Of a stretch of 64,000 nt of DNA, positions 1 to 64,000 are shown piece by piece (positions within the stretch are counted from its first letter, which is position 1; the number at the start of each line of letters is the position of its first letter). The DNA comes from an uncultured Opitutia bacterium (lineage in GTDB: Bacteria; Verrucomicrobiota; Verrucomicrobiia; Opitutales; CAJWYM01). The translations under genes were made by a program, and so were the position numbers. The DNA is taken from assembly GCA_913049555.1 (NCBI GenBank), contig CAJWYM010000001.1:52882-116881 (forward strand), written 5' to 3'. The notes under the pieces are model-generated. The model had not been told where the DNA came from. It worked only from the letters and a program-made list of their open reading frames with translations, and searched no databases.

Positions 1-1553
<1,553 letters not shown>

Positions 1554-1624
1554 TCAAATATATCATAAAATTTATCTCGAACCCATAAGAAGAATGGTAT
1601 TTAATATATGTTAAATGGTAAATT

Positions 1625-2482
1625 ATGCTTGCTGATTATATTCAACTTGGATTGTGTCATAGAACAGTTGGAAGCCATGATTTTCCTACAGTCATTGCCT
1701 CTGGATTTATGTCAAAAGATGGCTGGGAAAAAGACTTTGAAAACTATGCTCATTCTCGTCATGCTCTCGTATATGTTATTCGTGGCAATGGATTTTACTT
1801 GGATGAAGGCGGAGTAAAATATCCTCTTTCTGCAGGTTCTTGGTTTCACAGGTTTCAAAATGTCCAGCATTCCACTATTATTGATCCAGAAAGTCATTGG
1901 GTAGAGTGTTTTATTGATTTGCCTGAGCTCTTCACTTTACCCTATCAGTCATTAGAATACTTCAATAAAAATGTGCCTGTTGGGATTAATATGAAGGCTA
2001 TGGCTTGGTTGGACGAGCTTGCGGAATTGATACGTGCATTAAAAATGAAATCGGATTTCGAATGTCGAAAACTGATTCCAAAAATGTTAGAGTTACAGAT
2101 GAGGATTATGGATCCATTTCATGATCCTAAAAGGGCAAATTTTTTAGTGGATTGTAATTGGGTGGAGGACGCTTGTGGGTATTTTGGTAAAAACATCCAC
2201 GAACGCTTTAGTGTTCGTGATTATTGTAAACAAGTTGGGATTGGGTACGAAAAATTCCGTAAAGACTTTGTTGCAATGATGAATATATCTCCAGCAAAGT
2301 ATTGTGTGCGAAGGCGACTCGATCGTTCTATTGAATTGCTTATGCAGCGCGATCCAGAAATCCAAATTGTGCAAATTTCCGACGAATTAGGATACAAGTC
2401 TTCTTTTGAATTCAGTGCCCAATTTAAGAAATTTTTTAAACTCAGCCCAGTTCATTATCGAGATAAATTTCTTCGCCACTAA
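1625..2482 (+). CDS. AraC-family transcriptional regulator
   Basis: N-terminal cupin-like region; C-terminal double HTH (ISPAKY...IVQISDELGYKSSFEFSAQFKKFFKLSPVHYR); divergent from the GH2 gene. Confidence 0.9.
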   Translation: MLADYIQLGLCHRTVGSHDFPTVIASGFMSKDGWEKDFENYAHSRHALVYVIRGNGFYLDEGGVKYPLSAGSWFHRFQNVQHSTIIDPESHWVECFIDLPELFTLPYQSLEYFNKNVPVGINMKAMAWLDELAELIRALKMKSDFECRKLIPKMLELQMRIMDPFHDPKRANFLVDCNWVEDACGYFGKNIHERFSVRDYCKQVGIGYEKFRKDFVAMMNISPAKYCVRRRLDRSIELLMQRDPEIQIVQISDELGYKSSFEFSAQFKKFFKLSPVHYRDKFLRH

Positions 2483-2777
2483 CCCCGAGCTCTTTTCTTG
2501 AACCCATTAATTTCTAGAGACTTTTAACAATATTGGGTGCTGTTTTTATTGAAACACTCCTTGAGATTTCTACAGTGACTCCAAAACGTCTTCCATTGAT
2601 TGATTGCGAGGGATCTTTATTTTCAATGCATCTCAGGATTGGATCTTTGATTTTTAATCATCGATTGGCAATTAGCTTCGGTGAGTCATCGAATCCTAAA
2701 ATCTTTATATTCAATTTTCTTGGAATAATACAAAGGGATCCCTATTATAATTCCTTACCAAAACTCTACCGATATTT

Positions 2778-3416
2778 ATGAATACAACCTTATTAGAGAA
2801 GTTAAATTGGAGATATGCTACAAAAGTCTTTGACCCATCCAAGAAAGTCTCGGATGCTGATTTTGAGATATTATTAGAGTCATTGCGATTGACTCCCTCT
2901 TCGTTTGGAATCCAGCCATGGAAGTTTGTGGTCGTTAAAAATCTTGAGATTCGAGAACAATTAGTCAGTCACAGCTGGGGTCAACGTCAGGTTGCAGACG
3001 CTTCTCATTTGATTGTATTGTGCCGTTTGAATCAAATGACTGAAAAAACAGTCGATGAATATATGGAGTATACTGCTGAAACTCGCGGAGTGGATGTATC
3101 CGAATTGAAAGGTTTCAGCGATATGCTAAAAGGGTTTGTTAATAAAATGGATGCGGAACAACTTTCTCAATGGATGGAGAATCAAGTGTACATTGCTTTA
3201 GGAAATTTGATGACTTCTGCGTCTGTTTTGGATATTGATGCATGCCCCATAGAGGGTTTCTCTTCTACAGAGTATGATCGAGTTCTTGGTTTAGAGGAAT
3301 TTGGTTTGAATTCCGTTGTTTTATGTCCTGTAGGTTATCGTGGAGAGAATGACAAATATGCTGAAAATCCTAAAGTGCGCTTTCTATCAGAAGAGGTAAT
3401 CCTGGAAATTTCTTAA
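2778..3416 (+). CDS. NAD(P)H nitroreductase (NfsB-like)
   Basis: WRYATKVFD, LTPSSFGIQPWKF, DACPIEGF and KVR motifs. Confidence 0.9.
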   Translation: MNTTLLEKLNWRYATKVFDPSKKVSDADFEILLESLRLTPSSFGIQPWKFVVVKNLEIREQLVSHSWGQRQVADASHLIVLCRLNQMTEKTVDEYMEYTAETRGVDVSELKGFSDMLKGFVNKMDAEQLSQWMENQVYIALGNLMTSASVLDIDACPIEGFSSTEYDRVLGLEEFGLNSVVLCPVGYRGENDKYAENPKVRFLSEEVILEIS

Positions 3417-3480
3417 ATATCAAAATTCGAGTTTGTTGGGATATTTAGGAATACAATGCTTGCTTTCTTGAAATTTATTT

Positions 3481-4677
3481 GTGGCTAGTTTGAAAGAAAA
3501 AATAAGCAAATGGGGCGCTGATTTCCAAGAATTTTCGATCGATATTGTCTATGGTCGCGATCGTGGGTTTAAAGGTCGATTGTTTGGGCTTTTTCTTCAG
3601 GGGTTTTCTTATCTTTTCAGTGGGATTGTTCAGTGCAGACTTTTTTTATACAATGAACGCCTTTTGAGTAACAATGCTCTCGGTTGTCTAGTAGTCGTTG
3701 TTGGAAATTTGACTGTGGGTGGAACTGGAAAAACTCCAGTTGTAGAGAGATTTGCTAAGACCTTACAAGATCGGGGTCGAAAGGTAGCGATCCTATCTAG
3801 AGGTTATAAAAGTAAAAAAGAACCTTCCTATCAAAAAATACTTCGCTGGATTACTCATGCAGAGCCTCCTCCTCCAAAGGTTGTCAGTGATGAATCGGGC
3901 GTCCTTTTAGGATCTGATGTTGCTGGAGATGAACCCTATATGCTGGCAAGAAACCTTCCCGGAGTTCCAGTTATTGTAGATTCCAATCGAGTTAAGGGAG
4001 GGCTGTATGCCATCAAGAAATTTAAAGTAGACACTCTTATCTTAGATGATGGATTTCAGTATTTACCATTAAGAGGGCGTTTAAATCTACTGCTCGTCGA
4101 TTCTACAAATCCATTTGGAAATGGATTCACGTTGCCCAGAGGAATTTTAAGAGAACCTGTGAAACACCTGAGCCGATCTTCTTATATTTTCCTGACAAAA
4201 TCCAATGGAAATCCAGATCCTGCAATTCTAGAAACCATTCATCAATACAAACCTGGAGCGGAAGTGATTGAATGTACCCATCGTCCAGAATATTTACAGC
4301 CTGTTTTTGGTGAAAAGCATATAGACCTTTCTTATTTACAGGGGAAAAAGGTAGGAGTTTTTAGCGGAATTGCAGTCCCTGAAAGTTTTGAAAAATTTGT
4401 TAGAGATTTAGGAGCTGAGATTGTTTATTTCAAAAGATTTTTAGATCATCATCGATTTAGTGAGGCCGAATTGGAAATCGTTTTTACTGGTTGTGAAGAG
4501 GCAGGAGCGGAAATAGTTCTCACTACTGAGAAAGATGCAGTCCGAGTTGAAGAGGATTTTGAAACGGATTTAGAATTTCTTTTCTTAAGGGTCATGATTC
4601 GCATTATTAGCGGTGTGGAAGATTTTCAAAGCGCTGTAGAAAGAGTTTGTTTTATGGATCAAGTATCAAAGGAATAA
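3481..4677 (+). CDS. lpxK: Tetraacyldisaccharide 4'-kinase
   Basis: [14 protein letters not shown]-loop, [35 protein letters not shown]. Confidence 0.95.
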
Positions 4678-4765
4678 GATTATGACTCCTTTTTATTCTC
4701 AATTTTAAGATGAAGTCAATCCAGTCCAATTGGGAAGGATTTAAAACAAAAAATGTTCCTTTTGT

Positions 4766-5653
4766 ATGAGAACTGTTTTCATCGGATTCGTTCTGTTTTT
4801 TTTGTTTTCATGTTCTGAGGTAAAGAGGGTGGAAAGGCATGGAACTGTCCAAGAATCATTGAAAAGCTTTATTTTTGATTTTAATAATAAGAAGATAGAC
4901 TCGATATTTTCCACTTTGCCAAGTCATCACAAAGATAATTTTACAGCTGCAATTGATTTGATTGACAATCAAATGCATCCCGAATTTTACTCGAATTTCC
5001 AGAGTATGATTGAGAGTTGTAGTCTTTTAGTTTCCACGAAAAAAGACTTTATTTTACATTCAGATTTAATTCTTAGAGCTTTAGATGTAGATCAAAGAAA
5101 GATCTTGGAAAGAAATTGGGAGGCTTCAAACAAATTTTTGAAAATATTATTAGAATCTAAGTTCGACGATTCATCCTACGATTCTATGGTTGATTTTGGA
5201 AATGTATTTTTAATTGCTCTGATTAAAGTGATTCCTGAAATGCAACTTCCTTCTCCTTTTGGTGATTTTCTATCCTATGGAATTTCTGAGGGAACCATCC
5301 ATTCAGAGATTCAAAAAGGTTTGATTGCAGATTCAAAAATTGAATTGGTCAGTTTTAATAGAAAAACATACTTATATTCTGGATTTCGTTGGGTTTTGGT
5401 GGAGAAAAGATGGTTGCCTGAGTCTTTCTTAAATACCTACAAGAATCATTTTGGAAATTACTTGGATTCAATCTCAAAGATGTCAAAATTCCGGATTCGC
5501 AAAAAGATCCATGAATGGGTTTACCTCCTCGCAACCTTAGATCGAGCTTTTTCAAGACTTTCTCAAGCCCAAAGTCAACAGGCCTTCAACGATACTTGTC
5601 ATCATATGGGTGGAGTGGTTGTTCTTCGTTTGCTCCAACTAAATTCTATTTGA
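4766..5653 (+). CDS. Hypothetical lipoprotein
   Basis: 295-aa ORF with signal peptide and lipobox-like FLFSC; no family recognised. Confidence 0.6.
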   Translation: MRTVFIGFVLFFLFSCSEVKRVERHGTVQESLKSFIFDFNNKKIDSIFSTLPSHHKDNFTAAIDLIDNQMHPEFYSNFQSMIESCSLLVSTKKDFILHSDLILRALDVDQRKILERNWEASNKFLKILLESKFDDSSYDSMVDFGNVFLIALIKVIPEMQLPSPFGDFLSYGISEGTIHSEIQKGLIADSKIELVSFNRKTYLYSGFRWVLVEKRWLPESFLNTYKNHFGNYLDSISKMSKFRIRKKIHEWVYLLATLDRAFSRLSQAQSQQAFNDTCHHMGGVVVLRLLQLNSI

Positions 5654-5956
5654 CCTAAAGGACGCAAAAATGAGATTCAATTTAAAGATTTTACAGCGAA
5701 ATGGGTTGTTAAATCTTTAAATAGGACCTTTTTTTCATTTTTGAAGGTTTTAACAATCATTGCAACCGAATCTATGAAGTTTGAAACTAAAGTTATTAGG
5801 AGGAATTCGGGTTTCAATCAATTCTGTATCGAGAAAAAGTCTTTCATTCAATAACTGGGACTAAAAACGATAAGCCCAAATTGTAAAATCTTTTCTATTA
5901 ATGGAACTGTTTCCTCCAAAAATAATCACTTGAACAACCCCTTTTGAATAATCTCA

Positions 5957-7327
5957 TTAGGAGGAACGGTTCCAATCGAGATTGGGCCATTGTTTTATTT
6001 TTCTATGGAGAGTTCTTCTGCTTATCCCTAAAAGCTCAGCAGCTTTTGTCTTATTTCCATTGGATTGATAAAGTGCGTTGCAAAGTAATTTTTTTTCATT
6101 TTCTTCAACGGACAATGGATTCACAGAAATTCCATGGGGTTGTAATTCGGGCTCTTCTTTTTTTAAAAATCGAGGGTCTAAATTATGAGATTGAACTACT
6201 TTGCCTCTGTGCATGATCACCATATTTTCACAGAAATTCCTCAGTTCCCGGATATTTCCAGGCCACCTGTATTCGATCAATATTTTCATGGCCTCCCTAT
6301 CAAATGAAATGGGGACAAAATGATTCTCCTCAGCGTAGAAATTTATGAAGTGCTCTAATAATAAAGGGATGTCTTCTTTTCTCTCATTTAGAGAGGGGAG
6401 TAAGATACGCACCACATTGAGTCTATAATAAAGGTCCTCACGAAAGGTCCCGTTTTTTACCATTTCTAATAAATCTCTGTTTGTGGCACAGATAAGACGA
6501 ACATCCACCTGAATTGGCTTAATACTCCCAAGCCGCTCAAATGACCTAGACTCTAAAAAACGAAGGAGTTTCACCTGGGTTTGAGCATCAATTTCACCAA
6601 TTTCATCTAAGAACAAAGACCCTCCCTCAGCAGCCTCAAATCGGCCCATTCTTTTTTCATTGGCTCCTGTAAAGGCACCCCTCTCATGACCAAACAATTC
6701 ACTTTCGAGTAAATTACTAGCCAAGGCTGCGCAGTGAACAGCAACAAACGGTTTTTTTCTTCTAGGGCTGTTGTCGTGAATGGATTGAGCAAAAAGTTCT
6801 TTACCGGTGCCTGTTTCCCCATTGATCATAACGGTAGCCTTTGAGGGAGCGACGAGTTCGACCTCTTTTAGGACTTTGGATAAACTGGAAGATTGACCAA
6901 TAATTCCAACGGAAGCATGGATTCGACTGGACCTTGGATCTGATCGGAGCGTTCCTTTTTCATTCTTTTTGACTTGCAGGGATCTTTTTAAAAGAAGCTC
7001 CAAGCTTTCAAGGTTCACAGGCTTCGTCAGAAAATCAAAGGCACCCTGTTTGATAGCCTCTACAGCAGTCTCGATATTTCCGTAGGCAGTCATCATGATG
7101 GTAATTGGATCGTAGGGCATTTTTGCTGCGTATTTGAGAACCGACATTCCAGATTTTCCCGCCATTCGAAGATCTGTAAGAATGAGGTCAAATTCCTCTT
7201 CATTCATTAAGGTAAATGCCTCATCAGCATCCGCAGCTACATAGGTGTCATAATCGTCTTCCAATGCAGAGAGCAATCCCTCTCTCGCATGCTTCTCATC
7301 CTCAACGATTAATAAGGTGTGAGGCAT
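5957..7327 (-). CDS. Sigma-54-dependent response regulator (NtrC/AtoC family)
   Basis: Receiver domain (IVEDE, LTDLRM, FLTKP), AAA+ domain (GETGTGKE, GAFTGA, LFLDEIGE) and Fis HTH. Confidence 0.95.
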   Translation of the reverse strand: MPHTLLIVEDEKHAREGLLSALEDDYDTYVAADADEAFTLMNEEEFDLILTDLRMAGKSGMSVLKYAAKMPYDPITIMMTAYGNIETAVEAIKQGAFDFLTKPVNLESLELLLKRSLQVKKNEKGTLRSDPRSSRIHASVGIIGQSSSLSKVLKEVELVAPSKATVMINGETGTGKELFAQSIHDNSPRRKKPFVAVHCAALASNLLESELFGHERGAFTGANEKRMGRFEAAEGGSLFLDEIGEIDAQTQVKLLRFLESRSFERLGSIKPIQVDVRLICATNRDLLEMVKNGTFREDLYYRLNVVRILLPSLNERKEDIPLLLEHFINFYAEENHFVPISFDREAMKILIEYRWPGNIRELRNFCENMVIMHRGKVVQSHNLDPRFLKKEEPELQPHGISVNPLSVEENEKKLLCNALYQSNGNKTKAAELLGISRRTLHRKIKQWPNLDWNRSS

Positions 7328-7334
7328 TTATAAT

Positions 7335-8279
7335 TTAAAGGCGGGCGTTTCCGCATTCAAGAGTTGCTTTGAATTCATCGTAGGTCCTCTTAAGGCCCTC
7401 TTTAAGACTTATTTTAGGTTCCCATCCAGTGCTTTTGAGGAGAGCGTTGTCCATAAGTTTTCTTGGAGTTCCGTCTGGTTTTGAGGAGTCGTATCCAAGC
7501 TTTCCCGAGTAACCAACCGTTTCTTTTACCAATTGCGCGAGTTCTCCAATAGAAATGTCTTTTCCAGATCCAATGTTTACCCAATCAGGGGGGGATTGAA
7601 TGTTTGCTAGGTGAATGACTGCATCTGCCAAGTCATCTACATGAAGGAATTCTCTTTTGGGAGTTCCACTTCCCCAAATAATGACTTCCGGAGTGTTGTT
7701 TAATTTTGCTTCGTGAAATCTTCTGATTAAAGCGGGAAGAACATGGGAGTTCTCAGGATGATAATTGTCTCCAGTTCCATATAAATTGGTGGGCATCCCA
7801 GAATGAAACAATACTCCGTATTGTTTTCTGTAATATTCACACATCTTAAGACCTGCAATTTTAGCGATTGCATAAGCTTCGTTCGTCTTTTCGAGAGGAG
7901 ATGAAAGGAGACAATCTTCTTTCATTGGTTGAGGAGCGTTTCTGGGATAAATACAAGAGCTACCAAGGTTGAGAAGTCTGGACACCCCATTACTGTAGGC
8001 AGAGTGAACGATATTAAAGGTAATTGCTAAATTTTCATGTATGAATTCAGCTGGGTAAGTATTATTCGCATGGATTCCACCTACACGCGCTGCAGCAAGA
8101 ATCACGATATCAGGTTTTTCTTGGATAAAAAAATCCTCGACCAGTGCAGAGTTGGTAAGGTCCAATTCGGATCTGGTTCTAGTAATCAGATCGATATGAT
8201 TGTGATCCTCAAGTTTTCTAAGAATAGAAGATCCGACCATACCTCTGTGGCCTGCGATGTAAACTTTTCCTTTCACCAA
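7335..8279 (-). CDS. fcl: GDP-L-fucose synthase
   Basis: [50 protein letters not shown]. Confidence 0.96.
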
Positions 8280-8318
8280 CGTTCTTTTAAAATCATCCCA
8301 AGCTTTTAGTAGAGGCGT

Positions 8319-9317
8319 TTAGATAGAAGCGTTGAGTAAAGCTTGCTCTTTTTTTGCGAGTTTCATGTCTTCATCCACCATGATTTTGCAAAGGCTCTTG
8401 AAGCTAGTCTTGGGTTCCCAATTGAGTTTTTTCTTAGCTTTTTCAGGATCCCCTATGAGAAGATCTACTTCTGCTGGCCTTTCATATCTAGCATCGTATT
8501 TAACATATTTTTGCCAGTCCAAATCTAATGCTGCAAAGGTTTCCTGACAGAACTCTTTAACCGTGTGAGTTTCATTTGTGGCAATCACATAGTCGTCTGG
8601 TTCGTCTTGTTGCAACATTAGGTACATGGCTTCAACATATTCCTTAGCATATCCCCAGTCTCTCTTCGCGTCGAGATTTCCTAAATAAAGTGCATCTTGT
8701 AAGCCTAATTTAATGCGAGTTGCTGCACGAGTAATTTTACGGGTTACGAAAGTTTCCCCTCGTCTTGGAGATTCGTGATTGAATAGAATGCCACTGGAAG
8801 CATGCATGTTATAAGACTCACGGAAGTTAATAGTCAGCCAGTGTGCATAGAGTTTTGCACAAGCATAAGGAGATCGAGGGTAAAAAGGAGTCGACTCTGT
8901 TTGGGGAACTGCTTGAACTTTTCCATACATTTCTGAGGAAGAAGCCTGATAATAGCGAACTTTGTCCACAAGACCGGTTTCTCTGATTGCCTCTAAAATT
9001 CGAGCTGCTCCTAGTCCGACCACATCCCCTGTGTATTCTGGAATATCAAAAGATACACGAACGTGGCTTTGTGCGCCGAGGTTGTAAATTTCGTCGGGTT
9101 TGAGATTGTAAAGCAACTTGACGAGCGCTGTCGAGTCCGCCAAGTCTCCGTAGTGAAGTTTGAGATTTGGATCACTGTAAATATGATCGATTCGATCGGT
9201 ATTAAAAGTGGAGGCCCTCCGAATAATTCCGTGAACTTCATATCCTTTTTCTAGTAAAAGTTCAGCTAGATAAGAGCCGTCTTGTCCTGTAATTCCTGTA
9301 ACGAGTGCTTTTTTCAT
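8319..9317 (-). CDS. gmd: GDP-mannose 4,6-dehydratase
   Basis: [48 protein letters not shown]. Confidence 0.97.
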
Positions 9318-9477
9318 AGAATAAATTTAAATTTATAATCCAACAAATACAGACCTATGAGTCAATTCTTTATGATTTAAAGTTGTGTGGATATGGTTCC
9401 TAATTCGAACTCTAGAATTGATTTTTAGCCCCTGTTAAAGGAGTGAATTCTTGAAATCACATTCGGTTTTTAAATTT

Positions 9478-10146
9478 CTAAAATCTTTTTCTTAGGTAAA
9501 TGTAACGGGATTCCAAAGTTTCTTTAGTCTTAAAGGTGATTTCTAAGAAATCAGGAATTAAGGATTCGTTGTTTTTTTCTAGAAAATCATCTTCTTTCTC
9601 CCAAGTTTGAAATTCTGGATTGAAATACCAAAGATCTATTTTGTCTACAAAAGGACTGATTTTAGTCTGATACAAGTCTAGAATATTTTCTACATTTTTT
9701 GAGGATGAATGCCACTTAAATTGAAGCCCATTTTGGGTCGATAAATCAAAGAATATTGTGATTGGGGAGTTTAATGGAGTACTATTATCACTAAAGATGG
9801 CAGGAGGAGACTGGATCGATAGCTGGAAGTAAGAATCGTTGAATCCATCTGTCCAATTGGGTTGAACGATTTCAATGTTTTTTGATTTTCCACGAGGTAT
9901 TTCGGTTGTGGGGTTCTTTATTGAACTGGATGCATTGTTAAAAATAAATTGAAGAAAGAAGCAGGTCCCATCCACATGTTGATCAAAAGCATTTTGGGTT
10001 TGGGTTTCAGTCCAAATTTGTTGAAGAGAGAACATAACTTGTAGGGTGGAGACTAAAGTCAAGGCTCCTAGACCTAGAGACAGGATTACTTCAATCAAAG
10101 TGAAAGCGGATTTTTTCTTAGAAATAATTTTGTTGGAGGGATTCAA
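9478..10146 (-). CDS. Minor pseudopilin, GspJ-like
   Basis: Class III prepilin motif AFTLIEVILSL; third gene of a pseudopilin run. Confidence 0.7.
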   Translation of the reverse strand: MNPSNKIISKKKSAFTLIEVILSLGLGALTLVSTLQVMFSLQQIWTETQTQNAFDQHVDGTCFFLQFIFNNASSSIKNPTTEIPRGKSKNIEIVQPNWTDGFNDSYFQLSIQSPPAIFSDNSTPLNSPITIFFDLSTQNGLQFKWHSSSKNVENILDLYQTKISPFVDKIDLWYFNPEFQTWEKEDDFLEKNNESLIPDFLEITFKTKETLESRYIYLRKRF

Positions 10147-10570
10147 TGTACGTTTTTTTCTTTTCTAGAAGTTGTTTTCTTTCCTCAGATTCAGACCACT
10201 CAGGTCTCAGTAAATAGAACCTAAGAGCACTTTTAATGGGTTCATTTTCCCCTTTTTCAATTTGAATCATTAAAGAAAATAAATCTAGATTCTCAGTTTC
10301 ATTGATTTCTGCACTCCATTGAATCTGTTCGTTGGATGGGAGAGTGAGTTCTCCCCCTTGTAATAACTTATCTTTATCCTCAATGGTTGTAATGAAATCT
10401 TTGGCCCAAGCAATGAATGCATTTTCATTTTGCGAATTTTTATTATTTTCCTTGGCTAATACTGCATTCATATAACTGTTTGTTAGCAACGCGATTGAAA
10501 GGCTGAAAAGAACGAGTGCAACCATAACTTCAATCAAAGAGAATCCGATTTTTTTGAAGAAACCATTCAT
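10118..10570 (-). CDS. Minor pseudopilin, GspI-like
   Basis: GFSLIEVMVALVLF prepilin motif; size and position fit GspI. Confidence 0.75.
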   Translation of the reverse strand: MNGFFKKIGFSLIEVMVALVLFSLSIALLTNSYMNAVLAKENNKNSQNENAFIAWAKDFITTIEDKDKLLQGGELTLPSNEQIQWSAEINETENLDLFSLMIQIEKGENEPIKSALRFYLLRPEWSESEERKQLLEKKKTYIESLQQNYF

Positions 10571-11082
10571 TCAACCAACCTTGAGTTTGAAAGGGGATCC
10601 ATTTGAATTTGTTCCATGTAATTTTCATATTCAAATTCAATGATATATCGTTGAGAACTGTTTGAGGGATCTAAAAAGATTTTATTTACAGAAGCCAACT
10701 CAAGGTCGCTGCTTGATTCTTCGCCAGGATTATATTTCGGAGATTTAAAATTGATAATACCCTTAAAATCAGAGGGTAATTTTTCCTCTGTAATTGGATT
10801 CGAATGAGTCCGTGATTGGAGTTTAAAGCTTCTAGTTTCCTCATCAAATTCAATAAATAAAGTTTCTTTTCTTTTTAAAACTTCTAACCTAGCTCGATTC
10901 AAAAAAGAGTAAAAAATTTCTTCAGGGGTATTTTCTTTTTTAGTATCAAACAAATTGTGAGTGTTTATAACAACCAGTCCTGTCATCATTCCAATTAAGG
11001 CTAAAACAGTGAGCATTTCAATCAATGTAAATCCCTTAGGATTTAAAGATTTAGATTTCAACTGAAATTTCATGTTGTTCAT
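10567..11082 (-). CDS. Minor pseudopilin, GspH-like
   Basis: GFTLIEMLTVLALIG prepilin motif and the ARLEV helix typical of GspH/FimT. Confidence 0.75.
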   Translation of the reverse strand: MNNMKFQLKSKSLNPKGFTLIEMLTVLALIGMMTGLVVINTHNLFDTKKENTPEEIFYSFLNRARLEVLKRKETLFIEFDEETRSFKLQSRTHSNPITEEKLPSDFKGIINFKSPKYNPGEESSSDLELASVNKIFLDPSNSSQRYIIEFEYENYMEQIQMDPLSNSRLVE

Positions 11083-11133
11083 TTTGACTAGGTTTGATTA
11101 CCTTAATAATCCTTTTTATTACTAGCAAACATT

Positions 11134-11586
11134 ATGAACACTCTAAAACCAACTAATTCCTACCGAAGTCAGAATAAAACGGGCTTCTCATTGATTGAGA
11201 TGCTCATAGTTTTAGCACTGATTGGTTTGATTGCAGGATTAGCAATTGGTGATTTGGGTAGTATTTTAGGAGGAGGCAAAGAAAAAGTCGCTGAATCTTT
11301 TGTAAACTCTAGCATGGAAATCCCGTTAACCTCTTACAAATTGAATTTGGGAAATTATCCAAGTTCAGCTGAAATGAAAGATTTCGCTGCGCTTTTGACG
11401 GCACCCACCAAAAAAGCAGATCGTTGGAAAGGCCCATACATCAAAAATAAAAAAGGAATTTCAGATCCTTGGGGCAACAACTACCGCTATCGATATCCAG
11501 GAGTAAAGAATCCGGGTGGATATGATCTTTGGTCGATAGGCCCTGATGAAACTGACAGCACTGCAGACGATATCGGGAATTGGTAG
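11134..11586 (+). CDS. gspG: Type II secretion major pseudopilin G
   Basis: GFSLIEMLIVL, YKLNLGNYPS, WKGPY, DPWGNNYRYRYPG, YDLWSIGPD...DDIGNW. Confidence 0.93.
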   Translation: MNTLKPTNSYRSQNKTGFSLIEMLIVLALIGLIAGLAIGDLGSILGGGKEKVAESFVNSSMEIPLTSYKLNLGNYPSSAEMKDFAALLTAPTKKADRWKGPYIKNKKGISDPWGNNYRYRYPGVKNPGGYDLWSIGPDETDSTADDIGNW

Positions 11587-11655
11587 TTCACTAATTATTG
11601 AGGGGCTTTCAAACAGTTCTAATTTTTTTTGTTCTCAGGACTGTTGAAGTTTTTA

Positions 11656-12003
11656 TTAACCTCGATCTGTGAAATTCCAATTTAGATTGGATTCTTCATA
11701 GTAAGGAACCTCACGCTTTTCATTCTTAATGGGGGAACTGAAGCCTCTAAAAGTTTCGCGGATGCCATATAAATTCAATCGATTGAGTGAGGCACTTTCC
11801 GAATCCTGTTTGTTTACTGAAGGAACATTTTCGGAAGTATTGGGAAATGAAATCAATGTATTTTGTTTGCTAAGCTTCAGTGCTGCAGAGTCAATAAAAT
11901 CACCGAAACTATTAATATTGGAGGATCCGAATCTGTGGGTTAATAATGACATAAATAATTTTTTTTTAAGGTTTTTATAAGTTCTTGAATTATAAATCGG
12001 CAC
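11656..12003 (-). CDS. Hypothetical protein
   Basis: 115-aa ORF filling the gap between the acs terminator and gspG; true start may be a later Met; no family recognised. Confidence 0.45.
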   Translation of the reverse strand: MPIYNSRTYKNLKKKLFMSLLTHRFGSSNINSFGDFIDSAALKLSKQNTLISFPNTSENVPSVNKQDSESASLNRLNLYGIRETFRGFSSPIKNEKREVPYYEESNLNWNFTDRG

Positions 12004-12060
12004 GGATTTTAGAAACTTAAGTAAAAATTATTTATTTTTATTAATTTATAGATAGAAACC

Positions 12061-12090
12061 AAAAAAAGGCCCCATAATTAAATGGGGCCT
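12061..12090 (-). terminator. Rho-independent terminator of acs
   Basis: AGGCCCCAT-aattaa-ATGGGGCCT hairpin next to an A-run that reads as a U-tract on the minus strand, about 30 nt after the acs stop. Confidence 0.85.
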
Positions 12091-12118
12091 TGACCAAAAT
12101 TGGAGTAATGAAAATAAA

Positions 12119-14068
12119 TTAGAACTGTTTTTGGATTTCCTCCACGACACTAGGATCTGCAAGTGTTGATAAATTTCCAAGTGCTTTGCCTTCTGCGATG
12201 TCTCTTAGAATTCTTCTCATAATCTTTCCTGAACGAGTTTTTGGAAGATCTGAAGAGAAAATTATCTTTTCAGGCAGCGCAAATTTCCCAATTTTCTGAG
12301 CAACAAGAGAATTGAGCGCTTTTTTCAGTTCATCATCTGCAATTTTTCCCTCTTTCACAGTCACAAAGGAAACGAGGCCTTGACCCTTAATTTCATGAGG
12401 AACACCGATGACCGCAGACTCTGCTACTGAAGAATGCTCAATGTTAATGCTTTCAAGCTCGGCCGTTCCAATCCGGTGGCCAGAAACATTCACCACATCA
12501 TCGACTCGCCCTAAAATCCAAATATAATCGTCTTCGTCTTTTCTGGCACCATCACCAGGGAAATAATATTCTCCATTCCATTTGCACCAATAGGTTTCTT
12601 TAAACCTCTCGGGATCTCCATAGATTCCACGCAACATTCCTGGCCAAGGTTGTTTGATAGACAAAATTCCTGCTCTAACTTCATCCCCCTCCTCAGATAA
12701 AACCGCAGGTTCAATCCCGAAAAAAGGCAAAGTTGCACAACCAGGTTTTGTAGGAGTAACTCCGGGTAGAGGAGACAAAAGAATCCCGCCGGTCTCGGTC
12801 TGCCACCAAGTATCGACAATGGGGCACTTTTCCGCACCGATTTTAGTGTGATACCACATCCATGCCTCGGGATTGATGGGTTCTCCAACAGTTCCTAAAA
12901 GTCTCAAAGATGAAAGATCGTGTTTGTCTACCCACGAATCTCCCCACTTCATAAATGCCCGGATGGCAGTTGGGGCCGTATAAAAAACAGAAACTTTATA
13001 TTTTTCGATGAGATTCCAAAAGCGACTGTTGTCAGGAAAGTTCGGAGCGCCTTCATAAACCATCAAAGTGGCCGCATTTTGTAAGGGGCCGTAGATGATG
13101 TAACTGTGTCCGGTAATCCATCCTATATCTGCAGTGCACCAATAAACATCCTCGGGCTTTAGATCAAAAATATATTTACTGGTTAAGTAGGTGTAGACCA
13201 TGTAGCCAGCGGTTGTATGGATAATGCCCTTTGGTTTTCCAGTGGTACCACTTGTATACAATAAGAAAAGCATATCTTCCGCATCCATTTCTTCAGCGGG
13301 GCAATCAATTGCTTGGTCTAGAACTAAATCGTGATACCAAATGTCTCGACCCTCTTGCATAGTGCATGGCATTTCTTTATGAGGATGGCGTTTCACAACG
13401 ATTTGCTTTTCGATCGTCTTGCAATCCTGAATCCCTAAATCGACAATCTCTTTAAGAGCCAAAACTTTACCTCTTCGGTAACTGGCGTCCTCTGTAACAA
13501 TCACTTTAGCCCCTGAGTCTTGAACTCTATCTTTGATGGATTCGGCAGAGAAACCCGCGAAAATTACAGAATGGACGGCTCCAATCCTAGCACAGGCCAA
13601 TACAGAAATTATCAATTCTGGAACCATAGGCAAATAGAGGGCTACTCGGTCGCCTTTTTTGACCCCAAGGCTTTTTAGACCATTGGCAAACTTACAGATT
13701 TCACGATGCAAATCTTGATAAGTTAAAACCTTCTCCTCCCCAGGTTCTCCCTCCCATATGACTGCAGCTTTGTTTTTGTTTGGTCCCTCTAAATGCCTGT
13801 CAACACAGTTGTAACAGAGGTTGGTCTTTGCGCCTTTATACCAACTAAAGAAAGGCTTTTTGGAGTCCTCTAAAACCGTGTCCCACTTTTTAAACCAGTG
13901 AAGATCGTTTGCAACTTCAGACCAGAATTTTTCTGGGTCTTGAATACTTTGCTGATACATCGATTTGTAAGCTTCCATACTTTTAATATGCGCTTTTTCA
14001 GAAAATTCTTTGGTTGGAGGAAAACTTCTGTTTTCATCCATTATGGATTCCATATTATTTGTGGTCAT
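12119..14068 (-). CDS. acs: Acetyl-CoA synthetase (AMP-forming)
   Basis: LYTSGTTGKPKG, WCTADIGWITGHSY, GEPINPEAW, DTWWQTETGG, LPKTRSGKIMRR. Confidence 0.97.
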   Translation of the reverse strand: MTTNNMESIMDENRSFPPTKEFSEKAHIKSMEAYKSMYQQSIQDPEKFWSEVANDLHWFKKWDTVLEDSKKPFFSWYKGAKTNLCYNCVDRHLEGPNKNKAAVIWEGEPGEEKVLTYQDLHREICKFANGLKSLGVKKGDRVALYLPMVPELIISVLACARIGAVHSVIFAGFSAESIKDRVQDSGAKVIVTEDASYRRGKVLALKEIVDLGIQDCKTIEKQIVVKRHPHKEMPCTMQEGRDIWYHDLVLDQAIDCPAEEMDAEDMLFLLYTSGTTGKPKGIIHTTAGYMVYTYLTSKYIFDLKPEDVYWCTADIGWITGHSYIIYGPLQNAATLMVYEGAPNFPDNSRFWNLIEKYKVSVFYTAPTAIRAFMKWGDSWVDKHDLSSLRLLGTVGEPINPEAWMWYHTKIGAEKCPIVDTWWQTETGGILLSPLPGVTPTKPGCATLPFFGIEPAVLSEEGDEVRAGILSIKQPWPGMLRGIYGDPERFKETYWCKWNGEYYFPGDGARKDEDDYIWILGRVDDVVNVSGHRIGTAELESINIEHSSVAESAVIGVPHEIKGQGLVSFVTVKEGKIADDELKKALNSLVAQKIGKFALPEKIIFSSDLPKTRSGKIMRRILRDIAEGKALGNLSTLADPSVVEEIQKQF

Positions 14069-14195
14069 AGTATTGTAGCAATTTCAAGAGGTGAATGTGA
14101 CTCATTGAAGGGGTCCGTAGAGCTTGAGGAGTTCTTATCGAATAATCGAACTCATATCTTGTCAATATCTATTCAAAATGATTCAATGATAAATT

Positions 14196-15251
14196 ATGAT
14201 AGAAACCTTCAAAATTCCTGAATTTTTAGCTGAATTGTTAGAGTCCAGATCCCCCTCTGGCTTAGAATTAGAGGCTCAAGCAGTTTATCGTAAATGGACA
14301 GAGGAAAGTGCAGATACCTACTTGCAGGATGTTTTAGGAAATTGTATTGCTCGGATACACTCTTCTAATGATAAAAAGCTTATGCTAGCAGGTCACATCG
14401 ATGAGTTAGGTCTGATAGTCAAATATATCAACGAAGATGGGTTTGTTTTTTTTGATACAATCGGAGGACATGATAAAATTTTAATTTCGGGCAGGAGGGT
14501 TCAAATATTAACAGATCGTGGGATTGTAAAAGGCGTTACTGGAAAGCGTGCGATCCATTTAATGAGTGAAGCGGATCGTAAAAAAGTGCCTGAACTGCAC
14601 GAAATGTGGATGGATCTTGGAGTTTCCAGTAAAAAAGAAGCTTTAAAGTTAGTTTCTATTGGCGATGTGGCTGTGTATGATCACTCATTGGAAGTAGTGA
14701 ATGGATCCGTTTGCACGGCTCGGGCTTTTGATGATAAGTCTGGGGCTTACGTAGTGGGTGAGACTTTAAGAAGATTGGCGACTGAGAAACTTAAAACGCA
14801 AGTAATCTCCGTGGCAACGACTCAGGAAGAAATTGGAACTAGGGGGGCAATGACCTCTGCTTTTAGCTTAAATCCTGATATTGGAATTGCTGTAGATGTT
14901 GGACATGCGACCGATTCACCAGATTGTGATAAGAGAAAATACGGGGATTTTAAAATTGGTTCTGGACCTATTCTTGGGCGTGGTCCCAATATACATCCAA
15001 TGGTTTTTAAGCACCTCAAAAATTGTGCTGAAAAAATTAAAATTCCTTATCAGGTAGAGGCAGAACCTAGACCGACTGGAACCGATGCTAGGGCTATTCA
15101 AATTGCAGGAAGTGGAGTTGCTACGGGGTTGGTCTCTTTGCCTCTAAGGTATATGCACACACCCAGCGAAGTGATGGACATTAAGGATCTAGAGTTTACA
15201 ATTTCTTTGTTGTGTGAATTTGCAAAATCAATGCATGAAATGGAACTATAA
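14196..15251 (+). CDS. M42-family metallo-aminopeptidase
   Basis: SPSG, AGHIDELG, AFDDK, QEEIG, AVDVGHA, GTDA, RYMHTPSE. Confidence 0.92.
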   Translation: MIETFKIPEFLAELLESRSPSGLELEAQAVYRKWTEESADTYLQDVLGNCIARIHSSNDKKLMLAGHIDELGLIVKYINEDGFVFFDTIGGHDKILISGRRVQILTDRGIVKGVTGKRAIHLMSEADRKKVPELHEMWMDLGVSSKKEALKLVSIGDVAVYDHSLEVVNGSVCTARAFDDKSGAYVVGETLRRLATEKLKTQVISVATTQEEIGTRGAMTSAFSLNPDIGIAVDVGHATDSPDCDKRKYGDFKIGSGPILGRGPNIHPMVFKHLKNCAEKIKIPYQVEAEPRPTGTDARAIQIAGSGVATGLVSLPLRYMHTPSEVMDIKDLEFTISLLCEFAKSMHEMEL

Positions 15252-15329
15252 AACGATCCTTAAACTTGGATTTTTTTATAGCTTCGAATCAGTTTCCAGT
15301 TCATTTAAGTTGTTTTTAACTACCAAATC

Positions 15330-16193
15330 ATGCCTGTGTCGATCGTTGTTCTTTATTACAACAAGATTCATTTAACTAGAGCTTGTCTGGATTCTATAAT
15401 TTCAAATTATGGAGCTTCTGTTTCTGTTTTTGCCTATGACAACGGATCTCTGCCAGAAATTACAGGTCAATTGAAACAAGAATACCCCAATGTACTATTT
15501 AAAAGAAGTGAAAAAAATAGGGGTTATTCTGGTGGATTTAACAGGGCCCTTCAATGGGTCTTTTCAGAAGGGGTAGAAAAGGTTTTATTTTTGACAAATG
15601 ACACCTCTTTGATGGAGGGTGCGCTCGAGTGCTTGAATCAATTTTCAATCACCAATCATTGTTCACTCATTGCTCCGTTACTCCTTTCTCATAGAGATTT
15701 GAGTCTGGTTGATTCTTATGGGGCCAAGTTTGATCCCAAAACCTATAGCCTTTCTCATTTTAAAGATATTGAGGGAGACTTTATACTAGGTGAAAATGAG
15801 TATATCCCCGGAACTGCATTGTATATCGATAAAAAAGTTTTCCATTTAATAGGAGGTTGCGATGAATCCTATTTTATGTATTGGGAAGATGTTGATTTTT
15901 GTTTCCGAGCTAGATCTAGGGGAATCCGAATGGGAAGATGTGCCCAGGCCCGAATTTCACATGGAATTGGCAAAACTTGCCACAAAAAAGCGATTTATAC
16001 GACTTATTATTTTCAGAGAAATCGAATTAAATTTTGTAAAACATTTTTGAATAATCCGGATTGGATGCATGCCAGAATTCAATTTAGAGACGAAATTGAA
16101 GATAAAATTGAGTTTTACAAGTTGAAACAAGATTTCAAGCGTATGCATTTTTGGATGGATATTGGAAAAGAATTTGCTCTGTTGAAAAAATAG
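15330..16193 (+). CDS. Glycosyltransferase family 2
   Basis: SIVVLYYN, DNGS, NRGYSGGFN, LTND, DESYFMYWEDVDFCFRA. Confidence 0.9.
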   Translation: MPVSIVVLYYNKIHLTRACLDSIISNYGASVSVFAYDNGSLPEITGQLKQEYPNVLFKRSEKNRGYSGGFNRALQWVFSEGVEKVLFLTNDTSLMEGALECLNQFSITNHCSLIAPLLLSHRDLSLVDSYGAKFDPKTYSLSHFKDIEGDFILGENEYIPGTALYIDKKVFHLIGGCDESYFMYWEDVDFCFRARSRGIRMGRCAQARISHGIGKTCHKKAIYTTYYFQRNRIKFCKTFLNNPDWMHARIQFRDEIEDKIEFYKLKQDFKRMHFWMDIGKEFALLKK

Positions 16194-16203
16194 TAGAATG
16201 GTC

Positions 16204-16232
16204 TTGCCAATAACTAAGTAGGTGTCCACTAT
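16204..16232 (+). promoter_or_regulatory. Candidate sigma-70 promoter of rpmI-rplT-pheST
   Basis: TTGCCA-17 nt-CACTAT, ending 20 nt upstream of the rpmI ATG. Confidence 0.4.
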
Positions 16233-16252
16233 TAAATGTTTTTTAAAGCATT

Positions 16253-16441
16253 ATGCAAAAGACAAAGAAAGCAATCGTTAAACGATTTAAAGTAACTGGA
16301 ACCGGGAAACTTATGAGACGGACCCCCGGCCATCGACACTTATTGCGCAAGAAGTCCGTGCAACGCCGTCGTCGCGCAAGCAACGACAAGTCAGTGTCTC
16401 CCGGTTTTACGAAACGTTTAAAAACTGGAATGAATATATAG
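16253..16441 (+). CDS. rpmI: 50S ribosomal protein L35
   Basis: KTKKAIVKRFKVTGTGKL...HLLRKKS; lies directly before rplT. Confidence 0.95.
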   Translation: MQKTKKAIVKRFKVTGTGKLMRRTPGHRHLLRKKSVQRRRRASNDKSVSPGFTKRLKTGMNI

Positions 16442-16480
16442 GAACGTAAGTTACTGTATCTAACATAGAGAAATAAAGAC

Positions 16481-16858
16481 ATGGCAAGAGCACAAAATGC
16501 CCGCGCGACCAACAGACGTCGCAAAAAAGTTTTAAAAAGAGCTAAAGGTTACTTCGGTAATAAATCACGCTTATACCGTTATGCAGTAGATGCTGTAGAA
16601 CGCGCTGACAAGTATGCTTATCGCGATAGACGCAAAAAGAAGTCTACGATGCGTCAATTGTGGATTGTTAGGATCAATGCCGCTTGTAGACCACAAGGAA
16701 TCAATTACAGTCGCTTTATGGCGGGTCTCGCTGCTGCTGAAATTAAACTAGACCGCAAGGCTCTTTCCGAGTTGGCGATCCATGATGAGGCAGCTTTTTC
16801 TGCCCTAGTTGAAAAGGCTAAAGAAGCGAATTCTGAAACGGCTTCAAAATCGGAGTAA
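16481..16858 (+). CDS. rplT: 50S ribosomal protein L20
   Basis: [40 protein letters not shown]. Confidence 0.98.
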
Positions 16859-16912
16859 TCCATTTAGCAATCCAATTATAACCACTTAATAGAAGAAAGG
16901 CTCTTTGCCTTT

Positions 16913-17956
16913 ATGGAAAAAAAGCTTCAAGCAATCTTAACCGAAGCCAAAAGTTCCGAATCTTCAATCCAATCAATGCCTGCCTTGGATCAATTCAAGG
17001 CGGGCATTGTTGGTTCTAAAGGTTCGATGACTGAGATTATGAAGGGCATGAAAGCCCTTCCTAAGGAAGAAAAACCTGAATTCGGTAAAAAAATTAACCT
17101 TGTAAAAAAAGAGTTAGAAACTCTTTTTGCTAAGGTGCGAGAGCGGTTGGAGGAGTCTGATTTAGCAAAAAAATTAGGCCCCCCCGTAGACCCTACTTTA
17201 CCCTCTCCTAATTTATCAGGGGGTGGACTTCACCCATTGACTCAAATCAGAGAAGAAATGGTCGCGACCCTTAATAAAATTGGGTTTTCAGTGGTTGAGG
17301 GAACCGAAGCTGAAACGGAATGGTTTTGTTTTGATGCTTTAAATACTCCGGAAGACCATCCAGCTAGAGATGAACAAGACACTTTGTTTTTTAATGAAGA
17401 CACCGTTTTCTCAAATGTTACCAAAAAGGAAGAGGAGAGGTATTTATTGAGAACTCATACTTCCTCCGTTCAAATCCGGACTATGTTGGATCGGAAGCCC
17501 CCTATTCGAGTGATTGCTCCCGGACGTGTTTTTCGTAGAGACACCGTGGATGCTACACACAGTGCTAATTTCCATCAATTTGAAGGCTTATATGTAGATG
17601 AGGCAGTCACCGTTCGGGACCTAAAGGCACTTCTTGATTATCTGCTTAAAAGTTTGTTTGGCGACAAGGTGAAGACACGATTGAGACCCAGTTTTTTCCC
17701 TTTTACAGAACCGAGTTACGAAGTGGATTTAATCTCTCCTAATTTAGGAAAATTGAGCAATCAATGGATCGAGGTTATGGGCTGCGGTATGGTAGACCCA
17801 AAAGTCTTTGAATCTGTGGGTTATGAAGGATCTGAAATCTCTGGTCTCGCTTTTGGTATTGGCATAGAACGGATTGCAATGCTGCGACACGGGGTGGATG
17901 ATATTCGTCATTTTTATCAGAACGATTTGCGTTTTTTAAATCAATTCAATCGTTAG
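16913..17956 (+). CDS. pheS: Phenylalanine-tRNA ligase alpha subunit
   Basis: HPARDEQDT, LLRTHTSSVQ, PGRVFRRD, FPFTEPS, AFGIGIER. Confidence 0.98.
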   Translation: MEKKLQAILTEAKSSESSIQSMPALDQFKAGIVGSKGSMTEIMKGMKALPKEEKPEFGKKINLVKKELETLFAKVRERLEESDLAKKLGPPVDPTLPSPNLSGGGLHPLTQIREEMVATLNKIGFSVVEGTEAETEWFCFDALNTPEDHPARDEQDTLFFNEDTVFSNVTKKEEERYLLRTHTSSVQIRTMLDRKPPIRVIAPGRVFRRDTVDATHSANFHQFEGLYVDEAVTVRDLKALLDYLLKSLFGDKVKTRLRPSFFPFTEPSYEVDLISPNLGKLSNQWIEVMGCGMVDPKVFESVGYEGSEISGLAFGIGIERIAMLRHGVDDIRHFYQNDLRFLNQFNR

Positions 17957-17969
17957 GAGATACTAGTAT

Positions 17970-20405
17970 ATGAAAATTAGTTATAATTGGCTTTGTCAAT
18001 ATGTGGACTTATTAGTCACTCCTGAGGAGTTGGCCGAAGCCCTTCCTATGATCGGATTGGAGCTGGATAACATTGAGAAGTTAGGCTTGCCCTCAATTCC
18101 TAAGCTTGTGGTTGGAGAGGTTTTGGAGAAAAAGCAACATCCGAACGCCGATCGTTTGAGTGTGTGTCTAGTAAAACATTCTACCGAGGGATCTACTTCA
18201 CAAATTGTGTGTGGCGCCAAAAATTTTAAAATTGGAGACAAAGTTCCTTTAGCTCTTGTAGGAGCAGAATTACCCGGAGGATTTAGAATAAAAGAATCCG
18301 AGCTCAGGGGCGTTGCTTCCAGTGGCATGATGTGCAGTGCCAAAGAATTAGGTTTAGGGGAAGATCATGCAGGACTCATGATTTTGGATGAGACTCTAGA
18401 AACGGGTGCCTCTATGAACGATGTCATGGGGGGTGGTGACACTGTTTTTGAGTTAGAGGTTACTTCCAATCGAGGAGATTGTTTGAGTCAAATTGGGGTA
18501 GCCAGAGAGATTGCAGCTTACTATGACATCCCTCTCAGGGAGCATGCAGTCACTCGAAAGATTCCTTGTAGTCCTAAAGCTTCAGAAGAAAGTTTGATCC
18601 AAAGCCTAGAAATCGAGTCGGATCTTTGCCCTTACTATACAGCTGTATCCATTCAAGGAGTTCAGATTGGCGAAAGCCCGAAGTGGTTGAAGGAATTTTT
18701 AGAAAATGTAGGCTTGAGGTCGATAAACAATGTCGTGGATATTACCAATTATGTACTTTGGGAATACGGACAGCCTCTACACGCATTCGACGCCAGCAAA
18801 ATAGAAGGTGAAAAGATCGTTGTCCGCAAAGCCACTCCCAATGAGAAGATCACAACTTTAGAGGGTGTTGAAAGAGAATTAGACAATGAAATGCTGGTCA
18901 TTGCGGATGCTGAAAAGCCACTTGTAATTGCAGGGGTTCTCGGAAGTTTAGTGGCGGAAGTAGACAATTCATCCGTGGATATACTTTTAGAAAGTGCTTA
19001 TTTCAATCCAGCTTCCATTCGAAAGACTTCCAGAAAGTTAGCTCTTTCTACGGACAGTTCTCATCGCTTTTCAAGAGATGTGGATCCTGCGGGAGTTAAA
19101 AAAGCGACCCTTCGAGCCGTTGAACTGATTCTTCAATTGGCAGGTGGGCAGGTGTCCGGTCCAATGATAGTTCATGGAGAACCTGGATCAGAGGGTAGAA
19201 AGATTCGAGTGACTGAGCAATATGTAGAGAAGATACTCGGCTTTTCGATCAGAAAAGAAGAGATATCAGACATTTGTCGAAGGCTAGGATTTACCGCTGA
19301 TATTATTCATGAGGAAATTGTGGTTTTCGTGCCTTCTTTCAGAAGAGAGGTAGATCGTCCAATTGATTTGGTGGAGGAAATTTTAAGAATTTACGGCACG
19401 GAAAGAATTCCTGCGAAGCGAGTCAGTTTTAATGCTACTGGGGAGCAAGACGACCCGATGGATCAAAAACTATCGAAGATTCGAAATCGTCTGGCTAGTG
19501 AGCATTTCCAAGAGTGTCAAAATTATACTTTACGGAATGTTAAGGATCTAAAAAATTGGTTTGGGGATGAAAATACCCAGAGCCTTAAATTGGCCAACCC
19601 CTTGAACGCAGATCAAACTCACATCCGAGCTTCCTTATTGCCTGGTTTATTGGGCAATCTACAGTTCAATATAAGCAACGGCAACTCTCCTAAAAGGCTT
19701 TTTGAGGTGGGGCATGTTTTTCGTTCGCAAAGTGGTAAAATTGCTGAACTGATCTCTGTATCATTCATTATGACACAAGAATCTTTGGCTAGAACTTGGT
19801 TGCGCCGTGAGCCGATTGATTTCTTTTCTGTGAAAGGATTTGTGGAATCGATTCTCTCAGAGATGGGGATCGATCCGAAACGAGTTCAATACCTTCCGCA
19901 GGTAACTAGTGATCTTTGGCAAGAGGAACATGCGGCTTCCTATGGATCTGTATTTCGAGAGCAAATTGAAGTATCATTGGGTTTACTAAATTTGAAGTCC
20001 CTTAAAAATTGGGATTTGAAAATCCCAATTTTTGGAGCAGAGATCGTGATACAACCAAAACAATTGTTGAAGGTCTCCTCCATTGTTGGATTTAAACCGA
20101 TCACAACCTATCCATCTGTTAGTAAAGATTTGGCTTTGGTTGTTGATCATGAAATCTTATCCATAACTGTTCAAAAAGAATTGGCAAAGATTTGTAAAAA
20201 GGCGACTCCTAAGGAATTCTCGGTGACTGGAATTGAGCCTTTTGATTTCTATCAAGGAGAGGGACTTCCTGAGGGTAAAAAGAGTTTAGCATTCGCAATC
20301 AACTTTAAATCTCCAGATCGCACCTTAAAGGACAAAGAGGTGAATCAAGCTTTTGATAAAATACAGTCTCTCTTAGCGGATACAACAGATTACACGCTTC
20401 GTTGA
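17970..20405 (+). CDS. pheT: Phenylalanine-tRNA ligase beta subunit
   Basis: HPNADRL, QIVCGAKN, GMMCSAKELG, NRGDCLS, NNVVDITNY, GQPLHAFD, C-terminal anticodon-binding domain. Confidence 0.98.
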   Translation: MKISYNWLCQYVDLLVTPEELAEALPMIGLELDNIEKLGLPSIPKLVVGEVLEKKQHPNADRLSVCLVKHSTEGSTSQIVCGAKNFKIGDKVPLALVGAELPGGFRIKESELRGVASSGMMCSAKELGLGEDHAGLMILDETLETGASMNDVMGGGDTVFELEVTSNRGDCLSQIGVAREIAAYYDIPLREHAVTRKIPCSPKASEESLIQSLEIESDLCPYYTAVSIQGVQIGESPKWLKEFLENVGLRSINNVVDITNYVLWEYGQPLHAFDASKIEGEKIVVRKATPNEKITTLEGVERELDNEMLVIADAEKPLVIAGVLGSLVAEVDNSSVDILLESAYFNPASIRKTSRKLALSTDSSHRFSRDVDPAGVKKATLRAVELILQLAGGQVSGPMIVHGEPGSEGRKIRVTEQYVEKILGFSIRKEEISDICRRLGFTADIIHEEIVVFVPSFRREVDRPIDLVEEILRIYGTERIPAKRVSFNATGEQDDPMDQKLSKIRNRLASEHFQECQNYTLRNVKDLKNWFGDENTQSLKLANPLNADQTHIRASLLPGLLGNLQFNISNGNSPKRLFEVGHVFRSQSGKIAELISVSFIMTQESLARTWLRREPIDFFSVKGFVESILSEMGIDPKRVQYLPQVTSDLWQEEHAASYGSVFREQIEVSLGLLNLKSLKNWDLKIPIFGAEIVIQPKQLLKVSSIVGFKPITTYPSVSKDLALVVDHEILSITVQKELAKICKKATPKEFSVTGIEPFDFYQGEGLPEGKKSLAFAINFKSPDRTLKDKEVNQAFDKIQSLLADTTDYTLR

Positions 20406-20605
20406 CGAAAGCTTAATGGGTCAATAATAGTAAATTCCATTCTTTATGGAATTGGTTTTTAGTGCATTTAAGGTTTGAATTTAATTTTAAGATGAAATTA
20501 AAAAATTAGAGTAGAACCATTCAGGTTTTACTTATCTAAATAGAATTGTAATCTAAACTAACTTCATTTTAAAAACTCTAAAACTTAGTTACTGGTTCTT
20601 TATTT

Positions 20606-22117
20606 TCATTTTCTATCGCCTGTTGAATTCTGCTTAAAATGATTTTTCAATAACAATAGCATTTGGTTTTTGATAGTTTCATATTTTTTTGATTTGAAAA
20701 GGTTGTTGGTTTCATGAGGATCTATCTCTAGATCATAAAGGGTTCCCATAAAATCCTTTCCTTGTCCCTCTTTCCAAATCGGTCGAACATTCATTGCATA
20801 TCGATCTGTTCTAATACACTGAAAAATGGGGCCCCACCATTTGTATGGGGTGCCCTCGAGCTTGTACCAATCCAAATTTTGATCTTCGATGATTTTTGCA
20901 AGGGAAACAACATCGTAGCCTCTTTTACCCTCAATTTCGGTCAATACATAATCTTGAAGGGCTGGGTGTTGAAAAAGGTCATGGGGTGTAAAAATACGAT
21001 GTTCCGTAAAAGCATAATCTCGCCATCGGATGCTTGGATGATTCATGAGAGGAATGAGACTTTTTCCTTCCATCTTTTCTACACTTTTTATTCCAGTATA
21101 CTCAAGGAGGGTGGGTGCAATATCAACCAGTTCTGTAAACGGTTTGATTCTTTTGCCCCTTGGGATGTTATGACCTTGAATGATAAGAGGCACCTGTCGC
21201 GAAGGTTCGTACATGTTGAATTTTTCATTTAAATCATGTTCTCCTAACAGATTTCCATGATCTGAGTGAAACACAATCAGATACGGCCGCTGCCAATTAT
21301 TTTCTAGGTAGTTGATAAAATTACCAATCTCTTCATCCACATAAGAGCAAAGACCATAATAGGATTTTCTCATATGCATAATTTCCGATCGGGTCATTCC
21401 TTTAGTTCCACTAATTTGCTGATAAACCTTTTTTTCAAAATCAATCACGCCCTTTGATTTTACTGAGTCCGAGGGATATTCCATGAGACTCGCATCATAC
21501 AAAGTATCAAATGGTTCTGGTGGAATCACAGGAGTGTGGGGATAAAGTAAACTCAATCTAAATAGGATGGGGGATGGATTCTGTTGGTAATTCTCTAAAT
21601 ATTGGATGGATCGGTGGACTCGATTTGCACACTCAGCCTCATTGGCTGGTAGAGGATTGGTTCCTCCAACGATCAATTTCTTGAATGTGGATTTTCTCTT
21701 AAGAATATTTAGTTCTTTTTCTCTTTTTATAAATTCAGCGGACAAACTTCCCGGCCATCCTTCTTTGGGTGCTTCTTTGAGGAAACTTTCATTGAAGGGC
21801 GAACGTTCTCGATTGTGATGTTCTTTGCCCACGTTCACTGTATGGTAACCATTTTCTTGAAGGATCTCAGGAAAAAACTTCAAGCTAGATCGGGTGGGGT
21901 CAAACCACATATTTTCGGTTGTGGATGGGTACATGCCACTTAGAAATGAGGCTCTGGAAGCTACACATGCAGGACTCTGGCAATAAGCCCGTTCGAATAA
22001 AACTCCATTCGAGGCCAGTCGGTCTAAATTTGGAGTTTTAATCCAATGATTGCCGTAGGCTCCAATTCCATCGACTCTATGTTCATCAGTAACAATCCAA
22101 AAGATATCTCTTTTCAT
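20606..22117 (-). CDS. Formylglycine-dependent (S1) sulfatase, no obvious signal peptide
   Basis: TDEHR, TPNLDRLA, CVASRASFLSG (CxxxR), VGKEH, PHTP, SDHG, ELVDIAPT, LYDLEIDPHE. Confidence 0.92.
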   Translation of the reverse strand: MKRDIFWIVTDEHRVDGIGAYGNHWIKTPNLDRLASNGVLFERAYCQSPACVASRASFLSGMYPSTTENMWFDPTRSSLKFFPEILQENGYHTVNVGKEHHNRERSPFNESFLKEAPKEGWPGSLSAEFIKREKELNILKRKSTFKKLIVGGTNPLPANEAECANRVHRSIQYLENYQQNPSPILFRLSLLYPHTPVIPPEPFDTLYDASLMEYPSDSVKSKGVIDFEKKVYQQISGTKGMTRSEIMHMRKSYYGLCSYVDEEIGNFINYLENNWQRPYLIVFHSDHGNLLGEHDLNEKFNMYEPSRQVPLIIQGHNIPRGKRIKPFTELVDIAPTLLEYTGIKSVEKMEGKSLIPLMNHPSIRWRDYAFTEHRIFTPHDLFQHPALQDYVLTEIEGKRGYDVVSLAKIIEDQNLDWYKLEGTPYKWWGPIFQCIRTDRYAMNVRPIWKEGQGKDFMGTLYDLEIDPHETNNLFKSKKYETIKNQMLLLLKNHFKQNSTGDRK

Positions 22118-22421
22118 TCTATCCTATTTGTTTTTTTTGTGAGTCTTAAGAAGAGGGTGGGCAGAACCTGACATTTTTACGGCAGTTATTTTAAAGAGAA
22201 TGTTTTTGTCAATCCAAGAGTGCGAGCTCTTTTTTTACTTGGATCTTAAATTTATCCATTAAAGATTCCATTAAATTTTAATGGGATCTACAATGAGGAA
22301 AGGTACATTAAAACTATTTTAGATCCACAAGATCGTAAAAAATCTTTTTTTGAATTATAAAAGTTTGCGAAATTCATTCTAATGTACTTATTATTAGCAT
22401 CCCCTATTTTAATTGAATATC

Positions 22422-23336
22422 ATGAAAGTTTTTATCCAAAAATTTCCTACCTTTTCTATTCTTTCCCTTATTTTACTATTGTTTCAATTGGTTGGTTGTG
22501 AAGAACAAAAGATTGTTACCTCTAAGAATGTAGCCTTTGGATACAAAGAATTTTGGAAGGATGATAATTTTAACGGCAAACCGGATTTAGGAGAATCTTT
22601 CGAAGATCAGAATAATAATCTGCAGTTCGACCGAAATCACAATTTTCTTTTGTATGAATTGGATCCTAAAACGGGTTTATACTTATTTGACGAAAACAAC
22701 AACCCTGTATTGTTCACAGGAACTGTAAACAAATATTTCATTGGGGGTCAGAAAATGTATGAGCGCAATTATTTAAATGGCCTTTTGCATGGAAAATTGA
22801 AGCGGTGGACGAGTATGGGAATTTTGATTCTTGAATGCTCTTATTTTAATGGGCAATATGATGGTAGATGCATCGAATGGTATCCATTTCCAGTGGATCC
22901 TGAGAAGAAAAAAAGAACTCCGAAACCAGAGGAATTTGATGGAGATGGTTTTAGAGTTCCAAGGGGAATTACAGAGGCTATTACAACGGCTGCTGCAAAA
23001 TTCAAAGATGTGACTCCAACAAAGGAAAGAAAAAAACAAATTAGAGAATGGATTTTAGATCAGTACCAGACCGGTTCTTTCAAAGTCTACAATTGGGGTG
23101 AGTGTGTTTCATTGGCTAGAGCCACTCAAGAAAATCATCCGACCCATGAAAGCAACCTTTGGATGATTCATGCTTTTAAATCCGTTGCAAAAGGAGAATT
23201 TTACAGAAAAAAAGAATCCTATTATAAAATCGGAGAAAAAGTAGACAAATGGGCCGCTTACGATCCAGAGGGGGAGCAAATGTGGGAAGAAAAGTATGAG
23301 GGTGGCCTGCTTGTAGAAAGAACTATGAAGCAATAA
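22422..23336 (+). CDS. Hypothetical lipoprotein with MORN-variant (YwqK-like) repeats
   Basis: ATG at 22422 preferred; lipobox LVGC; repeats such as YLNGLLHG, YFNGQYDG, YKIGEKVD, YEGG. Confidence 0.7.
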   Translation: MKVFIQKFPTFSILSLILLLFQLVGCEEQKIVTSKNVAFGYKEFWKDDNFNGKPDLGESFEDQNNNLQFDRNHNFLLYELDPKTGLYLFDENNNPVLFTGTVNKYFIGGQKMYERNYLNGLLHGKLKRWTSMGILILECSYFNGQYDGRCIEWYPFPVDPEKKKRTPKPEEFDGDGFRVPRGITEAITTAAAKFKDVTPTKERKKQIREWILDQYQTGSFKVYNWGECVSLARATQENHPTHESNLWMIHAFKSVAKGEFYRKKESYYKIGEKVDKWAAYDPEGEQMWEEKYEGGLLVERTMKQ

Positions 23337-23761
23337 AATGGGTGCTAAAAGTGATTTTATCCATTTATCATTAAAACGAGAAATTGTTCAAAAAAATATA
23401 TTACAAAATATAGGTTTTTTTGACTAATTCAGAGTATCAAATTTAGTTATAAAGCGGAACCGTATATCTAGAACATTCCCCATTTTAACAAAAAGATTTT
23501 TTTGAAACACAAACAATCGATAGATTGAACTGTTTGTTGGATTGGATGTGAAAAGCATCACCCAAATAGTAGCCTATATTACGAAGACTCACTTACTAGA
23601 ATCTCTGTGCATTTTAGTTCTAAGAATCATGTGGAGCTTTTATTCATTGAAAACCTTTGCAATAATTTACGAATGAGATTTCTAGGAATAGAGTTTTAGA
23701 GCACTCATTGTGGCCTCATAAATCTAAAATTGTAGATTTTTTTAAAGTCAATTTCGAGGAT

Positions 23762-25384
23762 CTACAAGTTAGAGTCTTCATTTTTTTCGTCGATCAAAGA
23801 CAATGCTTCTTTCAGAGTGTAGCGGATTTGTTCTTTTTTCTCTTCTGATGATATTTTTTCAGTATCCAGATCTATAAAAAAACCGTCATTTTCTTTAACA
23901 AATTCATGCTTGCTTTCAATTTCACCTATAAAGTCATCGACTTGAAAAGTTTTGATTGGATAACCAAATCCTTTTACAGACAGTTCTCCTTTCTCTATGC
24001 ATTTGATTACATCTTTAATCAATACATAAGTGCTGTAGGAAATTTGAATTTCATTCACTTCAGCAGAGCTTTCTAGGCGACTTGCCAAGTTGACCTGATT
24101 GCCGATGATCGTGTAGTCCATGCGCTCATTCGAGCCAAAGTTGCCGACCGTGCAATAACCTGTCGTTATACCAGCCCGTATTTGTAAGGGTCTGACAAAA
24201 CCCTTTCCAGACCACATTTTTCTGAGACGAATCATTTCACGCCTCATTTCGATTGCCATTGATGTGCAAGCAATAGCGTCTTCCTGTTCTCCCTTACTGT
24301 AAGGGTCTCCAAAGAAGATCAATATGGCATCGCCAATAAACTTATCAATAGTGCCTCCATGCTTGAGGGCAATTTTGGACATGGCATTGAGGTAGCTGTT
24401 CAGAACTTCTGTAAGTGATTCCGTTTCCAAAGTATCCGTGAGCTCTGTAAAGCCCTTTATATCTGAGAAAAACACGGTTAGTTTTTTTCGACTAGAGCTA
24501 ATATTTGCTTTGCTTTTACCCAAAAATATAGACTCATAAACTTGGGGTGAAAGATAGCGGGAAAGATCCTTCGAGAGACCTGACAGTTTTTCATTCAAAG
24601 ACTTTGATTCCAGTAATGAGGTTTCTACTTTTTTATTGGCGATTTGCATTTGTTCACTTTTTTCTCTGATTGCGGATAACATATAGTTAAATCCGTCAAA
24701 CAATGATTTGAACTCATCATTACTTTTGAAGTTTGTATGCACTGAATAGCGATCATCTTTGGACACTTGATCCATTGCTTTTTTAAGCTCGAATATAGGC
24801 AGTGTAAATATCCGTTCTAGTTTAAAGGCAAGTATGACGATGATGATAAGAGATAAAGCACTCGCAATCAGTAAGGTGAACACTTGATCGAAAATGGCTT
24901 TTTTGAAACTATTTAAGTTTGAAATTATAATCAAAGACCCTAGGTAGTCACCATCAGAAATTAAAGGAGTATTGACTGCCAATATTCCTAATTCAGAGAC
25001 TTCAAATGCATCCTTTATATTATTATTTTTGTAAAGATATGGAATGACCTCATTTTCAAAAATGGCATCACTTTCTGAGGATTGATAGGAAGCAAATACA
25101 TCTTCAGGGTTCGTATAAATATAGGCAGCTTCAATATCAGAGCTAAATTTTAGGGAATTTAAGGTGGAGAGCGCTGTTCCCTCATCTTCAAATTCAACAG
25201 ATGCGATTAGGTTTTCACCAATGATACTGGTGAACTTGGAGAGTGATTGAAGTCCATCTTGTCGTTCGTTGACGTATGTGAATGCAAATGTTTTTATCAA
25301 CACAATCGTAAGTGCAATCGAAGCACTTAAAAAAAGTAAAAACACTAGTTTTACCCGTATAGACCTGAATTTTTTCGTATTCAT
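23762..25384 (-). CDS. Membrane-bound class III adenylate cyclase (TM-periplasmic sensor-TM-HAMP-cyclase)
   Basis: Two TM helices around a CHASE8-like region; HAMP (PIFELKKAM...DEFKSLFDGFNYM); cyclase motifs FFSDIKGFT, IDKFIGDA, DYTIIGNQVNLASRLE. Confidence 0.92.
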   Translation of the reverse strand: MNTKKFRSIRVKLVFLLFLSASIALTIVLIKTFAFTYVNERQDGLQSLSKFTSIIGENLIASVEFEDEGTALSTLNSLKFSSDIEAAYIYTNPEDVFASYQSSESDAIFENEVIPYLYKNNNIKDAFEVSELGILAVNTPLISDGDYLGSLIIISNLNSFKKAIFDQVFTLLIASALSLIIIVILAFKLERIFTLPIFELKKAMDQVSKDDRYSVHTNFKSNDEFKSLFDGFNYMLSAIREKSEQMQIANKKVETSLLESKSLNEKLSGLSKDLSRYLSPQVYESIFLGKSKANISSSRKKLTVFFSDIKGFTELTDTLETESLTEVLNSYLNAMSKIALKHGGTIDKFIGDAILIFFGDPYSKGEQEDAIACTSMAIEMRREMIRLRKMWSGKGFVRPLQIRAGITTGYCTVGNFGSNERMDYTIIGNQVNLASRLESSAEVNEIQISYSTYVLIKDVIKCIEKGELSVKGFGYPIKTFQVDDFIGEIESKHEFVKENDGFFIDLDTEKISSEEKKEQIRYTLKEALSLIDEKNEDSNL

Positions 25385-25425
25385 CCTATTAAAAAAAAAT
25401 GGATTTCAATGTTATAAAACAAAAT

Positions 25426-27762
25426 TCAGAAACTATAAATTGCTCTAACATAATAATAAGCTCCATTCACTCCATTAGGGGCATAGCGAGAATAAGGGAT
25501 AATACCGTCATGTGCATAAAGGTCTCCAGTAAGGGTGGATGACCATTTGTCAGGGTAACTGTTAAGGAGGTTATTGGCACCGACTGCAATTGTGAATTGT
25601 TGACTCCAATTGTAAGCGAGATCTGTATCTAGTGTCCATTGAGGATCAAAATTGTAGGCTACATTGTCTCTAACTTGTTGGTAGTTGCCATAGCGACTTA
25701 AATTCAAAGTGTAGTCCAATTTTTGGATCTTAAAATGAAATAAGAATTTGGTCGAGGATTGAGGGAGCCCTCGCTCTAAGCGATCGATTTGCTCAAAAGA
25801 GTTTTCGGGGCTAACGGAGGACTGATTGAATCCTACAACTCTGTTTTGGTTGAAATGTTGCCATATCCCAAATTCGATCGATTTTTGATTCTTAAAGTCA
25901 TGTTTATAGTTTAGGCGTAGATCAATCCCATGCGTTTCTGTGTCAACTGCATTGGTTAAAAACCGAACATTAGAGATGTTGTATTTATCCAAGATTGCAA
26001 GCTGTTCAGGGGTAGAACCACTCCGTTCATCTGACAACATGATTCTATCTTTCACATTTACATAGAAATAATCTGTCATAAATGTGAAATTACGGTTGAA
26101 TTCAAAAACACCTCCAAAAGTAAAGTGTGTAGAAGTTTCAGCTTTCAAGGAGGACCCTCCAAAGGCTTGTGAAACTTCGTGATTGGGTCTGAATGTTCCC
26201 TGATCAACAAGATTCCCGCTGGTATCAGCAAAGGAAGATATTTGCGAAAAGTAAGACTGGGACAACGAAGGAGCTCTGAATCCAGTGCTGCTAGATGCTC
26301 TTAACAGAAGCTTTTCCAAGATTCTATAATCTGAGGCAATCTTGAAGTTGGACGTGGAGCCAAAGTCTGTAAATTTCTCATAGCGGTAGGCCGCTTCAAC
26401 GGCAAAGTCTGAGGTAAACTGATAGGTATTATTTGTATACAGGGCATAGCTATTTCGATCTTCATCAACCTCATTCGATGGACGATATCCTGAAAAGCCC
26501 TGAGATCCGTTCCCTGTATAAGAAGCGAAGTCTCCTGCCTCTATTTCATATTGTTCATAGCGGTATTCTAGACCCCCCGCTAAATCGAGTTTTTTAAAGC
26601 CTTTTTTCAAATCAAAGTGGAGGGTGTTTTGGCTGAATGTAAAATTACCATTCTCAAAAGAACTTGGCGAATTGGCACCTAATGAATAGTTCATGCTGTT
26701 ATCTACAGAGAGTTTTATAATATTTTTCCCATAAGTATTACTGATATCCCATTCTACTCCGTTGGAAAGAATACCGGTAACCCCGCCTGTCAAAGAAAAA
26801 TCAAAAATATCAGCCTCTATTAAAGGAAGGAAACCATTAGGAAACAATGGAGAAGAATCAGTGCTTGGTGGCCTGAAAAAAGCACTCGACTGGCTTTGTC
26901 TGAAATTCGATAATCCATGAGAATAAAAAATAAGGTCATTGCCCGTGGGTGCTTCGATATTGAGCATCGTTTCAAGGCTTTTGGTATTTGGCTGACCGTA
27001 ATAAGACTCTACTCGCTTTGGAGTTAAGCGCTTGTCTAATCCTGCTCGTTGAGTCCTTTCCTCTTGTTGAACAGACAACGACAAGTTCGCAAAACCGTCA
27101 TACTTCAATGGGTAATTAGTAAAAATACTGGTTTTAAAGGTTTCACCATCTCCTTTTGAGTGGATCCCCGCATGAGTCTTTACTGTGTGGTCGTCACTGA
27201 TGCCTTTTAGAATAATGTTAATAACCCCAGAGATAGCATCTGAGCCATATTGGGCTGCTGCACCATCGCGTAATATCTCAATTTTTTCTATGGATTCGAG
27301 ATTGATTGTATCCAGATCTACTCCACTGGATCCTCTACCAATTGTGCTATTGGAATGCAAAAGAGAAGATACATGCAATCTTTTACCATTTAATAGGACA
27401 AGAATTTGATCTGGGCTCATTCCGCGAAAGCTAATAACTCGCACATGGTCAGTTCCGTCTGCTATCGCTGGTTCTGGTAGATTGAATCCAGGAACAAAGT
27501 ATCTGATAACTTGGGCTAGGGAAGTGAGGCCCGTTTTCGCAATTTCTTGATGGGTGATGACGTCGACAGGAGTTCTGGAATTCAGAAAGTTTCTGGCTCC
27601 TACGCGGGAACCTACTTCGGCTTTAAGTTCAGATTCCATAGCCATTAAATCTTCGAGGCTCTGGTCAAAAAGATTTTCTGATTCATTAGATGCTGAGAGC
27701 TGAGTTGTTAAACTCAGTAAAATAATTAAAATTAAATTATAAATGTGTTTTGAATCGATCAT
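25426..27762 (-). CDS. TonB-dependent receptor
   Basis: Signal peptide; plug motifs (PVDVIT, FRGMSPDQILVLLNGKR, IEKIEILRDGAAAQYGSDAISGVINIIL); barrel motif GFRAPSL; C-terminal Phe. Confidence 0.95.
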   Translation of the reverse strand: MIDSKHIYNLILIILLSLTTQLSASNESENLFDQSLEDLMAMESELKAEVGSRVGARNFLNSRTPVDVITHQEIAKTGLTSLAQVIRYFVPGFNLPEPAIADGTDHVRVISFRGMSPDQILVLLNGKRLHVSSLLHSNSTIGRGSSGVDLDTINLESIEKIEILRDGAAAQYGSDAISGVINIILKGISDDHTVKTHAGIHSKGDGETFKTSIFTNYPLKYDGFANLSLSVQQEERTQRAGLDKRLTPKRVESYYGQPNTKSLETMLNIEAPTGNDLIFYSHGLSNFRQSQSSAFFRPPSTDSSPLFPNGFLPLIEADIFDFSLTGGVTGILSNGVEWDISNTYGKNIIKLSVDNSMNYSLGANSPSSFENGNFTFSQNTLHFDLKKGFKKLDLAGGLEYRYEQYEIEAGDFASYTGNGSQGFSGYRPSNEVDEDRNSYALYTNNTYQFTSDFAVEAAYRYEKFTDFGSTSNFKIASDYRILEKLLLRASSSTGFRAPSLSQSYFSQISSFADTSGNLVDQGTFRPNHEVSQAFGGSSLKAETSTHFTFGGVFEFNRNFTFMTDYFYVNVKDRIMLSDERSGSTPEQLAILDKYNISNVRFLTNAVDTETHGIDLRLNYKHDFKNQKSIEFGIWQHFNQNRVVGFNQSSVSPENSFEQIDRLERGLPQSSTKFLFHFKIQKLDYTLNLSRYGNYQQVRDNVAYNFDPQWTLDTDLAYNWSQQFTIAVGANNLLNSYPDKWSSTLTGDLYAHDGIIPYSRYAPNGVNGAYYYVRAIYSF

Positions 27763-27781
27763 GTCTTAGCCTCTACTTGGT

Positions 27782-28306
27782 TCATTCTCCATTTTCGGGT
27801 CTCAAAACTTCAGCAATTCTTAAAAGTGAAGATTTAATCTCAAATTCTTGCTTGTTGGTTCTCTCAAGATTTATTTTTAAGCGTGGTTTTTGAGAAGTGA
27901 AATAAACCTGTATCGCACCCCCTTTTTCAGCAAAAGCTCTTGCATTGCTGATCAGCAATATTTTCTTATTCACAGTATAGTCAATGATTTTTTTGAGATC
28001 ATTGGAAGGAACTTTAGGAACAAAAAAAATGCGAGGATTCCCCAGATCTTCAATTTTTTCAATGTAAGTGATCGCTACTTTTTGATTCTTGATTTTTCGG
28101 TTGGCATAAGTTTTTTCAAAAAGATCCCCAAAAGGATTTTTCAATACAGTAATTTGAAAATGCTTTTCGCTCTTTTCTGGCCATTCAATGAATTTTGCTA
28201 TTTTACCAACTAGAGCCACTGTCAACTCATCTTCAGATTTGTATGCATTCAATGTAAGGGTTATAATTATACATAAAAAAACATAGAAAATGTAATTGTA
28301 TTTCAT
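27782..28306 (-). CDS. YfiR-family (DUF4154) periplasmic protein
   Basis: Signal peptide; E..L.VAL..KIAKFIEWP, FAEKGGAI and RLKINL...IKSSLLRIA match YfiR/HmsC-family patterns. Confidence 0.85.
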   Translation of the reverse strand: MKYNYIFYVFLCIIITLTLNAYKSEDELTVALVGKIAKFIEWPEKSEKHFQITVLKNPFGDLFEKTYANRKIKNQKVAITYIEKIEDLGNPRIFFVPKVPSNDLKKIIDYTVNKKILLISNARAFAEKGGAIQVYFTSQKPRLKINLERTNKQEFEIKSSLLRIAEVLRPENGE

Positions 28307-29023
28307 TAGAATTTCTTCAACGGATCGTTAAGTTTTTAAAATCTCATCAATTACCAGTAACAACTAGCAAGAGTGTGTATTCTAAACTTAAATTCATTTG
28401 CTTGAATTGGGTAAAAAGCACGTTTTAATGGGTGTAATTTATTCTTATAGAATAATATAAAAAAAGCCAGTATTTTTTAGTCCTATTTTAAAATAGGGAA
28501 GTTCACTCCTTTTTTTAATATTTCCAAAGGACTCAGGTTCTCCATTCCCAATCTTTATATAAAACTTATAATTTTGAAGGTTTTCTTATCAGCAGTAGTG
28601 ATTTCTCACAATAAGTTTTTATAAAGTCTTTTTATTTTAAATGAATACAGCAGTCTTAGTGATCGATTCTGTCGACTTCATCATGACTAATTGGACTTTA
28701 GATTTTACCAAAACGACAGAACCCTGAATCCTCCAAAAGGATGCAATAAAAAATAAGTTTTGAGCAAAAGATATTGAAGCGAAAAGAGTGATTAAATCCT
28801 GAAATAGAACTTTTGGTTCCGTGAAGATTTTCATAAATCATTGCAGTCGAATCCGTGAAGCTTGAGGTCAAAGTTTTCATGAGGGATCTGGGTTTATCAA
28901 ATTGCATGCCATTTGAGCGTATAAAGTAAACCCCACGCTCTTTTAGTTTTTTAAGACTTAAATTTTAGTTTCTACTTTAGATTGCATTTACAATTTCTAA
29001 AATCATTTGTAGATTCTTTCCCC

Positions 29024-30013
29024 ATGAGATTTTATCTTGAATTCCTAGTCAATTGTTCTATTCCGTTATTGTTTTCTTTTACTGTTGTCTCAGTGTTTGG
29101 CGATTCACTTCTATTTAAAAATGGGGATCGGATTTCAGGATCTTTAATCAATGAAACTCGGACCGAATATGTTTTTAAGACTGAATATGGAACCCTTCGT
29201 GTTCCTATGGATCAAGTTGATCTGGAGAAAGCCCCCAAGATTCAGTCAAAGCCGATTTTAAACTTAGTAGAGGGGGATAAGACCTCTTCGAAACTGAGCC
29301 ATCTGGATCGGTTGAAAATCAGAAAAGCAAAAATAAGGCAAATATTTCCAAATTCTTGGAAGGGAAGAATTTCAAGTAGTGTAGAATTTTTAGAGAGCGA
29401 AAACAGTCGTTTCGGATTTCAGCAAAAATTATCTACTTATAAAAAAATAGAAGCTCAACGCTACAATTTAAACGCCTACTATGCCTATTCTAAAGTAAGC
29501 CAAAAAGATGGGGTCTCAATCAAAACTCGTGATGAACATGGGGCAAACGGGGGACATGTTTGGGATTTTGGAGAGGGCTGGTTTTCTAATACAAGAATCA
29601 GTTATTTGAGAGATGAGCAAAGAGATATTCAATTTCAAGTTCAACCCACATCCGCATTGGGTTATCGGGTTTTTGATGATTCTGATTTAGCCCTATCTTT
29701 TAAAATTGGACCCTCTTGGCGATTCATAGATGCCTCTCAATTGGATACAAACCAAGTAAATTTAATCAATATCGGTCAAAATCTGATTTATAAATTCAAT
29801 GGACAAGTAAAATTTATCCAAAGCGTAGACTATTTTCGAAGCCCTGAGGATTCATCGGTCTCCAATACAATTTTTCGAGCTACTTTGGCTTCCAATCTTA
29901 CGGATTTACTAGATACAAGACTTGGCTATGTCTATGATCACAATAATATTGTAGGTAGAGCGATGCAAAAAAAACAAGGTCGCCTAACCCTGTCCTTCGG
30001 AATTCCATTTTAA
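29024..30013 (+). CDS. DUF481/YdiY-like outer-membrane beta-barrel protein
   Basis: ATG at 29024 preferred; LKNGDRISG-type N-domain, alternating beta-strand pattern, C-terminal LSFGIPF. Confidence 0.75.
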   Translation: MRFYLEFLVNCSIPLLFSFTVVSVFGDSLLFKNGDRISGSLINETRTEYVFKTEYGTLRVPMDQVDLEKAPKIQSKPILNLVEGDKTSSKLSHLDRLKIRKAKIRQIFPNSWKGRISSSVEFLESENSRFGFQQKLSTYKKIEAQRYNLNAYYAYSKVSQKDGVSIKTRDEHGANGGHVWDFGEGWFSNTRISYLRDEQRDIQFQVQPTSALGYRVFDDSDLALSFKIGPSWRFIDASQLDTNQVNLINIGQNLIYKFNGQVKFIQSVDYFRSPEDSSVSNTIFRATLASNLTDLLDTRLGYVYDHNNIVGRAMQKKQGRLTLSFGIPF

Positions 30014-30203
30014 TCTTATTTTCTGATCCGTAAAAAGCTTTTTTTAGAGCTTCGTTTGCAATGGCCTCAAAGTGTAATTGAAAATGGGTTTTATTTTCTA
30101 ATCCATTTTATTCGAATGCATTGAAAAGGATCTAAATTCTCTCGTTTACCCTTTAAATTTCATTCAATAGTTTTTTATGAACAAAAATAGGGAAGTCATT
30201 TTA

Positions 30204-30233
30204 TTGACAAAATGTAAGATATGTGTAAGTTAT
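30204..30233 (+). promoter_or_regulatory. Promoter of the ABC operon with an overlapping TGTAAG-N5-TGTAAG direct repeat
   Basis: TTGACA at 30204, TAAGTT at 30226; TGTAAG at 30213 and 30224, followed by TTAT. Confidence 0.6.
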
Positions 30234-30261
30234 AAGATATCGGAATCTTAATCCCCCAAAT

Positions 30262-31764
30262 ATGACTAGAATCTTTATCATTTGTCTCAGTATTATTTCT
30301 GCTGGCACAGCTTATATAACACTCACTCGTTCTGAAGATCTTTCTGGCACTCCGATTTTAACTTGGGTTACGGATCCAAATCCGGCCCGTTATGAGCAAA
30401 TTGATTTTTTTCATGATTGGTTGATTGCTCAAGGACATACCGATGAAAATGGGGATCCTATTGTTCGAATTCAATTAGAAACAGGGGGCGTGGACAACAA
30501 AAAGATCATCCATGGGGTTTCTGGAGTGGCTGGAGACATCTTGGATATGTACAATGAAGTGGATCAATTTAAAAAATTAGGCATCTTAGAAGATCTAACA
30601 GACTATGCTGATAGATACGGATTCGGTCCAGATCAAACCTATGATGCCATCAAAAACGACATTGTAATTGGAGGCAAACAGTTCGCTTTTCCATGCAACG
30701 TCACTTCCCATGCTTGCTGGATTAATATGGATGTGATGCAGGCTGCTGGGATTGATCAATTGCCAGAGTCTTGGACAGTAGAAGCATTTGAACGGATCGG
30801 TAAGAAATTTGTCCAGAATATGAACTCGAGCAATGAGGCACAAAATTATTTCTTTATGAACAATCCTGGTGATGATCAATTTGTTGGTTGGATCACGGTA
30901 TTGATGAGGTCCAAGGGAGGTTCGTTTTACAATGAGACGATGACTGAATGTATTCTCGATCAGGGACCTTTTGCAGAAATGATTGACTTAAACATCAAAT
31001 GGATTGAAGAAGATCGAATCTTTCCAAATGCTGCCGAGGCTTCCTCTTTTTCAGCTTCTGGTGGGTACGGAGGTGCCAAGATGTCTTTGTTTTTGGAAGG
31101 TAAATATGGGATGATTAATTTGGGACGCTGGCTCCTTGTTCGCATGAGAGAAATGGAGAATCCCCCCAAGGTTGCTGTCAGTCGATATCCTTATTTTGAT
31201 TATGAAAACACAACCATCGGATCGAGGTGCTCTTCAATTTACAAGGGGTCCAAGCATAAAGATTTAGCAGCTCTTTTTCTTGCATTTTTAGCCAGTGATA
31301 AATACAACAATCAGATCGTTGACTGTGCGGACGCGCTTCCACCCAATCCAAATTTTTGCTCCAGTCAAAGATTCCTAAGACCCAGCGAGTATCCCAACGA
31401 GTGGGGAGCCCACGGTGCTGCATTCAGAAGTGCAGATGAAGTTGCGATTCCAGATGCCAAGAGTTTATTTATATCGCAACAAATCTTAGGTCGAGAACTT
31501 AGAACTGCCTTTGAAAAGGTGCAAAGTAAATTATCAAACTCTGCAATTGCTTCTTTGCAGGCTGCAGAGGCAGTCAATGAAGAAATCAAACGCAATGTCA
31601 GTAACAGTCTCCGCTTGGAGAAAAAATTCAAGAACGCACTTGCTTTGCAAGCTAAAATTGACGCATTCAAAAAAGCCGGTAAAAAAATTCCTGTGGATTG
31701 GATCTCCAATCCATTTTTAAAGAAATATTACCGTTCTCTGGGAATGTTGGAAGAAACAAAATAG
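30262..31764 (+). CDS. Carbohydrate ABC transporter substrate-binding protein
   Basis: N-terminal anchor, WVTDPNPAR, GDILD, QFAFPCNV, FLEGKYGM; followed by two CUT1 permeases. Confidence 0.88.
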   Translation: MTRIFIICLSIISAGTAYITLTRSEDLSGTPILTWVTDPNPARYEQIDFFHDWLIAQGHTDENGDPIVRIQLETGGVDNKKIIHGVSGVAGDILDMYNEVDQFKKLGILEDLTDYADRYGFGPDQTYDAIKNDIVIGGKQFAFPCNVTSHACWINMDVMQAAGIDQLPESWTVEAFERIGKKFVQNMNSSNEAQNYFFMNNPGDDQFVGWITVLMRSKGGSFYNETMTECILDQGPFAEMIDLNIKWIEEDRIFPNAAEASSFSASGGYGGAKMSLFLEGKYGMINLGRWLLVRMREMENPPKVAVSRYPYFDYENTTIGSRCSSIYKGSKHKDLAALFLAFLASDKYNNQIVDCADALPPNPNFCSSQRFLRPSEYPNEWGAHGAAFRSADEVAIPDAKSLFISQQILGRELRTAFEKVQSKLSNSAIASLQAAEAVNEEIKRNVSNSLRLEKKFKNALALQAKIDAFKKAGKKIPVDWISNPFLKKYYRSLGMLEETK

Positions 31765-31776
31765 TTGAGGCACTCC

Positions 31777-33258
31777 ATGAACAAAAAAAGAAATCGAATC
31801 AATACCCTAAAGGGACTTTTGTTTCTTTCACCCAACATCATTGGATTTTCAATTTTCACTCTGTTTCCTTTGGGATTCAGTCTAATCATGGCATTCAGTA
31901 ACTGGAATTTGTCACAACACAATATGTTTACGGATGAGCCTCTTAAATGGGTTTTGTTACAAAATTTTAAAGATCTTTTAGGATCTGAGGACTTTTGGAG
32001 ATATTTAGGAAATACGCTCTTTTTTATGATCGGGATTCCAATTAGTATGGCAGGAAGCTTGGGCGCGGCTCTTCTTTTGAATCAAGATTTAAAGTCGCCC
32101 TCAAAGAGAGCGAGGTCTAAAGGGATTCTCTATGTGCTTCCCCTGATTGCCTTTTCTAGTTTGTTATTCTTGGGTTTCGGAATGTCAATAATGGTTCTTA
32201 TTGTCACGGGCATTTTTGGAGTTATTTATATAGGAGGAGTTTCTGGAGGTTCCACAGTCTATCGGACGATCTTTTACACCCCTAATTTTACAGCGGGTGT
32301 TGCCACTTTTATTCTTTGGAAAAAAATATACAACCCCCAAACTGGGCCCTTAACTACAATCACCCAACCCATCCTCGAAGGTGTGAATGCAGTGGTTTTA
32401 TTCCTTGGGAAAGACACAATCTATATTTTCATGTATGTAGTTGTGGTCCTGGCAATTGGAAGCCTTTATTGGGGATTGAATACTTTTTTAAAGTGGAGAT
32501 CGGAAAAAGATCTTGGATACATTGGCTTAATTATTGGAGTTTCTGCCCTGATTTTGCCAAGTTTTTTTGTTTTGCATTGGTTTTCTCATCCAATTGCTTC
32601 CCAAATCATGCAGATCAGTGTCATTGCTACAATTGTCTATTTTGTTTCTCAATTTATAGCAAAATCTTCTGATTGTATTTGCCATCCCGAAAAAGGAATG
32701 GGCAATGCGATTATGTTGGGTTTAGGAATCATGGCACTTCAATTTTTATTAATTGGATTGAGCAACGTGCTTTATAAATTACCGGAGATGTCACTCGTTG
32801 GGATTTCATCTCCAAGTTGGCTTACAGATTATCATTGGGCGAAGCCCTCTTTGATGTTTATGGGCTTTTGGGCTGCAATTGGGTCCAATTCTATGTTGCT
32901 ATATTTGGCTGCCTTATCGAATGTTTCTCCGGAACTTTCCGAGGCTGCAGATATTGATGGAGCCACTAAATTTCAGAAGTTTTGGAATGTAACTTGGCCT
33001 CAATTAGCACCTGTGACTTTTTTCATATTTATCATGGCTGTTATCAACGGAATGCAAGGAGGCTTTGAAGTAGCCAAGACTATGACAGGAGGTGGGCCCG
33101 CAGGCTCTACAACTACCTTGGAATATTTTATTTATGAGGAGGGCTTTGCTTCCGGAAGATTGGCCTTTGCATCTGCGATTTCTTGGATTCTTTTTGCAAT
33201 GATTTTCGCCCTAACCTTGTTCAACTGGAGATTTGGCAATCGCTACGTGAACGATTGA
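31777..33258 (+). CDS. Carbohydrate ABC permease (MalF/UgpA-like, with insertions)
   Basis: ATG at 31777 after GAGG; FLSPNIIGF, LQNF, LGNT, EAA loop ELSEAADIDGA. Confidence 0.9.
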   Translation: MNKKRNRINTLKGLLFLSPNIIGFSIFTLFPLGFSLIMAFSNWNLSQHNMFTDEPLKWVLLQNFKDLLGSEDFWRYLGNTLFFMIGIPISMAGSLGAALLLNQDLKSPSKRARSKGILYVLPLIAFSSLLFLGFGMSIMVLIVTGIFGVIYIGGVSGGSTVYRTIFYTPNFTAGVATFILWKKIYNPQTGPLTTITQPILEGVNAVVLFLGKDTIYIFMYVVVVLAIGSLYWGLNTFLKWRSEKDLGYIGLIIGVSALILPSFFVLHWFSHPIASQIMQISVIATIVYFVSQFIAKSSDCICHPEKGMGNAIMLGLGIMALQFLLIGLSNVLYKLPEMSLVGISSPSWLTDYHWAKPSLMFMGFWAAIGSNSMLLYLAALSNVSPELSEAADIDGATKFQKFWNVTWPQLAPVTFFIFIMAVINGMQGGFEVAKTMTGGGPAGSTTTLEYFIYEEGFASGRLAFASAISWILFAMIFALTLFNWRFGNRYVND

Positions 33259-33282
33259 TCTAAAAGGAGAAATTATTAGTGT

Positions 33283-34125
33283 ATGAATGCTGAAAATGTT
33301 GAGAAAAAAGTGGGATCTGGTTTTTATTTAAATCATACTTTACTGACCACAATTAGCTTATTGATGGCTTTGCCATTTTTATGGATGTTATTGACTAGCC
33401 TGAAGCCTTTATCAGAGGTTGGAGGTTCCCATTGGTGGCCAAAAGACTTTAAATTAGAAAATTATAAAGAGGTTTTCTCAATTGAAAATTTACGTTATGG
33501 ACGTTGGTACTTCAATAGTTTGTTTGTTTCTTTTTGCGTGACCTTTCTACAAGTTTTGACCAGTGCACTGGCTGCATTCGCTTTTAGTAGACTCGAATGG
33601 AAGTGGAGAGATGGACTCTTTTTGCTGTATTTGGGCACTATGATGGTTCCAGGATTGATTCTGATGATACCAAACTTTCAGATTATGATCAAACTAGGCC
33701 TGATGGATACTTATCTTGGTTTAATTATACCGGCTGCATTCAGTGCATTCGGCACCTTTTTACTCCGACAATTTATGATGGGAATTCCGAAATCATTGGA
33801 CGAAGCTGCGGAGATCGATGGGGCCTCTACTTGGCAGGTTTTTTGGCAGGTCATTTTACCTTTATCGAGGCCCGGTTTGATTACTTTAACAATTTTTACC
33901 TTTATGGGGAATTACAATAGCTTTTTCTGGCCAATCGTAATGTTGAAAAGTGCGGACAAGTACACCCTTCCAGTGGGATTGCTTTTTTTTGAGTCTTCTC
34001 AGGGTCAGCAAACCAATCTTCTAATGGCAGCGATTACAATGGCTGTTATTCCTATGGTAATTTTGTTTGTTTTGATGCAAAAGCATCTAGTAAAAGGGAT
34101 TCAACTTGGAGGAGTGAAAGGATAA
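33283..34125 (+). CDS. Carbohydrate ABC permease (MalG/UgpE-like)
   Basis: PFLWMLLTSLK, FLLRQFMMGIPKSLDEAAEIDGA, NSFFWP, GGVKG. Confidence 0.93.
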   Translation: MNAENVEKKVGSGFYLNHTLLTTISLLMALPFLWMLLTSLKPLSEVGGSHWWPKDFKLENYKEVFSIENLRYGRWYFNSLFVSFCVTFLQVLTSALAAFAFSRLEWKWRDGLFLLYLGTMMVPGLILMIPNFQIMIKLGLMDTYLGLIIPAAFSAFGTFLLRQFMMGIPKSLDEAAEIDGASTWQVFWQVILPLSRPGLITLTIFTFMGNYNSFFWPIVMLKSADKYTLPVGLLFFESSQGQQTNLLMAAITMAVIPMVILFVLMQKHLVKGIQLGGVKG

Positions 34126-34290
34126 TTTAAGAGGAGCCTTTTTTTTTGGAAAATTAAAATAAATCTCTAAATGATCTCACTGGTTGCAACTTCATCTGAG
34201 GCTTGGATTTTTGAAGAAATGATTATAAAAGCACAGATTAATAGATTCGACAAAAAAATGGTTTATGATGTCCTAATTGCAATCGAAAAC

Positions 34291-34336
34291 TTGAAAAAAC
34301 AAAAACTCATGATATTGTAAGAAAAATGTAAGTTAT
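34291..34336 (+). promoter_or_regulatory. Promoter with a second copy of the TGTAAG-N5-TGTAAG direct repeat
   Basis: TTGAAA at 34291; extended -10 TGaTATTGT at 34310-34318; TGTAAG at 34316 and 34327, followed by TTAT. Confidence 0.6.
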
Positions 34337-34353
34337 CCATCCAATTTTTAATT

Positions 34354-35835
34354 ATGCACTCCTTCTATTTTTTACTCTTTTTTACCTTATTATTTACTGC
34401 CGCTTTTTCGAAGGATAAGAATTTTTACTCTGAAAAAAAGAAGATGATTTCCTTCGATAAGAATGAATTGCTAAAAATGGAACTTCCCATTTTAGTTGAA
34501 AAGTACAAATCATGGGGTCCTCTCGTTCAGCAACAGGCCAAGAGTTTTCTTGAGAAGAAATACCATGAGCAAATTAGGATCCATCCTTCTCTGGCTAGAC
34601 AGATTGAAAAGAAGCACAAGGAGCTTGTAGCTATACAATCCAAAAATGAAGAGATCTTTAGTTTTATGCTTGGAGTCCAACAGCCTCATGCTACCAATCA
34701 GAAATGGGAAATTCATAAGGGAGTGCCCTCTCAATTAGCAGCTCATCAAATTTTAATGGAAATGGGATCTGATATTATAAAATTGGCTCCAGAAAACAGA
34801 CACTTGAAAAAGCAGGGCTTTGAAACTGCCAATTTAAATACCCTCACAGATCGTTTGAAACACCCATTGTATAAGCAAATATTGGATATGCCTTACCGGG
34901 TGGCTTTCTTTTGGGCGCATGGTTCTGACATCACTTTTGATAAAAAAATGAGTTTCGATCAAAAAAGAAAGCTTTATGATGAATTCTATGAACTCACCCA
35001 ATATCTTCTAAAAACATACAACAGATCCGGAAAAGTATTTATGGTTGGCAATTGGGAGGGAGATTGGTTGCTGACGAGTCAGGAAGGAGATTTGAACCAA
35101 GACGCAGATTTAGTGCGCATAGAAAACATGATTGACTGGTTCAATATACGCTCGAAAGCAATCGAACAGGCCAAAATAGAAACCCATTATGAGGATGTTC
35201 GCGTTCATTTGTACTGTGAGTTGAATCATGTATCCCTTGTAGCCAATAAAGGATATAAAAGAATTGTGAATAGCGTCCTCCCATACACTTATGTGGATTA
35301 CGTATCGATCTCTAGTTATGACATGCAGGGTATTGGAAATTGGAAATCAGATCCTACAGAATCCGCTTTGAGGGAATTTGCTTTGCCTATGTTTGACTTT
35401 GTAGAGGAACATTTGCCCCCTAGAGACATCCCAGGAAAAAGAGTATTTACAGGAGAGGTCGGCTTCACAATCCATCACATCAATCACCTATTCGATCTTC
35501 ATGGTTTGAAGGCTGAGCGAGAACAGGCGAGGCTTTCATTGATCAATGCGAAAGTAAATCTGGAGTGGGGAATGCCATTTTGGATTGTTTGGGCGCTGCA
35601 TAATAACGAATTGCAAAAAAACGGAGAATTTCGAGGTTGGGGAATTTATGATCAAGTTCATGATCGGAAAAGAGTTTTATTTCAAGAAATGGTTTCTTTT
35701 TATAAATGGGCAAAAGATTTTAAAGCCGGATTTGAAAAGAAAAACAAAAAGTCACTCACCCCAAATCTTTTTAGAGAACACGCAGTCCAACAACTGGATT
35801 TGCAAATCAGTAAATATCAAATTGAAAACAAATAG
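34354..35835 (+). CDS. Secreted protein with a putative glycoside-hydrolase-like TIM barrel (unclassified, GNWEGDW motif)
   Basis: Signal peptide; motifs FMVGNWEGDW, VDYVSISSYD, VFTGEVGF and WALHNNE in clan GH-A-like order; paralogous to the C-terminal half of 36579-39413. Confidence 0.6.
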   Translation: MHSFYFLLFFTLLFTAAFSKDKNFYSEKKKMISFDKNELLKMELPILVEKYKSWGPLVQQQAKSFLEKKYHEQIRIHPSLARQIEKKHKELVAIQSKNEEIFSFMLGVQQPHATNQKWEIHKGVPSQLAAHQILMEMGSDIIKLAPENRHLKKQGFETANLNTLTDRLKHPLYKQILDMPYRVAFFWAHGSDITFDKKMSFDQKRKLYDEFYELTQYLLKTYNRSGKVFMVGNWEGDWLLTSQEGDLNQDADLVRIENMIDWFNIRSKAIEQAKIETHYEDVRVHLYCELNHVSLVANKGYKRIVNSVLPYTYVDYVSISSYDMQGIGNWKSDPTESALREFALPMFDFVEEHLPPRDIPGKRVFTGEVGFTIHHINHLFDLHGLKAEREQARLSLINAKVNLEWGMPFWIVWALHNNELQKNGEFRGWGIYDQVHDRKRVLFQEMVSFYKWAKDFKAGFEKKNKKSLTPNLFREHAVQQLDLQISKYQIENK

Positions 35836-35846
35836 AGTCGATTCCA

Positions 35847-36575
35847 ATGAAAACCTTTTTATACTGCATCGCTTGCTTCATTTTCTCTTTTTATTCCAGT
35901 CTAAACGCTGAATCCCAAAATCCTGATCGCTATGTGTTCGGATCAAAAGTATTTTCGTACATTGTCTCTTCTGAACAACAAATTGAAGATCCATTTAAAG
36001 TAAGGATCGACTATAATATCCCTCCCAACCAGAAAGTTCAAAAGATTACGGTAGTGATCAAAAAAGCGGGTTCCATTTTGGGCAAAGTTTCATTTTCTGC
36101 TCAAGGATTTGGATCCAAGGATATCACGTTTGATAAGATCCAGGGAATGGATGATTTCAATTTGGGGGGTTATGTTGGAAAAGATTTTCAAAGCAGAAGT
36201 TATTATTTCAATCCATTCCCTTTTAACTTTGCACTGTTGAAAAGAAAACCTAAAGAGAATCCGAAAAATGAATTTGGTGGATTTTACAGTATCAAGCTTT
36301 CTCAACCACTTTCTTTTGAGAAAATGGATTTAATTGAGGTTCAAAATGAAAAATTAGAGAATGCGATTCCCTTGAGAATTTTTGTAAAAAATAGTTTAGG
36401 TTCTATGTTTGCCTCTTCAATAGCGACAATAAAAGAGGAGGGAAGATTGTTTTTTTATATGAAAATGCCTAAAAAATCTTCTCAATCTTACCATCTTGTC
36501 TCTTATTTAGGCACAGATTTCTCTACCAAAATGGATGGGGTGGCACCGATTGATTTGGAGTTGGTTGATATGTAA
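35847..36575 (+). CDS. Secreted beta-rich hypothetical protein with an internal duplication
   Basis: Signal peptide; two similar halves ending FNLGGYVGKDFQSR and YHLVSYLGTDFSTK. Confidence 0.6.
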   Translation: MKTFLYCIACFIFSFYSSLNAESQNPDRYVFGSKVFSYIVSSEQQIEDPFKVRIDYNIPPNQKVQKITVVIKKAGSILGKVSFSAQGFGSKDITFDKIQGMDDFNLGGYVGKDFQSRSYYFNPFPFNFALLKRKPKENPKNEFGGFYSIKLSQPLSFEKMDLIEVQNEKLENAIPLRIFVKNSLGSMFASSIATIKEEGRLFFYMKMPKKSSQSYHLVSYLGTDFSTKMDGVAPIDLELVDM

Positions 36576-36578
36576 AAC

Positions 36579-39413
36579 ATGAGTAAGCGATTAATCAAAT
36601 CTTTGAATTTCTTTTTTTTAGGATTTTTCTTGGCTTGTTCCGACTCGACAGAAGTTACCTCCCCTGAAAAAGAAACCACTTTAGAAGTTCAAAAAACTAC
36701 AGAGATATTACCGGTTTCAGAGGAAACTCCTGAATTAGAAGAAAACTTCTTTCTGGAGGCAAATGGAGCTTTCGAGCAAATACTCTCTGGTATTGGGATC
36801 TCTTCAGTAGAGTCTTTCAAATTTGCTTTTGCAAAGTTAGAGCTAACGCATCAAAAGCTTTTGATTGAGAAAGTATTCAATGCACAGGAGCGATATTCTA
36901 TTTTGGGGGATCCTGTAGAATCCGTTCTTAAAGAGCTCATTTTATGGGCAATTCATTCCATAGATACCTTCGATGTTTATGAGCACTTAGAATTTATATT
37001 GAGGCTTGAAAAATGCATGGAACTCCTCCCTCAAAACGAATCAGTGGGTGACTATTTTTTAGGTTGGTTGCCAGTATTGCATCAGGAAGATCAAAAAAAC
37101 ATATTGAATAGTTTTTTAGAAAAATATGCACAATCGATTCGATTGAAAAGCCCCAATGAGAAGATTTATTCCAAGCTTTTCGATAAAATTCCGCAATCCA
37201 TTGGATGGGAATTGGATCCACAAAGCCAAAAAGATAAAATTCAGGAGCTGTTTTTCATTATCAACCAAATGACCAATAAAAGAATCACTCAATTGGACTT
37301 AGATAATTTTGGTTTACGAGATAAGATATTAATCGGTCACGAAATTTATAAAAGGCATCAAATCTCAGTCAATCAGAATTTTAGCGACTCCTATTTTCTT
37401 CACCAAACCTACAAATATTTAAAACAAACGGATCCATTATTAAATAAAATATTGGATGATTATTCTTTCTCAAAATGGAACCATGATTGGCTAGAAAATT
37501 CTATCAGTGTCTTTTTAGAGACTCAAAAATTTGGGTATGATGAAAAATGCCTCTTTTTTTATGAAATAAGGATGCTGAGTCAGGATCCTTTTTTAGAGAA
37601 TTTTTTAATCAGAAAAATAGAAGAGAATTTACCACAACAAAATTCAAAGCTTTATGATTGGCTTCTAATTTACAATCATTTTTTAGACAAAAAAATAGTT
37701 GAGAAGTCATTAGAATCTATCCTCATAAAGCCCGCGCAATTATTTTCTAATGGGTTGAAAACCATGCAAATGAATACTTTGAGCCAAGACGCTCTCTCAC
37801 TCTTGACTAAACTGTATCATTTATCGCCTGATAAATATCGTGATTATTTAAATAAAAAGATAATCGAAAAATACAACGAGATTAAGAGGCATTCTACCCA
37901 CAGTGCGAATGATTTAAAGATTCTCTACCACTCCTTAAATTCTGTGGAGGAAACTACAATTCAAAAGTCCCCATCCATTCAATCCAAATCGAATTCATCC
38001 AAAGCATTGGATTCCTTGTATCAATACCTAGAAAATAAGAATAAAAATTCCCTAGGTGCAAAATTATTGGATAAATTCAAAGATGCCTCCGATTCTGATA
38101 AACGGGAAATCAAAAAAACGCTCAAAGATGCTTATTACAAAAAAGTAATAGACGATCCATTGGAGGCTAGAATCCTCAGAGATTTATATATGAAAATGGT
38201 AGAAATATACTCAGAGAATCCACCCATCTTGAGCTCTATTATTGGAATCCAACAACCCCATGCAGATCTCAGACAAGATCGAAAATATTTTGATTCTGTT
38301 CCCTCTCAACTAAAAGCAGTTCAAGATCAATTGAATCTTCAAGCCGATACAATGAAATTGGCTATGCATAAAAAACATTTGATGCGTCAAAATCTCAACA
38401 TTGAGGGATACGATTCATTGAAAGACCTTGCAAGGCACCCGCTTTACAAAGAGATCCTTGATCAAGACTACCGAGTTTTGTTTTTTTGGGCGCATGGTCT
38501 GAATGGAAAGATAAAATTTCGGAACGAGTTTAAAGATTCCCAAAAAGAAGAGCTCTACAATGAATTTTATGAATTCACTAAGCATTTGTTAGTTGAATAC
38601 AACCAATCTGGTAAAACCTTTATGATCGGGAACTGGGAGGGAGATTGGATGCTCGCTGAGATCGGGAATTTAAAAACAGATGCAAGCCCGGAGGCAATTC
38701 AAAACATGATCGATTGGTTCAATATAAGAGCCAAAGCCATTGCTGACGCTAAAGAAGAAATCAAACATTCCAATGTAAGGATTCATTTATATGCAGAACT
38801 GAATCATGTCAGCCTTGTTATGAGAGAAGGCTTGAGCCGAATCGTCAATTCAGTCCTCCCTCATATATTAGTCGATTATGTTTCGATCTCCAGCTATGAT
38901 ATGCAAGGCTTACTAAAAATGGCTCGCTGCGAAAATGTATCAGAAGTGAAGGCGCTTATTTTCCCTCAGCTAGATTATGTCGAATCCATGTTGCCCCCTG
39001 CAGATATTCAAGGAAAACGGGTGTTCATCGGTGAGATCGGGTATCCCATACATTCTATTATGAAACGCTTTAAGATAGACCGTCCCAAAGCAGAGATAAA
39101 ACAGGCTCAAATGGCATTTATGAATGCACAAGCCAATATAGAGTGGGGAGTGCTTTTTTGGCAATGGTGGGCTTTGTATGACAACGAGCAGATAGATGAG
39201 GAAGAACCGGACGCTTATGTTGGCTTTGGTTTGATCGATCAAGTCAGCGGTAAAGCTCGGTTGAATTATCACTACTTCAGTGAATACTATAAATGGTCTG
39301 AATCGTATCTTTCTGACAATAAGAATGTACAATCTGTAAAAGATTTCCAAAAAAAATCTGTCAAAGAGATTGAAAAATGGGTCAAGAAGTTGAAAAAAGA
39401 ATTCGATAATTAG
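36579..39413 (+). CDS. Large lipoprotein with a helical N-terminal region and a C-terminal GH-like TIM barrel
   Basis: Lipobox FLAC; from about 38232 it aligns with the 34354 protein (GIQQPHA, FFWAHG, GNWEGDW, ELNHVSLV, DYVSISSYDMQG, GEIGY). Confidence 0.65.
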   Translation: MSKRLIKSLNFFFLGFFLACSDSTEVTSPEKETTLEVQKTTEILPVSEETPELEENFFLEANGAFEQILSGIGISSVESFKFAFAKLELTHQKLLIEKVFNAQERYSILGDPVESVLKELILWAIHSIDTFDVYEHLEFILRLEKCMELLPQNESVGDYFLGWLPVLHQEDQKNILNSFLEKYAQSIRLKSPNEKIYSKLFDKIPQSIGWELDPQSQKDKIQELFFIINQMTNKRITQLDLDNFGLRDKILIGHEIYKRHQISVNQNFSDSYFLHQTYKYLKQTDPLLNKILDDYSFSKWNHDWLENSISVFLETQKFGYDEKCLFFYEIRMLSQDPFLENFLIRKIEENLPQQNSKLYDWLLIYNHFLDKKIVEKSLESILIKPAQLFSNGLKTMQMNTLSQDALSLLTKLYHLSPDKYRDYLNKKIIEKYNEIKRHSTHSANDLKILYHSLNSVEETTIQKSPSIQSKSNSSKALDSLYQYLENKNKNSLGAKLLDKFKDASDSDKREIKKTLKDAYYKKVIDDPLEARILRDLYMKMVEIYSENPPILSSIIGIQQPHADLRQDRKYFDSVPSQLKAVQDQLNLQADTMKLAMHKKHLMRQNLNIEGYDSLKDLARHPLYKEILDQDYRVLFFWAHGLNGKIKFRNEFKDSQKEELYNEFYEFTKHLLVEYNQSGKTFMIGNWEGDWMLAEIGNLKTDASPEAIQNMIDWFNIRAKAIADAKEEIKHSNVRIHLYAELNHVSLVMREGLSRIVNSVLPHILVDYVSISSYDMQGLLKMARCENVSEVKALIFPQLDYVESMLPPADIQGKRVFIGEIGYPIHSIMKRFKIDRPKAEIKQAQMAFMNAQANIEWGVLFWQWWALYDNEQIDEEEPDAYVGFGLIDQVSGKARLNYHYFSEYYKWSESYLSDNKNVQSVKDFQKKSVKEIEKWVKKLKKEFDN

Positions 39414-39937
39414 AGGATTTTACAATTTTTGATAAAAAAAATTTAAATTTAGGGATATTAAATAAAGACGATTGGATCCTTTGTTCATGCAGGATGGATC
39501 AAAACTTTTTTATAAAAACAAAATTGGGCTCTAAAATAACAGTGCTCTGAGCTCCAATCAAAAAGGAAGCAGGAGGAATGGGTGTTATGAATTTCTCGCT
39601 GAATGTTCCTAAGGGTTAAAATTCAGATTTGTAATTCTTTGAATTGCGGTACTCCTTGGAGGGTGCAATTCATTGAATTTTCAATCAATCTCAGAAGAAA
39701 TGAGTGCCAATAAAAAAATCATTTGATTTTTGTTAACTTTACAAGTCTTCAGAACGTAGCTCTATGTGTTCAGCTTAGAATTTCAAAATATATGTAATTT
39801 TAAGCTTACTCGATTCCAAATTTAAACTCAAACACCGATCCCTAAAACAGAGTCCAACAGCATATGCATTTTGATTTAAAGCTTAAAACCGATCTGTTTA
39901 ATCTACTTCCAATCTTCAACGTTTCTCAACGGATAAA

Positions 39938-42900
39938 ATGAAATTACTTGTAAATTTACATCTAATAATTGGAGTTTTGGCTCTGATAAACTTGTCGGCT
40001 ATGGAAAGTAAAGTTGTGATTCGGGAAAACAATTCTTTTCTGATGGCAATGGGAAAAGGATCCCGTTTAGAAATCCATGCTGCAGACAAAAAAAAAGCAA
40101 GCTGGTTGCAATTAGCAAATGGTTATACAGCAAGTCCCAATGACACCGAAATTACATTAGACAATGAAGGGAAAAAAACGCACTGGGAAATAGGAGATCA
40201 ATTTGCAATTGCTACCTCTTATTACCATGAGAGAAGAACGGAAGTGAGACGTATCCAGTCGATCGTAGATTCGGGAAGATTGACAAAAATCACATTTAAA
40301 AAACCATTAGATTACACGCATTACGGGGAGATTGAAAATTATCGTATGGTCAAAAAGGAGGGTGAAGAATTGACTTGGGATATTGACATGCGAGCTGAGG
40401 TTGGTTTGTTGACTCGAAACATTGTAATTCAGGGGCATCCTGACCGTCGAAAAGATGAATTCGGGGGTCACGTAATGGTTATGATGGGTGGGAAAATGCA
40501 TATTGCTGGAGCTGAACTCAAGTTTATGGGGCAAGATGGGTTTCTCGGTAGATATCCTTTGCATTGGCATCTTTCTGGGGACGTAAAGGGACAATATATT
40601 ACAAATAATTCCATCCATAATAGTTTTCATAAAGGAATCACGCTTCATGGTACTCAAAACGCATGGGTTGAGAATAATGTAGTTTTCGAAACGCAGGGCC
40701 ATGGCATTTTTCTTGAAGATGGCACTGAGGAAAACAATGTAATCAAAAAAAATCTAGTTTTTAACACCAAAAATGCTAAAACGCCTGTGATTGCATCGGA
40801 TAAATTTGCAATCTCTAGTTACTGGTCCAACAACCCGAACAACCATTTTATTGGCAACCATGCCGCTGGCTCGAGAGGCAGTGGATTTTGGATTGCTGGA
40901 AATAGGAAACCAATAGCAGGAGCGGAAAAGATGCCTCAATACAAAAGCTTAGTTCCTAGGCAAAGACCTTTTGGATTGTTTCAAGGAAACACTGCACACA
41001 GTAATTTAAAAACAAGTTCTGGGACTTTGGGAAGAGAGATGACCGGCATCGGATTGAATATAGGTCAAGAAATTCAAGAAGATAAGATTAAAAAACTGGA
41101 TCACGACAACTATGCAGAACTTCACCAACCCGTCCCTGGGCAAAGCAACGACATCTATAATTTATATGTATCTGATTTCACGTCTTACATGAATGAAGAC
41201 GTGGGTATTTTTGCTCGAACTTTTGGAGGGCACTTAAAAAATATAAAATTGGCTGACAATGGTTTGGCAATCATGACTACAGGAGGACAGCTTATTGAAG
41301 AGAGTGTTGTGATTGGACATAGTAAAAACAGCAATATTCACAAACGAAAATTCGAAACCATTCGAGAAAGTAGATATGGGCTAGGTCTTTACACCGACAG
41401 CGTGGTGGTTGACAAAACTTTGTATGCCAACTTTAAACCAGAGTGGACAAACAGCGAAGGTCAGAAGATTCGCGATTCTATTCTGACTCAAAGGACGGGT
41501 GCCAATAATTCTACTCTTCATGTTATGCAAGATATCCAGATTAAAAACACCCATCCTAAAAATTATTTTATGTCTAATGGTAAGAATGGAAATCGTAGGA
41601 GTGATGAATTGTCAGTAGCCTCTGTTGGTTTTGTGGACGGTGGAGGTGCTTTTACTGGAATTCCCGGTGCCATGGTAACCGCTCGTTTGAGACCAGCGGA
41701 AGAGGGAATCGAAGATCAATCTTCTAGAAGTGATGTTGAGCTTCTAACCAATGGTTTTCAAAGAGCCCCATACATAGATTTGAAGGATTCTACATTACAG
41801 CGAGAGGAAGAACTCGATGCGCATATCAACAAACATCAAATCGCAGGACATTTTAAACTGCAGAAGGGGCATTCTGGTTCTTTTAAAACCATCACTCGAT
41901 CGGATGGGGAAATGATCAGAACAGATCTGGTCGGAAATGGAACCACTTCAGATCAGTTGGTTGTATTTGCCTACAAAGATTCCAGTTATGGTTTAGAAAA
42001 TAAGGTCCGCTATACATTTGAATGGGACAATCAAATCGAAAATGATCTAGAATTCATCATAAGGGATTTTGCAAAAGGACAACAAGTGTACTTCATTCTC
42101 AAGAAGGTCCCTCGATCTACAACAATTCAAGGATCTGATCCTGCAAGTAGTCTTGACGAATTGATCGAAAGGTCCCCTCTTAAGGGAAGTTGCCATTTTT
42201 TTAAAGGGTCGGACCTGCATCTATTGTTGTCAGCAACGGATGAATCCTATCATCCCCAACTGAATGACTTAGCTACAATCAATCATCGAGTCTTTTGGGA
42301 TGGAGTGCGAATTCGACCAAATGGAACAGGGAGAGACAAATTGGAGGGTGACCATCAAATCAGTCATAAGATGTTTCGGCCCTTCACAAGAGAATTGGAG
42401 AAAGATTTTGGAGATCAGGTAAGTTGGAGGAAGAACCCAATCAAATTTGTACAATCCAAGATCTCTGAGAAAGAAATGCTGGAGCAGGTTGAGAAGTTAG
42501 ACCCAGCTCATTCTGGTTCAACTTCTGAAACCATATCAAAAACACAATCATTTCCTCTTTGGTCGGATCCAAATTCATGGGCAGGGAAAATACCTGCCTC
42601 GGATTCTATTGTAATTATACGCAATGGTGAAAAAGTTACGCTAGATAAGAATACTAGGGTTCAGGGAATTATTATTGAGGGGTCGGGGTCGGTTCTTAAT
42701 ATAATGGACCAAAAAGGCGCTCGTTTGAAACTAACATCTGACTTTGTTTTGGTCTTAAACGGAGGGCTTTTTCAAGCTGGAACTGAAACCAATCTCTTAG
42801 ACACAGATTTTACCTTAGAATTATCTGGAGAGGACCCAGAATTCATCTTACCAGTAACAGATTTACTCAAAGGTCAGACCAACCACAAAATTTCTTACAT

Positions 42901-42940
42901 CGGTTCAGAAAAAAAGCCAATTTTACAATCAAAAATTTAG
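39938..42940 (+). CDS. Secreted CEMIP/TMEM2/fibrocystin-like beta-helix protein with G8 domain
   Basis: RAEVGLLTRNIVIQG, FGGHVM, MGQ...GRYPLHWH, ITLHGT, GHGIFLEDGTE; G8-type WSDPNSW...GTE...LSG segment at the C-terminus. Confidence 0.85.
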   Translation: MKLLVNLHLIIGVLALINLSAMESKVVIRENNSFLMAMGKGSRLEIHAADKKKASWLQLANGYTASPNDTEITLDNEGKKTHWEIGDQFAIATSYYHERRTEVRRIQSIVDSGRLTKITFKKPLDYTHYGEIENYRMVKKEGEELTWDIDMRAEVGLLTRNIVIQGHPDRRKDEFGGHVMVMMGGKMHIAGAELKFMGQDGFLGRYPLHWHLSGDVKGQYITNNSIHNSFHKGITLHGTQNAWVENNVVFETQGHGIFLEDGTEENNVIKKNLVFNTKNAKTPVIASDKFAISSYWSNNPNNHFIGNHAAGSRGSGFWIAGNRKPIAGAEKMPQYKSLVPRQRPFGLFQGNTAHSNLKTSSGTLGREMTGIGLNIGQEIQEDKIKKLDHDNYAELHQPVPGQSNDIYNLYVSDFTSYMNEDVGIFARTFGGHLKNIKLADNGLAIMTTGGQLIEESVVIGHSKNSNIHKRKFETIRESRYGLGLYTDSVVVDKTLYANFKPEWTNSEGQKIRDSILTQRTGANNSTLHVMQDIQIKNTHPKNYFMSNGKNGNRRSDELSVASVGFVDGGGAFTGIPGAMVTARLRPAEEGIEDQSSRSDVELLTNGFQRAPYIDLKDSTLQREEELDAHINKHQIAGHFKLQKGHSGSFKTITRSDGEMIRTDLVGNGTTSDQLVVFAYKDSSYGLENKVRYTFEWDNQIENDLEFIIRDFAKGQQVYFILKKVPRSTTIQGSDPASSLDELIERSPLKGSCHFFKGSDLHLLLSATDESYHPQLNDLATINHRVFWDGVRIRPNGTGRDKLEGDHQISHKMFRPFTRELEKDFGDQVSWRKNPIKFVQSKISEKEMLEQVEKLDPAHSGSTSETISKTQSFPLWSDPNSWAGKIPASDSIVIIRNGEKVTLDKNTRVQGIIIEGSGSVLNIMDQKGARLKLTSDFVLVLNGGLFQAGTETNLLDTDFTLELSGEDPEFILPVTDLLKGQTNHKISYIGSEKKPILQSKI

Positions 42941-43217
42941 GGATGGATCTAAAATTCTGATCCGCCTGCTTTTCTATTTTTACTTAGAAACCTCAAAATT
43001 CCTAGTGAACCTTTTTCATCCATTCGAATCTAAGATTCTGAGAGATGGGTATGAAAAGAAGTGGGGTCTTTTTAGTTCCTGGAAGGTGTAGAAACACTTT
43101 AAAAGAAATCTTTCATATAAATTCATAAAAGCTGTACCTATTACAAATAGATGGATATGTAATGATTTATCCAACTTTTTATCGATAAATATGAATTAAA
43201 ATTTGATAAATTATTTC

Positions 43218-43241
43218 TTTATGATTGGTTATAGTCATAAA
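43218..43241. promoter_or_regulatory. Palindrome TTTATGA-N10-TCATAAA, candidate DeoR operator
   Basis: Inverted repeat directly before the DeoR ATG (43244), overlapping a TATAGT -10-like hexamer. Confidence 0.45.
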
Positions 43242-43243
43242 TT

Positions 43244-44020
43244 ATGAGAGTTTCAGATCATATAGTTTCTAAAAGAAGACGAGATTTAGCGATCTTAATA
43301 AGACAAAATCGCTACATGCCGATTTCTGAGATATGCAAGCATTTTGCCATCTCTGAAGCGACTGCAAGACGTGACTTGAGAGCGTTGGAAGAGGGTAGTG
43401 AAATATTGCGCACCTTTGGCGGTGCTCTTGGTGATTTTAATGAAGATTTCGAAACTTTCTCGGAGAGAAAAGAGCAATCGTCCACAGCAAAACAGTGGAT
43501 CGCTAAAAAGGCCGTCCAGCAAATTCATCCAGGAATGGTTTGTTTTCTTGATGCTGGTAGCACACTTTATGCGATTGCAGAGGAATTATCCAAGAGTGGC
43601 AAAAAAGATATCAAGGTGATGACAAATAATTTAGCTGTTGCTGAGTTACTTTCTCCAGTCAAGGGCATCTATGTATCTCTTACAGGAGGCAAACTGGCCT
43701 CCAAGCAAGCGGTCCTTCTGGGTGAAGTTGCAGAGAGAACCTTGGCTCAATGCACATTCGATCTTTCATTTATGAGTGCTAAAAGTGCCAATGAGTCAGG
43801 CATTTGGAACAATCAAGAAGACGTTGTGTTGCTGCAAAAGCTTTTAATCGATCGAAGCGCAAAGCCTATATTTTGTTTGGACAAAAGTAAAATTGGGAGA
43901 GATGACAATCGATTTGTGGCTAATTGGCATAAGATATACGCCTTTCTTACAGATGCTCCTAAAACTTTACTGTTAGAGAACAACATCAAATTGCAGCCTT
44001 CTAAGCATTGGATGGTCTAG
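43244..44020 (+). CDS. DeoR/GlpR-family transcriptional regulator
   Basis: ISEATARRDLRALE...RTFGGA HTH; FLDAGST and MTNNL in the sugar-phosphate sensor domain. Confidence 0.93.
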   Translation: MRVSDHIVSKRRRDLAILIRQNRYMPISEICKHFAISEATARRDLRALEEGSEILRTFGGALGDFNEDFETFSERKEQSSTAKQWIAKKAVQQIHPGMVCFLDAGSTLYAIAEELSKSGKKDIKVMTNNLAVAELLSPVKGIYVSLTGGKLASKQAVLLGEVAERTLAQCTFDLSFMSAKSANESGIWNNQEDVVLLQKLLIDRSAKPIFCLDKSKIGRDDNRFVANWHKIYAFLTDAPKTLLLENNIKLQPSKHWMV

Positions 44021-44036
44021 GGGAGCGTTGATTATT

Positions 44037-44798
44037 ATGAGTGAAAAATTAAAGAAGCAACTGATACAACTGTCCCATGAGTTGGGTCGCGAGGAAAGGG
44101 CGTTGGCAATTCTTGGAGAGGGCAATACTTCTGTCAAATTGGAGAATGGTAATTTCCTGGTCAAAGCAAGCGGCAGTTGTTTGGGCACCTTGTCTGATGA
44201 TGGTATTACAGAATGCAATGTTTCAAATATTTTGGATCTTTTTAACCAGTCGGAGCTTTCTGATTTAGAGGTAGACAAAGCTCTCTTAGATTCTCGGGTA
44301 GTTGCTGAATCTAAAAAACCATCTGTGGAGGCGACTTTTCATGGATATTTGTTGTCCTTACCGGGTGTCAAATTTGTGGGTCATACCCATCCCATCCATG
44401 TAAACAAGTTGTTATGCAGTGGCAACGGAAGAGACTTTGCAGAGCGTAGAATCTTTCCGGATCAAATTGTTTGTTGCGGAGCGGAGTCGGTATTTGTTCC
44501 TTACGTAGATCCAGGATTAGAATTAGCAAAAGCGATAAAAGAGCAAGTAGAGTTTTTTATCGGACGCACTTCCCGAGCTCCCGTTACGATTTTAATAGAA
44601 AATCATGGGCTTATTTGTATCGGCAAAACATGGCAAGGAGTTTTAGCCGCTTCTCTAATGGCCAATAAATCTGCCGAAATACTTGCAGGCGCTCTAGCTT
44701 GTGGAAATGGATCTGCTAACTATCTTGCGAATGATCAAGTGGATCGGATTGCAGGAAGACCAGATGAGCACTACAGGCAAAAAGTGCTCAATCTTTAA
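44037..44798 (+). CDS. Class II aldolase/adducin-family protein (candidate fuculose-1-phosphate aldolase)
   Basis: GEGNTS, VKASG, KPSVEATFH, HTHP and NHG zinc-binding motifs. Confidence 0.85.
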   Translation: MSEKLKKQLIQLSHELGREERALAILGEGNTSVKLENGNFLVKASGSCLGTLSDDGITECNVSNILDLFNQSELSDLEVDKALLDSRVVAESKKPSVEATFHGYLLSLPGVKFVGHTHPIHVNKLLCSGNGRDFAERRIFPDQIVCCGAESVFVPYVDPGLELAKAIKEQVEFFIGRTSRAPVTILIENHGLICIGKTWQGVLAASLMANKSAEILAGALACGNGSANYLANDQVDRIAGRPDEHYRQKVLNL

Positions 44799-44842
44799 TT
44801 CAAATATTTATCTTTAATTCAAAAAACTAAATCGAATAAAAA

Positions 44843-47032
44843 ATGAGTACAGTAATGGGCTACAAACATGTAAATTATCTTTGGGACGATGAGATTGCAG
44901 GCAATATGAATGCAGTCGAAAGACTCGTATACCGATCCAATATTTTAGGGTCTGATCAAAGGATCACCAATACAGGTGGAGGAAATACTTCGTCCGTCGT
45001 TTTAGAAAAAGATCCCATTACCGGCGAAGAAGTCGATGTATTGTGGGTAAAGGGTTCTGGAGGAGATCTTAGAACTTCAACAAAGGACAATTTTTCCTCC
45101 TTGTATCAAGGAAAACTAATTTCTCTTCAAGGGGTTTATGCAGGATTAGAAAACACAGGACCCAAGACAGAAGCGGAAGATGATATGGTTGCTATGTACA
45201 AACAATGCACCTTCAATCTAAATCCCAGGGCATCCTCTATTGATACGCCCCTGCATTCATTCATCCCTTTCAAACACGTGGATCATATGCATCCAAATGC
45301 GGTTATTGCCATTGCTGCCAGTAAAGATCAAGAAGCTTTGACCAAAGAAATATACGGCGATGAGGTGATTTGGACTCCATGGTTAAGACCCGGTTTTGAA
45401 CTGGGTTTACAATTACAAAAACTTTGTCAAGATTATCCAAATGCCAAGGGAGCCATTATGGGTCAACATGGTTTGATTAATTGGGCGAATGATGACAAAG
45501 AGTGCTATGAGCTTACATTAACTTTGATTGAAAAAGCTGCTCAATTCATAGAAGATAGGGATCAGGCTGAAAAGACATTTGGGGGTCAAAAATATGCATC
45601 TTTGCCTGAGGCAGAAAGATTGGATAATTTTGCAGAGATTTTACCATGGCTTCGAGGTAAAGTGAGTTCAGAGAAACGTTTGATTGGAACGATTCAGCAC
45701 GATGATAATATTTTGAGATATGTGAACTCAAACGAAGCCGGTCGCTTGTCCGATCTTGGCACTTCTTGTCCGGATCATTTCTTAAGAACTAAAATCAAAC
45801 CTTTGTACGTTGATTGGAACCCAGTCACTGAGGACCTGCAAAATTTGCAGGAAAAGTTGGATGCAGGGATTGTCCAATATGAAAAAGACTACGCCGCTTA
45901 CTACGAAGCTTGTAAGCACAGCAATTCTCCAGCCATTAGACAATCCAGTCCAAGTATTGTCTTGATTCCTGGTATGGGAATGATCGCTTGGGGAAAGAAC
46001 AAGAGTGAATCTAGAGTGACGGCAGAATTTTACAATTGTGCAGTAGAGGTAATGCGTGGGGCTGAAGCAGTCAGTGAGTATATTTCCCTTCCTCAACAAG
46101 AAGCATTTGACATTGAATATTGGTTGTTGGAGGAAGCAAAACTTCAACGTATGCCGGCAGAAAAAGAATTGGATCGTCAGATTGTCGTTGTCGTTGGAGC
46201 AGGTAGTGGCATTGGTCAAGCAGTGTGCAATCGGATTGTGGGAGAAGGAGCGCATGTTGTCTGTGTGGATCTCAATTTGAAGGCTGCCTCCGCTTCTGCT
46301 CAAACCATTATTGATAATTACGGAGAGGGTATTGGAGTCGCTGGAACCGGAATTTCTAATTGCGGTCCTGCACTTCCAGTTGAAGGAGATGTGACGAACC
46401 GTGACAGTGTTGAGGCCATGTACAAACAAGCCATTCTTGCCTATGGTGGGATTGATGGGGTCGTTGTCACTGCTGGGATTGTTTTTGCACAAGATGCCAA
46501 GGGATTGATCCCTGACTCAAAGTGGGACTTTACTTTCGATTTGAATGTTAGAGGAAGTTATTTTGTTGCTAGTGAGGCTCGTCCTATTTGGGAAAAGCAG
46601 GGACTTTCTGGAAGCCTAGTTTTAACCACAAGTGTGAATGCAGTGGTTCCTAAAAAAGGGTCGGTCGCTTATGACATTAGCAAAAGTGCGATCAATCATT
46701 TGACTCGGGAGTTGGCAGTCGAGTTGGCTCCTTTAGTCCGGGTGAATGCTGTAGCTCCTGCATCGGTTGTCAAAGGAAGTGCCTTATTCCCAATCGATCG
46801 AGTGAAAAAATCTTTGGACAAATATGATTTATCCTATGAGGAGACGGAGTCAGAAGAAGTGTTGACCAGTCGTTTGGCGCAGTTCTATGCGGATAGAACC
46901 TTGACGAAGGTAATTATGACACCCGAAGATCAAGCGGAAGCCTTCTTTTTGTTTCTCTGTGGACGTCTTAGTAAGACCACCGGTCAAGTAATCAATGTGG
47001 ACGGTGGGTTGGCAGAAGCTTTTCTACGTTAA
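44843..47032 (+). CDS. Bifunctional rhamnulose/fuculose-1-phosphate aldolase and short-chain dehydrogenase (RhaEW type)
   Basis: ITNTGGGNTS, KGSGGDL, ASSIDTPLH, DHMHP, GTSCPDHFLRTK, IEYWLLEEAKL, then SDR motifs GAGSGIG and YDISK. Confidence 0.93.
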   Translation: MSTVMGYKHVNYLWDDEIAGNMNAVERLVYRSNILGSDQRITNTGGGNTSSVVLEKDPITGEEVDVLWVKGSGGDLRTSTKDNFSSLYQGKLISLQGVYAGLENTGPKTEAEDDMVAMYKQCTFNLNPRASSIDTPLHSFIPFKHVDHMHPNAVIAIAASKDQEALTKEIYGDEVIWTPWLRPGFELGLQLQKLCQDYPNAKGAIMGQHGLINWANDDKECYELTLTLIEKAAQFIEDRDQAEKTFGGQKYASLPEAERLDNFAEILPWLRGKVSSEKRLIGTIQHDDNILRYVNSNEAGRLSDLGTSCPDHFLRTKIKPLYVDWNPVTEDLQNLQEKLDAGIVQYEKDYAAYYEACKHSNSPAIRQSSPSIVLIPGMGMIAWGKNKSESRVTAEFYNCAVEVMRGAEAVSEYISLPQQEAFDIEYWLLEEAKLQRMPAEKELDRQIVVVVGAGSGIGQAVCNRIVGEGAHVVCVDLNLKAASASAQTIIDNYGEGIGVAGTGISNCGPALPVEGDVTNRDSVEAMYKQAILAYGGIDGVVVTAGIVFAQDAKGLIPDSKWDFTFDLNVRGSYFVASEARPIWEKQGLSGSLVLTTSVNAVVPKKGSVAYDISKSAINHLTRELAVELAPLVRVNAVAPASVVKGSALFPIDRVKKSLDKYDLSYEETESEEVLTSRLAQFYADRTLTKVIMTPEDQAEAFFLFLCGRLSKTTGQVINVDGGLAEAFLR

Positions 47033-47048
47033 TCAAAAATTGGAATCG

Positions 47049-48542
47049 ATGATTCAAAAAAAGGTATACTTAGCAGTAGACTTAGGCGCTGAAAGTGGAA
47101 GAGTTCTTGCGGGAGAGTTTGACGGCTCCCGTTTAGAGCTTGTCCCGGTGAATACATTTCCTAATGGGCCCATCAATCTTGCTGGGTCCATGCATTGGAA
47201 TATTACGGGTTTATACAAAGGAATCTTAGAGGGTTTGGCATTGGCTCAATCTAAGTATGGGGATGCTCTGGTTTCAATAGGTGTGGATAGCTGGGGTGTT
47301 GATTATGGGTTTTTGGATAAAAAGGGACATTTGTTAGGAGTTCCTTACCACTACCGAGATTCAAGAACTGATGGGATGCTTTCAGAAGTTGAAAAAATAA
47401 TTTCTGCTCAAGAAATGTATCATTCAACTGGAATTCAATCCCTATTCTTCAATACATTATACCAATTGGTAGCTGAATTGAATGAAGATTCCGTTTTATT
47501 GAAAAATGCGGATTCTTTATTGTTCATTCCGGATTTGATCAATTTCTGGTTGACCGGGAAAAGAAAAACAGAGATCACGATCGCAAGCACCGGTCAGTTA
47601 CTGAATCAGGAGACTCGTGATTGGGACAAGGGCTTATTAGATAAACTCAGGATCCCAACTGCTATTTTTGAATCTCTAGTTAGTCCCGGTGATTTGATTG
47701 GTTTTGTAACTGGGGGCGCTCGACGGGAAATAAAGTGCGGGAACGATTTAAAAGTCTTTGCAATCGGTTCCCATGACACAGCTTCTGCAATTGCAGGTAT
47801 TCCTGTAGTCGATTCAGAGGATTTTGCATACCTGAGCTCTGGAACTTGGTCTTTAATGGGAGTCGAACTGAAAGAAGCGATTTTGAGCGAGGAAAGCAAT
47901 CGGTTGGGTTTTACGAATGAACTCGGGATTGATCAAACCGTTAGGTATCTAAAAAACATCAGTGGGCTTTGGATTGTTCAAGAATGTCGAAGGTATTGGG
48001 ACTCTCATGGAGACATTTATGATTACAATCAATTGACTTCGATGGCTTCTAATGGAAACGCTTTTGAGGCCATTATCGATGTGGACGATCCAATCTTTGC
48101 AACGATGGGTGATATGCCCAATAAAATTGCCGATTACTGCACGAAAACAGGGCAAAAAGTTCCTGTGTCCAAGAATGAAACAATCCGGATCGCACTTGAG
48201 GGTTTGGCCCTAAAATATCGAGAAGTTTTAGAAAACTTGCGATCTATGACAGGTAAAAAGTTAGAAACCCTGTATATAGTGGGTGGAGGTACTCAAAATA
48301 AATTATTAAACCAGATGGCAGCAAATGCAACTTCTTGTAAAGTAATTGCAGGACCAGTCCAAGCTACCTCTGTCGGTAATATTATTACTCAAATGATGGG
48401 CAATGGTGAAATTCACTCCTTGAATGAAGCGCGTCAGTTGATCCAAGATTCCCTCGAACCTGTAGAATATTTCCCTGAAGACTTGGCAAATTGGGAAGAT
48501 GCCTATAAAAGATACTCCTCATTAAAAAATTCTAATAACTAA
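47049..48542 (+). CDS. rhaB: FGGY sugar kinase (rhamnulokinase/fuculokinase type)
   Basis: ATG at 47049 preferred; AVDLGAESGR, GVDSWGVDY, YRDSRT, SHDTASA, SSGTWSLMG, GFTNE, LKNISGLW. Confidence 0.88.
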   Translation: MIQKKVYLAVDLGAESGRVLAGEFDGSRLELVPVNTFPNGPINLAGSMHWNITGLYKGILEGLALAQSKYGDALVSIGVDSWGVDYGFLDKKGHLLGVPYHYRDSRTDGMLSEVEKIISAQEMYHSTGIQSLFFNTLYQLVAELNEDSVLLKNADSLLFIPDLINFWLTGKRKTEITIASTGQLLNQETRDWDKGLLDKLRIPTAIFESLVSPGDLIGFVTGGARREIKCGNDLKVFAIGSHDTASAIAGIPVVDSEDFAYLSSGTWSLMGVELKEAILSEESNRLGFTNELGIDQTVRYLKNISGLWIVQECRRYWDSHGDIYDYNQLTSMASNGNAFEAIIDVDDPIFATMGDMPNKIADYCTKTGQKVPVSKNETIRIALEGLALKYREVLENLRSMTGKKLETLYIVGGGTQNKLLNQMAANATSCKVIAGPVQATSVGNIITQMMGNGEIHSLNEARQLIQDSLEPVEYFPEDLANWEDAYKRYSSLKNSNN

Positions 48543-48551
48543 GCTCAATTT

Positions 48552-50342
48552 ATGAACCCTTTATCTGTCTTTAAAAATATGCCCAAAGTTGGGATACGCC
48601 CCACAATTGATGGTCGACTCGGGGGGGTGCGTGAATCTCTCGAGGAGCAAACGATGAACCAAGCAAAGAGTGTAGCTCTTTTGATACAAAAAAACTTGAG
48701 ATACCCCAATGGAGAGCCTGTCGAATGTGTTTTAGCAGACACTTGCATTGGGGGCGTAGCTGAGGCATCCGCAACCACCGAAAAATTTCAAAAAGAAGGC
48801 GTGGGTCTTTCTCTAACCATCACCCCTTGTTGGTGCTATGGTTCTGAAACGATGGACATGGATCCGATTATCCCGAAGGCAGTCTGGGGGTTTAATGGGA
48901 CCGAGCGTCCTGGAGCCGTATATTTAGCCGCCGTTTCTGCAGCCCATTCCCAAAAAGGGTTTCCGGCATTTAAGATTTACGGCAAAGACGTTCAGGAATC
49001 TTCGGACAACTCGATTCCAAAAGATGTGCAAGAAAAAGTATTTCGTTTTGTCCGAGCAGGTTTGGCAGCAGCAATTATGAGAGGAAAGTCCTATCTTTCC
49101 ATGGGTGGAACCTCTATGGGAATTGTTGGCTCTACCGTGGATCCCAACTTTTTCGAAGCATTTTTGGGAATGCGGGTAGAATTCGTAGATATGACAGAGT
49201 TTACTCGTCGTTTGGAGAATGAGATTTTTGATAAAGCTGAATACAAAAAAGCACTCGATTATGTAAAAGAAAACTTTGTTGAAGGGCAGGACTTCAATGC
49301 TCAGGATTATCAAAGAGACCGAGCTACTTTAGACGAGGAGTGGGAAACTTCAGTGAAGATGGCATTGATCGCTCGAGATTTAATGGTTGGCAACCCAAAA
49401 CTGACAGATGCGGGCTATGGAGAAGAAGCAATGGGCCACAATGCAATTGCAGCAGGATTTCAAGGGCAACGACAGTGGACGGACCACATGCCAAACGGAG
49501 ACTTTATGGAAGCCGTCTTGAACACCTCCTGGGATTGGAATGGAAAGCGGGCTCCTTATTTATTGGCGACTGAAAATGATGCTTTGAATGGGGTTTCTAT
49601 GCTCTTTGGTAACTTATTGACTAATTCTGCTCAAATTTTTGCAGATTTAAGGACCTATTGGAGTCCAGATGCAGTTGAGCGGGTAACAGGTAAAAAGTTA
49701 AATGGGCATGCAAAGGAGGGTATTTTACATCTAATCAACTCAGGACCAGCTGCTTTGGACGGAACTGGAGAGCAAACGGAGGAGGGTCATCCAGCGATGA
49801 AACCTTTCTGGGAGATTTCAGATCAAGAAGTCAAGGCATGCAACCAAGCTACAACTTGGCACCCATCGGTTACCGAGTATTTCCCCGGGGGTGGCATGTC
49901 TACTCGCTACAAAACAAAAGGGGGGATGCCGGTAACGATGACCCGTCTCAATTTAGTAAAAGGGCTGGGGCCCGCTATTCAACTTGCAGAAGGGTACACA
50001 GTCGAGTTGGATGAAGATGTGCACGATGCATTGGATCAAAGAACCAATCCAACCTGGCCTACTACATGGTTTGCTCCCAAGTTAACAGGTAAAGGAGCGT
50101 TTCGTTCCGTTTATTCGGTTATGGATGCCTGGGGGTCTAACCACTGCGTTATGACTTATGGTCATGTAGGTGCAGATTTCTTAGCGCTTGCAGCGACTTT
50201 GCGCATTCCAGTTTATATGCACAACGTGGAAGAGGAAGATATTTTTCGTCCAAGCGCCTGGACCGCTTTTGGAACTGCAAATATGGAAAGTGCAGATTTT
50301 AGAGCGTGTGAAAATTTTGGTCCGATATATACCAATTACTGA
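48552..50342 (+). CDS. fucI: L-fucose isomerase
   Basis: [62 protein letters not shown]. Confidence 0.97.
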
Positions 50343-50393
50343 TGAGTAGCTGTAGCTGCTCATTCGTTCGTTCAAAATAGTTATAAATCAGTT

Positions 50394-50425
50394 AGGGCCT
50401 GCCCCATATAAAGGGGTAGGCCTTT
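50394..50425 (+). terminator. Hairpin terminator after fucI, between convergent genes
   Basis: GGCCTGCCCC-loop-GGGGTAGGCC followed by TTT; a second hairpin, ATGAGTAGC-tgta-GCTGCTCAT, sits at 50342-50363. Confidence 0.6.
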
Positions 50426-50613
50426 ACGAATCAATGGATTCAAAAAATAATTTAAAGTTTTAATTAATTATTTGAGCTAAAAGTTTACAAATGAACCCTT
50501 ATTTTTAATATGATATTCTTGAATGATTATAAACGAATCTCTCACACACTAACTTTACATTTAACAAACAATTTAGGGGATGAACTCATTCAGGAATTTT
50601 GAATGGATACAGA

Positions 50614-52062
50614 TTAATTTTTCTTAATACTTTTATTCCTTCTACCCATTGCATCGTAAGTGGCATATTTGTAGAGTTCTCCTAAAGTAGGATAATTGAA
50701 GCACATGTTGATAAAAACCTCATGGGTAGCATGAAGCATCAGAGCAGTGAGGCCAGTATGAACCAGCTCGGAAGCAATCTCTCCAACTACATGAACCCCA
50801 ATGAGACGGAGGGGATTTTTAGTTTCATCGTCATAGGTAAAAATAAGTTTAAGCAAGCCTTCTGTATCTCCTATAATTAAACCACGCGCGTTTTGATTGT
50901 AGTACGCTTTACCGATAACGTAAGGGATTTTTTCACGAATACAATCTTCTTCACTTTTGCCCGCTCCTGAGCATTCAGGAATCGTATAAATGCCTACGGG
51001 TAAGATCGGAGCCACTGTGCTTTTATAGCGGTCTAAGTTGAAAGCTTGTATCATTGCAAAGCGGGCTTGTTCCATTGAAGTAGAGGCTAATGCAGGAGCT
51101 CCAATAACATCTCCGCATGCATACACTCCTTGGACGAGCTCCTTGGTCTCTGGGTGGATTACTTGGTAGTTCTCATCGACAATCAAAAGACCATATTTTC
51201 CGGTTTGAATATTTGCAGATTCTAAATTCAGTTTGTCTGTGTTGCTATTCCTCCCTGTGGCGAGCATGACCGCATCGGTCTTGAAAAATTGGCCACTTTC
51301 CAAGCTGATTGTAATCCCCTCTTCTGTGGCTTTGCAGGATTCAACATTTTCGTTGTTGAGAATTTCTATCCCCATCTTAATCATGCTCTTTGTAAGTCTT
51401 TTACCAATATCCTTATCTAAAAAAGGCAACAACTCATCTCGACTGTTTATTAAATGCACTTCGACTCCTATTGCCCTAAATATACAGGCATATTCACAAC
51501 CAATAACCCCCCCACCAATCACAATCATATTCTGAGGGATTTTTTCTATTTCTAGGATTGTATCGGAATCATAGATGAACTTGCTCTTGGGGAAATTGTC
51601 AGGTCTTCTGGGTCTAGAGCCTGTGGCTACCAAAATTATATCCGCGGTTAAATCCATTCGATTGCCATCTTCTTGCAAAACCTGAACAGAATTTTTTCCA
51701 GTAAAGTTACCCAAGCCTCGGATCACATCCACTCCGTGACGAAGCATATTGGATTGGGCTCGGTCTTGCTCTGCTGATTTAACATTCTTCTCATGGTGAA
51801 GAAAATCTTGAACAGTGGCTTGTTTGTCTAATAAGAGATCTACTTTATGGAGCTTTCTTGCTTGGTATCCTGTCAATATTAGAGAAGTTTCTCTGAGGGT
51901 TTTACTTGGAACTGTGGTTCCAGCAGTGGCACCTCCTAGTTTTTTGGAGCTCTCAATCATTGCCACTTTTTTTCCAAAATAGGCAGCTTGGGCGGCCCCT
52001 TTTTCTCCAGCAGCTCCTCCGCCGATGACAATTAAATCATAGTGGGGGTTATTTCTATTCAT
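50614..52062 (-). CDS. sthA: Soluble pyridine nucleotide transhydrogenase
   Basis: GGGAAG FAD motif, PSKTLRE, IYDSDTIL, GGGVIGCEYA, GDVIGAPALASTSMEQAR, FNYPTL. Confidence 0.88.
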   Translation of the reverse strand: MNRNNPHYDLIVIGGGAAGEKGAAQAAYFGKKVAMIESSKKLGGATAGTTVPSKTLRETSLILTGYQARKLHKVDLLLDKQATVQDFLHHEKNVKSAEQDRAQSNMLRHGVDVIRGLGNFTGKNSVQVLQEDGNRMDLTADIILVATGSRPRRPDNFPKSKFIYDSDTILEIEKIPQNMIVIGGGVIGCEYACIFRAIGVEVHLINSRDELLPFLDKDIGKRLTKSMIKMGIEILNNENVESCKATEEGITISLESGQFFKTDAVMLATGRNSNTDKLNLESANIQTGKYGLLIVDENYQVIHPETKELVQGVYACGDVIGAPALASTSMEQARFAMIQAFNLDRYKSTVAPILPVGIYTIPECSGAGKSEEDCIREKIPYVIGKAYYNQNARGLIIGDTEGLLKLIFTYDDETKNPLRLIGVHVVGEIASELVHTGLTALMLHATHEVFINMCFNYPTLGELYKYATYDAMGRRNKSIKKN

Positions 52063-52093
52063 ACTGTTTGGAGAAGGAGTGGGTTCTAGGATT

Positions 52094-53062
52094 TTAGAAG
52101 GGAATATCTGAGACTAAGTCAGGAGAAGGTGCATTGTCAATTCTGGTATTTTCAGGAATTTTAAAACCCCTTAGAAAATCATTTGCCATCAGCATCTTTC
52201 CTCCGGGTTTTTGGAGTTTGTGAAAGATCAGGATTCCTTTGCCGGAGCTAATGTGAAGCCCTTGTTTGTCGGTGCTTAAAATGGTTCCCGGTTCTTGAGG
52301 AGCCTCGCATTCTTGGACGCTGGCCATACTTGTTTTAATAGACATTCCGTTGTAAACAAATTCACATTTTGGCCAGTGAGCAAAGGCTCGAATTTTGGCT
52401 GCCAGAAGTTTCGCAGGCATTTTGAAATCTAAACCTGCATCTAATTTTGTTAATTTCCGACAATAAGTTACTTGATCTTCATCTTGCTCAGTCAAATGGA
52501 TCTGTCTATTTTCAATCGCTCTCCAGTTTCTTTTCATTAGGGGAATACAGGCATGGGAGATTTTTTCGCGAACAGTCAAACCTGTATCTTCTGAAGAGAT
52601 AGAGACCGATTCCTGATCTATCAGGGGCCCAGAGTCCATCTTTTTAGTAATCCTCATCAAGGTCACTCCTGTTTTAGAATCTCCATTCGCAATCGAAGTC
52701 TCTATTGGTGAGGCCCCTCTGTATTTGGGTAATAAAGAGGCATGAATATTTAAAGTTTCTTTTTTTGCTGCATCCAATAAGTTTTGTTTAAGGAGGTGCC
52801 CGTAGGCCATGACTAAAGTGCAGTCAATCTGGTTTTCAACAATCCAATCTACATCCTCTTGGTCTGGCTTTTGAGGTTGTTTGATTGGAATCTGATGCTT
52901 TAAAGCCCAATCTTTAATAGCGTTGGGTTGGATCTTTTTACCTCTACCAGAGGCTCGATCTGGCTGGGTATAAATAGCAATAAGCTCTATAGATTCCTCC
53001 TTTAAAACTGAATCTAAGAGGGGGATTGAAATGGGGTCTGAGCCCATAAAAAGAAGTTTCAT
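52094..53062 (-). CDS. fmt: Methionyl-tRNA formyltransferase
   Basis: Start at 53062 (MKLLFMGS); TQPDRASGRG, MAYG, NIHASLLPKYRGASPI, MDSGP. Confidence 0.96.
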   Translation of the reverse strand: MKLLFMGSDPISIPLLDSVLKEESIELIAIYTQPDRASGRGKKIQPNAIKDWALKHQIPIKQPQKPDQEDVDWIVENQIDCTLVMAYGHLLKQNLLDAAKKETLNIHASLLPKYRGASPIETSIANGDSKTGVTLMRITKKMDSGPLIDQESVSISSEDTGLTVREKISHACIPLMKRNWRAIENRQIHLTEQDEDQVTYCRKLTKLDAGLDFKMPAKLLAAKIRAFAHWPKCEFVYNGMSIKTSMASVQECEAPQEPGTILSTDKQGLHISSGKGILIFHKLQKPGGKMLMANDFLRGFKIPENTRIDNAPSPDLVSDIPF

Positions 53063-53153
53063 TTTATTAGAATAAAGAGTGGTTGAATTGTATTGAAATA
53101 GATGGATTGAGGAGAGAGACCTCAAATGATTGAGAGCGAATTATAAGTGTCAG

Positions 53154-54110
53154 TTATCCATTGGAAGCCAAGCGTATTCCAAAGTGCAACCAAGCAGGTG
53201 CAGTGATAAGACTGAAAGCGGTGGTTGCTACTACTATTTGAAAAGACAAGGAACTGTCGGAACTGTAATGCTTCGCAATGACAATTGGAAAAATTCCACA
53301 GGGCATGGCTGCTTGCAGGAGCAAAACATTTTGAAGTTCATTGCCTACAGGAAAAAATAAAGCAAAACTAATAAATAATACAGGGAAGACTCCGCATCTT
53401 AGGATGACGCTCCAAATGCAGGGTTTGATTCGGATGCTGTTGAGTGTGTTTTTACCTAAATCATAAAGAGTAGCACCAATAGCCAGTAAACCGATTGGAA
53501 TTGAGCTAGCTCCAAGAAGGTCGATCGATGTTAAAAGGGGTTGAGGAATGTATTCTTGGGTTTGAGTGATCACAATTGGAATGGCAATCAATAAGGTAAT
53601 TAAGGGTGGATTTATAAACTGTTTCCAAGCTTTTTCCTCTCGTTTTCCCGTCAAAATAAAGATTCCAATACTCCAAATTGCCAGCTCAACGCCCACACAA
53701 AAAGTCATCAATACGGCAAGGGTATTGGTGTCAAACAGTGCAATGCATATTGGAATGGGAATATAACTGAAATTGAATATACCCGTAGTAAATGCAAAGG
53801 CTCTATGAGGCGTTTCTTGCTTGAATGCTTTTTTCAGTAAGAGATAACTTAAAAGCACTCCAATTGCTACACACAAAAATCCAAAAAGAGGAGCCAAAAA
53901 TAAGTTTTTGAAATCCTTAAGAGCGTTGCTAGAGAGGGTGGTATCTAAAAGCAAACATGGGTAGAGTAGATATATGACCAACTTGGGCAAGTGAGTCGTT
54001 GTGGACTGATTGATTAGACTTCCAGCACGAACAAATACTCCAATCAAAAGAATGAGTAGAACCGGAAATACCAATGAAATGAGTTCTCCGTAAGAGGGGA
54101 TTTGAGTCAT
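53154..54110 (-). CDS. AEC (auxin efflux carrier) family transporter
   Basis: About 10 TM helices; [19 protein letters not shown] motifs. Confidence 0.88.
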
Positions 54111-55369
54111 TTATACAACCAATATCTCTTGCTGAAGGCTTGGAAATCCTGTGAGGATTTCTTCCAAGTCTTTAAAAATGAGTTCACATTTGCTTTGGCT
54201 CCCAAAGTAGAAATCTCATTCCACCATGCAGTGGAACCCACATGTTTGTTGTAAAGAGTTCTTTGGTTCTCTTTGAGGTTCGCAAATGGATTTTTTGCTG
54301 AAAATTGACAAGCCAACTGCATCATATGAAAACTGATCTCAGTAGGATTAAAATTCTTCCAGTCATTAATTCTTACGTACACTCCAGAGGTCCTCGCTTT
54401 GTTATTGCCAGATATATTCTGAACTTTGAATGAAATTCCTGGAATGGATTTTCTTTGCAATATTTTTTGAAGTTTGTCCGGATGAATCCCTTTGAAGCTC
54501 AACAGTCGGAAAGGATAAGGAGTTCCAATTCCATGTTTAAAGCCACCAATTTGAGCTCCAAGTCCCGTCATGCTATATCCTGCTACGGAGGATAGATCTC
54601 GTATGTATGGCGAAGTTGGAATCCATTTTAGTCCAGTATCAGGCCACCTCATTTCTCTTTTCCAGCCTTTCATGGGCACGATTGCCAAGTTTCCTTTTTT
54701 CCGGATAGAGTCCTCAATCTTTAGCCAACCGGGAACTTCTTTGCACATTCTTGCAATCTCACCAATAGTGAGGCCATGAACATACGGGGTTTGAAAAGCT
54801 CCAACATAACTCATCCACTCTGAATCCATTTGCGGACCATCCACCTTCAATCCACCAAGTGGATTGGGGCGGTCCAGAACAATCACTTCAATCTTATTTT
54901 CAAAACAAGCTTCAATTGCGTATCTCATGCAGCTGATGTAAGTGTAGGATCGAACACCCACTCCTTGAAGGTCAATGACTAGCGTGTCTATATTAGCCAA
55001 CATTTGTGGTGTTGGTTTGCGAAATTTACCATACAGTGAGTAGACCGGCAAACCAGTAAAAGGGTCTTTTTTATCCCCGATTTGGATGTTTGCTTTTTCA
55101 TTCCCATAAATTCCGTGTTCTGGGCCATACAATGCAACTAAGTAAAAGAGTTTGGAACTTCTCAAAACTTCTATTGTAGATTTACCCATTCTATTCACTC
55201 CTGCTGGATGGGTGAGCAATCCTACCTTCTTCCCTCGAAGGGGTTCAAAATTCATCCCCTCTAGGACATCAATCCCTAAAAAGATTCTTTCACTAGTTGG
55301 TTCTGCAAAAGAAAGGTTGAAGAGTGTGAAAATTAAAGAGAGCAGGACGGTGAAACGTTTTATTTTCAT
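54107..55369 (-). CDS. DUF1343 / NamZ-like exo-beta-N-acetylmuramidase (GH171)
   Basis: Signal peptide; [44 protein letters not shown]. Confidence 0.9.
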
Positions 55370-55526
55370 AGAGAAATAGATTCTAGTATTTAAAGGATGG
55401 TGTCAATCGGTCATCTATCTGAGATGCATGCCTTTCAAAGAATAAAGAGAATTTGTGAACATTGATTTCGAGAAGAGAATATTTTTAATGTTTTTTAAAA
55501 AATCGAGAGATGGATCTGTGGACTTT

Positions 55527-56198
55527 CTAATTTTTTAACTTATAAAGAACTGGCACGTTGAACATTGTTTTTACTGTTTTTCCAGCTTTTTTAGGTGGAG
55601 TATATATAGAAGACTCTGCCCATTTTTTGGCGGCATCCACAAAACGCTTGTCTGAAAATTCTAAAACATCGATCACAGTCAATTTCCCTTTTTTATCTAT
55701 CTCCACTTTGAGAAGAACTCTTGCCTCTATCTTTTGTCTTTTTAGTTTTCGAGGATAGTTATTAGGTCCTTGCTTGATCAGTCTAGGGTTTTCATCGAGT
55801 TGATGGAGTTCAAAAGTGAAATCTTCAAGATTGGGGTCTCTAAGTTTGAATTTATTGATTCCAAGATCGCTGGATTCAAAACTTGGATTTACGTCTAGTT
55901 TTACATGAACCGTATCTAACTCGAAACTTGGAACATTGGTAGTAACAGGAGGCATTTTTAGAAGAATTGCAGGCAATTCCTCTAAAGGCTTTATTTGAAT
56001 GGGTTTTGTCGGGATTTCTTCAAGGAATTCAACGGGACGGACGGTCAATGTTTCTGGTTTCCGCTTTAATTCCATAACAATAGGAAAAGTAATTAAAAGT
56101 ACCGCACTGGTTAAAAGGCCAAAAAAAATCGAGCTTAAAGAGGTCTTTCTTTGCTTACTGTCCAAATGAAACTTGTATTTGTCTTTTCCAGATTTCAA
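55527..56198 (-). CDS. Energy transducer TonB-family protein
   Basis: N-terminal TM helix, Pro-containing linker, C-domain YPRKLKRQKIEARV...IDKKG...PPKKAGKTV. Confidence 0.85.
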   Translation of the reverse strand: MKSGKDKYKFHLDSKQRKTSLSSIFFGLLTSAVLLITFPIVMELKRKPETLTVRPVEFLEEIPTKPIQIKPLEELPAILLKMPPVTTNVPSFELDTVHVKLDVNPSFESSDLGINKFKLRDPNLEDFTFELHQLDENPRLIKQGPNNYPRKLKRQKIEARVLLKVEIDKKGKLTVIDVLEFSDKRFVDAAKKWAESSIYTPPKKAGKTVKTMFNVPVLYKLKN

Positions 56199-56314
56199 GG
56201 ATTGTCCTCTATGAGAAGCTAAATATTAGAATAAATAGAAAATGTATCTGTTAGGTGTAAGGGAAGCACGGATACAATTACGAAAAGATTCAATCAAGTG
56301 AAAACTAAAATGGA

Positions 56315-57136
56315 CTACAAGGAAGGATTTTTGGGTTCGGGCCTCATACTCAATCGAACGACTTCATTGTCGAAATAATTAAAATCCATGCCCGCGTTTA
56401 CAACAATTCCCTGCCCATTGATTCCGCTAGATCTGGAGCTGAGCAAATAAACGGCCGTGTCAGCAACTTCTTGTGTTTTCAGAGCCGATTTTCGAAGAGT
56501 GAGTTTCTCTGCATAGAGATAGCTCTCCAAATATCCTGGAATTCCAGCGGAGGCACTTGTTTTTAATGGGCCTGCGTTCACGGTATTGAATCGAACCTGA
56601 GTATCGGAACTGAAGGATTTGGCCAAATAACGGGTGGAAGCTTCCAAGGATGCTTTGATCGGCGCCATATAGCCATAATTTTCGGCAGTTACATAGGTGG
56701 ATGAAATTCCAATGGAGACAACAGAACCATCTTTCGATAACAATGATTTAAAATATTTGGCAATTTCAACTAGAGAAAAACTTGAGATTGCTGTCGCTTG
56801 GAGAAAGTCTTTTTTCAAGGTCTCATGAAAGGGTTTGAGCCCTTCTGAATAATTTGCAAATGCAATTGAATGTACAATGCCATCAATTTTTGGGTGCTTT
56901 TCTTGAACTTTTTTTGCTAAATTCTCAATTTGATCAGAGCACTCTACATCACAAATATAAACCTCTCGATCCCCTAATAATTTTTTTAAGCTTTCTTTTC
57001 TACTTTCCGATCGGACGCTGAACAAGATCTTGGCCCCTTCGGATTCCAAAGTTTTAGCAATAGCCCATGCGACACTTTTCTTATTGGCGACTCCAAAAAT
57101 AAGAAAAGTTTTATTCTCTACGTTTAAGAAGTTCAT
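56315..57136 (-). CDS. fabI: Enoyl-ACP reductase
   Basis: GVANKKSVAW, VHSIAFA, Y-x6-K (YGYMAPIK), AGPLKTSASAGI. Confidence 0.85.
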   Translation of the reverse strand: MNFLNVENKTFLIFGVANKKSVAWAIAKTLESEGAKILFSVRSESRKESLKKLLGDREVYICDVECSDQIENLAKKVQEKHPKIDGIVHSIAFANYSEGLKPFHETLKKDFLQATAISSFSLVEIAKYFKSLLSKDGSVVSIGISSTYVTAENYGYMAPIKASLEASTRYLAKSFSSDTQVRFNTVNAGPLKTSASAGIPGYLESYLYAEKLTLRKSALKTQEVADTAVYLLSSRSSGINGQGIVVNAGMDFNYFDNEVVRLSMRPEPKNPSL

Positions 57137-57139
57137 TTC

Positions 57140-57586
57140 TTATTCCTTAGGGATCATCGCCAAAGCGAATGATAGGGTGAGGACTGTTTTGCCCTGCTTT
57201 CTAATAATCCCTTTCATAAAATAAAATTGCTGGACAATTTTATCTAAAGTGGCCTCTATTTCAACAACATCTCCGGGTAGGACCATATTTTTAAATCTGG
57301 CATCCTGAATTCGAGATAGAATGGGGGTGCGCTCCTCAGTGTTGGTCAATTCGGTTTCCAACTTTTTAGATAAGAAAATGGCACCGGTTTGGAAAACTGC
57401 CTCGCACAACAAAACTCCAGGCATGATTGGATTGTTTGGATAATGACCTATGAATTGGGGTTCTTCTAGTCTGATTTCTCTTCTAGTTTTTGCGGAATTA
57501 GAATTGATTTCAAGGATCTCATCTATAAATAAGAATGGAGGTCTGTGAGGGATCTTTTTAAAGATGGGTTCTAGTTTTTGATTCAT
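57140..57586 (-). CDS. fabZ: 3-hydroxyacyl-ACP dehydratase, FabZ family
   Basis: IPHRPPFLFID, GHYPNNPIMPGVLLCEA, ARFKNMVLPGD. Confidence 0.85.
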   Translation of the reverse strand: MNQKLEPIFKKIPHRPPFLFIDEILEINSNSAKTRREIRLEEPQFIGHYPNNPIMPGVLLCEAVFQTGAIFLSKKLETELTNTEERTPILSRIQDARFKNMVLPGDVVEIEATLDKIVQQFYFMKGIIRKQGKTVLTLSFALAMIPKE

Positions 57587-57695
57587 AAAAACCATTTGTA
57601 ATTATTTGTCTGTTAATTGCAAAGATAAATCTTCTTTAATTATAGTTTGTAAAGATCCTTTAAATTAGTAAGGTTAAAATATAAAATCTAGAAAC

Positions 57696-58037
57696 ATGTC
57701 CATAAATAAAAGAGTTGAAGACCGCTTGGTGCCTTTAGAGGTTGTGGTTGTCCGAGATGAATCATCCAACGCGGAGGTTGGGCGAGTTTTGGACTATTCT
57801 GTCAATGGTTTCATGCTTTCCACGCATTTAAAACTGAAAAATGAAGAAGAATACAGGTATTCTTTTAGTTTAAAAAATGGCGATTCTTTTGAAAAGTTAC
57901 TCACATTCAGAACTCAATGTCGTTGGAAAAGATTGGATCCATCTACGGGTTTGATGATTGCTGGTTTTAAAATTTTACACCGAGGTGAAGATAAAATTGC
58001 ACTCATTAAAGCTCTAATCCATCGAAATTCAAAATAG
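57696..58037 (+). CDS. Stand-alone PilZ-domain protein
   Basis: RxxxR (RVEDR) and DxSxxG (DYSVNG) motifs; CRW...AGF beta-barrel pattern. Confidence 0.8.
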   Translation: MSINKRVEDRLVPLEVVVVRDESSNAEVGRVLDYSVNGFMLSTHLKLKNEEEYRYSFSLKNGDSFEKLLTFRTQCRWKRLDPSTGLMIAGFKILHRGEDKIALIKALIHRNSK

Positions 58038-58043
58038 AATTAA

Positions 58044-58598
58044 ATGCCAATTATCAGACTTTTAACCTTATTTTTTGTTCACTTTTTAATCCTAGGTTGT
58101 TTTCAAGAGAAAACCAGCACTCAAACAGAAAAAAAAGAGGTCAACCAAACCACTGCAATACCTCAAGAATCTCTCTACAATGAAGATTTGTATGTTGAGG
58201 AGGTTCCACTTGTTTTCCCCCCACCTGTTTATCCTGCTTTGCCAGTTTCCGAAGATTTAATTCCTACAATTACTTCGGATACAATTGATTTAATAGATAT
58301 AAAAAACAGAACTGTGAGTGCGGAACTTTTGATGCTCAAAAACGATCTGGGTTCCTACACAGTATCATTTTTAAGAAGCTCCGACCAAAAAGAGTTTACG
58401 CTAGATTTACGAACGTTGAGTGAGGAGTCTCAACAAATCGTGTTCGCTTGGGACAAGTATTTCAAATACTTAGAAGAAAAGAAAGTCATCTTAGCTGCTT
58501 GGGAAGAGAAAAGAGATAATTTTTACGAAGAGCATGAATCAGGGGGGTCAACCACTGCGAATCAGATATTCGATTCATTAAGTACGATCGGTCAATAA
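58044..58598 (+). CDS. Hypothetical lipoprotein with an SHD1-like module
   Basis: Lipobox ILGC; DIKNRTVSAELL...VSFLRSSDQKEFTLDLRTLSEESQQIV resembles the SLA1-homology-domain-1 pattern common in PVC proteins. Confidence 0.55.
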   Translation: MPIIRLLTLFFVHFLILGCFQEKTSTQTEKKEVNQTTAIPQESLYNEDLYVEEVPLVFPPPVYPALPVSEDLIPTITSDTIDLIDIKNRTVSAELLMLKNDLGSYTVSFLRSSDQKEFTLDLRTLSEESQQIVFAWDKYFKYLEEKKVILAAWEEKRDNFYEEHESGGSTTANQIFDSLSTIGQ

Positions 58599-58696
58599 CC
58601 CATTTTTGATGGGTATTCCTATACCAAATAAGAGCCATGTGACAACTTTTGTTGCGGAATGGGCTCAATCAATCCAAAAGATAGATAAAAAATATT

Positions 58697-60148
58697 ATGT
58701 CAGACAATAACGCTGAAAAGAAAACGCCAAGGGGCAGTAAAATGAATTCCCGTTCGGGAAGAAAACCTAGCTTATCCCGCTCATTTGATAACCACCAATC
58801 AACCAATTCTGAAACTTCCAAGACTGGTAGAATTGGCATCATTCAACCCTTGTCCTCTGGAGCCCATTTAGATTCATTGCCCCATAGGAAAAATTCGGAC
58901 ACAGATCCATTGGTTTCTAGGAATTCTCAAAGAAATCCTAAAAGCAAGCAACCCGCTAAAAGCAATAAAAGAGCACCCAGAAAAACCACTCAAGGCTCTA
59001 AAATTACTGATGGTTTTTTGGAAGCAGATCATTCAAAGCGCAATGGTGAGGTGAAAGAATCTCAGGAGAAATCTCAAGAGGCCTCCACTAAATCGATCCT
59101 AACAGAGGATTCTAATCGTGAGGGAGTGATCCTTGAAAACTTAGAAGTTCCGGTAGCCGAAGAAAACGGAGTGTCCGAGGGAGCGATTCAAGAAATTGCC
59201 CCCAAATCTATGGACCCTTCCTCAAATCCATCGCATTCCATCCAAAAGCAAAAAAATGAGGAAATTAAGGAAGAGCTTTCACGAAGCAATGAAAAAGACT
59301 TACAACCCGAGACCGAAGTAAAGGAATCTCAGCCAACCTCAAAGGTTTTTGTGGACTCTAATACCGAAACGGGAATGGAACTTAAAAAGGAAGTTTCTGA
59401 AGAATCCATCAAAGAAGAGGCACCAAAGCCTTTAACAGAATCTGATGGATCTAAGCTTAAAGAAAAAAACGAGGAGGAGGATGAAGTCGTTCTATCAAAC
59501 AGTCCTTATTCTGAAAAACAAAAAAAATCGGCCAATGATGAATTGGCAGTTGTGGAGTTGATCGGCGAGCGAGCCAAGAGTTTCAAAAGAAAGCATGCAA
59601 ACCGCGAAACCAAAGATTCGAACGAAAATCAGCCTAAAAGAGAAAGAACTTCCAACAATAGAACTAAAAACAGTCGGTCTAGAAAAAAAGTGGAAGCCCA
59701 AGGTGAAAACAAATCGTTGGTGATAGAAGAGGGGGAGGGAGTCCAGCAAAACAATTCAACGGATTGGCAACCGGACAAAGATAGAGCAGTCCAGAGGCCA
59801 AGAAATGAATTTAGACCTACCCGAGCCAAACAAGACCCGCCTTTAGGATTTTTTGGTAAGATTCGTCAATTTTTAGAATCCTTTTTTATAGAGCCCAGAG
59901 GCAATGATCTGAACCCTAAAAAAAGAAGAAATAGGAAACGCAATAACAAATCGAGTGGTCATTCTAAAAATTCAGACTCCTTTGATAAAAAATCGAATCC
60001 TAATCGAGAATCTGGAGGAAGAGGTAAGGGCAACTACAACAAAAACAGACGCCCTAAAAATCAGAACAATCAAAATCGTCAACGTAAGAGGCACAATACC
60101 CAAAGGAAAAACACTCCTCAACAAAATCCTAAATCAGACGAAAATTAA
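58697..60148 (+). CDS. Low-complexity, probably disordered protein with one amphipathic helix
   Basis: 483-aa ORF rich in S/K/E/N/R/Q; single hydrophobic segment LGFFGKIRQFLESFF; stop lies 2 nt before murA. Confidence 0.75.
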   Translation: MSDNNAEKKTPRGSKMNSRSGRKPSLSRSFDNHQSTNSETSKTGRIGIIQPLSSGAHLDSLPHRKNSDTDPLVSRNSQRNPKSKQPAKSNKRAPRKTTQGSKITDGFLEADHSKRNGEVKESQEKSQEASTKSILTEDSNREGVILENLEVPVAEENGVSEGAIQEIAPKSMDPSSNPSHSIQKQKNEEIKEELSRSNEKDLQPETEVKESQPTSKVFVDSNTETGMELKKEVSEESIKEEAPKPLTESDGSKLKEKNEEEDEVVLSNSPYSEKQKKSANDELAVVELIGERAKSFKRKHANRETKDSNENQPKRERTSNNRTKNSRSRKKVEAQGENKSLVIEEGEGVQQNNSTDWQPDKDRAVQRPRNEFRPTRAKQDPPLGFFGKIRQFLESFFIEPRGNDLNPKKRRNRKRNNKSSGHSKNSDSFDKKSNPNRESGGRGKGNYNKNRRPKNQNNQNRQRKRHNTQRKNTPQQNPKSDEN

Positions 60149-60150
60149 GA

Positions 60151-61455
60151 ATGGATACTTTTCACATTCAAGGCGGTGGAAGTTTGCAGGGAGAAATTAC
60201 CGTTGGTGGGGCAAAGAATGCAGCGCTTCCAATTTTTGCATCTACATTGCTTACGGATGAACCTTGTATTATAGAAAACGTTCCGGATCTTAGTGATATT
60301 AGATTCATGGCGGAAATACTCAGGTCCTTAGGCGCTACTGTCGAGAGACTCACAACGAATAGTTGGAGAGTGGAAGCGAAGCAAATCTCTCACATCGCAC
60401 CTTATGAACTGGTTCGTAAGATGAGAGCTTCCATTTGCTTACTAGGTCCTTTGATAGGTCGCGAAAAGCAAGCAGATGTTTCTTTGCCGGGCGGATGTGT
60501 GATTGGACCTAGACCTATTGACCTTCATCTCAAAGGGCTTTCGCGTTTGGGATGTGAGTATTCTATCGAGGGCGGCTATGTTCGAGTGGATGGGAAGAAT
60601 GCTAAAGGAAATTATGTTTTCCTGGGTGGCCGACATGGAAGCACTGTATTAGGGACTGCCAATATCTTGATGGCAGCTACTCTTTTACCCGGAATCACAC
60701 ACATTGATAGTGCTGCATGCGAGCCAGAAATTATAGATCTTTGCAAAATGCTCGTTTCTATGGGTGCAAAGATTAAAGGGATTGGCTCCCACTCCCTTCA
60801 AATTGAAGGAGTAAAAAAGTTAAGCGGTTGCACGCATTCTGTTATATCGGACAGGATAGAAGCGGGAACTTATCTCATTGGTTCTGCAATGACGCAAGGA
60901 GACGTGACTGTTCATGGAGCCAATCATAGAGATTTAGGGGCCTTGTTGGATAAGATGGACTCCATTGGAGCGCGTGTAGATATTTTGAGCGAATCCAGTG
61001 TGCGAGTTCGTGCAGCATTGGAGCCCTACAAACCCACCGATGTCATTACTCTTCCGCATCCAGGATATCCAACAGATTTACAGGCTCAAATGTGCGCTCT
61101 CATGTGCTTGACTCCAGGTCTAAGTATTATAACAGAGCGTGTGTATCCGAACCGCTTTATGCATGTTCCCGAATTGCAGCGCATGGGTGCAGATATTGCC
61201 ATTGAGGGATCCAGTGCCATTATTAAAGGAGTTCCTCGTTTGTCCGGTGCACCCGTAATGGCCTCTGACTTAAGAGCAAGTGCTGCATTGATTTTGGCTG
61301 CAGTAGCCGCAGAAGGTGAGACCGTCATTCGTAGGATCTATCATTTAGATCGTGGTTATGAGGAGTTTGAAAAGCGCATGCAATCATTAGGAGCTCAAGT
61401 TATGAGAATTCCTGAGAAAGAATTGCCTCAACATTTACAGGAAGAACCTATATAG
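60151..61455 (+). CDS. murA: UDP-N-acetylglucosamine 1-carboxyvinyltransferase
   Basis: GAKNAALP, KMRASI, LPGGCVIGPRPIDLH, DRIEAGT, PGYPTDLQAQ, DLRASAAL, HLDRGYE. Confidence 0.98.
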   Translation: MDTFHIQGGGSLQGEITVGGAKNAALPIFASTLLTDEPCIIENVPDLSDIRFMAEILRSLGATVERLTTNSWRVEAKQISHIAPYELVRKMRASICLLGPLIGREKQADVSLPGGCVIGPRPIDLHLKGLSRLGCEYSIEGGYVRVDGKNAKGNYVFLGGRHGSTVLGTANILMAATLLPGITHIDSAACEPEIIDLCKMLVSMGAKIKGIGSHSLQIEGVKKLSGCTHSVISDRIEAGTYLIGSAMTQGDVTVHGANHRDLGALLDKMDSIGARVDILSESSVRVRAALEPYKPTDVITLPHPGYPTDLQAQMCALMCLTPGLSIITERVYPNRFMHVPELQRMGADIAIEGSSAIIKGVPRLSGAPVMASDLRASAALILAAVAAEGETVIRRIYHLDRGYEEFEKRMQSLGAQVMRIPEKELPQHLQEEPI

Positions 61456-61467
61456 AATACAGTTCAA

Positions 61468-62505
61468 ATGGAAAAACAATCTACCGGAATGGATTTCATT
61501 AAGGATTCCTTAGAAGAGGATTCTAATTTTGATCCAGCTTTGAGACCTTTAACTTTTTCTGACTTTACGGGCCAAGATAGAACGGTTGAAAGATTAAAGG
61601 TAATGGTTGGAGCGGCTCGAGATCGAGGAGATGTTTTGGGCCATATTTTATTGAGCGGACCCCCAGGACTCGGGAAAACAACTTTGGCTAATATTTTGGC
61701 CAATGAAATGCAAAGAGATATAAAGATCACAAGTGGTCCCGTTGTTGAGAAGCCAGGAGATTTAGCCGGACTTTTAACCAACCTAGATGAAGGAGATGTA
61801 TTGTTTATTGATGAGATCCATCGGATTTCTAAAACGGTAGAAGAGTATTTATACTCTGCAATGGAAGATTTCAAGATCGACATTATGATTGATCAGGGGC
61901 CCAATGCAAGGAGTGTTCGCCTCAATATTCCTCGCTTTACAGTAATTGGAGCGACCACAAGAGTCGGAATGCTTTCTTCCCCACTTCGAAGTAGATTCAC
62001 TCTTCAAACGCGACTCAACTATTATCAAAAAGACTACCTAATTCAAATCATCAACCGAAACTGTAATTTGTTACAAGTGGAAATCGATGATGGAGGAGCG
62101 GATGAAATTGCTGGTAGAGCTCGAGGAACTCCTCGGATCACAAACAATCTTATCCATTTTGTTCGAGACTTTGCGCAACAAAGAGCCGACGGAAAAATCA
62201 ATAAAAAAGTGGCTCAAGCGGCACTTGAATTGTTGGAGATTGATTCTAATGGTTTGGATGAATTGGATAAGAAAATTTTATTGGTAATGGCGGAGAATTA
62301 CAATGGAGGACCGGTGGGACTGAGCACAATTGCTGTGGCAGTTGGAGAGGAAAGTCACACTTTAGAAGAGGTGCATGAGCCTTACTTAATTCAAGAGGGT
62401 TTTATTATGAGAACCGCCCAAGGAAGGGTCTTGGCAGATAAAGCTTGGACTTCACTGGGTATGCAACCTCACTCAGGCAATCCAAAACAAGCAGAATTGT
62501 TTTAG
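61468..62505 (+). CDS. ruvB: Holliday junction branch migration helicase B
   Basis: LRP...[46 protein letters not shown]. Confidence 0.98.
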
Positions 62506-62509
62506 AACT

Positions 62510-63043
62510 ATGATCCGTCGATATATTCAGTGGATGGATCTATTAACTGAAAAAATAGGAAGACTGACCATGTGGTTGGTGATCCCCATGACTTTAGTTG
62601 CAGCTTACAATGCTGTGGCTCGTTTTACCAGTCAACCTTTAGGAATGAACCTGAGTTCTAACGCTTTATTAGAAGTTCAATGGTATTTATTCAGTATTCT
62701 TTTTCTAGTTGGATCCGCCTATGTTTACAAGCACGACAGTCATGTGCGAGTCGATGTTTTTTACAGTCGTTGTCCGAAGCAAGTGAAACTGTGGGTAAAC
62801 TTTTTAGGGAACTTTCTACTGGCCATTCCATTTTGCTTAATCACTGCTTGGGCTTGTTGGGACTCTACAATCCACTCTTGGGAGGTATTGGAAATGTCTC
62901 CCGATCCTGGAGGATTGCCTAGATACCCAATAAAAAGTTTGATCCCTCTTTCATTCTTACTTTTGGCCCTTCAATCTCTATCTTTGGCATTGAGAGATCT
63001 ACTAGAGCTCTATCAAGGATCTGATGGATTGGATTCCCATTAG
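62510..63043 (+). CDS. dctQ: TRAP transporter small permease
   Basis: Four TM helices; EVQWYLFS, HVRVDVFY, SPDPGGLPRYPIK. Confidence 0.9.
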   Translation: MIRRYIQWMDLLTEKIGRLTMWLVIPMTLVAAYNAVARFTSQPLGMNLSSNALLEVQWYLFSILFLVGSAYVYKHDSHVRVDVFYSRCPKQVKLWVNFLGNFLLAIPFCLITAWACWDSTIHSWEVLEMSPDPGGLPRYPIKSLIPLSFLLLALQSLSLALRDLLELYQGSDGLDSH

Positions 63044-63085
63044 AATCGGATTTCTTAAAAGAATCTAAAGGTGTTAGACAAGTGC

Positions 63086-64000
63086 ATGTTATTGACTTTG
63101 TTTGTCCTGATTTTTTCAGGATTTCCAGTCGCGTTTACTTTAGCAGGAACTGCAATTATCTTTTGTTGGATCGGAATTGCTGGTGGATCCATCTCTTGGG
63201 AATTTTACATGGCAATGCCCCAAAGGATTTTTGGAATTATGTCCAATCAGATTTTACTTGCGGTTCCTTTTTTTATATTGATGGGAACTATTCTTGAAAA
63301 GTCCAAGATTGCTGAAGATTTGTTGAAGACTGTGGGACAACTCTTCGGACCCTTTCGGGGAGGCTTAGCCATTGCCGTTGTTTTAGTGGGAGCACTACTG
63401 GCTGCAGCAACTGGTGTTGTAGGAGCTTCAGTCGTAGCTATGGGATTGATTTCACTTCCTGTGATGATGAAGTATAATTACGACAAATCTCTCATTGCTG
63501 GAACAATCACTGCCTCGGGAACCTTGGGTCAAATCATTCCACCGAGTTTAGTTTTGGTGGTTTTAGGCGATCAGATTGGGGTTCCAGTGGGAGATCTCTT
63601 TGCCGCAGCCTTAATTCCTGGGATAATCTTGGCCGCCTTGTATTGTGTCTATATCTTCTTTCTTTCTATTCTCTCCAAGACAACCGCACCAGCTTTACCG
63701 ATTGAGGATCGCTTGTTAAAAGGAGGAGAAATGTTCAAGCGAATTGTATTCGTTCTTATCCCACCAATTATACTCATACTAATCGTATTAGGCAGTATTT
63801 TTTCTGGCTTGGCTACTCCCACTGAGGCTGGAGCTTTTGGAGCCCTTGGAGCTACTATGCTGGCATTTTTTAAGAAACAACTTTCTAAAAATTGCATCGA
63901 AGAATCGGTCGCTGAGACCTTCAAAATTACCACAATGGTTCTTTTTTTGCTTATTGGAGCCACTGCTTTTACTTTAGTTTTTAGAGGACTGGATGGAGAT
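63086..64000 (+). CDS. dctM: TRAP transporter large permease; runs off the right edge, start uncertain
   Basis: Hand translation MLLTLFVLIFSGFPVAFTLAG...LLAVPFFILMG...LAAATGVVGASV...SGTLGQIIPPS...ATPTEAGA; an alternative ancestral start at 63024 is described in the findings. Confidence 0.88.
   Translation, partial: MLLTLFVLIFSGFPVAFTLAGTAIIFCWIGIAGGSISWEFYMAMPQRIFGIMSNQILLAVPFFILMGTILEKSKIAEDLLKTVGQLFGPFRGGLAIAVVLVGALLAAATGVVGASVVAMGLISLPVMMKYNYDKSLIAGTITASGTLGQIIPPSLVLVVLGDQIGVPVGDLFAAALIPGIILAALYCVYIFFLSILSKTTAPALPIEDRLLKGGEMFKRIVFVLIPPIILILIVLGSIFSGLATPTEAGAFGALGATMLAFFKKQLSKNCIEESVAETFKITTMVLFLLIGATAFTLVFRGLDGD

Follow-up and report, generated by a model that had tools for sequence, protein, structure and literature searches.

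A putative envelope-spanning sensor made of a YfiR-like protein, a TonB-dependent receptor and a CHASE8-adenylate cyclase in an uncultured Opitutia bacterium

Can a TonB-dependent receptor report its state to a cytoplasmic enzyme without a sigma factor and its anti-sigma factor? To our knowledge, cell-surface signalling by such receptors is known almost only via sigma/anti-sigma pairs. The question is raised by three genes on the minus strand of the window, by which we mean the whole 64,000-nt stretch of DNA analyzed here. The ORF calls confirmed what the first-pass annotation had described, namely three co-oriented genes with gaps of 19 nt (YfiR-like/receptor) and 41 nt (receptor/cyclase), set between long non-coding flanks of 675 nt (28307-28981) and 425 nt (23337-23761), and Pfam bore out its gene identities of YfiR, TonB-dependent receptor and adenylate cyclase. 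The genes and their domains are as follows.

27782..28306, minus strand: YfiR-like periplasmic protein (DUF4154), ORF of 174 aa
25426..27762, minus strand: TonB-dependent receptor, ORF of 778 aa
27625..27675, minus strand: receptor N-terminal segment, residues 30-46 (N-L-F-D-Q-S-L-E-D-L-M-A-M-E-S-E-L), predicted YfiR-like docking site from conservation and complex model
27223..27576, minus strand: Plug domain of the receptor, residues 63-180 (Pfam PF07715, 80.5 bits)
23762..25384, minus strand: CHASE8-HAMP-class III cyclase, membrane sensor, ORF of 540 aa
24926..25252, minus strand: CHASE8 (YfiN-type) periplasmic sensor domain, residues 45-153 (Pfam PF17152, 44 bits vs cut-off 27)
24662..24814, minus strand: HAMP domain, residues 191-241 (Pfam PF00672, 20.8 bits, under the cut-off of 25)
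23939..24490, minus strand: class III (CyaB-like) adenylate cyclase catalytic domain, residues 299-482 (Pfam PF00211, 94.8 bits)

The trio is flanked by a sulfatase, an unknown ORF, DUF481 and ABC transporter genes, none of which points to a ligand of the receptor. Scans for consensus promoters and terminators at the trio performed no better than on shuffled sequence, so its operon structure is drawn from spacing and conservation only. The arrangement is nevertheless not due to chance, since 14 metagenome loci have the identical gene order.

The closest characterized likeness is to the YfiBNR system (TpbB/DgcN) of P. aeruginosa and E. coli and the HmsCDE system of Yersinia, with which the trio shares a periplasmic DUF4154 protein, a CHASE8-HAMP inner-membrane sensor and a partner in the outer membrane and, in the proposed reading, the logic of this partner competing for YfiR. 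The partner in those systems is the OmpA-like lipoprotein YfiB/HmsE, whereas here it is a 22-strand TonB-dependent receptor; a receptor in the place of YfiB had been claimed earlier, and the third gene of the set is indeed such a receptor, with no OmpA-like lipoprotein. Similarly, the output there is a GGDEF domain and here a class III adenylate cyclase (PF00211). The YfiR-like protein carries a signal peptide at about residues 1-21, matches Pfam PF13689 (DUF4154/YfiR-HmsC-like) with 102.5 bits against a cut-off of 24.9, and its family profile matches YfiR structures (4zhu, E 4.4e-14); its score with the NCBIfam equivalog sequest_YfiR is 21.8 bits, under the cut-off of 85. Cysteine pairs in YfiR are tied to redox sensitivity in PMC4655355, but the sole cysteine of the window protein is residue 12, within the signal peptide. 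The mature part is thus cysteine-free, which argues that it has no redox switch.

The sensor-cyclase is built, in order, of a first transmembrane segment, the periplasmic CHASE8 domain, a second transmembrane segment, HAMP, the class III cyclase and a 55-aa tail. It scores 55.6 bits with the NCBIfam DgcN/YfiN model, and Pfam found no GGDEF match in it. The catalytic domain aligns with CyaB of P. aeruginosa (PDB 3r5g) with E 1.3e-78 and 268 bits over 190 residues (295-484), and the stretches FFSDI.GFT, TIDKF.GD and VNLASRLES are identical in both. These presumably hold the metal-binding, substrate and transition-state residues. The earlier proposal that cAMP replaces c-di-GMP is thereby upheld as far as sequence comparison goes: the product is very probably cAMP. 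Class III cyclases owe their substrate choice to few residues, and these were judged only by identity with CyaB in a single alignment, so that one may conceive of a real module whose product is another cyclic nucleotide, or whose catalytic domain is inactive or regulatory; against the strength and length of the CyaB match and the identity of the very stretches to which we assign catalysis, we regard this as very improbable.

Only the catalytic domain is common to CyaB and the window protein, which adds a CHASE8-HAMP input. Many gammaproteobacterial homologues are 51-57% identical to the window cyclase over residues ~264-517. Searching with the whole cyclase was rejected as a route to orthologues: the 80 genome loci and 40 relatives so obtained match it in the catalytic domain alone, and YfiR-like or cassette-receptor neighbors are absent from all 80 loci, so this domain, common to CyaB-like enzymes, is uninformative on the cassette. 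Among the best 150 of 99,791 representative matches, the search for CHASE8-cyclases gave only P0004 (99% identical) with CHASE8; P0048, a weak match to the in-house CHASE8 model, was discarded because Pfam assigns it sCache_4. A profile search of longer proteins, made with a word index, found CHASE8 in 21 of 78 matches and, together with it, a cyclase only in P0003 and P0004. CHASE8 and cyclase were thus joined, in the searches made, only in the window protein and in one protein 98-99% identical to it, and as these searches comprised a best-150 list and a word index, they support calling the cyclase version rare and not calling it unique.

The first-pass annotation knew of no characterized example of such a system. 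This agrees with our search of the open literature, which found no paper on the trio and no experiment on any member of the cassette; the cassette itself, however, is already catalogued in NCBIfam as receptor, YfiR-like protein and kinase (NF053590, TOL_0244; NF053591, TOL_0243; NF053592, kinase near YfiR-like), with the same three protein kinds side by side, and therefore such a system is no novelty in kind and only its function remains putative. The order in that cassette is receptor, YfiR-like, histidine kinase, whereas in the window it is YfiR, receptor, cyclase. All three window proteins fall under the NCBIfam cassette cut-offs: the YfiR-like protein has 68.4 bits with NF053591 (cut-off 125), the sensor-cyclase 117.5 bits with NF053592, 'HK near YfiR-like' (cut-off 194), and the receptor 45.1 bits with NF053590 against a cut-off of 645, the match being limited to the plug. 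The same holds for the subfamily relatives L232 and L233. The source genome has exactly two DUF4154 genes and exactly two CHASE8 genes, each pair adjoining a TonB-dependent receptor, and the second cassette, on contig C28, is of the NCBIfam type with a hybrid kinase output; its receptor matches NF053590 over the full length (438.8 bits).

The window receptor has both the Plug and the 22-strand barrel domain (Pfam TonB_dep_Rec PF00593, 102.5 bits, residues 302-732) of a TonB-dependent receptor. In NCBIfam it matches the FepA family best, in the plug alone, and the nearest solved relatives of its profile are the catecholate receptors CirA (2.4e-76), PfeA and PirA. By these sequence matches it is of the FepA/CirA-like lineage, distinct from the TOL_0244 type.

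Conservation of the trio as a unit was observed both in the phylum and in metagenomes. DUF4154 is carried by 52 of 401 genomes in the phylum survey, so the cassette family is common there; its database models are curated. At 54 of the 90 DUF4154 loci the three genes lie on the same strand, 52 times as receptor, YfiR, CHASE8 and twice as YfiR, CHASE8, receptor; the window order of YfiR, receptor, sensor occurs at 0/90. When the query was just the N-terminal 260 residues, scanning the metagenomes gave no loci, while the scan with alignment A1 returned 21, of which 14 have the window order and four more, cut by the contig end, have receptor followed by sensor. Three adjacent same-strand genes and an N-terminal S-L-E-x-L-M motif on the barrel mark the superfamily, and the window trio has both. 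We conclude from sequence and gene order that it belongs to a distinct subfamily, in the order YfiR, receptor, sensor, inside a broad barrel/YfiR-like/CHASE8 superfamily, and it appears to be a rare version of a widespread envelope sensor type.

The outputs vary widely, as surveying the neighborhoods made clear. At the metagenome subfamily loci we noticed either SpoIIE (PP2C phosphatase) or an Hpt-HATPase (CheA-like) followed by CheX and REC, and overall the conserved sensor module is joined to a PP2C phosphatase, a CheA-like kinase, histidine kinases or a chemoreceptor. The first 250 residues of the sensor-cyclase are 33-44% identical to sensors with these other outputs, and the HAMP region is conserved in that alignment. 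One sensor module is thus linked, by sequence comparison, to cAMP synthesis, a phosphatase, kinases of either sort or chemotaxis, a clear case of modular rewiring.

It is well established that a receptor may adjoin the two-component sensor which regulates it, as in PfeA with PfeS/PfeR. The window receptor could by that precedent be an ordinary nutrient transporter that merely shares a transcript with the sensor pair, or is under its control, and gives it no signal. It fits this that in the survey 19 of 90 DUF4154-CHASE8 pairs lacked a receptor beside them on the same strand, so that the pair can exist without one. However, a chemoreceptor, a CheA-like kinase, a PP2C phosphatase or a cyclase does not directly regulate a neighboring gene. 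Moreover, the members of the trio diverge together: among 65 trios the Spearman correlations were 0.62-0.77, equalled in 0 of 300 permutations, and nearest paralogues agreed in 222 of 353 cases vs ~149 by chance. Taken with the barrel motif and the complex prediction described below, both of which also speak against it, mere co-expression seems to us very improbable.

The annotation had singled out an N-terminal DQSLEDLMAME segment before the plug, and this has turned out to be a conserved, cassette-specific element. It comprises receptor residues 33-43, between the signal peptide and the Plug, and the segment around it is kept in all 13 subfamily receptors aligned. Across 75 wider-family sequences the core is conserved at S35 (77%), L36 (73%), E37 (77%) and L39 (85%); a strict regular expression matched in 34/67 cassette receptors only and is too narrow, as these column statistics (73-85%) show. 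In the source genome the motif is on both cassette receptors and on none of the five others. In three complete genomes it is on one of 27 receptors non-adjacent to YfiR-like genes, and the exception is a cassette-type orphan. The ordinary receptors compared lack it and bear classical TonB boxes, and in the window receptor residues 47-56 (K-A-E-V-G-S-R-V-G-A) occupy the position of E-V-T-S-V-S-K or L-E-E-V-V-V-T-G in other receptors. Furthermore, barrels of an unrelated family, Phenol_MetA_deg, stand in for the receptor in seven cassettes, all bearing the motif, and it was present in 5/5 adjacent copies vs 0/8 non-adjacent members of that family in five genomes. By its distribution, the S-L-E-D/E-L-M segment is confined to barrels whose genes adjoin a YfiR-like gene. 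MetA-like barrels have, as far as we know, no TonB dependence; TonB gating therefore cannot be general.

An N-terminal extension that would contact a periplasmic partner and relay ligand occupancy recalls FecA-FecR-FecI. FecA, however, has an STN signalling domain, whereas Pfam finds none in the window receptor, which has only the ~17-residue segment; and the FecA type uses a sigma/anti-sigma pair, of which Pfam finds none in the window cassette or its neighbors. In contrast to FecA, the relay here would be a soluble protein and the output a second messenger.

Prediction of the complex of YfiR with the receptor N-terminus, which had been suggested as a check, placed the YfiR-like protein on the segment with a score of 0.71, compared with 0.00 for the best of three controls. 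This score is a model confidence; in calibration, 58 of 80 solved complexes but also 2 of 110 mismatched pairs came up to that mark, counts that hold only roughly here because the input alignments were made in-house, from neighboring genes. At least 94% of contacts agreed between runs, and the pLDDT of the partner was at least 85. The N-terminal segment is the main contact in the model: the receptor interface consists of residues 30-32, 34-37 and 39-46, and the segment packs against helix alpha-1 of YfiR and along YfiR residues 135-141. The interface is overall no more conserved than the remainder, with a mean column entropy of 2.53 vs 2.37 for YfiR and 2.20 vs 2.34 for the receptor. As in YfiBNR, the modelled contact uses helix alpha-1, which PMC4655355 describes as belonging to the conserved YfiB-binding surface and as predicted to bind YfiN also. 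The YfiR-like protein is thus predicted to dock at the periplasmic face of the receptor, on its N-terminal segment. This offers a concrete handle for tests, namely a 17-residue segment specific to barrels beside YfiR-like genes and predicted to hold the YfiR-like protein.

Docking at the exit of the pore is also compatible with another role, in which the receptor just imports a scarce molecule that the periplasmic YfiR-like protein or CHASE8 binds, as in binding-protein-dependent sensors. The segment would then take part in TonB coupling or do no more than keep YfiR close to the pore. The full plug and barrel, closest to the true transporters CirA, PfeA and PirA, would suit this, as would a TonB encoded in the source genome (four TonB_C matches). 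YfiR, moreover, has a fold like one half of a periplasmic binding protein, and PMC4655355 likens it to the N-domain of type I binding proteins. We nonetheless consider such a relay unlikely, since the segment is missing from ordinary receptors with their classical TonB boxes, is found also on MetA-like barrels not known to use TonB, and is itself the main contact of the predicted complex.

We accordingly lean, with modest assurance, toward reading the trio as a three-part envelope-spanning sensor whose output module has been swapped for a CyaB-type adenylate cyclase. The YfiR-like protein would dock on the receptor from the periplasmic side, via the N-terminal segment, and the same protein may, from what is known of YfiBNR, bind CHASE8 and control how active the cytoplasmic cyclase is. 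Whether the receptor has ligand bound or TonB engaged would alter, again by the YfiBNR model, the amount of YfiR-like protein it holds, and with it the synthesis of cAMP; on the precedent of YfiR repressing YfiN, capture at the receptor may turn the cyclase on. A wider generalization, which we offer tentatively and hold a little short of an even chance, is that S-L-E-D/E-L-M is a portable YfiR-docking peptide on at least three kinds of barrel (TOL_0244-type, FepA-like and MetA-like), that the state of the barrel determines the amount of free YfiR-like protein available to CHASE8 and that outputs are freely exchanged. This would define a general, widespread cell-surface signalling without sigma/anti-sigma pairs, in which the occupancy of a surface receptor is here read as cAMP. 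Of all members the cyclase version lends itself best to testing, since its output is readable in cyaA-minus E. coli on indicator plates. In the source genome itself the cNMP_binding domain has seven matches, and cAMP may act via some of these.

The window trio is a real, conserved module, of a kind that is already catalogued but experimentally unstudied, and it is very probably a member, with cAMP output, of a broad cassette superfamily. Its parts are as follows.

28306..27782, minus strand: YfiR-like protein P0001, 174 aa; Pfam DUF4154 (YfiR/HmsC-like), 102.5 bits
27762..25426, minus strand: TonB-dependent receptor P0002, 778 aa; Pfam Plug (residues 63-180) and TonB-dependent receptor barrel
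25384..23762, minus strand: sensor-cyclase P0003, 540 aa; Pfam CHASE8 (residues 45-153), HAMP (just under the Pfam cut-off) and class III cyclase (residues 299-482)

The first-pass annotation had described co-oriented genes for YfiR, a TonB-dependent receptor and an adenylate cyclase, gaps of 19 and 41 nt between them and a receptor segment ahead of the plug, and its description was borne out as written. This segment, D-Q-S-L-E-D-L-M-A-M-E, occupies receptor residues 33-43, with the signal peptide on one side and the plug on the other; P0001 also starts with a signal peptide. The block is bordered by 675 nt of non-coding DNA upstream and 425 nt downstream, and scans of the trio region for consensus promoters and terminators gave no more matches than shuffled sequence. 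One flank holds pheS, pheT, a sulfatase gene and a 307-aa ORF (22413-23336, plus strand, the first ORF downstream of the trio and without a Pfam match at E 1e-4), and the other a DUF481 protein gene and ABC transporter genes; these flanking genes gave no hint of the identity of the signal. A TonB C-terminal domain match lies about 27 kb from the cassette (55527-56198, minus strand; genome C1:108417-108644).

NCBIfam holds three linked models for this kind of cassette, NF053591 ('TOL_0243 family YfiR-like periplasmic protein'), NF053590 ('TOL_0244 family TonB-dependent receptor') and NF053592 ('sensor histidine kinase, YfiR-like protein-associated'). The window proteins match all three below cut-off (68.4/125, 45.1/645 and 117.5/194, respectively), the receptor by its plug only, and the window cassette differs from the catalogued one in receptor lineage, gene order and cyclase output. 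DUF4154 and CHASE8 each match exactly twice in the window's genome (3.1 Mb, 102 contigs), whose second cassette, at C28:15411-20496 (locus L003:4412-9497), follows the canonical order of receptor (709 aa), DUF4154 protein (182 aa) and CHASE8-HAMP-HisKA-HATPase-REC-Hpt protein (796 aa). This second receptor matches NF053590 across its whole length (438.8 bits).

Of 401 genomes sampled from the phylum, 52 have DUF4154, with 93 matches in all. We fetched 91 loci, all outside the window's genome, and classed their neighbours by our own ORF calls and HMMs; L175 had no DUF4154 ORF, which left 90 classified loci.

Gene arrangements at the classified phylum loci
receptor > DUF4154 > CHASE8 sensor: 52/90
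DUF4154 > CHASE8 > receptor: 2/90
receptor > DUF4154 > gene unlabelled by the probes: 13/90
DUF4154 > CHASE8, without an adjacent same-strand receptor: 19/90
DUF4154 fused to a kinase: 3/90
other arrangement: 1/90

The probes labelled 61 sensors as histidine kinases or hybrid kinases and left 13 unlabelled, ten of which were assigned by Pfam (nine to other kinase types, one as a CHASE8-HAMP chemoreceptor). At L192, L193, L194 and L186 DUF4154 is not stand-alone but the N-terminal part of a large histidine kinase (627-1247 aa).

The window's own order (YfiR-like, receptor, sensor) occurred at none of the 90 phylum loci. A metagenome scan with an alignment of the P0003-type N-terminal module gave 21 loci, of which 14 have this order, with a DUF4154 protein of about 170 aa, a receptor of 753-787 aa and a CHASE8 sensor; four end at a contig edge and show receptor and sensor, and the remaining three are one of canonical order, one cyclase without CHASE8 and one lone sensor on a short contig. 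The receptors of these loci are 49-55% identical to the window receptor, as against 13-18% to canonical receptors, and their NF053590 match is likewise confined to the plug. The window cassette belongs to a separate subfamily. Its outputs are SpoIIE phosphatases (10 loci) and an Hpt-HATPase kinase of about 720 aa (six loci), followed at L233 by Pfam CheX and receiver domains. In two phosphatase-output cassettes (L232:4155-5102, L243:968-1894) the gene ahead of the YfiR-like one encodes a small soluble histidine kinase (308-315 aa); the L232 phosphatase is SiaA-like, though its score of 246 bits falls short of the cut-off, and is followed by a single-domain receiver (L232:9550-9939). The first-pass annotation had staked its proposal on the three genes being conserved together, and the two surveys uphold this, with outputs that vary between kinases, chemoreceptor, SpoIIE, Hpt-HATPase and cyclase.

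Pairwise distances over 65 complete trios correlated between YfiR-like protein and sensor module (Spearman 0.77), receptor and sensor module (0.63) and YfiR-like protein and receptor (0.62), values reached by none of 300 permutations but descriptive, as relatives are non-independent. In multi-cassette genomes the paralogue nearest by YfiR was also nearest by receptor in 222/353 cases and by sensor in 235/353, against a chance expectation of about 149/353. These figures show three genes inherited and diverging as units.

P0003 is identical to P. aeruginosa CyaB in the stretches F-F-S-D-I-x-G-F-T, T-I-D-K-F-x-G-D and V-N-L-A-S-R-L-E-S, which have catalytic roles. Over residues 295-484 it matches CyaB (PDB 3r5g) with E 1.3e-78. 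The 80 genome loci found by a search with the whole of P0003, mostly from Marinobacter, Pseudomonas and Oleiphilaceae, share with it the catalytic domain alone (51-57% identity), and no YfiR-like gene or cassette receptor lies beside it at any of the 80; a full-length orthologue was absent from 40 relatives of the window's genome. Among the best 150 of 99,791 matching proteins in a representative library, CHASE8 occurred only in P0004 (99% identical), the others being HAMP-cyclases with sCache, CHASE5 or unrecognised sensors. A CHASE8-HAMP profile built from 56 modules gave 78 matches, 21 with CHASE8, and among these 21 only P0003 and P0004 carry a cyclase. Close relatives of the N-terminal 260 residues of P0003 (33-44% identity) carry other outputs, namely a CHASE8-Hpt-HATPase protein, CHASE8-SpoIIE phosphatases and hybrid kinases. 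P0003 is thus a HAMP-CyaB-like cyclase unit joined to a cassette-type CHASE8 sensor, a joining that looks rare within the best 150 of 99,791 and the 78 profile matches. Within the CyaB-like domain (23933-24502) G+C is 0.43 at 24000-24499 against about 0.34 in the sensor-half stretch, and the domain is far nearer to CyaB of gammaproteobacteria than to the other cyclases of the genome, with which it shares about 32-33% identity; on these two grounds the unit may have been acquired. The genome has four class III cyclase, seven cNMP-binding and four TonB C-terminal domain matches.

In 13 aligned subfamily receptors the segment S-L-E-D-L-M-x-M-E-S-E-L-K-A-D-V-G-S-R-S-G-A is almost invariant and the window copy fits it; its canonical counterpart is L-S-L-E-E-L-M-x-I-E-V-T-S-V-S-K-K, and the second cassette's receptor has M-S-M-E-D-I-L-N-Q-E-V-S-S-I-S-K. 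An alignment of 75 receptors gives conservation of 77%, 73%, 77% and 85% for the core residues S, L, E and L, respectively. In the window's genome both cassette receptors carry the motif and none of the five others does, these having classical L-E-E-V-V-V-T-G-type TonB boxes. Of 30 Plug loci in three complete genomes, the three adjacent to a cassette are cassette-type (HMM scores 531-682), while 26 of the 27 non-adjacent receptors are without the motif and have scores under 125. The exception, L210 (score 614, with the motif and without a YfiR-like neighbour), lies at C1:~285630 of genome G096, which also holds a receptor-less DUF4154-CHASE8 pair (L151, C1:~2773658); the parts at these separate loci may work together. 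The matches of solved receptors to the family profile all begin at position 46 or later, and thus none includes the motif.

Independent support came from the receptor-less cassettes. Seven of these 19 (L179, L180, L182, L185, L187, L188, L189) have in the receptor's place a 371-399-aa gene of the Phenol_MetA_deg family (PF13557; six by Pfam, the seventh by genome match), which we take to be an outer-membrane barrel family. Each of the seven proteins has P-P-V-D-L-A-x-x-S-L-G-D-L-L-N-A-K-I-I immediately behind its signal peptide. Across five of the genomes concerned, 5/5 cassette-adjacent family members and 0/8 non-adjacent ones had the motif; therefore it tracks adjacency to the YfiR-like gene and not the barrel family.

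The first-pass annotation had proposed that the segment captures the YfiR-like protein, and structure prediction agrees with this. We folded the mature receptor (residues 25-778, 75-sequence alignment) with the mature YfiR-like protein (residues 22-174, 100-sequence alignment) and obtained scores of 0.71, 0.73 and 0.71, against 0.00 for the best of three controls; such a score is model confidence and not a measurement, and the mark, reached by 58/80 solved complexes and 2/110 mismatched pairs, is only roughly calibrated for custom alignments. At least 94% of contacts agreed between runs, with partner pLDDT of at least 85. We know of no solved receptor-YfiR complex, and a pass from model memory is thus unlikely. 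The confident interface comprises motif residues 30-32, 34-37 and 39-46, the periplasmic plug/barrel residues 58, 70-72, 159, 187-189, 220-223, 272-276 and 331-335, and YfiR-like residues 22-39 (helix alpha-1 by alignment), 65-70, 100-102, 123-128, 135-143, 161 and 164; its columns overall are no more conserved than the remaining ones. The YfiB-YfiR structure paper (PMC4655355) reports that helix alpha-1 is part of the conserved YfiR surface, which binds YfiB and by prediction also YfiN, and that YfiR pairs one strand with a YfiB strand.

To the anatomy and conservation of the cassette, its motif specificity and the exchange of its outputs, all seen in the loci themselves, the model adds the prediction that the YfiR-like protein docks on the N-terminal segment of the receptor. 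By analogy with YfiBNR, the YfiR-like protein would also bind the CHASE8 domain, and its partition between the receptor and CHASE8 sites would set cyclase activity. We lean towards a YfiR-like protein that docks on the segment and relays the state of the receptor; the exact polarity first proposed, in which capture of the YfiR-like protein releases the cyclase, seems rather doubtful. The motif offers a concrete, testable docking element for such cassettes. Nearest to the window receptor are CirA, PfeA and PirA, all three of them catecholate receptors.

Follow-up and report, generated by a model that had tools for sequence, protein, structure and literature searches.

Behind an ABC importer of an uncultured Opitutia bacterium lie two genes whose products share a GNWEGDW motif, and an earlier note on this DNA had regarded these products as candidates for a new glycoside hydrolase family of clan GH-A. 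The locus raises the question of what the two proteins are, whether their family already bears a name, and on which glycan they could act. We propose that the first protein, P0001, and the C-terminal half of the second, P0002, are old paralogs whose family is large, unnamed, and made up of exported (beta/alpha)8 proteins with the architecture of clan GH-A; this family falls outside the families tested, and its members are predicted to be retaining glycosidases. We give this reading a probability of about 70%.

Two paralogous domains in unequal proteins

The window (the whole 64,000-nucleotide stretch of DNA that was analyzed) encodes on its plus strand P0001, of 493 amino acids (34354..35835), and P0002, a predicted lipoprotein of 944 amino acids (36579..39413). 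BLASTP of the two ORF products aligned P0001 with the C-terminal 450 amino acids of P0002 with 195/451 identities (43%), 63% positives, and an E value of 2e-119, so that the paralogy proposed in the earlier note is borne out. The alignment spans residues 47 to 491 of P0001 (nt 34492 to 35826) and residues 496 to 941 of P0002 (nt 38064 to 39401) and contains all of the shared segments reported before, namely, G[VI]QQPHA, VPSQL, HPLYK.ILD, FFWAHG, FM[VI]GNWEGDW, NMIDWFNIR, ELNHVSLV, RIVNSVLP, VDYVSISSYDMQG, KRVF.GE.G, and WAL..NE. The spans first described as homologous (34660 to 35835 and 38232 to 39413) are indeed so, but since the alignment begins at nt 34492 and 38064, homology starts ~170 nt further upstream in both genes. 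Likewise, the second copy is a paralog, but only as the C-terminal half of its ORF.

In P0001, a helical lead-in (residues ~36 to 94) precedes the putative (beta/alpha)8 catalytic domain (~100 to 465) and a C-terminal helix. The paralogous domain of P0002 follows an orphan all-helical region (residues 21 to 495), and one near-length search with residues 21 to 500 matched just P0002 itself. In a quick tree, P0001 was sister to P0004 (SH-aLRT 99) and the C-terminal half of P0002 grouped with P0010, P0007, and P0008 (SH-aLRT 91); as the two copies group with different relatives, their duplication is old.

One copy had been described as secreted and the other as lipid anchored. The lipobox of P0002 is present (F-L-A-C20, with Cys20 at 36636 to 36638), but secretion of P0001 hinges on the start codon: translation from the ATG at 34354 gives a hydrophobic, signal-peptide-like N terminus, and the public gene call P0003 (463 amino acids) starts at Met31 (34444), without a signal. 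Across P0001 to P0080, a crude rule detected a hydrophobic N terminus in 59/80 and a lipobox in 10/80, and the family copies located behind ABC permeases in two other loci, L084 and L073, carry signal sequences.

Predicted fold and candidate active site

The TIM barrel anticipated for these proteins was recovered in a confident AlphaFold2 model of P0001 (pLDDT 93.3, pTM 0.90), in which eight strands alternate with helices (DSSP strands 106-109, 141-144, 183-187, 228-232, 283-290, 316-319, 364-369, and 410-413) to form the (beta/alpha)8 domain characteristic of clan GH-A. Foldseek returned 197 PDB matches at E values of ≤1e-3, and all 28 of those listed belong to GH5, GH164, GH39, GH2, GH1, or GH30. 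With VIA-align, the 50 listed neighbors are without exception clan GH-A hydrolases (GH39, GH5, GH1, GH164, GH2, GH53, and others), with Z scores of 16.9 to 19.6 at 7 to 15% identity and no single family ahead.

Enzymes of clan GH-A carry the acid/base Glu after strand 4, usually as N-E, and the nucleophile Glu at strand 7, often as xE.G. Both candidate Glu residues occur in both copies, as the alignment and a check of the codons confirmed: E235 (35056 to 35058) and E368 (35455..35457) in P0001 and their equivalents E687 (38637..38639) and E819 (39033..39035) in P0002. Counted over 212 family domains, E235, W234, D237, R266, S320, and W413 are each kept in 211, and E289 and E368 in 210. The strand-6 pattern D-x-x-S-x-x-x-Y, pointed out earlier, is likewise present, with D315 and S318 each in 211/212 domains and Y322 in 195/212 (Trp in 16). 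Among the 142 genomic copies from 80 loci, long forms included, all have E235, D237, and E289, and 141 have E368 and W413, the remaining copy having gaps at both positions.

E368 lies inside strand 364-369 and, on alignments of low probability, occupies the position of the clan GH-A nucleophile at the C-terminal end of strand 7. In a GH39 profile alignment (E value of 0.0015, 326 columns, hhalign probability 16.8%), it falls on a Glu invariant in 12/12 GH39 sequences, with W413 on a Trp and D315-x-x-S318-x-S320-x-Y322 on D-F-x-S-x-H-x-Y; in the better of two GH5 alignments (8.3% and 5.8%), it falls on the Glu of G-E-F-G, which is likewise invariant. On the strand-4 side, E235, within the [HN]-W-E-G-D-W loop (E235-G236-D237 at 35056..35064), is three residues beyond the DSSP end of strand 4 (228-232) and stands in [HN]-W-E instead of the usual N-E; the weak GH39 alignment puts it one column ahead of the N-E-P Glu, and the GH5 alignment gaps or misplaces the strand-4 region. 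Altogether, the fold, the all-GH-A listed neighbors, the near-invariant Glu pair, and the location of E368 on the nucleophile column support the clan GH-A-like barrel that the earlier note had proposed.

As the most likely mechanism we see the classical one by which retaining enzymes hydrolyze equatorial (beta-D-type) glycosidic bonds through double displacement; E368 of the G-E-x-G motif would be the nucleophile and E235, just after strand 4, the acid/base. S320-x-Y322 would stand in for the usual H-x-Y of strand 6, W413 could be the strand-8 platform, and the family-specific invariant residues D237, E289, N291, D315, R266, and K143 would probably read the substrate. Nevertheless, the three further invariant carboxylates (D237, E289, and D315) leave other catalytic pairs open, and the same fold could house a machinery different from the strand-4/strand-7 pair. 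E235 and D237, for instance, might act as in the substrate-assisted hexosaminidases, which have D-x-E (GH18) or D-E (GH20) on strand 4, or a catalytic role might fall to E289, located where strand 5 ends; the proteins might also be transglycosylases or have amino or charged sugars as substrates. The conservation of E235, D237, E289, and D315, each kept in at least 210 of the 212 domains, would suit such a machinery, as would the offset of E235 from the canonical N-E column and the exo-beta-D-glucosaminidase Ig domain found in GH2 partners. Yet E368 is equally invariant and sits on the GH-A nucleophile column, and neither the 50 VIA-align neighbors nor the Foldseek matches listed include GH18, GH20, or GH84, so that we regard a different machinery as unlikely, though the strongest of the alternatives.

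Relationship to named families

In line with the earlier note, which could not assign these proteins to a named GH family, Pfam, NCBIfam, PDB sequences, and the literature searched gave no confident match to a characterized family. When 50 members were compared with the GH models of Pfam at E values of ≤0.1, none of the matches was convincing (the best being GH25 at 0.015 and GH53 at 0.029), NCBIfam returned no family match, phmmer and profile searches of PDB sequences retrieved no related chain, and the Atlas clusters of the family have no Pfam 38.1 family in common. Neither the locus tag and accessions of member P0030 nor the WEGDW motif led to a paper.

GH39 gives the best profile alignment of the family and has the same (beta/alpha)8 barrel: 5jvk from Bacteroides cellulosilyticus heads the VIA-align neighbors (Z 19.6, rmsd 3.7, 287 residues aligned), the top Foldseek matches include PslG of Pseudomonas aeruginosa (4zn2/5bx9; 3.5e-7), and the strand-7 Glu, the strand-6 D..S.[SH].Y, and the strand-8 Trp coincide in the profile alignment. 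However, identity is 10 to 12%, and the family has [HN]-W-E-G-D-W for W-N-E-P, Ser for the strand-6 His, and the additional invariant residues D237, E289, N291, and R266. Outside the barrel, it differs by its helical N-terminal lead-in and by its C-terminal helix, where GH39 enzymes have a beta-sandwich. Membership in GH39 was rejected on the low hhalign probability and on PF01229, which matched neither P0001 nor P0002 at an E value of ≤1, nor any of 50 members at ≤0.1.

The top Foldseek match is the GH5 exo-beta-1,4-mannosidase Op5Man5 (7bob; E value of 1.6e-7, VIA-align Z 19.5), with GH5_4 and GH5_18 as the other GH5 comparisons, and the strand-7 G-E-x-G aligns with the G-E-F-G of GH5; the family lacks the N-E-P motif. 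We rejected GH5 membership on the hhalign probabilities and, at the level of the Pfam model, on PF00150, which matched none of 50 members at ≤0.1. The GH164 beta-mannosidase Bs164 of Bacteroides salyersiae (6t5o/6t7g) gives a Foldseek E value of ~3e-7 and the longest VIA-align alignment (321 residues, Z 19.4), and the GH130 and mannosidase-type GH2 neighbors of the family likewise hint at beta-mannosides. Identity to GH164 is nonetheless 8 to 12%, without a PDB sequence or profile match, and its Z score is tied with those of many GH-A families. As for the GH168 endo-fucanases, they are described with three crystal structures, a catalytic Asp on strand 4, and a Glu on strand 6 (PMC12534559). 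Membership in GH168 was also rejected, since the strand-6 invariants of our family are D315, S318, S320, and Y322, without a Glu, and the PDB profile search retrieved no related chain.

The family might already be in CAZy, either as a recent family that has no Pfam model or solved structure or as a very divergent subfamily of GH5. Member P0046 bears the UniRef name "Glycoside hydrolase family 5 domain-containing protein," and a preprint describes the creation of new clan GH-A-like families founded on PUL proteins of unknown function, among them the beta-agarase family GH_New1, whose predicted structures are said to align well with GH140 and PDB 4N0R (10.64898/2026.05.19.726164). Our comparison with GH_New1 goes by that description: 4N0R and GH140 are absent from the listed Foldseek and VIA-align neighbors and gave no sequence-profile match. 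Given also the searches of Pfam, NCBIfam, PDB, Atlas, and the literature, all without a family match, we consider a prior CAZy assignment improbable.

It is less probable still that the proteins are noncatalytic glycan binders, or enzymes of another class built on a glycosidase-like barrel. PULs do contain catalytically dead GH-like binders, but here both candidate Glu residues and about ten other residues are near invariant across the 212 domains and all tandem copies, a pattern typical of a selected active site and not of a binder.

Gene neighborhoods and possible substrate

The two genes belong to a same-strand cluster that opens with an ABC solute-binding protein of 500 amino acids (30262..31764; Pfam SBP_bac_1, E value of 2.1e-14), followed by two permeases matching Pfam BPD_transp_1, of 497 amino acids (31765..33258) and 280 amino acids (33283..34125; E value of 3e-24). 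The same order, binding protein, permease, permease, and family gene, recurs in L084 and L073, which have homologs of the binding protein upstream of family members, permeases 39 to 41% identical to the first, and, directly before a family member, a permease 59% identical to the second. Between the two paralogs, a 242-amino-acid exported-looking protein (35847..36575, plus strand) matches no Pfam family, resembles only weakly Ig/MG2-like beta-sandwiches (Atlas structure matches with TM of 0.34 to 0.43), and has no homolog across the 80 related loci. With one copy predicted to be soluble and exported and the other to be lipid anchored, both encoded in the cluster of an ABC oligosaccharide importer, both enzymes would probably cleave a complex extracellular or periplasmic glycan, the pieces of which could then be taken up by the importer.

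The family comprises 2,002 clusters at 50% identity, with a patchy distribution. In 80 loci, its neighbors include sulfatases (50/80), SusC plus SusD (33/80), HTCS (32/80), GH130 (19/80), and GH2 (17/80), and 37 loci hold two or more family copies. Family domains are also fused to GH2, CE2/GDSL, ricin lectin, Fn3, and T9SS tails. In a conserved sulfatase-rich PUL of marine Bacteroidota, three or four copies of the family are the sole glycosidase-like genes, and in PVC bacteria the family recurs behind ABC importers.

Such surroundings recall GH195, described as a new sulfatase-linked family of marine Flavobacteriia without a solved structure, distantly related to GH99, and as an endo-acting alpha-1,3-mannanase for C6-sulfated diatom mannan lying beside sulfatases in Polaribacter PULs (PMC13063451), and our family also occurs with sulfatases in a Polaribacter PUL (L079). 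Judged through the described kinship of GH195 with GH99, membership in or close relation to GH195 is very unlikely, since PF16317 (GH99) is unmatched at an E value of ≤1 in the host genome and the three genomes that supplied L079, L048, and L052, as well as among 50 members at ≤0.1, no GH99 entry is among the structural neighbors listed, and GH92 is not among the neighbor-gene families listed. Moreover, clan GH-A enzymes cleave equatorial bonds and are not known to cleave alpha-D-mannosidic ones.

The frequent proximity of sulfatase genes makes this large unnamed barrel family a good candidate new GH family acting on a sulfated glycan, and neighborhoods in other genomes point to such a glycan, possibly with beta-mannose. 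The clues to the substrate conflict, however. The 3.1-Mb host genome has 118 sulfatase matches and only one sulfatase within 12 kb of the paralog genes, GH130 and GH29 are both without a match in this genome, and none of sulfatase, GH130, or GH2 was seen in 24/80 loci. We therefore put forward only tentatively, and hold to be rather doubtful, the broader hypothesis that this is an unrecognized GH family serving as the main depolymerase of a sulfated glycan through a variant GH-A site in which three more carboxylates are invariant, its loci marking a missing marine pathway. If so, the dedicated loci of marine Flavobacteriia, Marinilabiliales, Verrucomicrobiota, Kiritimatiellota, Lentisphaerota, and Planctomycetota, with three or four active-looking paralogs and sulfatases, often with GH130 or GH2, would represent a pathway absent from current maps of the marine carbon cycle. 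Assignment of the substrate would found a CAZy family, make thousands of metagenomic "hypothetical proteins" readable, and probably bring to light a sulfated glycan that accounts of turnover have so far missed. No new kind of biology would be involved, as the fold and likely mechanism are classical.

Occurrence of the host

A metatranscriptome contig spans 34362 to 34707, within P0001, and contigs from RNA libraries match parts of P0001 in 4/4 runs and parts of P0002 in 4/4 runs at ≥95% identity, which is not proof of transcription since such libraries may contain DNA. Each of 13 marine or seawater metagenome runs contains half or more of the words sampled from the window, and the host is a recurrent seawater bacterium.

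Two paralogs in an ABC transporter gene cluster

P0001 (34354-35835, 493 aa) and P0002 (36579-39413, 944 aa) belong to a same-strand run on the plus strand that opens with an ABC solute-binding protein gene (30262-31764) and two ABC permease genes (31765-33258 and 33283-34125) and that also holds orf242, a 242-aa open reading frame between the paralogs (35847-36575). The intergenic gaps downstream of the permeases measure 229, 12, and 4 nt, orf242 being flanked by the last two. BLASTP aligned P0001 (residues 47 to 491) with P0002 (residues 496 to 941) at 43% identity over 451 residues (E 2e-119), and every motif by which an earlier note, made from the sequence alone, had described two paralogous proteins aligned along their length lies in this alignment. 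Both ranges in that note are indeed homologous, but homology begins ~170 nt further upstream than given, and the second copy, while a genuine paralogous domain, makes up only the C-terminal half of the 944-aa P0002 (P0002-C). These two copies are the only ones in the genome.

The N-terminal region of P0002 (residues 21 to 495; 36639-38063, plus strand) is an orphan and is predicted to be all helical. A homology search with residues 21 to 500 returned P0002 itself and nothing else, and the single-sequence AlphaFold2 model of these residues, all helical with a pLDDT of 47, was too poor for a fold search. orf242, which has a signal-like N-terminus and matches no Pfam family, may be an accessory binding protein; its structural likeness is weak and Ig/MG2-like (ESM Atlas feature scores of at most 0.82, TM of at most 0.43) and names no family. 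Permease 1 (31765-33258, plus strand) is unusually long, its 497 aa having the transporter domain confined to residues 264 to 483, and a homologue of ~810 aa occurs in two Planctomycetota loci (L033, 7014-9431; L038, 9278-11707). Directly upstream of the solute-binding protein gene lies a DUF481 gene of the outer-membrane beta-barrel type (28982-30013, plus strand), with no counterpart at related loci.

A predicted clan GH-A-like fold with conserved carboxylates

The AlphaFold2 model built with a 50-sequence family alignment, A1 (pLDDT 93.3, pTM 0.90), contains eight strands alternating with helices (residues 106-109, 141-144, 183-187, 228-232, 283-290, 316-319, 364-369, and 410-413), with a helical lead-in (36-94) before the barrel and a helix (470-492) after it. 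Foldseek gave 197 matches against the PDB at E<=1e-3, and those listed include GH5 7bob (1.6e-7), GH164 6t7g/7omi (~3e-7), GH39 PslG (4zn2/5bx9), GH2 glucuronidases, GH5_4, GH1, and GH30, at 9 to 15% identity across the listed rows. With VIA-align against 48,161 representative chains, all 50 listed rows were clan GH-A families, with Z scores down to 16.9: GH39 5jvk came first (Z 19.6, rmsd 3.7, 287 aligned), followed by GH5 7bob (19.5), GH1 6ier (19.5), and GH164 6t5o (19.4), and lower by GH2, GH53, GH158, GH42, GH10, GH35, and GH157. As these rows are effectively tied, they argue for a GH-A-like fold without singling out any solved family. The (beta/alpha)8 fold, set as a test beforehand, was thus recovered as a predicted eight-strand barrel whose listed structural neighbors all belong to clan GH-A.

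In clan GH-A (the 4/7 superfamily), the acid/base follows strand 4 and the nucleophile stands at the end of strand 7, and the canonical set comprises Arg on strand 2, His or Asn on strand 3, N-E on strand 4, H-x-Y on strand 6, E on strand 7, and W on strand 8. In the family HMM alignment of 212 domains (P0001 numbering), the proposed acid/base E235 was kept in 211 and the proposed nucleophile E368 in 210, so that both Glu residues put forward earlier are conserved; in the model, E368 falls within strand 7 and E235 three residues past the end of strand 4. The strand-6 motif D-x-x-S-x-x-x-Y likewise held, with D315 and S318 each in 211 domains and Y322 in 195 (Trp in 16 more). W234, D237, R266, S320, and W413 were also kept in 211/212 domains, E289 in 210/212, and K143 in 198/212 (the other 14 having gaps), while position 233 is His in 113 and Asn in 92 of the 212. 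At related loci, E235, D237, and E289 were present in 142/142 copies examined, 800-aa long forms included, and E368 with W413 in 141/142, the exception being one short form with gaps at both positions.

For hhalign, GH39 and GH5 alignments were built from Pfam-defined genes of related genomes. The GH39 comparison was weak (probability 16.8%, E 0.0015, 326 columns across the barrel); it set E368 on a Glu invariant in 12/12 GH39 sequences, W413 on a Trp, D315-Y-V-S318-I-S320-S-Y322 on D-F-x-S-x-H-x-Y, and E235 one column ahead of the Glu of W-N-E-P. The GH5 alignment, also weak (8.3%), set E368 on G-E-F-G and S320/Y322 on H/Y, with the strand-4 region gapped. Both of these comparisons used the 212-domain profile; an initial run against a 10-sequence GH5 profile reached a probability of 5.8% and covered strands 2 and 3 only. 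Weak as they are, the GH39 and GH5 alignments are mutually consistent and match the strand positions. The conservation counts and the fold are results of the tools, whereas we infer the catalytic roles of these residues and the mechanism.

Comparison with named families

Sequence searches named no family. Neither P0001 nor P0002 rose above noise in Pfam or gave anything relevant in NCBIfam; phmmer with P0001 against all PDB chain sequences had no match at E<=10, and the A1 profile met just two spurious helical matches among PDB chains (E 0.6 and 1). Searching the 50 A1 members against Pfam at E<=0.1 gave no glycosidase family apart from stray weak matches to GH25 (0.015, two members) and GH53 (0.029, one member), with zero matches to PF00150, PF01229, and PF16317, and no Pfam 38.1 family is shared by the family's ESM Atlas clusters. 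The earlier statement that the proteins cannot be assigned to a named family therefore stands for the Pfam, NCBIfam, and PDB sequence and profile searches. In the literature, we found no paper on the identifiers of the relative P0030 (LNTAR_13612, WP_007277159, A6DGX4, EDM28857) or on the WEGDW motif.

Several recently described families were weighed. GH_New1, a family from a 2026 preprint, is described as aligning with GH140 and 4N0R (10.64898/2026.05.19.726164); compared on that description only, GH140 and 4N0R are not among the structural neighbors listed here. GH195, represented by a Polaribacter endo-mannanase acting on sulfated alpha-mannan, is called GH99-like (PMC13063451), and by this description only it was compared through PF16317 (GH99), which has no match at E<=1 in four family-carrying genomes. 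GH168 was set aside, as its catalytic residues, an Asp on strand 4 and a Glu on strand 6 (PMC12534559), form a pattern that is not that of the family, and so was GH185, equated with DUF4838 (PMC10570127), which Pfam did not find here. The literature on GH190-195 and GH196-201 yielded no other relevant family, and the accessible part of a 2026 Nature paper on fucoidan names no new one (PMC13668718).

Altogether, the predicted fold, the residue conservation, and the lack of a named-family match support the interpretation first proposed from the sequence, and we see good reason to put these [HN]-W-E-G-D-W proteins forward as a candidate new glycoside hydrolase family of the clan GH-A type, judged against Pfam, NCBIfam, and the PDB. 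The family has a putative variant acid/base loop and additional invariant carboxylates.

Spread of the family and history of the paralogs

A word-indexed search returned 78 relatives, hosted by Lentisphaera, Kiritimatiellales, Opitutales, Puniceicoccaceae, Pirellulaceae, Carboxylicivirga, Draconibacterium, and Sphingomonadaceae. Those named by their own source are called "hypothetical protein" with three exceptions, a UniRef "Lipoprotein," a UniRef "GH5 domain-containing protein," and one fused protein named after its other domain. The exhaustive profile search reached 2,002 representatives (50% identity clusters) at E<=1e-3, 1,463 at <=1e-10, and 841 at <=1e-30; it also brought up P0150, a 782-aa protein with two complete family domains in tandem (residues 24-436 and 428-782). 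On one-genome-per-species contigs, the pattern G[NH]WEGDW[LM] matched 146 stretches, 137 of which encode relatives. The spread is patchy, with a match at E<=1e-10 in 7/151 sampled genomes of the phylum, this genome counted.

We placed 40 domains in a quick maximum-likelihood tree, where the metagenomic protein P0004 is sister of P0001 (SH-aLRT 99) and P0002-C joins P0010, P0007, and P0008 (support 91), all three of which have N-terminal extensions. Since P0001 and P0002-C each group with proteins from elsewhere, their duplication is older than the split from other organisms. Tandem copies are typical, at least two being found in 37/80 related loci and at least three in 28/80.

Gene neighborhoods and the probable substrate

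We clustered the 835 ORFs of the 80 related loci and annotated the cluster representatives; the neighborhood statistics, too, are results of the tools. Besides the family itself (151 proteins, 80/80 loci), the loci encode sulfatases (123 proteins, 50/80), SusC (36 proteins, 36/80), SusD (33 proteins, 33/80), hybrid two-component sensors (HTCS; 33 proteins, 32/80), GH130 (19 proteins, 19/80), GH2 of the mannosidase/glucosaminidase type, often with a fused FAD-oxidoreductase and SASA esterase (17 proteins, 17/80), and SSF transporters (14 proteins, 14/80). GH29 occurs in 3 of the 80 loci, and the 99 further close neighbors are led by GH127, GH5, and GH2 (three each), with single GH95, GH106, and GH115; sulfatase, GH130, and GH2 are all absent from 24/80 loci.

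In 26/80 loci, among them the three named next, a sulfatase is found with HTCS, SusC, and two or more copies of the family. The conserved Bacteroidota PUL (Carboxylicivirga L048, 4468-20268; Hyunsoonleella L052, 3539-20267; Polaribacter L079, 1629-20649) runs from HTCS through two ~400-aa family genes and an ~800-aa long form to SusC, SusD, and sulfatases, with an additional 1264-aa form in Polaribacter, and the family is its sole glycosidase-like component. Its long forms carry the family domain in the middle, after ~300 aa of unannotated N-terminal sequence. Domains fused in long members comprise GH2, CE2/GDSL esterase, Fn3, ricin lectin, autotransporter repeats, and T9SS tails. The order of solute-binding protein, two permeases, and family gene recurs in L084 (Verrucomicrobia) and L073 (Pontiellaceae), with permeases 59% identical.

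Taken together, neighbors, fusions, and gene order point to an exported enzyme for the breakdown of complex, usually sulfated, glycans. A beta-mannoside theme recurs in the neighborhoods, going by the usual functions of GH130 and GH2. Members of the family probably act on a sulfated glycan as retaining beta-glycanases or beta-glycosidases, a mechanism and a substrate that we infer.

Local genomic context

In this genome the substrate clues are different from those at the related loci. The genome (3.10 Mb, 102 contigs) has 118 sulfatase matches (PF00884), very dense for its size, one of them in the window at 20606-22117 (minus strand), but only one sulfatase lies within 12 kb of the family genes. 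GH130, GH29, and GH39 had no match in this 95% complete assembly, which has an operon with an L-fucose isomerase gene, yet no match to a GH29 alpha-L-fucosidase. This fucose/rhamnose-type (6-deoxyhexose) catabolic operon (43244-50342, plus strand) starts 3.8 kb downstream of the family genes and encodes a DeoR regulator, a class II aldolase, an aldolase-SDR fusion, an FGGY kinase, whose gene overlaps the preceding one by 38 nt, and the isomerase. A gene 525 nt downstream of P0002 (39938-42940, plus strand) encodes a secreted-looking 1000-aa protein that combines a CEMIP-type beta-helix (PF24606, E 5e-57) with a G8 domain at the C-terminus. Among the 80 related loci there is no counterpart of the operon, of the CEMIP/G8 gene, of orf242, or of the P0002 N-terminal region, and we therefore consider them local neighbors rather than substrate evidence.

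Elsewhere in the window are a GDP-mannose 4,6-dehydratase gene with an adjacent epimerase/reductase (7335-9317, minus strand; GDP-fucose synthesis type), a NamZ-type exo-beta-N-acetylmuramidase gene (54107-55369, minus strand), and a GH2 gene cut by the window start (3-1550, minus strand).

Localization and expression

That one copy is secreted and the other lipid anchored is supported for P0002 by its lipobox (F-L-A-C20); for P0001, it would hold from the start at 34354 only, where the N-terminus is hydrophobic and signal-like, the public gene call beginning at Met31 (34444) without it. The longer form is favored by the N-termini of the family (among P0001 to P0080, hydrophobic in 59/80 and bearing a lipobox in 10/80, by a crude rule), by a consensus promoter-like site at 34291-34318, from a scan that overall was not enriched over shuffles, and by an RNA-library contig covering 34362-34707. 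In L084 and L073, the family copies that directly follow ABC permeases likewise start with signal or lipoprotein sequence, and from such starts the family enzymes are predicted to work extracytoplasmically, before import.

Four RNA libraries, from three studies and no more than three samples, gave contigs that partly cover the solute-binding protein and permease genes and, at >=95% identity, match P0001 in 4/4 runs, orf242 in 1/4, and P0002 in 4/4; as this cover is contig based, uncovered stretches and depth values carry no meaning, and because DNA may be present in such libraries, it is weak evidence of expression. In 13 seawater or marine metagenome runs, the 9.2-kb stretch recurs nearly unchanged, with half or more of its sampled words present. 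Named RuvB relatives, at 69 to 72% identity, are from Verrucomicrobiota, Opitutales, Opitutus, and Coraliomargarita.

Follow-up and report, generated by a model that had tools for sequence, protein, structure and literature searches.

A circularly permuted TMEM2/CEMIP-like beta-helix protein that probably closes on itself

The window, the 64,000-nucleotide stretch of bacterial DNA analysed here, probably encodes an exported TMEM2/CEMIP-like right-handed beta-helix protein, the core of which is an inherited circular permutant closing on itself. The swapped order of homology, the family-wide occurrence of this order and the predicted structure all agree with the preliminary description of this DNA, which proposed that a CEMIP/TMEM2-like protein had been circularly permuted in nature. 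That description placed the permutation within a G8 domain. The rearrangement is real, but the rearranged unit is not a stand-alone G8 domain, and instead the whole core composed of G8, beta-helix and domain X is cut, judging from the TMEM2 crystal structure (PMC10206443). Since G8 constitutes the first helix turns in that structure, the break falls between turns 2 and 3 of one solenoid.

Domain layout of the protein

The gene occupies exactly positions 39938..42940 of the plus strand and encodes 1000 residues. V26 is located at nt 40013 and W875 at nt 42560, precisely where the preliminary description had put its landmarks for the two G8 pieces. The protein is composed of the following segments.

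39938..40000, plus strand: aa 1-21, putative Sec signal peptide, MKLLVNLHLIIGVLALINLSA (12-residue Kyte-Doolittle maximum 2.5)
40013..40114, plus strand: aa 26-59, G8 end, providing the initial strands of helix turn 3 and the new N-terminus (BLASTP against P0007)
40103..40408, plus strand: aa 56-157, small beta-sandwich inserted into helix turn 3 (AlphaFold2 strands)
40421..41347, plus strand: aa 162-470, right-handed parallel beta-helix body (PF24606; phmmer, aa 130-446 against TMEM2 8c6i_A)
41375..42325, plus strand: aa 480-796, beta-rich C-terminal region, domain-X-like (colinear with P0007 to residue 854)
42326..42541, plus strand: aa 797-868, flexible tether ending in the conserved STS.T (aa 861-865) (pLDDT <50 for aa 797-841)
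42542..42868, plus strand: aa 869-977, G8 start (WSD...NGGLFQAGTE...FTLELSGEDP), building helix turns 1 and 2, displaced to the C-terminus (Pfam, BLASTP)
42869..42940, plus strand: aa 978-1000 and stop codon, short tail (pLDDT falls to 36-73)

Pfam identifies the CEMIP_beta-hel family (PF24606) at aa 175-359 (nt 40460-41014; E 5e-57, 193.5 bits against a cut-off of 27.3, profile 2-210 of 212). The Pfam G8 family (PF10162) is found at aa 881-967 only (nt 42578-42838; profile 2-86 of 124, E 6.5e-11, 42.6 bits, gathering cut-off 22.9), which places the start of the G8 model near the C-terminus, as predicted beforehand. The last 141 residues scanned alone against Pfam give the identical partial match, so the C-terminal piece, limited to this portion of the profile, is not the complete G8 domain that would have spoken against a permutation. 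The end of the G8 model had been expected to match near the N-terminus; this did not occur, and Pfam returns 0 families at E <= 10 for the N-terminal 60 residues alone. The assignment of the end of G8 therefore rests on the alignment with the canonical homologue P0007. BLASTP aligns window protein residues 28-801 with P0007 140-854 (E 4e-109) and residues 868-977 with P0007 30-131 (E 6e-14). These two significant segments appear in swapped order, do not overlap and together cover the canonical core, with only 8 P0007 residues falling between them. In P0007, the Pfam G8 match covers aa 37-171 (profile 2-123); aa 28-59 of the window protein align with P0007 140-171 inside this G8 and thus represent, by transitivity, the end of the G8 profile. 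The swapped segments are in line with the earlier proposal that the N-terminus holds the last G8 strands and the C-terminus the missing G8 start. An intact G8 N-terminal to the beta-helix is absent, with the G8 start (aa 869-977) following the helix and the G8 end located at aa 26-59. NCBIfam detects only a generic parallel beta-helix repeat. No lectin-like family of the GG/ILEI type is found among the Pfam matches at E <= 10, and the only corresponding element is the small sandwich at aa 56-157.

In the AlphaFold2 model, strands E27-29, E34-38 and E43-48 have pLDDT values of 93-97. The sandwich strands are followed by E162-166, which is predicted to stack on E957-962. The helix body carries a conserved GRYPLHWH motif, with H209 and H211 invariant in a 35-sequence alignment, and the beta-rich region at aa 480-796 has pLDDT values mostly of 70-94.

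The signal peptide was called from hydropathy only, with the cleavage site placed by eye, and aa 1-22 have pLDDT <50 in the AlphaFold2 model. An alternative start, M22, is located at nt 40001, and the public gene call of the near-identical P0001 begins at M22 (979 aa). The true start is uncertain for this reason, and the signal peptide is uncertain as a consequence. Unlike TMEM2, the window protein has no transmembrane anchor.

The permuted order in relatives and its probable origin

The window genome is a draft of 102 contigs, and Logan contigs of the public run X1 break at ~39997, a site of strain variation close to the gene start. These features could point to an assembly or gene-calling artefact, in the form of a chimeric contig or of a canonical gene with its 5' part misjoined to its 3' end, and this reading is effectively refuted. 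A 10,639-nt contig of run X1, which may be the source sample, spans positions 39998-43200 colinearly with 2 mismatches and no joints. The identical end-to-end order is present in the distinct, 99%-identical P0001 (11 member sequences, 2 contigs), and the permuted order recurs in 36 further clusters and in 30 species genomes from many projects. In addition, many loci have an in-frame stop 3-36 codons before the first strand. The scrambled assembly considered in the preliminary description thus disagrees with both the colinear public contig and the order kept in relatives. Run X2 contributes only a 32-nt piece with loose ends at this locus and run X4 nothing; neither was counted as evidence. The RNA-library run X14 contains four 99+% contigs on the gene, which do not prove transcription.

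The permuted order is found in 40 of 170 sequences, namely the window protein, P0001, 36 other single-module clusters and 2 tandem forms; the remaining sequences are canonical (115), tandem canonical (5) or incomplete (10). All 39 permuted sequences other than P0001 have a start Met, and in 29 of them the end-of-G8 piece starts no later than residue 32. The G8 profile stops at position 86-90 of 124 in all seven permuted proteins scanned (window, P0002, P0003, P0006, P0029, P0004 and P0048) and extends to 123-124 in two canonical proteins, P0007 and P0011, as well as in the complete module that comes second in the tandem protein P0043. The fourth protein scanned on the canonical side, P0009, matches profile positions 10-98 only. 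Among species-representative genomes, 30 of 80 loci are permuted (31 ORFs), including that of the isolate Jannaschia sp. Os4, and carriers of the permuted order are mostly marine Rhodobacterales. Since none of 40 other genomes from the order of the window genome yielded a close homologue (1 weak match, a result that is not evidence of absence), the gene appears patchily distributed.

The start-of-G8 piece is present in every complete permuted protein examined. In all 30 permuted loci searched in six frames, the sole start-of-G8 piece able to serve the ORF is the C-terminal one inside it; one locus has a further such piece, in a different gene on the opposite strand. The window's own genome contains a single G8 match and no other G8 start piece. 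Within the C-terminal piece, the 35-sequence alignment shows no variation at S876, V908, G915, D935, Q946 and G948, and many more positions are conserved at >=90%. Beyond this piece, the tails of relatives range from 0 to 1013 aa, with RTX repeats, CarboxypepD_reg, CHRD and Ig-like domains as extra domains. Signal-peptide-like N-termini occur in 62 of 111 canonical versus 3 of 37 permuted proteins (a crude hydropathy count), whereas at least 4 RTX-like motifs are carried by 3 of 112 canonical versus 15 of 37 permuted proteins; in both comparisons the sequences are related and the counts are not independent.

In a tree built under a mixture model, permuted and canonical bacterial proteins fall in the same wider clade. 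A first tree (170 modules, 330 columns, LG+G4 quick), where a long branch carried the window protein next to a tandem canonical module (support 94, unstarred), was set aside for the longer alignment used under this model. A strict single origin of the permuted order is rejected by an AU test under LG+G4 (log-likelihood difference 345.6, p-AU 7.6e-6), a test named after the tree had been seen. P0042, one row conflicting with a single origin, has a start-of-G8 piece most like that of the permuted clade (67% to P0046), and possibly reflects recombination or misplacement. Apparently, the family has switched repeatedly between the canonical and permuted orders, and both adjacent permuted paralogues and tandem-module proteins are found among the relatives. 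Most likely, the permuted order would arise, and could flip back, via a tandem duplication that then lost its outer ends. Tandem copies of either order hold the other in the middle.

Predicted closure of the helix

The AlphaFold2 monomer has a mean pLDDT of 81.2 and a pTM of 0.86, and its C-terminal piece (aa 870-980) has pLDDT values of 91-97. With this predicted model as query, the best Foldseek match is TMEM2 (8c6i_A, E 1.4e-33, TMq 0.54), and VIA-align superposes model residues 27-855 on 8c6i_A 214-1380 (Z 25.7, rmsd 3.3 A, 675 aligned). Docking of the fragment aa 860-1000 on aa 23-480 gives 0.93 in three of three runs, whereas the best of 3 controls reaches 0.00; the mark applied is passed by 58 of 80 solved complexes and by 2 of 110 mismatched pairs. 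At least 97% of contacts are common to the runs, and the partner pLDDT is 86 or higher. In the docked model, the C-terminal piece stacks rung-on-rung on aa 25-49 and 161-167, and the contact pairs 35:937, 37:939, 45:945, 47:947 and 162-164:958-960 correspond to a one-rung offset. As the continuous helix of TMEM2 has already been solved, the docking pass may reflect likeness and need not be an independent proof. An equivalent of the tether is present in all 35 aligned permuted proteins, with a minimum of 48, a median of 66 and a maximum of 192 residues, and residues 860-865 of the window protein contact the body in the complex model.

These predictions suggest how the two chain orders may build one fold. 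The canonical chain would run from helix turns 1 and 2 (the first two thirds of G8) through turn 3 (the G8 end) with its inserted sandwich to the body and the beta-rich region. The permuted chain would begin at turn 3 and continue with the helix body and the C-terminal beta-rich region, after which a disordered tether of ~70 residues would carry it back along the helix. Turns 1 and 2 would thus come last, stacking in parallel register on turn 3 and capping the hydrophobic core of the same molecule. From the pLDDT and pTM values and the two-fragment prediction, we infer that the C-terminal turns dock within the full-length chain, in this predicted register.

Closure in cis is the best reading and appears better supported than closure in trans, because AlphaFold2 predicts the monomer with confidence and no aligned relative has a tether shorter than 48 residues. 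In a trans arrangement, the tethered turns 1 and 2 of one subunit would cap turn 3 of another, giving swapped dimers, rings or head-to-tail chains. The long tether, predicted to be disordered over aa 797-841, would give room for such an exchange, and the confident docking of separate chains makes complementation between molecules sterically conceivable. We nevertheless consider this arrangement unlikely, as an intramolecular partner is always at higher effective concentration for a dilute secreted protein, and the monomer with its pTM of 0.86 is confident across the ordered parts. Less probable still is that the C-terminal G8 piece is the leftover of a decayed second tandem module, undocked or otherwise used, with the helix simply starting at turn 3. 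Tandem-module relatives do exist (P0020, P0117, P0118, P0128, P0161 and L068), and P0043 has a first module that begins at turn 3, lacking any detected start piece, ahead of a complete second module. However, the C-terminal piece is strongly conserved, is missing from no complete permuted protein examined, has a constant end point in the profile and is predicted to dock in exact helical register. Such retention is unlike a decaying relic.

Even with closure in cis as the preferred reading, the tethered start-of-helix piece would, on a more speculative and rather improbable view, be a device and not an accident, serving capping or delayed folding. The piece might cap neighbouring molecules, so that head-to-tail chains or domain-swapped assemblies form on marine polysaccharide. 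The other possibility is that, with the first turns made last, no helix folding could take place in the cytoplasm until synthesis is complete. If so, the permuted proteins, mostly signal-peptide-less and often RTX-bearing, would stay competent for type I secretion, and the order would have flipped several times because it was selected together with the export route.

Genomic context and comparison with known systems

The gene lies downstream of an ABC sugar transporter. Downstream of it are a DeoR regulator, a bifunctional rhamnulose-1-phosphate aldolase/dehydrogenase (1055.8 bits, cut-off 634), a rhamnulokinase-like kinase (460.7 bits, below the cut-off of 527.95) and an L-fucose isomerase (1057.7 bits, cut-off 775). 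A 944-aa lipoprotein is encoded in the neighbourhood as well. The locus is one of fucose/rhamnose use; given its fold and this setting, the protein most probably acts outside the cell, cleaving or binding a marine polysaccharide that contains fucose or rhamnose. An enzymatic function is an assumption drawn from the same two sources, since hyaluronidase activity of the solved relative, the TMEM2 ectodomain, was not detectable in vitro according to the crystal-structure report (PMC10206443).

The family provides small, bacterial and probably soluble relatives of CEMIP and TMEM2, proteins whose catalysis is disputed, and the sugar-use loci hint at substrates. The canonical and permuted proteins constitute a matched pair at 33% identity for studying how solenoids nucleate, cap and fold. 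For annotators, a 'partial C-terminal G8' in such proteins is not a fragment. NCBI MAG annotations name the canonical relatives 'G8 domain-containing protein'.

Circular permutation by duplication and truncation relocates the termini within a conserved fold. Likewise, tandem intermediates are visible among the relatives of the window protein, and the apparent repeated switching of order, with such forms surviving, would illustrate clearly how duplication yields permutation in nature. In beta-propellers, 'velcro' closure by the N- and C-termini completes the repeat stack with pieces of both chain ends. The propeller is a closed fold, whereas the fold of the window protein is an open-ended linear solenoid, so the moved piece needs a tether, of 48 residues or more, to be carried back along the whole helix. 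Because beta-helices are linear stacks, it is unusual for the first two rungs to be relocated to the opposite chain end. A literature search of main texts found no report of circular permutation in G8 or beta-helix proteins, and nothing relevant on G8 and polysaccharides in bacteria; the sole match for circularly permuted and beta-helix together, the CdrA jelly-roll domain, is unrelated. The permuted order in this marine bacterial group has apparently not been described before.

Among solved chains, phmmer ranks the TMEM2/CEMIP2 ectodomain (PDB 8C6I; Niu et al. 2023, PMC10206443) first by sequence (3.8e-42), with aa 890-968 of the window protein corresponding to positions 49-128 of chain 8c6i_A and aa 130-446 to positions 391-727. 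TMEM2 and CEMIP/KIAA1199 have the Pfam families CEMIP_beta-hel and G8 in common with the window protein. According to the report by Niu et al., G8 in the TMEM2 crystal structure is part of a continuous beta-helix, and a small beta-sandwich is inserted after three turns. The small sandwich at turn 3, the GRYP.H.H motif and the beta-rich region past the helix are also present in the window protein. In TMEM2, however, the helix runs from the N-terminus with G8 intact, whereas in the window protein turns 1 and 2 come after the C-terminal region, on a tether. Moreover, the window protein is bacterial and encoded in a sugar-use locus. The activity of TMEM2 is itself disputed. The canonical bacterial G8/CEMIP_beta-hel proteins, such as P0007 and P0011, are homologous to the window protein in their core over ~770 residues at 33% identity and have a similar accessory repertoire, including RTX repeats in P0011. 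Unlike the window protein, they carry a whole N-terminal G8 (profile 2-123 in P0007 and 6-123 in P0011).

Order of the G8 domain and the β-helix in the window protein

The ORF at 39938..42940 (+) encodes a protein of 1000 aa (the window protein), in which Pfam recognizes the following domains:
aa 175-359: CEMIP_beta-hel (5e-57)
aa 881-967: partial G8, profile positions 2-86 of 124, the sole G8 match

Against the canonical homologue P0007, BLASTP returns two significant segments in swapped order. Residues 140-854 of P0007 align with 28-801 of the window protein (33% identity, 4e-109), and residues 30-131 align with 868-977 (37%, 6e-14), the gap between the two segments in P0007 being only 8 residues. 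Since the whole G8 domain of P0007 spans aa 37-171 (profile 2-123, Pfam), the swapped alignment places the end of G8 at aa 28-59 and its start at aa 869-977 of the window protein. This order-swapped pair bears out the circular permutation, relative to canonical homologues, that was proposed in the preliminary description. The permuted relative P0002 is colinear with the window protein end to end (11-902 with 26-997, 2e-147). The expected split of the Pfam G8 model was recovered in part: the C-terminal piece corresponds to the model start (2-86/124), whereas the N-terminal piece, expected as the model end, is unmatched, the first 60 aa after the alternative start codon M22 giving no Pfam match at all when scanned alone. 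The C-terminal segment is not a complete G8 domain, as the last 141 aa scanned separately give the same truncated match. In the literature searched, we found no paper combining the G8 domain with circular permutation, and a search for β-helix permutation returned only an unrelated jelly-roll case.

The permuted order across the family

The permuted order is a family trait. Three pieces of the window protein were located by jackhmmer in 169 gathered relatives, and among the 170 sequences including the window protein, 40 are permuted, 115 canonical and 5 tandem canonical, while 10 are without one piece (mostly fragments). The 40 comprise the window protein, P0001 (99% identical), 36 other single-module clusters and the tandem proteins P0024 and P0043. 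All 39 permuted sequences checked (all except P0001) start with Met; the end-of-G8 piece begins by residue 32 in 29 of them and after an N-terminal extension in the other 10. The Pfam G8 match stops at position 86-90 in 7/7 permuted proteins scanned, and reaches 123-124 in canonical P0007 and P0011 and in the second, complete module of P0043; the fourth one scanned, canonical P0009, matches only positions 10-98.

The permuted order is found at 30 of 80 species-representative genome loci (31 ORFs); the others are 42 canonical, 1 truncated canonical, 1 tandem, 5 cut short and 1 split across frames. Hosts of the permuted loci are Tateyamaria, Jannaschia sp. Os4, Roseibium, Pelagimonas, Roseobacter, Marinibacterium, other Rhodobacteraceae or Pseudomonadota MAGs, and one Acidimicrobiales MAG. 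Six-frame scans of the 30 permuted loci found no start-of-G8 piece besides the C-terminal one in the ORF, except at L040, where another gene, lying on the opposite strand, has one too. A single G8 match was found in the window's own genome, which is 95% complete. L038, from an Acidimicrobiales MAG, has the helix part in one frame and the start-of-G8 piece in another, the two overlapping (2-2407 and 2095-3318); the cause is a frameshift, or else the permuted gene is split.

Of the sampled words, half or more occur in each of thirteen seawater or marine-metagenome DNA runs. A 10,639-nt contig from run X1 spans 39998-43200 without any joint and with 2 mismatches. This contig and the same order in independent homologues speak against a scrambled assembly, and the homologues carry more weight because X1 may be the source sample. 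In X1, the upstream intergenic region 39599-39824 occurs in two allelic versions (two short contigs, 7 differences each) and the contig breaks at 39997, beside M22, which together indicate strain heterogeneity. The gene is matched at 99+% identity by four contigs of the metatranscriptomic library X14 (40013-40532 and 42321-42682), one of which crosses the tether/G8 boundary; they suggest, without proving, that the permuted gene is expressed.

In the tree (797 columns, mixture model), the window protein falls inside a 14-row all-permuted clade (SH-aLRT 97), and 36 of the 37 permuted rows belong to a single 47-row clade (support 90) together with 6 canonical and 5 incomplete rows. The remaining permuted protein, P0042, is placed among canonical rows. 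Its start-of-G8 piece most resembles those of permuted proteins, so P0042 may be recombinant or misplaced. The tree requires 3 order switches, or 4 under LG+G4. A single split of the permuted order is rejected by an AU test (log-likelihood difference 345.6, p 7.6e-6), which is post hoc, chosen after the tree was seen, and under LG+G4 only.

Tandem arrangements that could mediate order switching exist. Canonical tandem modules occur in five proteins and at locus L068. In P0043 (2207 aa), module 1 starts with Met at helix turn 3 and is followed by the complete module 2; the two modules are each other's nearest relatives, and no start-of-G8 piece of its own was found for module 1. P0024 (1591 aa) has no Pfam G8 match, just a partial start-of-G8 piece ahead of module 2. 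Both proteins may be duplication intermediates. At L012 (Roseibium), two permuted paralogues (5905-9855 and 9859-13581) lie head to tail, 3 nt apart, and their fusion could regenerate the canonical order.

Gene neighbourhood and export

The genes upstream of the window gene encode an ABC transporter for sugars, two proteins that match no family and a putative 944-aa lipoprotein. The surroundings contain:
28982-30013, +: 343-aa ORF that weakly resembles a Leptospira-type N-terminal domain (NF047433), at 27.9 bits and so under the cut-off of 43
34354-35835 and 35847-36575, +: ORFs of 493 and 242 aa between transporter and lipoprotein, no Pfam or NCBIfam match
36579-39413, +: putative 944-aa lipoprotein, directly upstream, no Pfam, NCBIfam or PDB sequence match
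43244-50342, +: downstream deoxyhexose catabolic block of mixed pathways, comprising the next five entries
within 43244-50342, +: DeoR regulator
within 43244-50342, +: stand-alone class II aldolase-like protein
within 43244-50342, +: bifunctional rhamnulose-1-phosphate aldolase/dehydrogenase (SDR), above cut-off
within 43244-50342, +: rhamnulokinase-like kinase, 460.7 bits, below the 527.95 cut-off
within 43244-50342, +: L-fucose isomerase, above cut-off

The C-terminal ~400 aa of the lipoprotein (~550-944) resemble unclassified GH5-like TIM-barrel hydrolases in the protein atlas (feature scores 0.88-0.93, TM 0.3-0.4), a resemblance that is a lead only. We infer that the window protein acts outside the cell as an enzyme on, or a binder of, a deoxyhexose-rich glycan. 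Its N-terminus is hydrophobic (score 2.5), a feature of 3/37 permuted versus 62/111 canonical proteins; at least four RTX-like motifs occur in 15/37 permuted versus 3/112 canonical proteins, both being crude counts over related sequences. The window protein contains no RTX-like motifs.

Predicted structure and proposed closure of the G8 domain

AlphaFold2, run on alignment A1 of 35 permuted proteins, gives a model with mean pLDDT 81.2 and pTM 0.86. By region, pLDDT is 93-97 for aa 30-100 and 91-97 for aa 870-980, and values below 50 are found at aa 1-22, 797-841 and 991-1000. When aa 23-480 and aa 860-1000 are docked as separate fragments, the score is 0.93 in 3/3 runs (best of three controls 0.00), a value attained by 58/80 solved complexes and 2/110 mismatched pairs. 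The runs share at least 97% of contacts, with partner pLDDT of at least 86. Contacts are predicted at 35:937, 37:939, 45:945, 47:947 and 162-164:958-960, with strands 34-38, 43-48 and 162-166 exactly one rung below 936-940, 944-947 and 957-962. In the prediction, the two pieces are complementary as in the canonical fold. Because the continuous helix is already solved in TMEM2, passing this docking speaks for such complementarity and not for closure in cis.

Complementary pieces could also meet between chains, forming trans assemblies. An 81-residue stretch connects the C-terminal region to the start-of-G8 piece in the window protein, and in 35 aligned permuted proteins it measures 48 residues at minimum, 66 at median and 192 at maximum. 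Conservation along this tether is poor apart from an STS.T motif ~15 residues ahead of the WSD motif, and residues 860-865 contact the body in the complex model. The tether is long enough to span the helix, which makes intrachain closure feasible and kinetically favoured. Closure within one chain is the likely arrangement, and closure between chains is improbable.

The TMEM2 ectodomain (8c6i_A) is the only solved relative by sequence (3.8e-42); its chain positions 49-128 align with aa 890-968 and 391-727 with aa 130-446. It is also the top Foldseek match of the predicted model (1.4e-33). Lower-ranked structural matches (Z 15-17.6) are alginate epimerases, polysaccharide lyases and phage tailspikes. 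VIA-align superposes the model on 8c6i_A with Z 25.7 and rmsd 3.3 Å over 675 residues. Residue 214 of the 8c6i_A chain pairs with model residue 27, and the first turns of TMEM2 are left without a sequential partner, as a permutant would give. According to the TMEM2 structure description (PMC10206443), G8 belongs to the continuous β-helix, and after three helix turns the chain carries two insertions, one a small sandwich and the other a lectin-like domain; on that description, the chain break of the window protein is located between turns 2 and 3 of one single solenoid.
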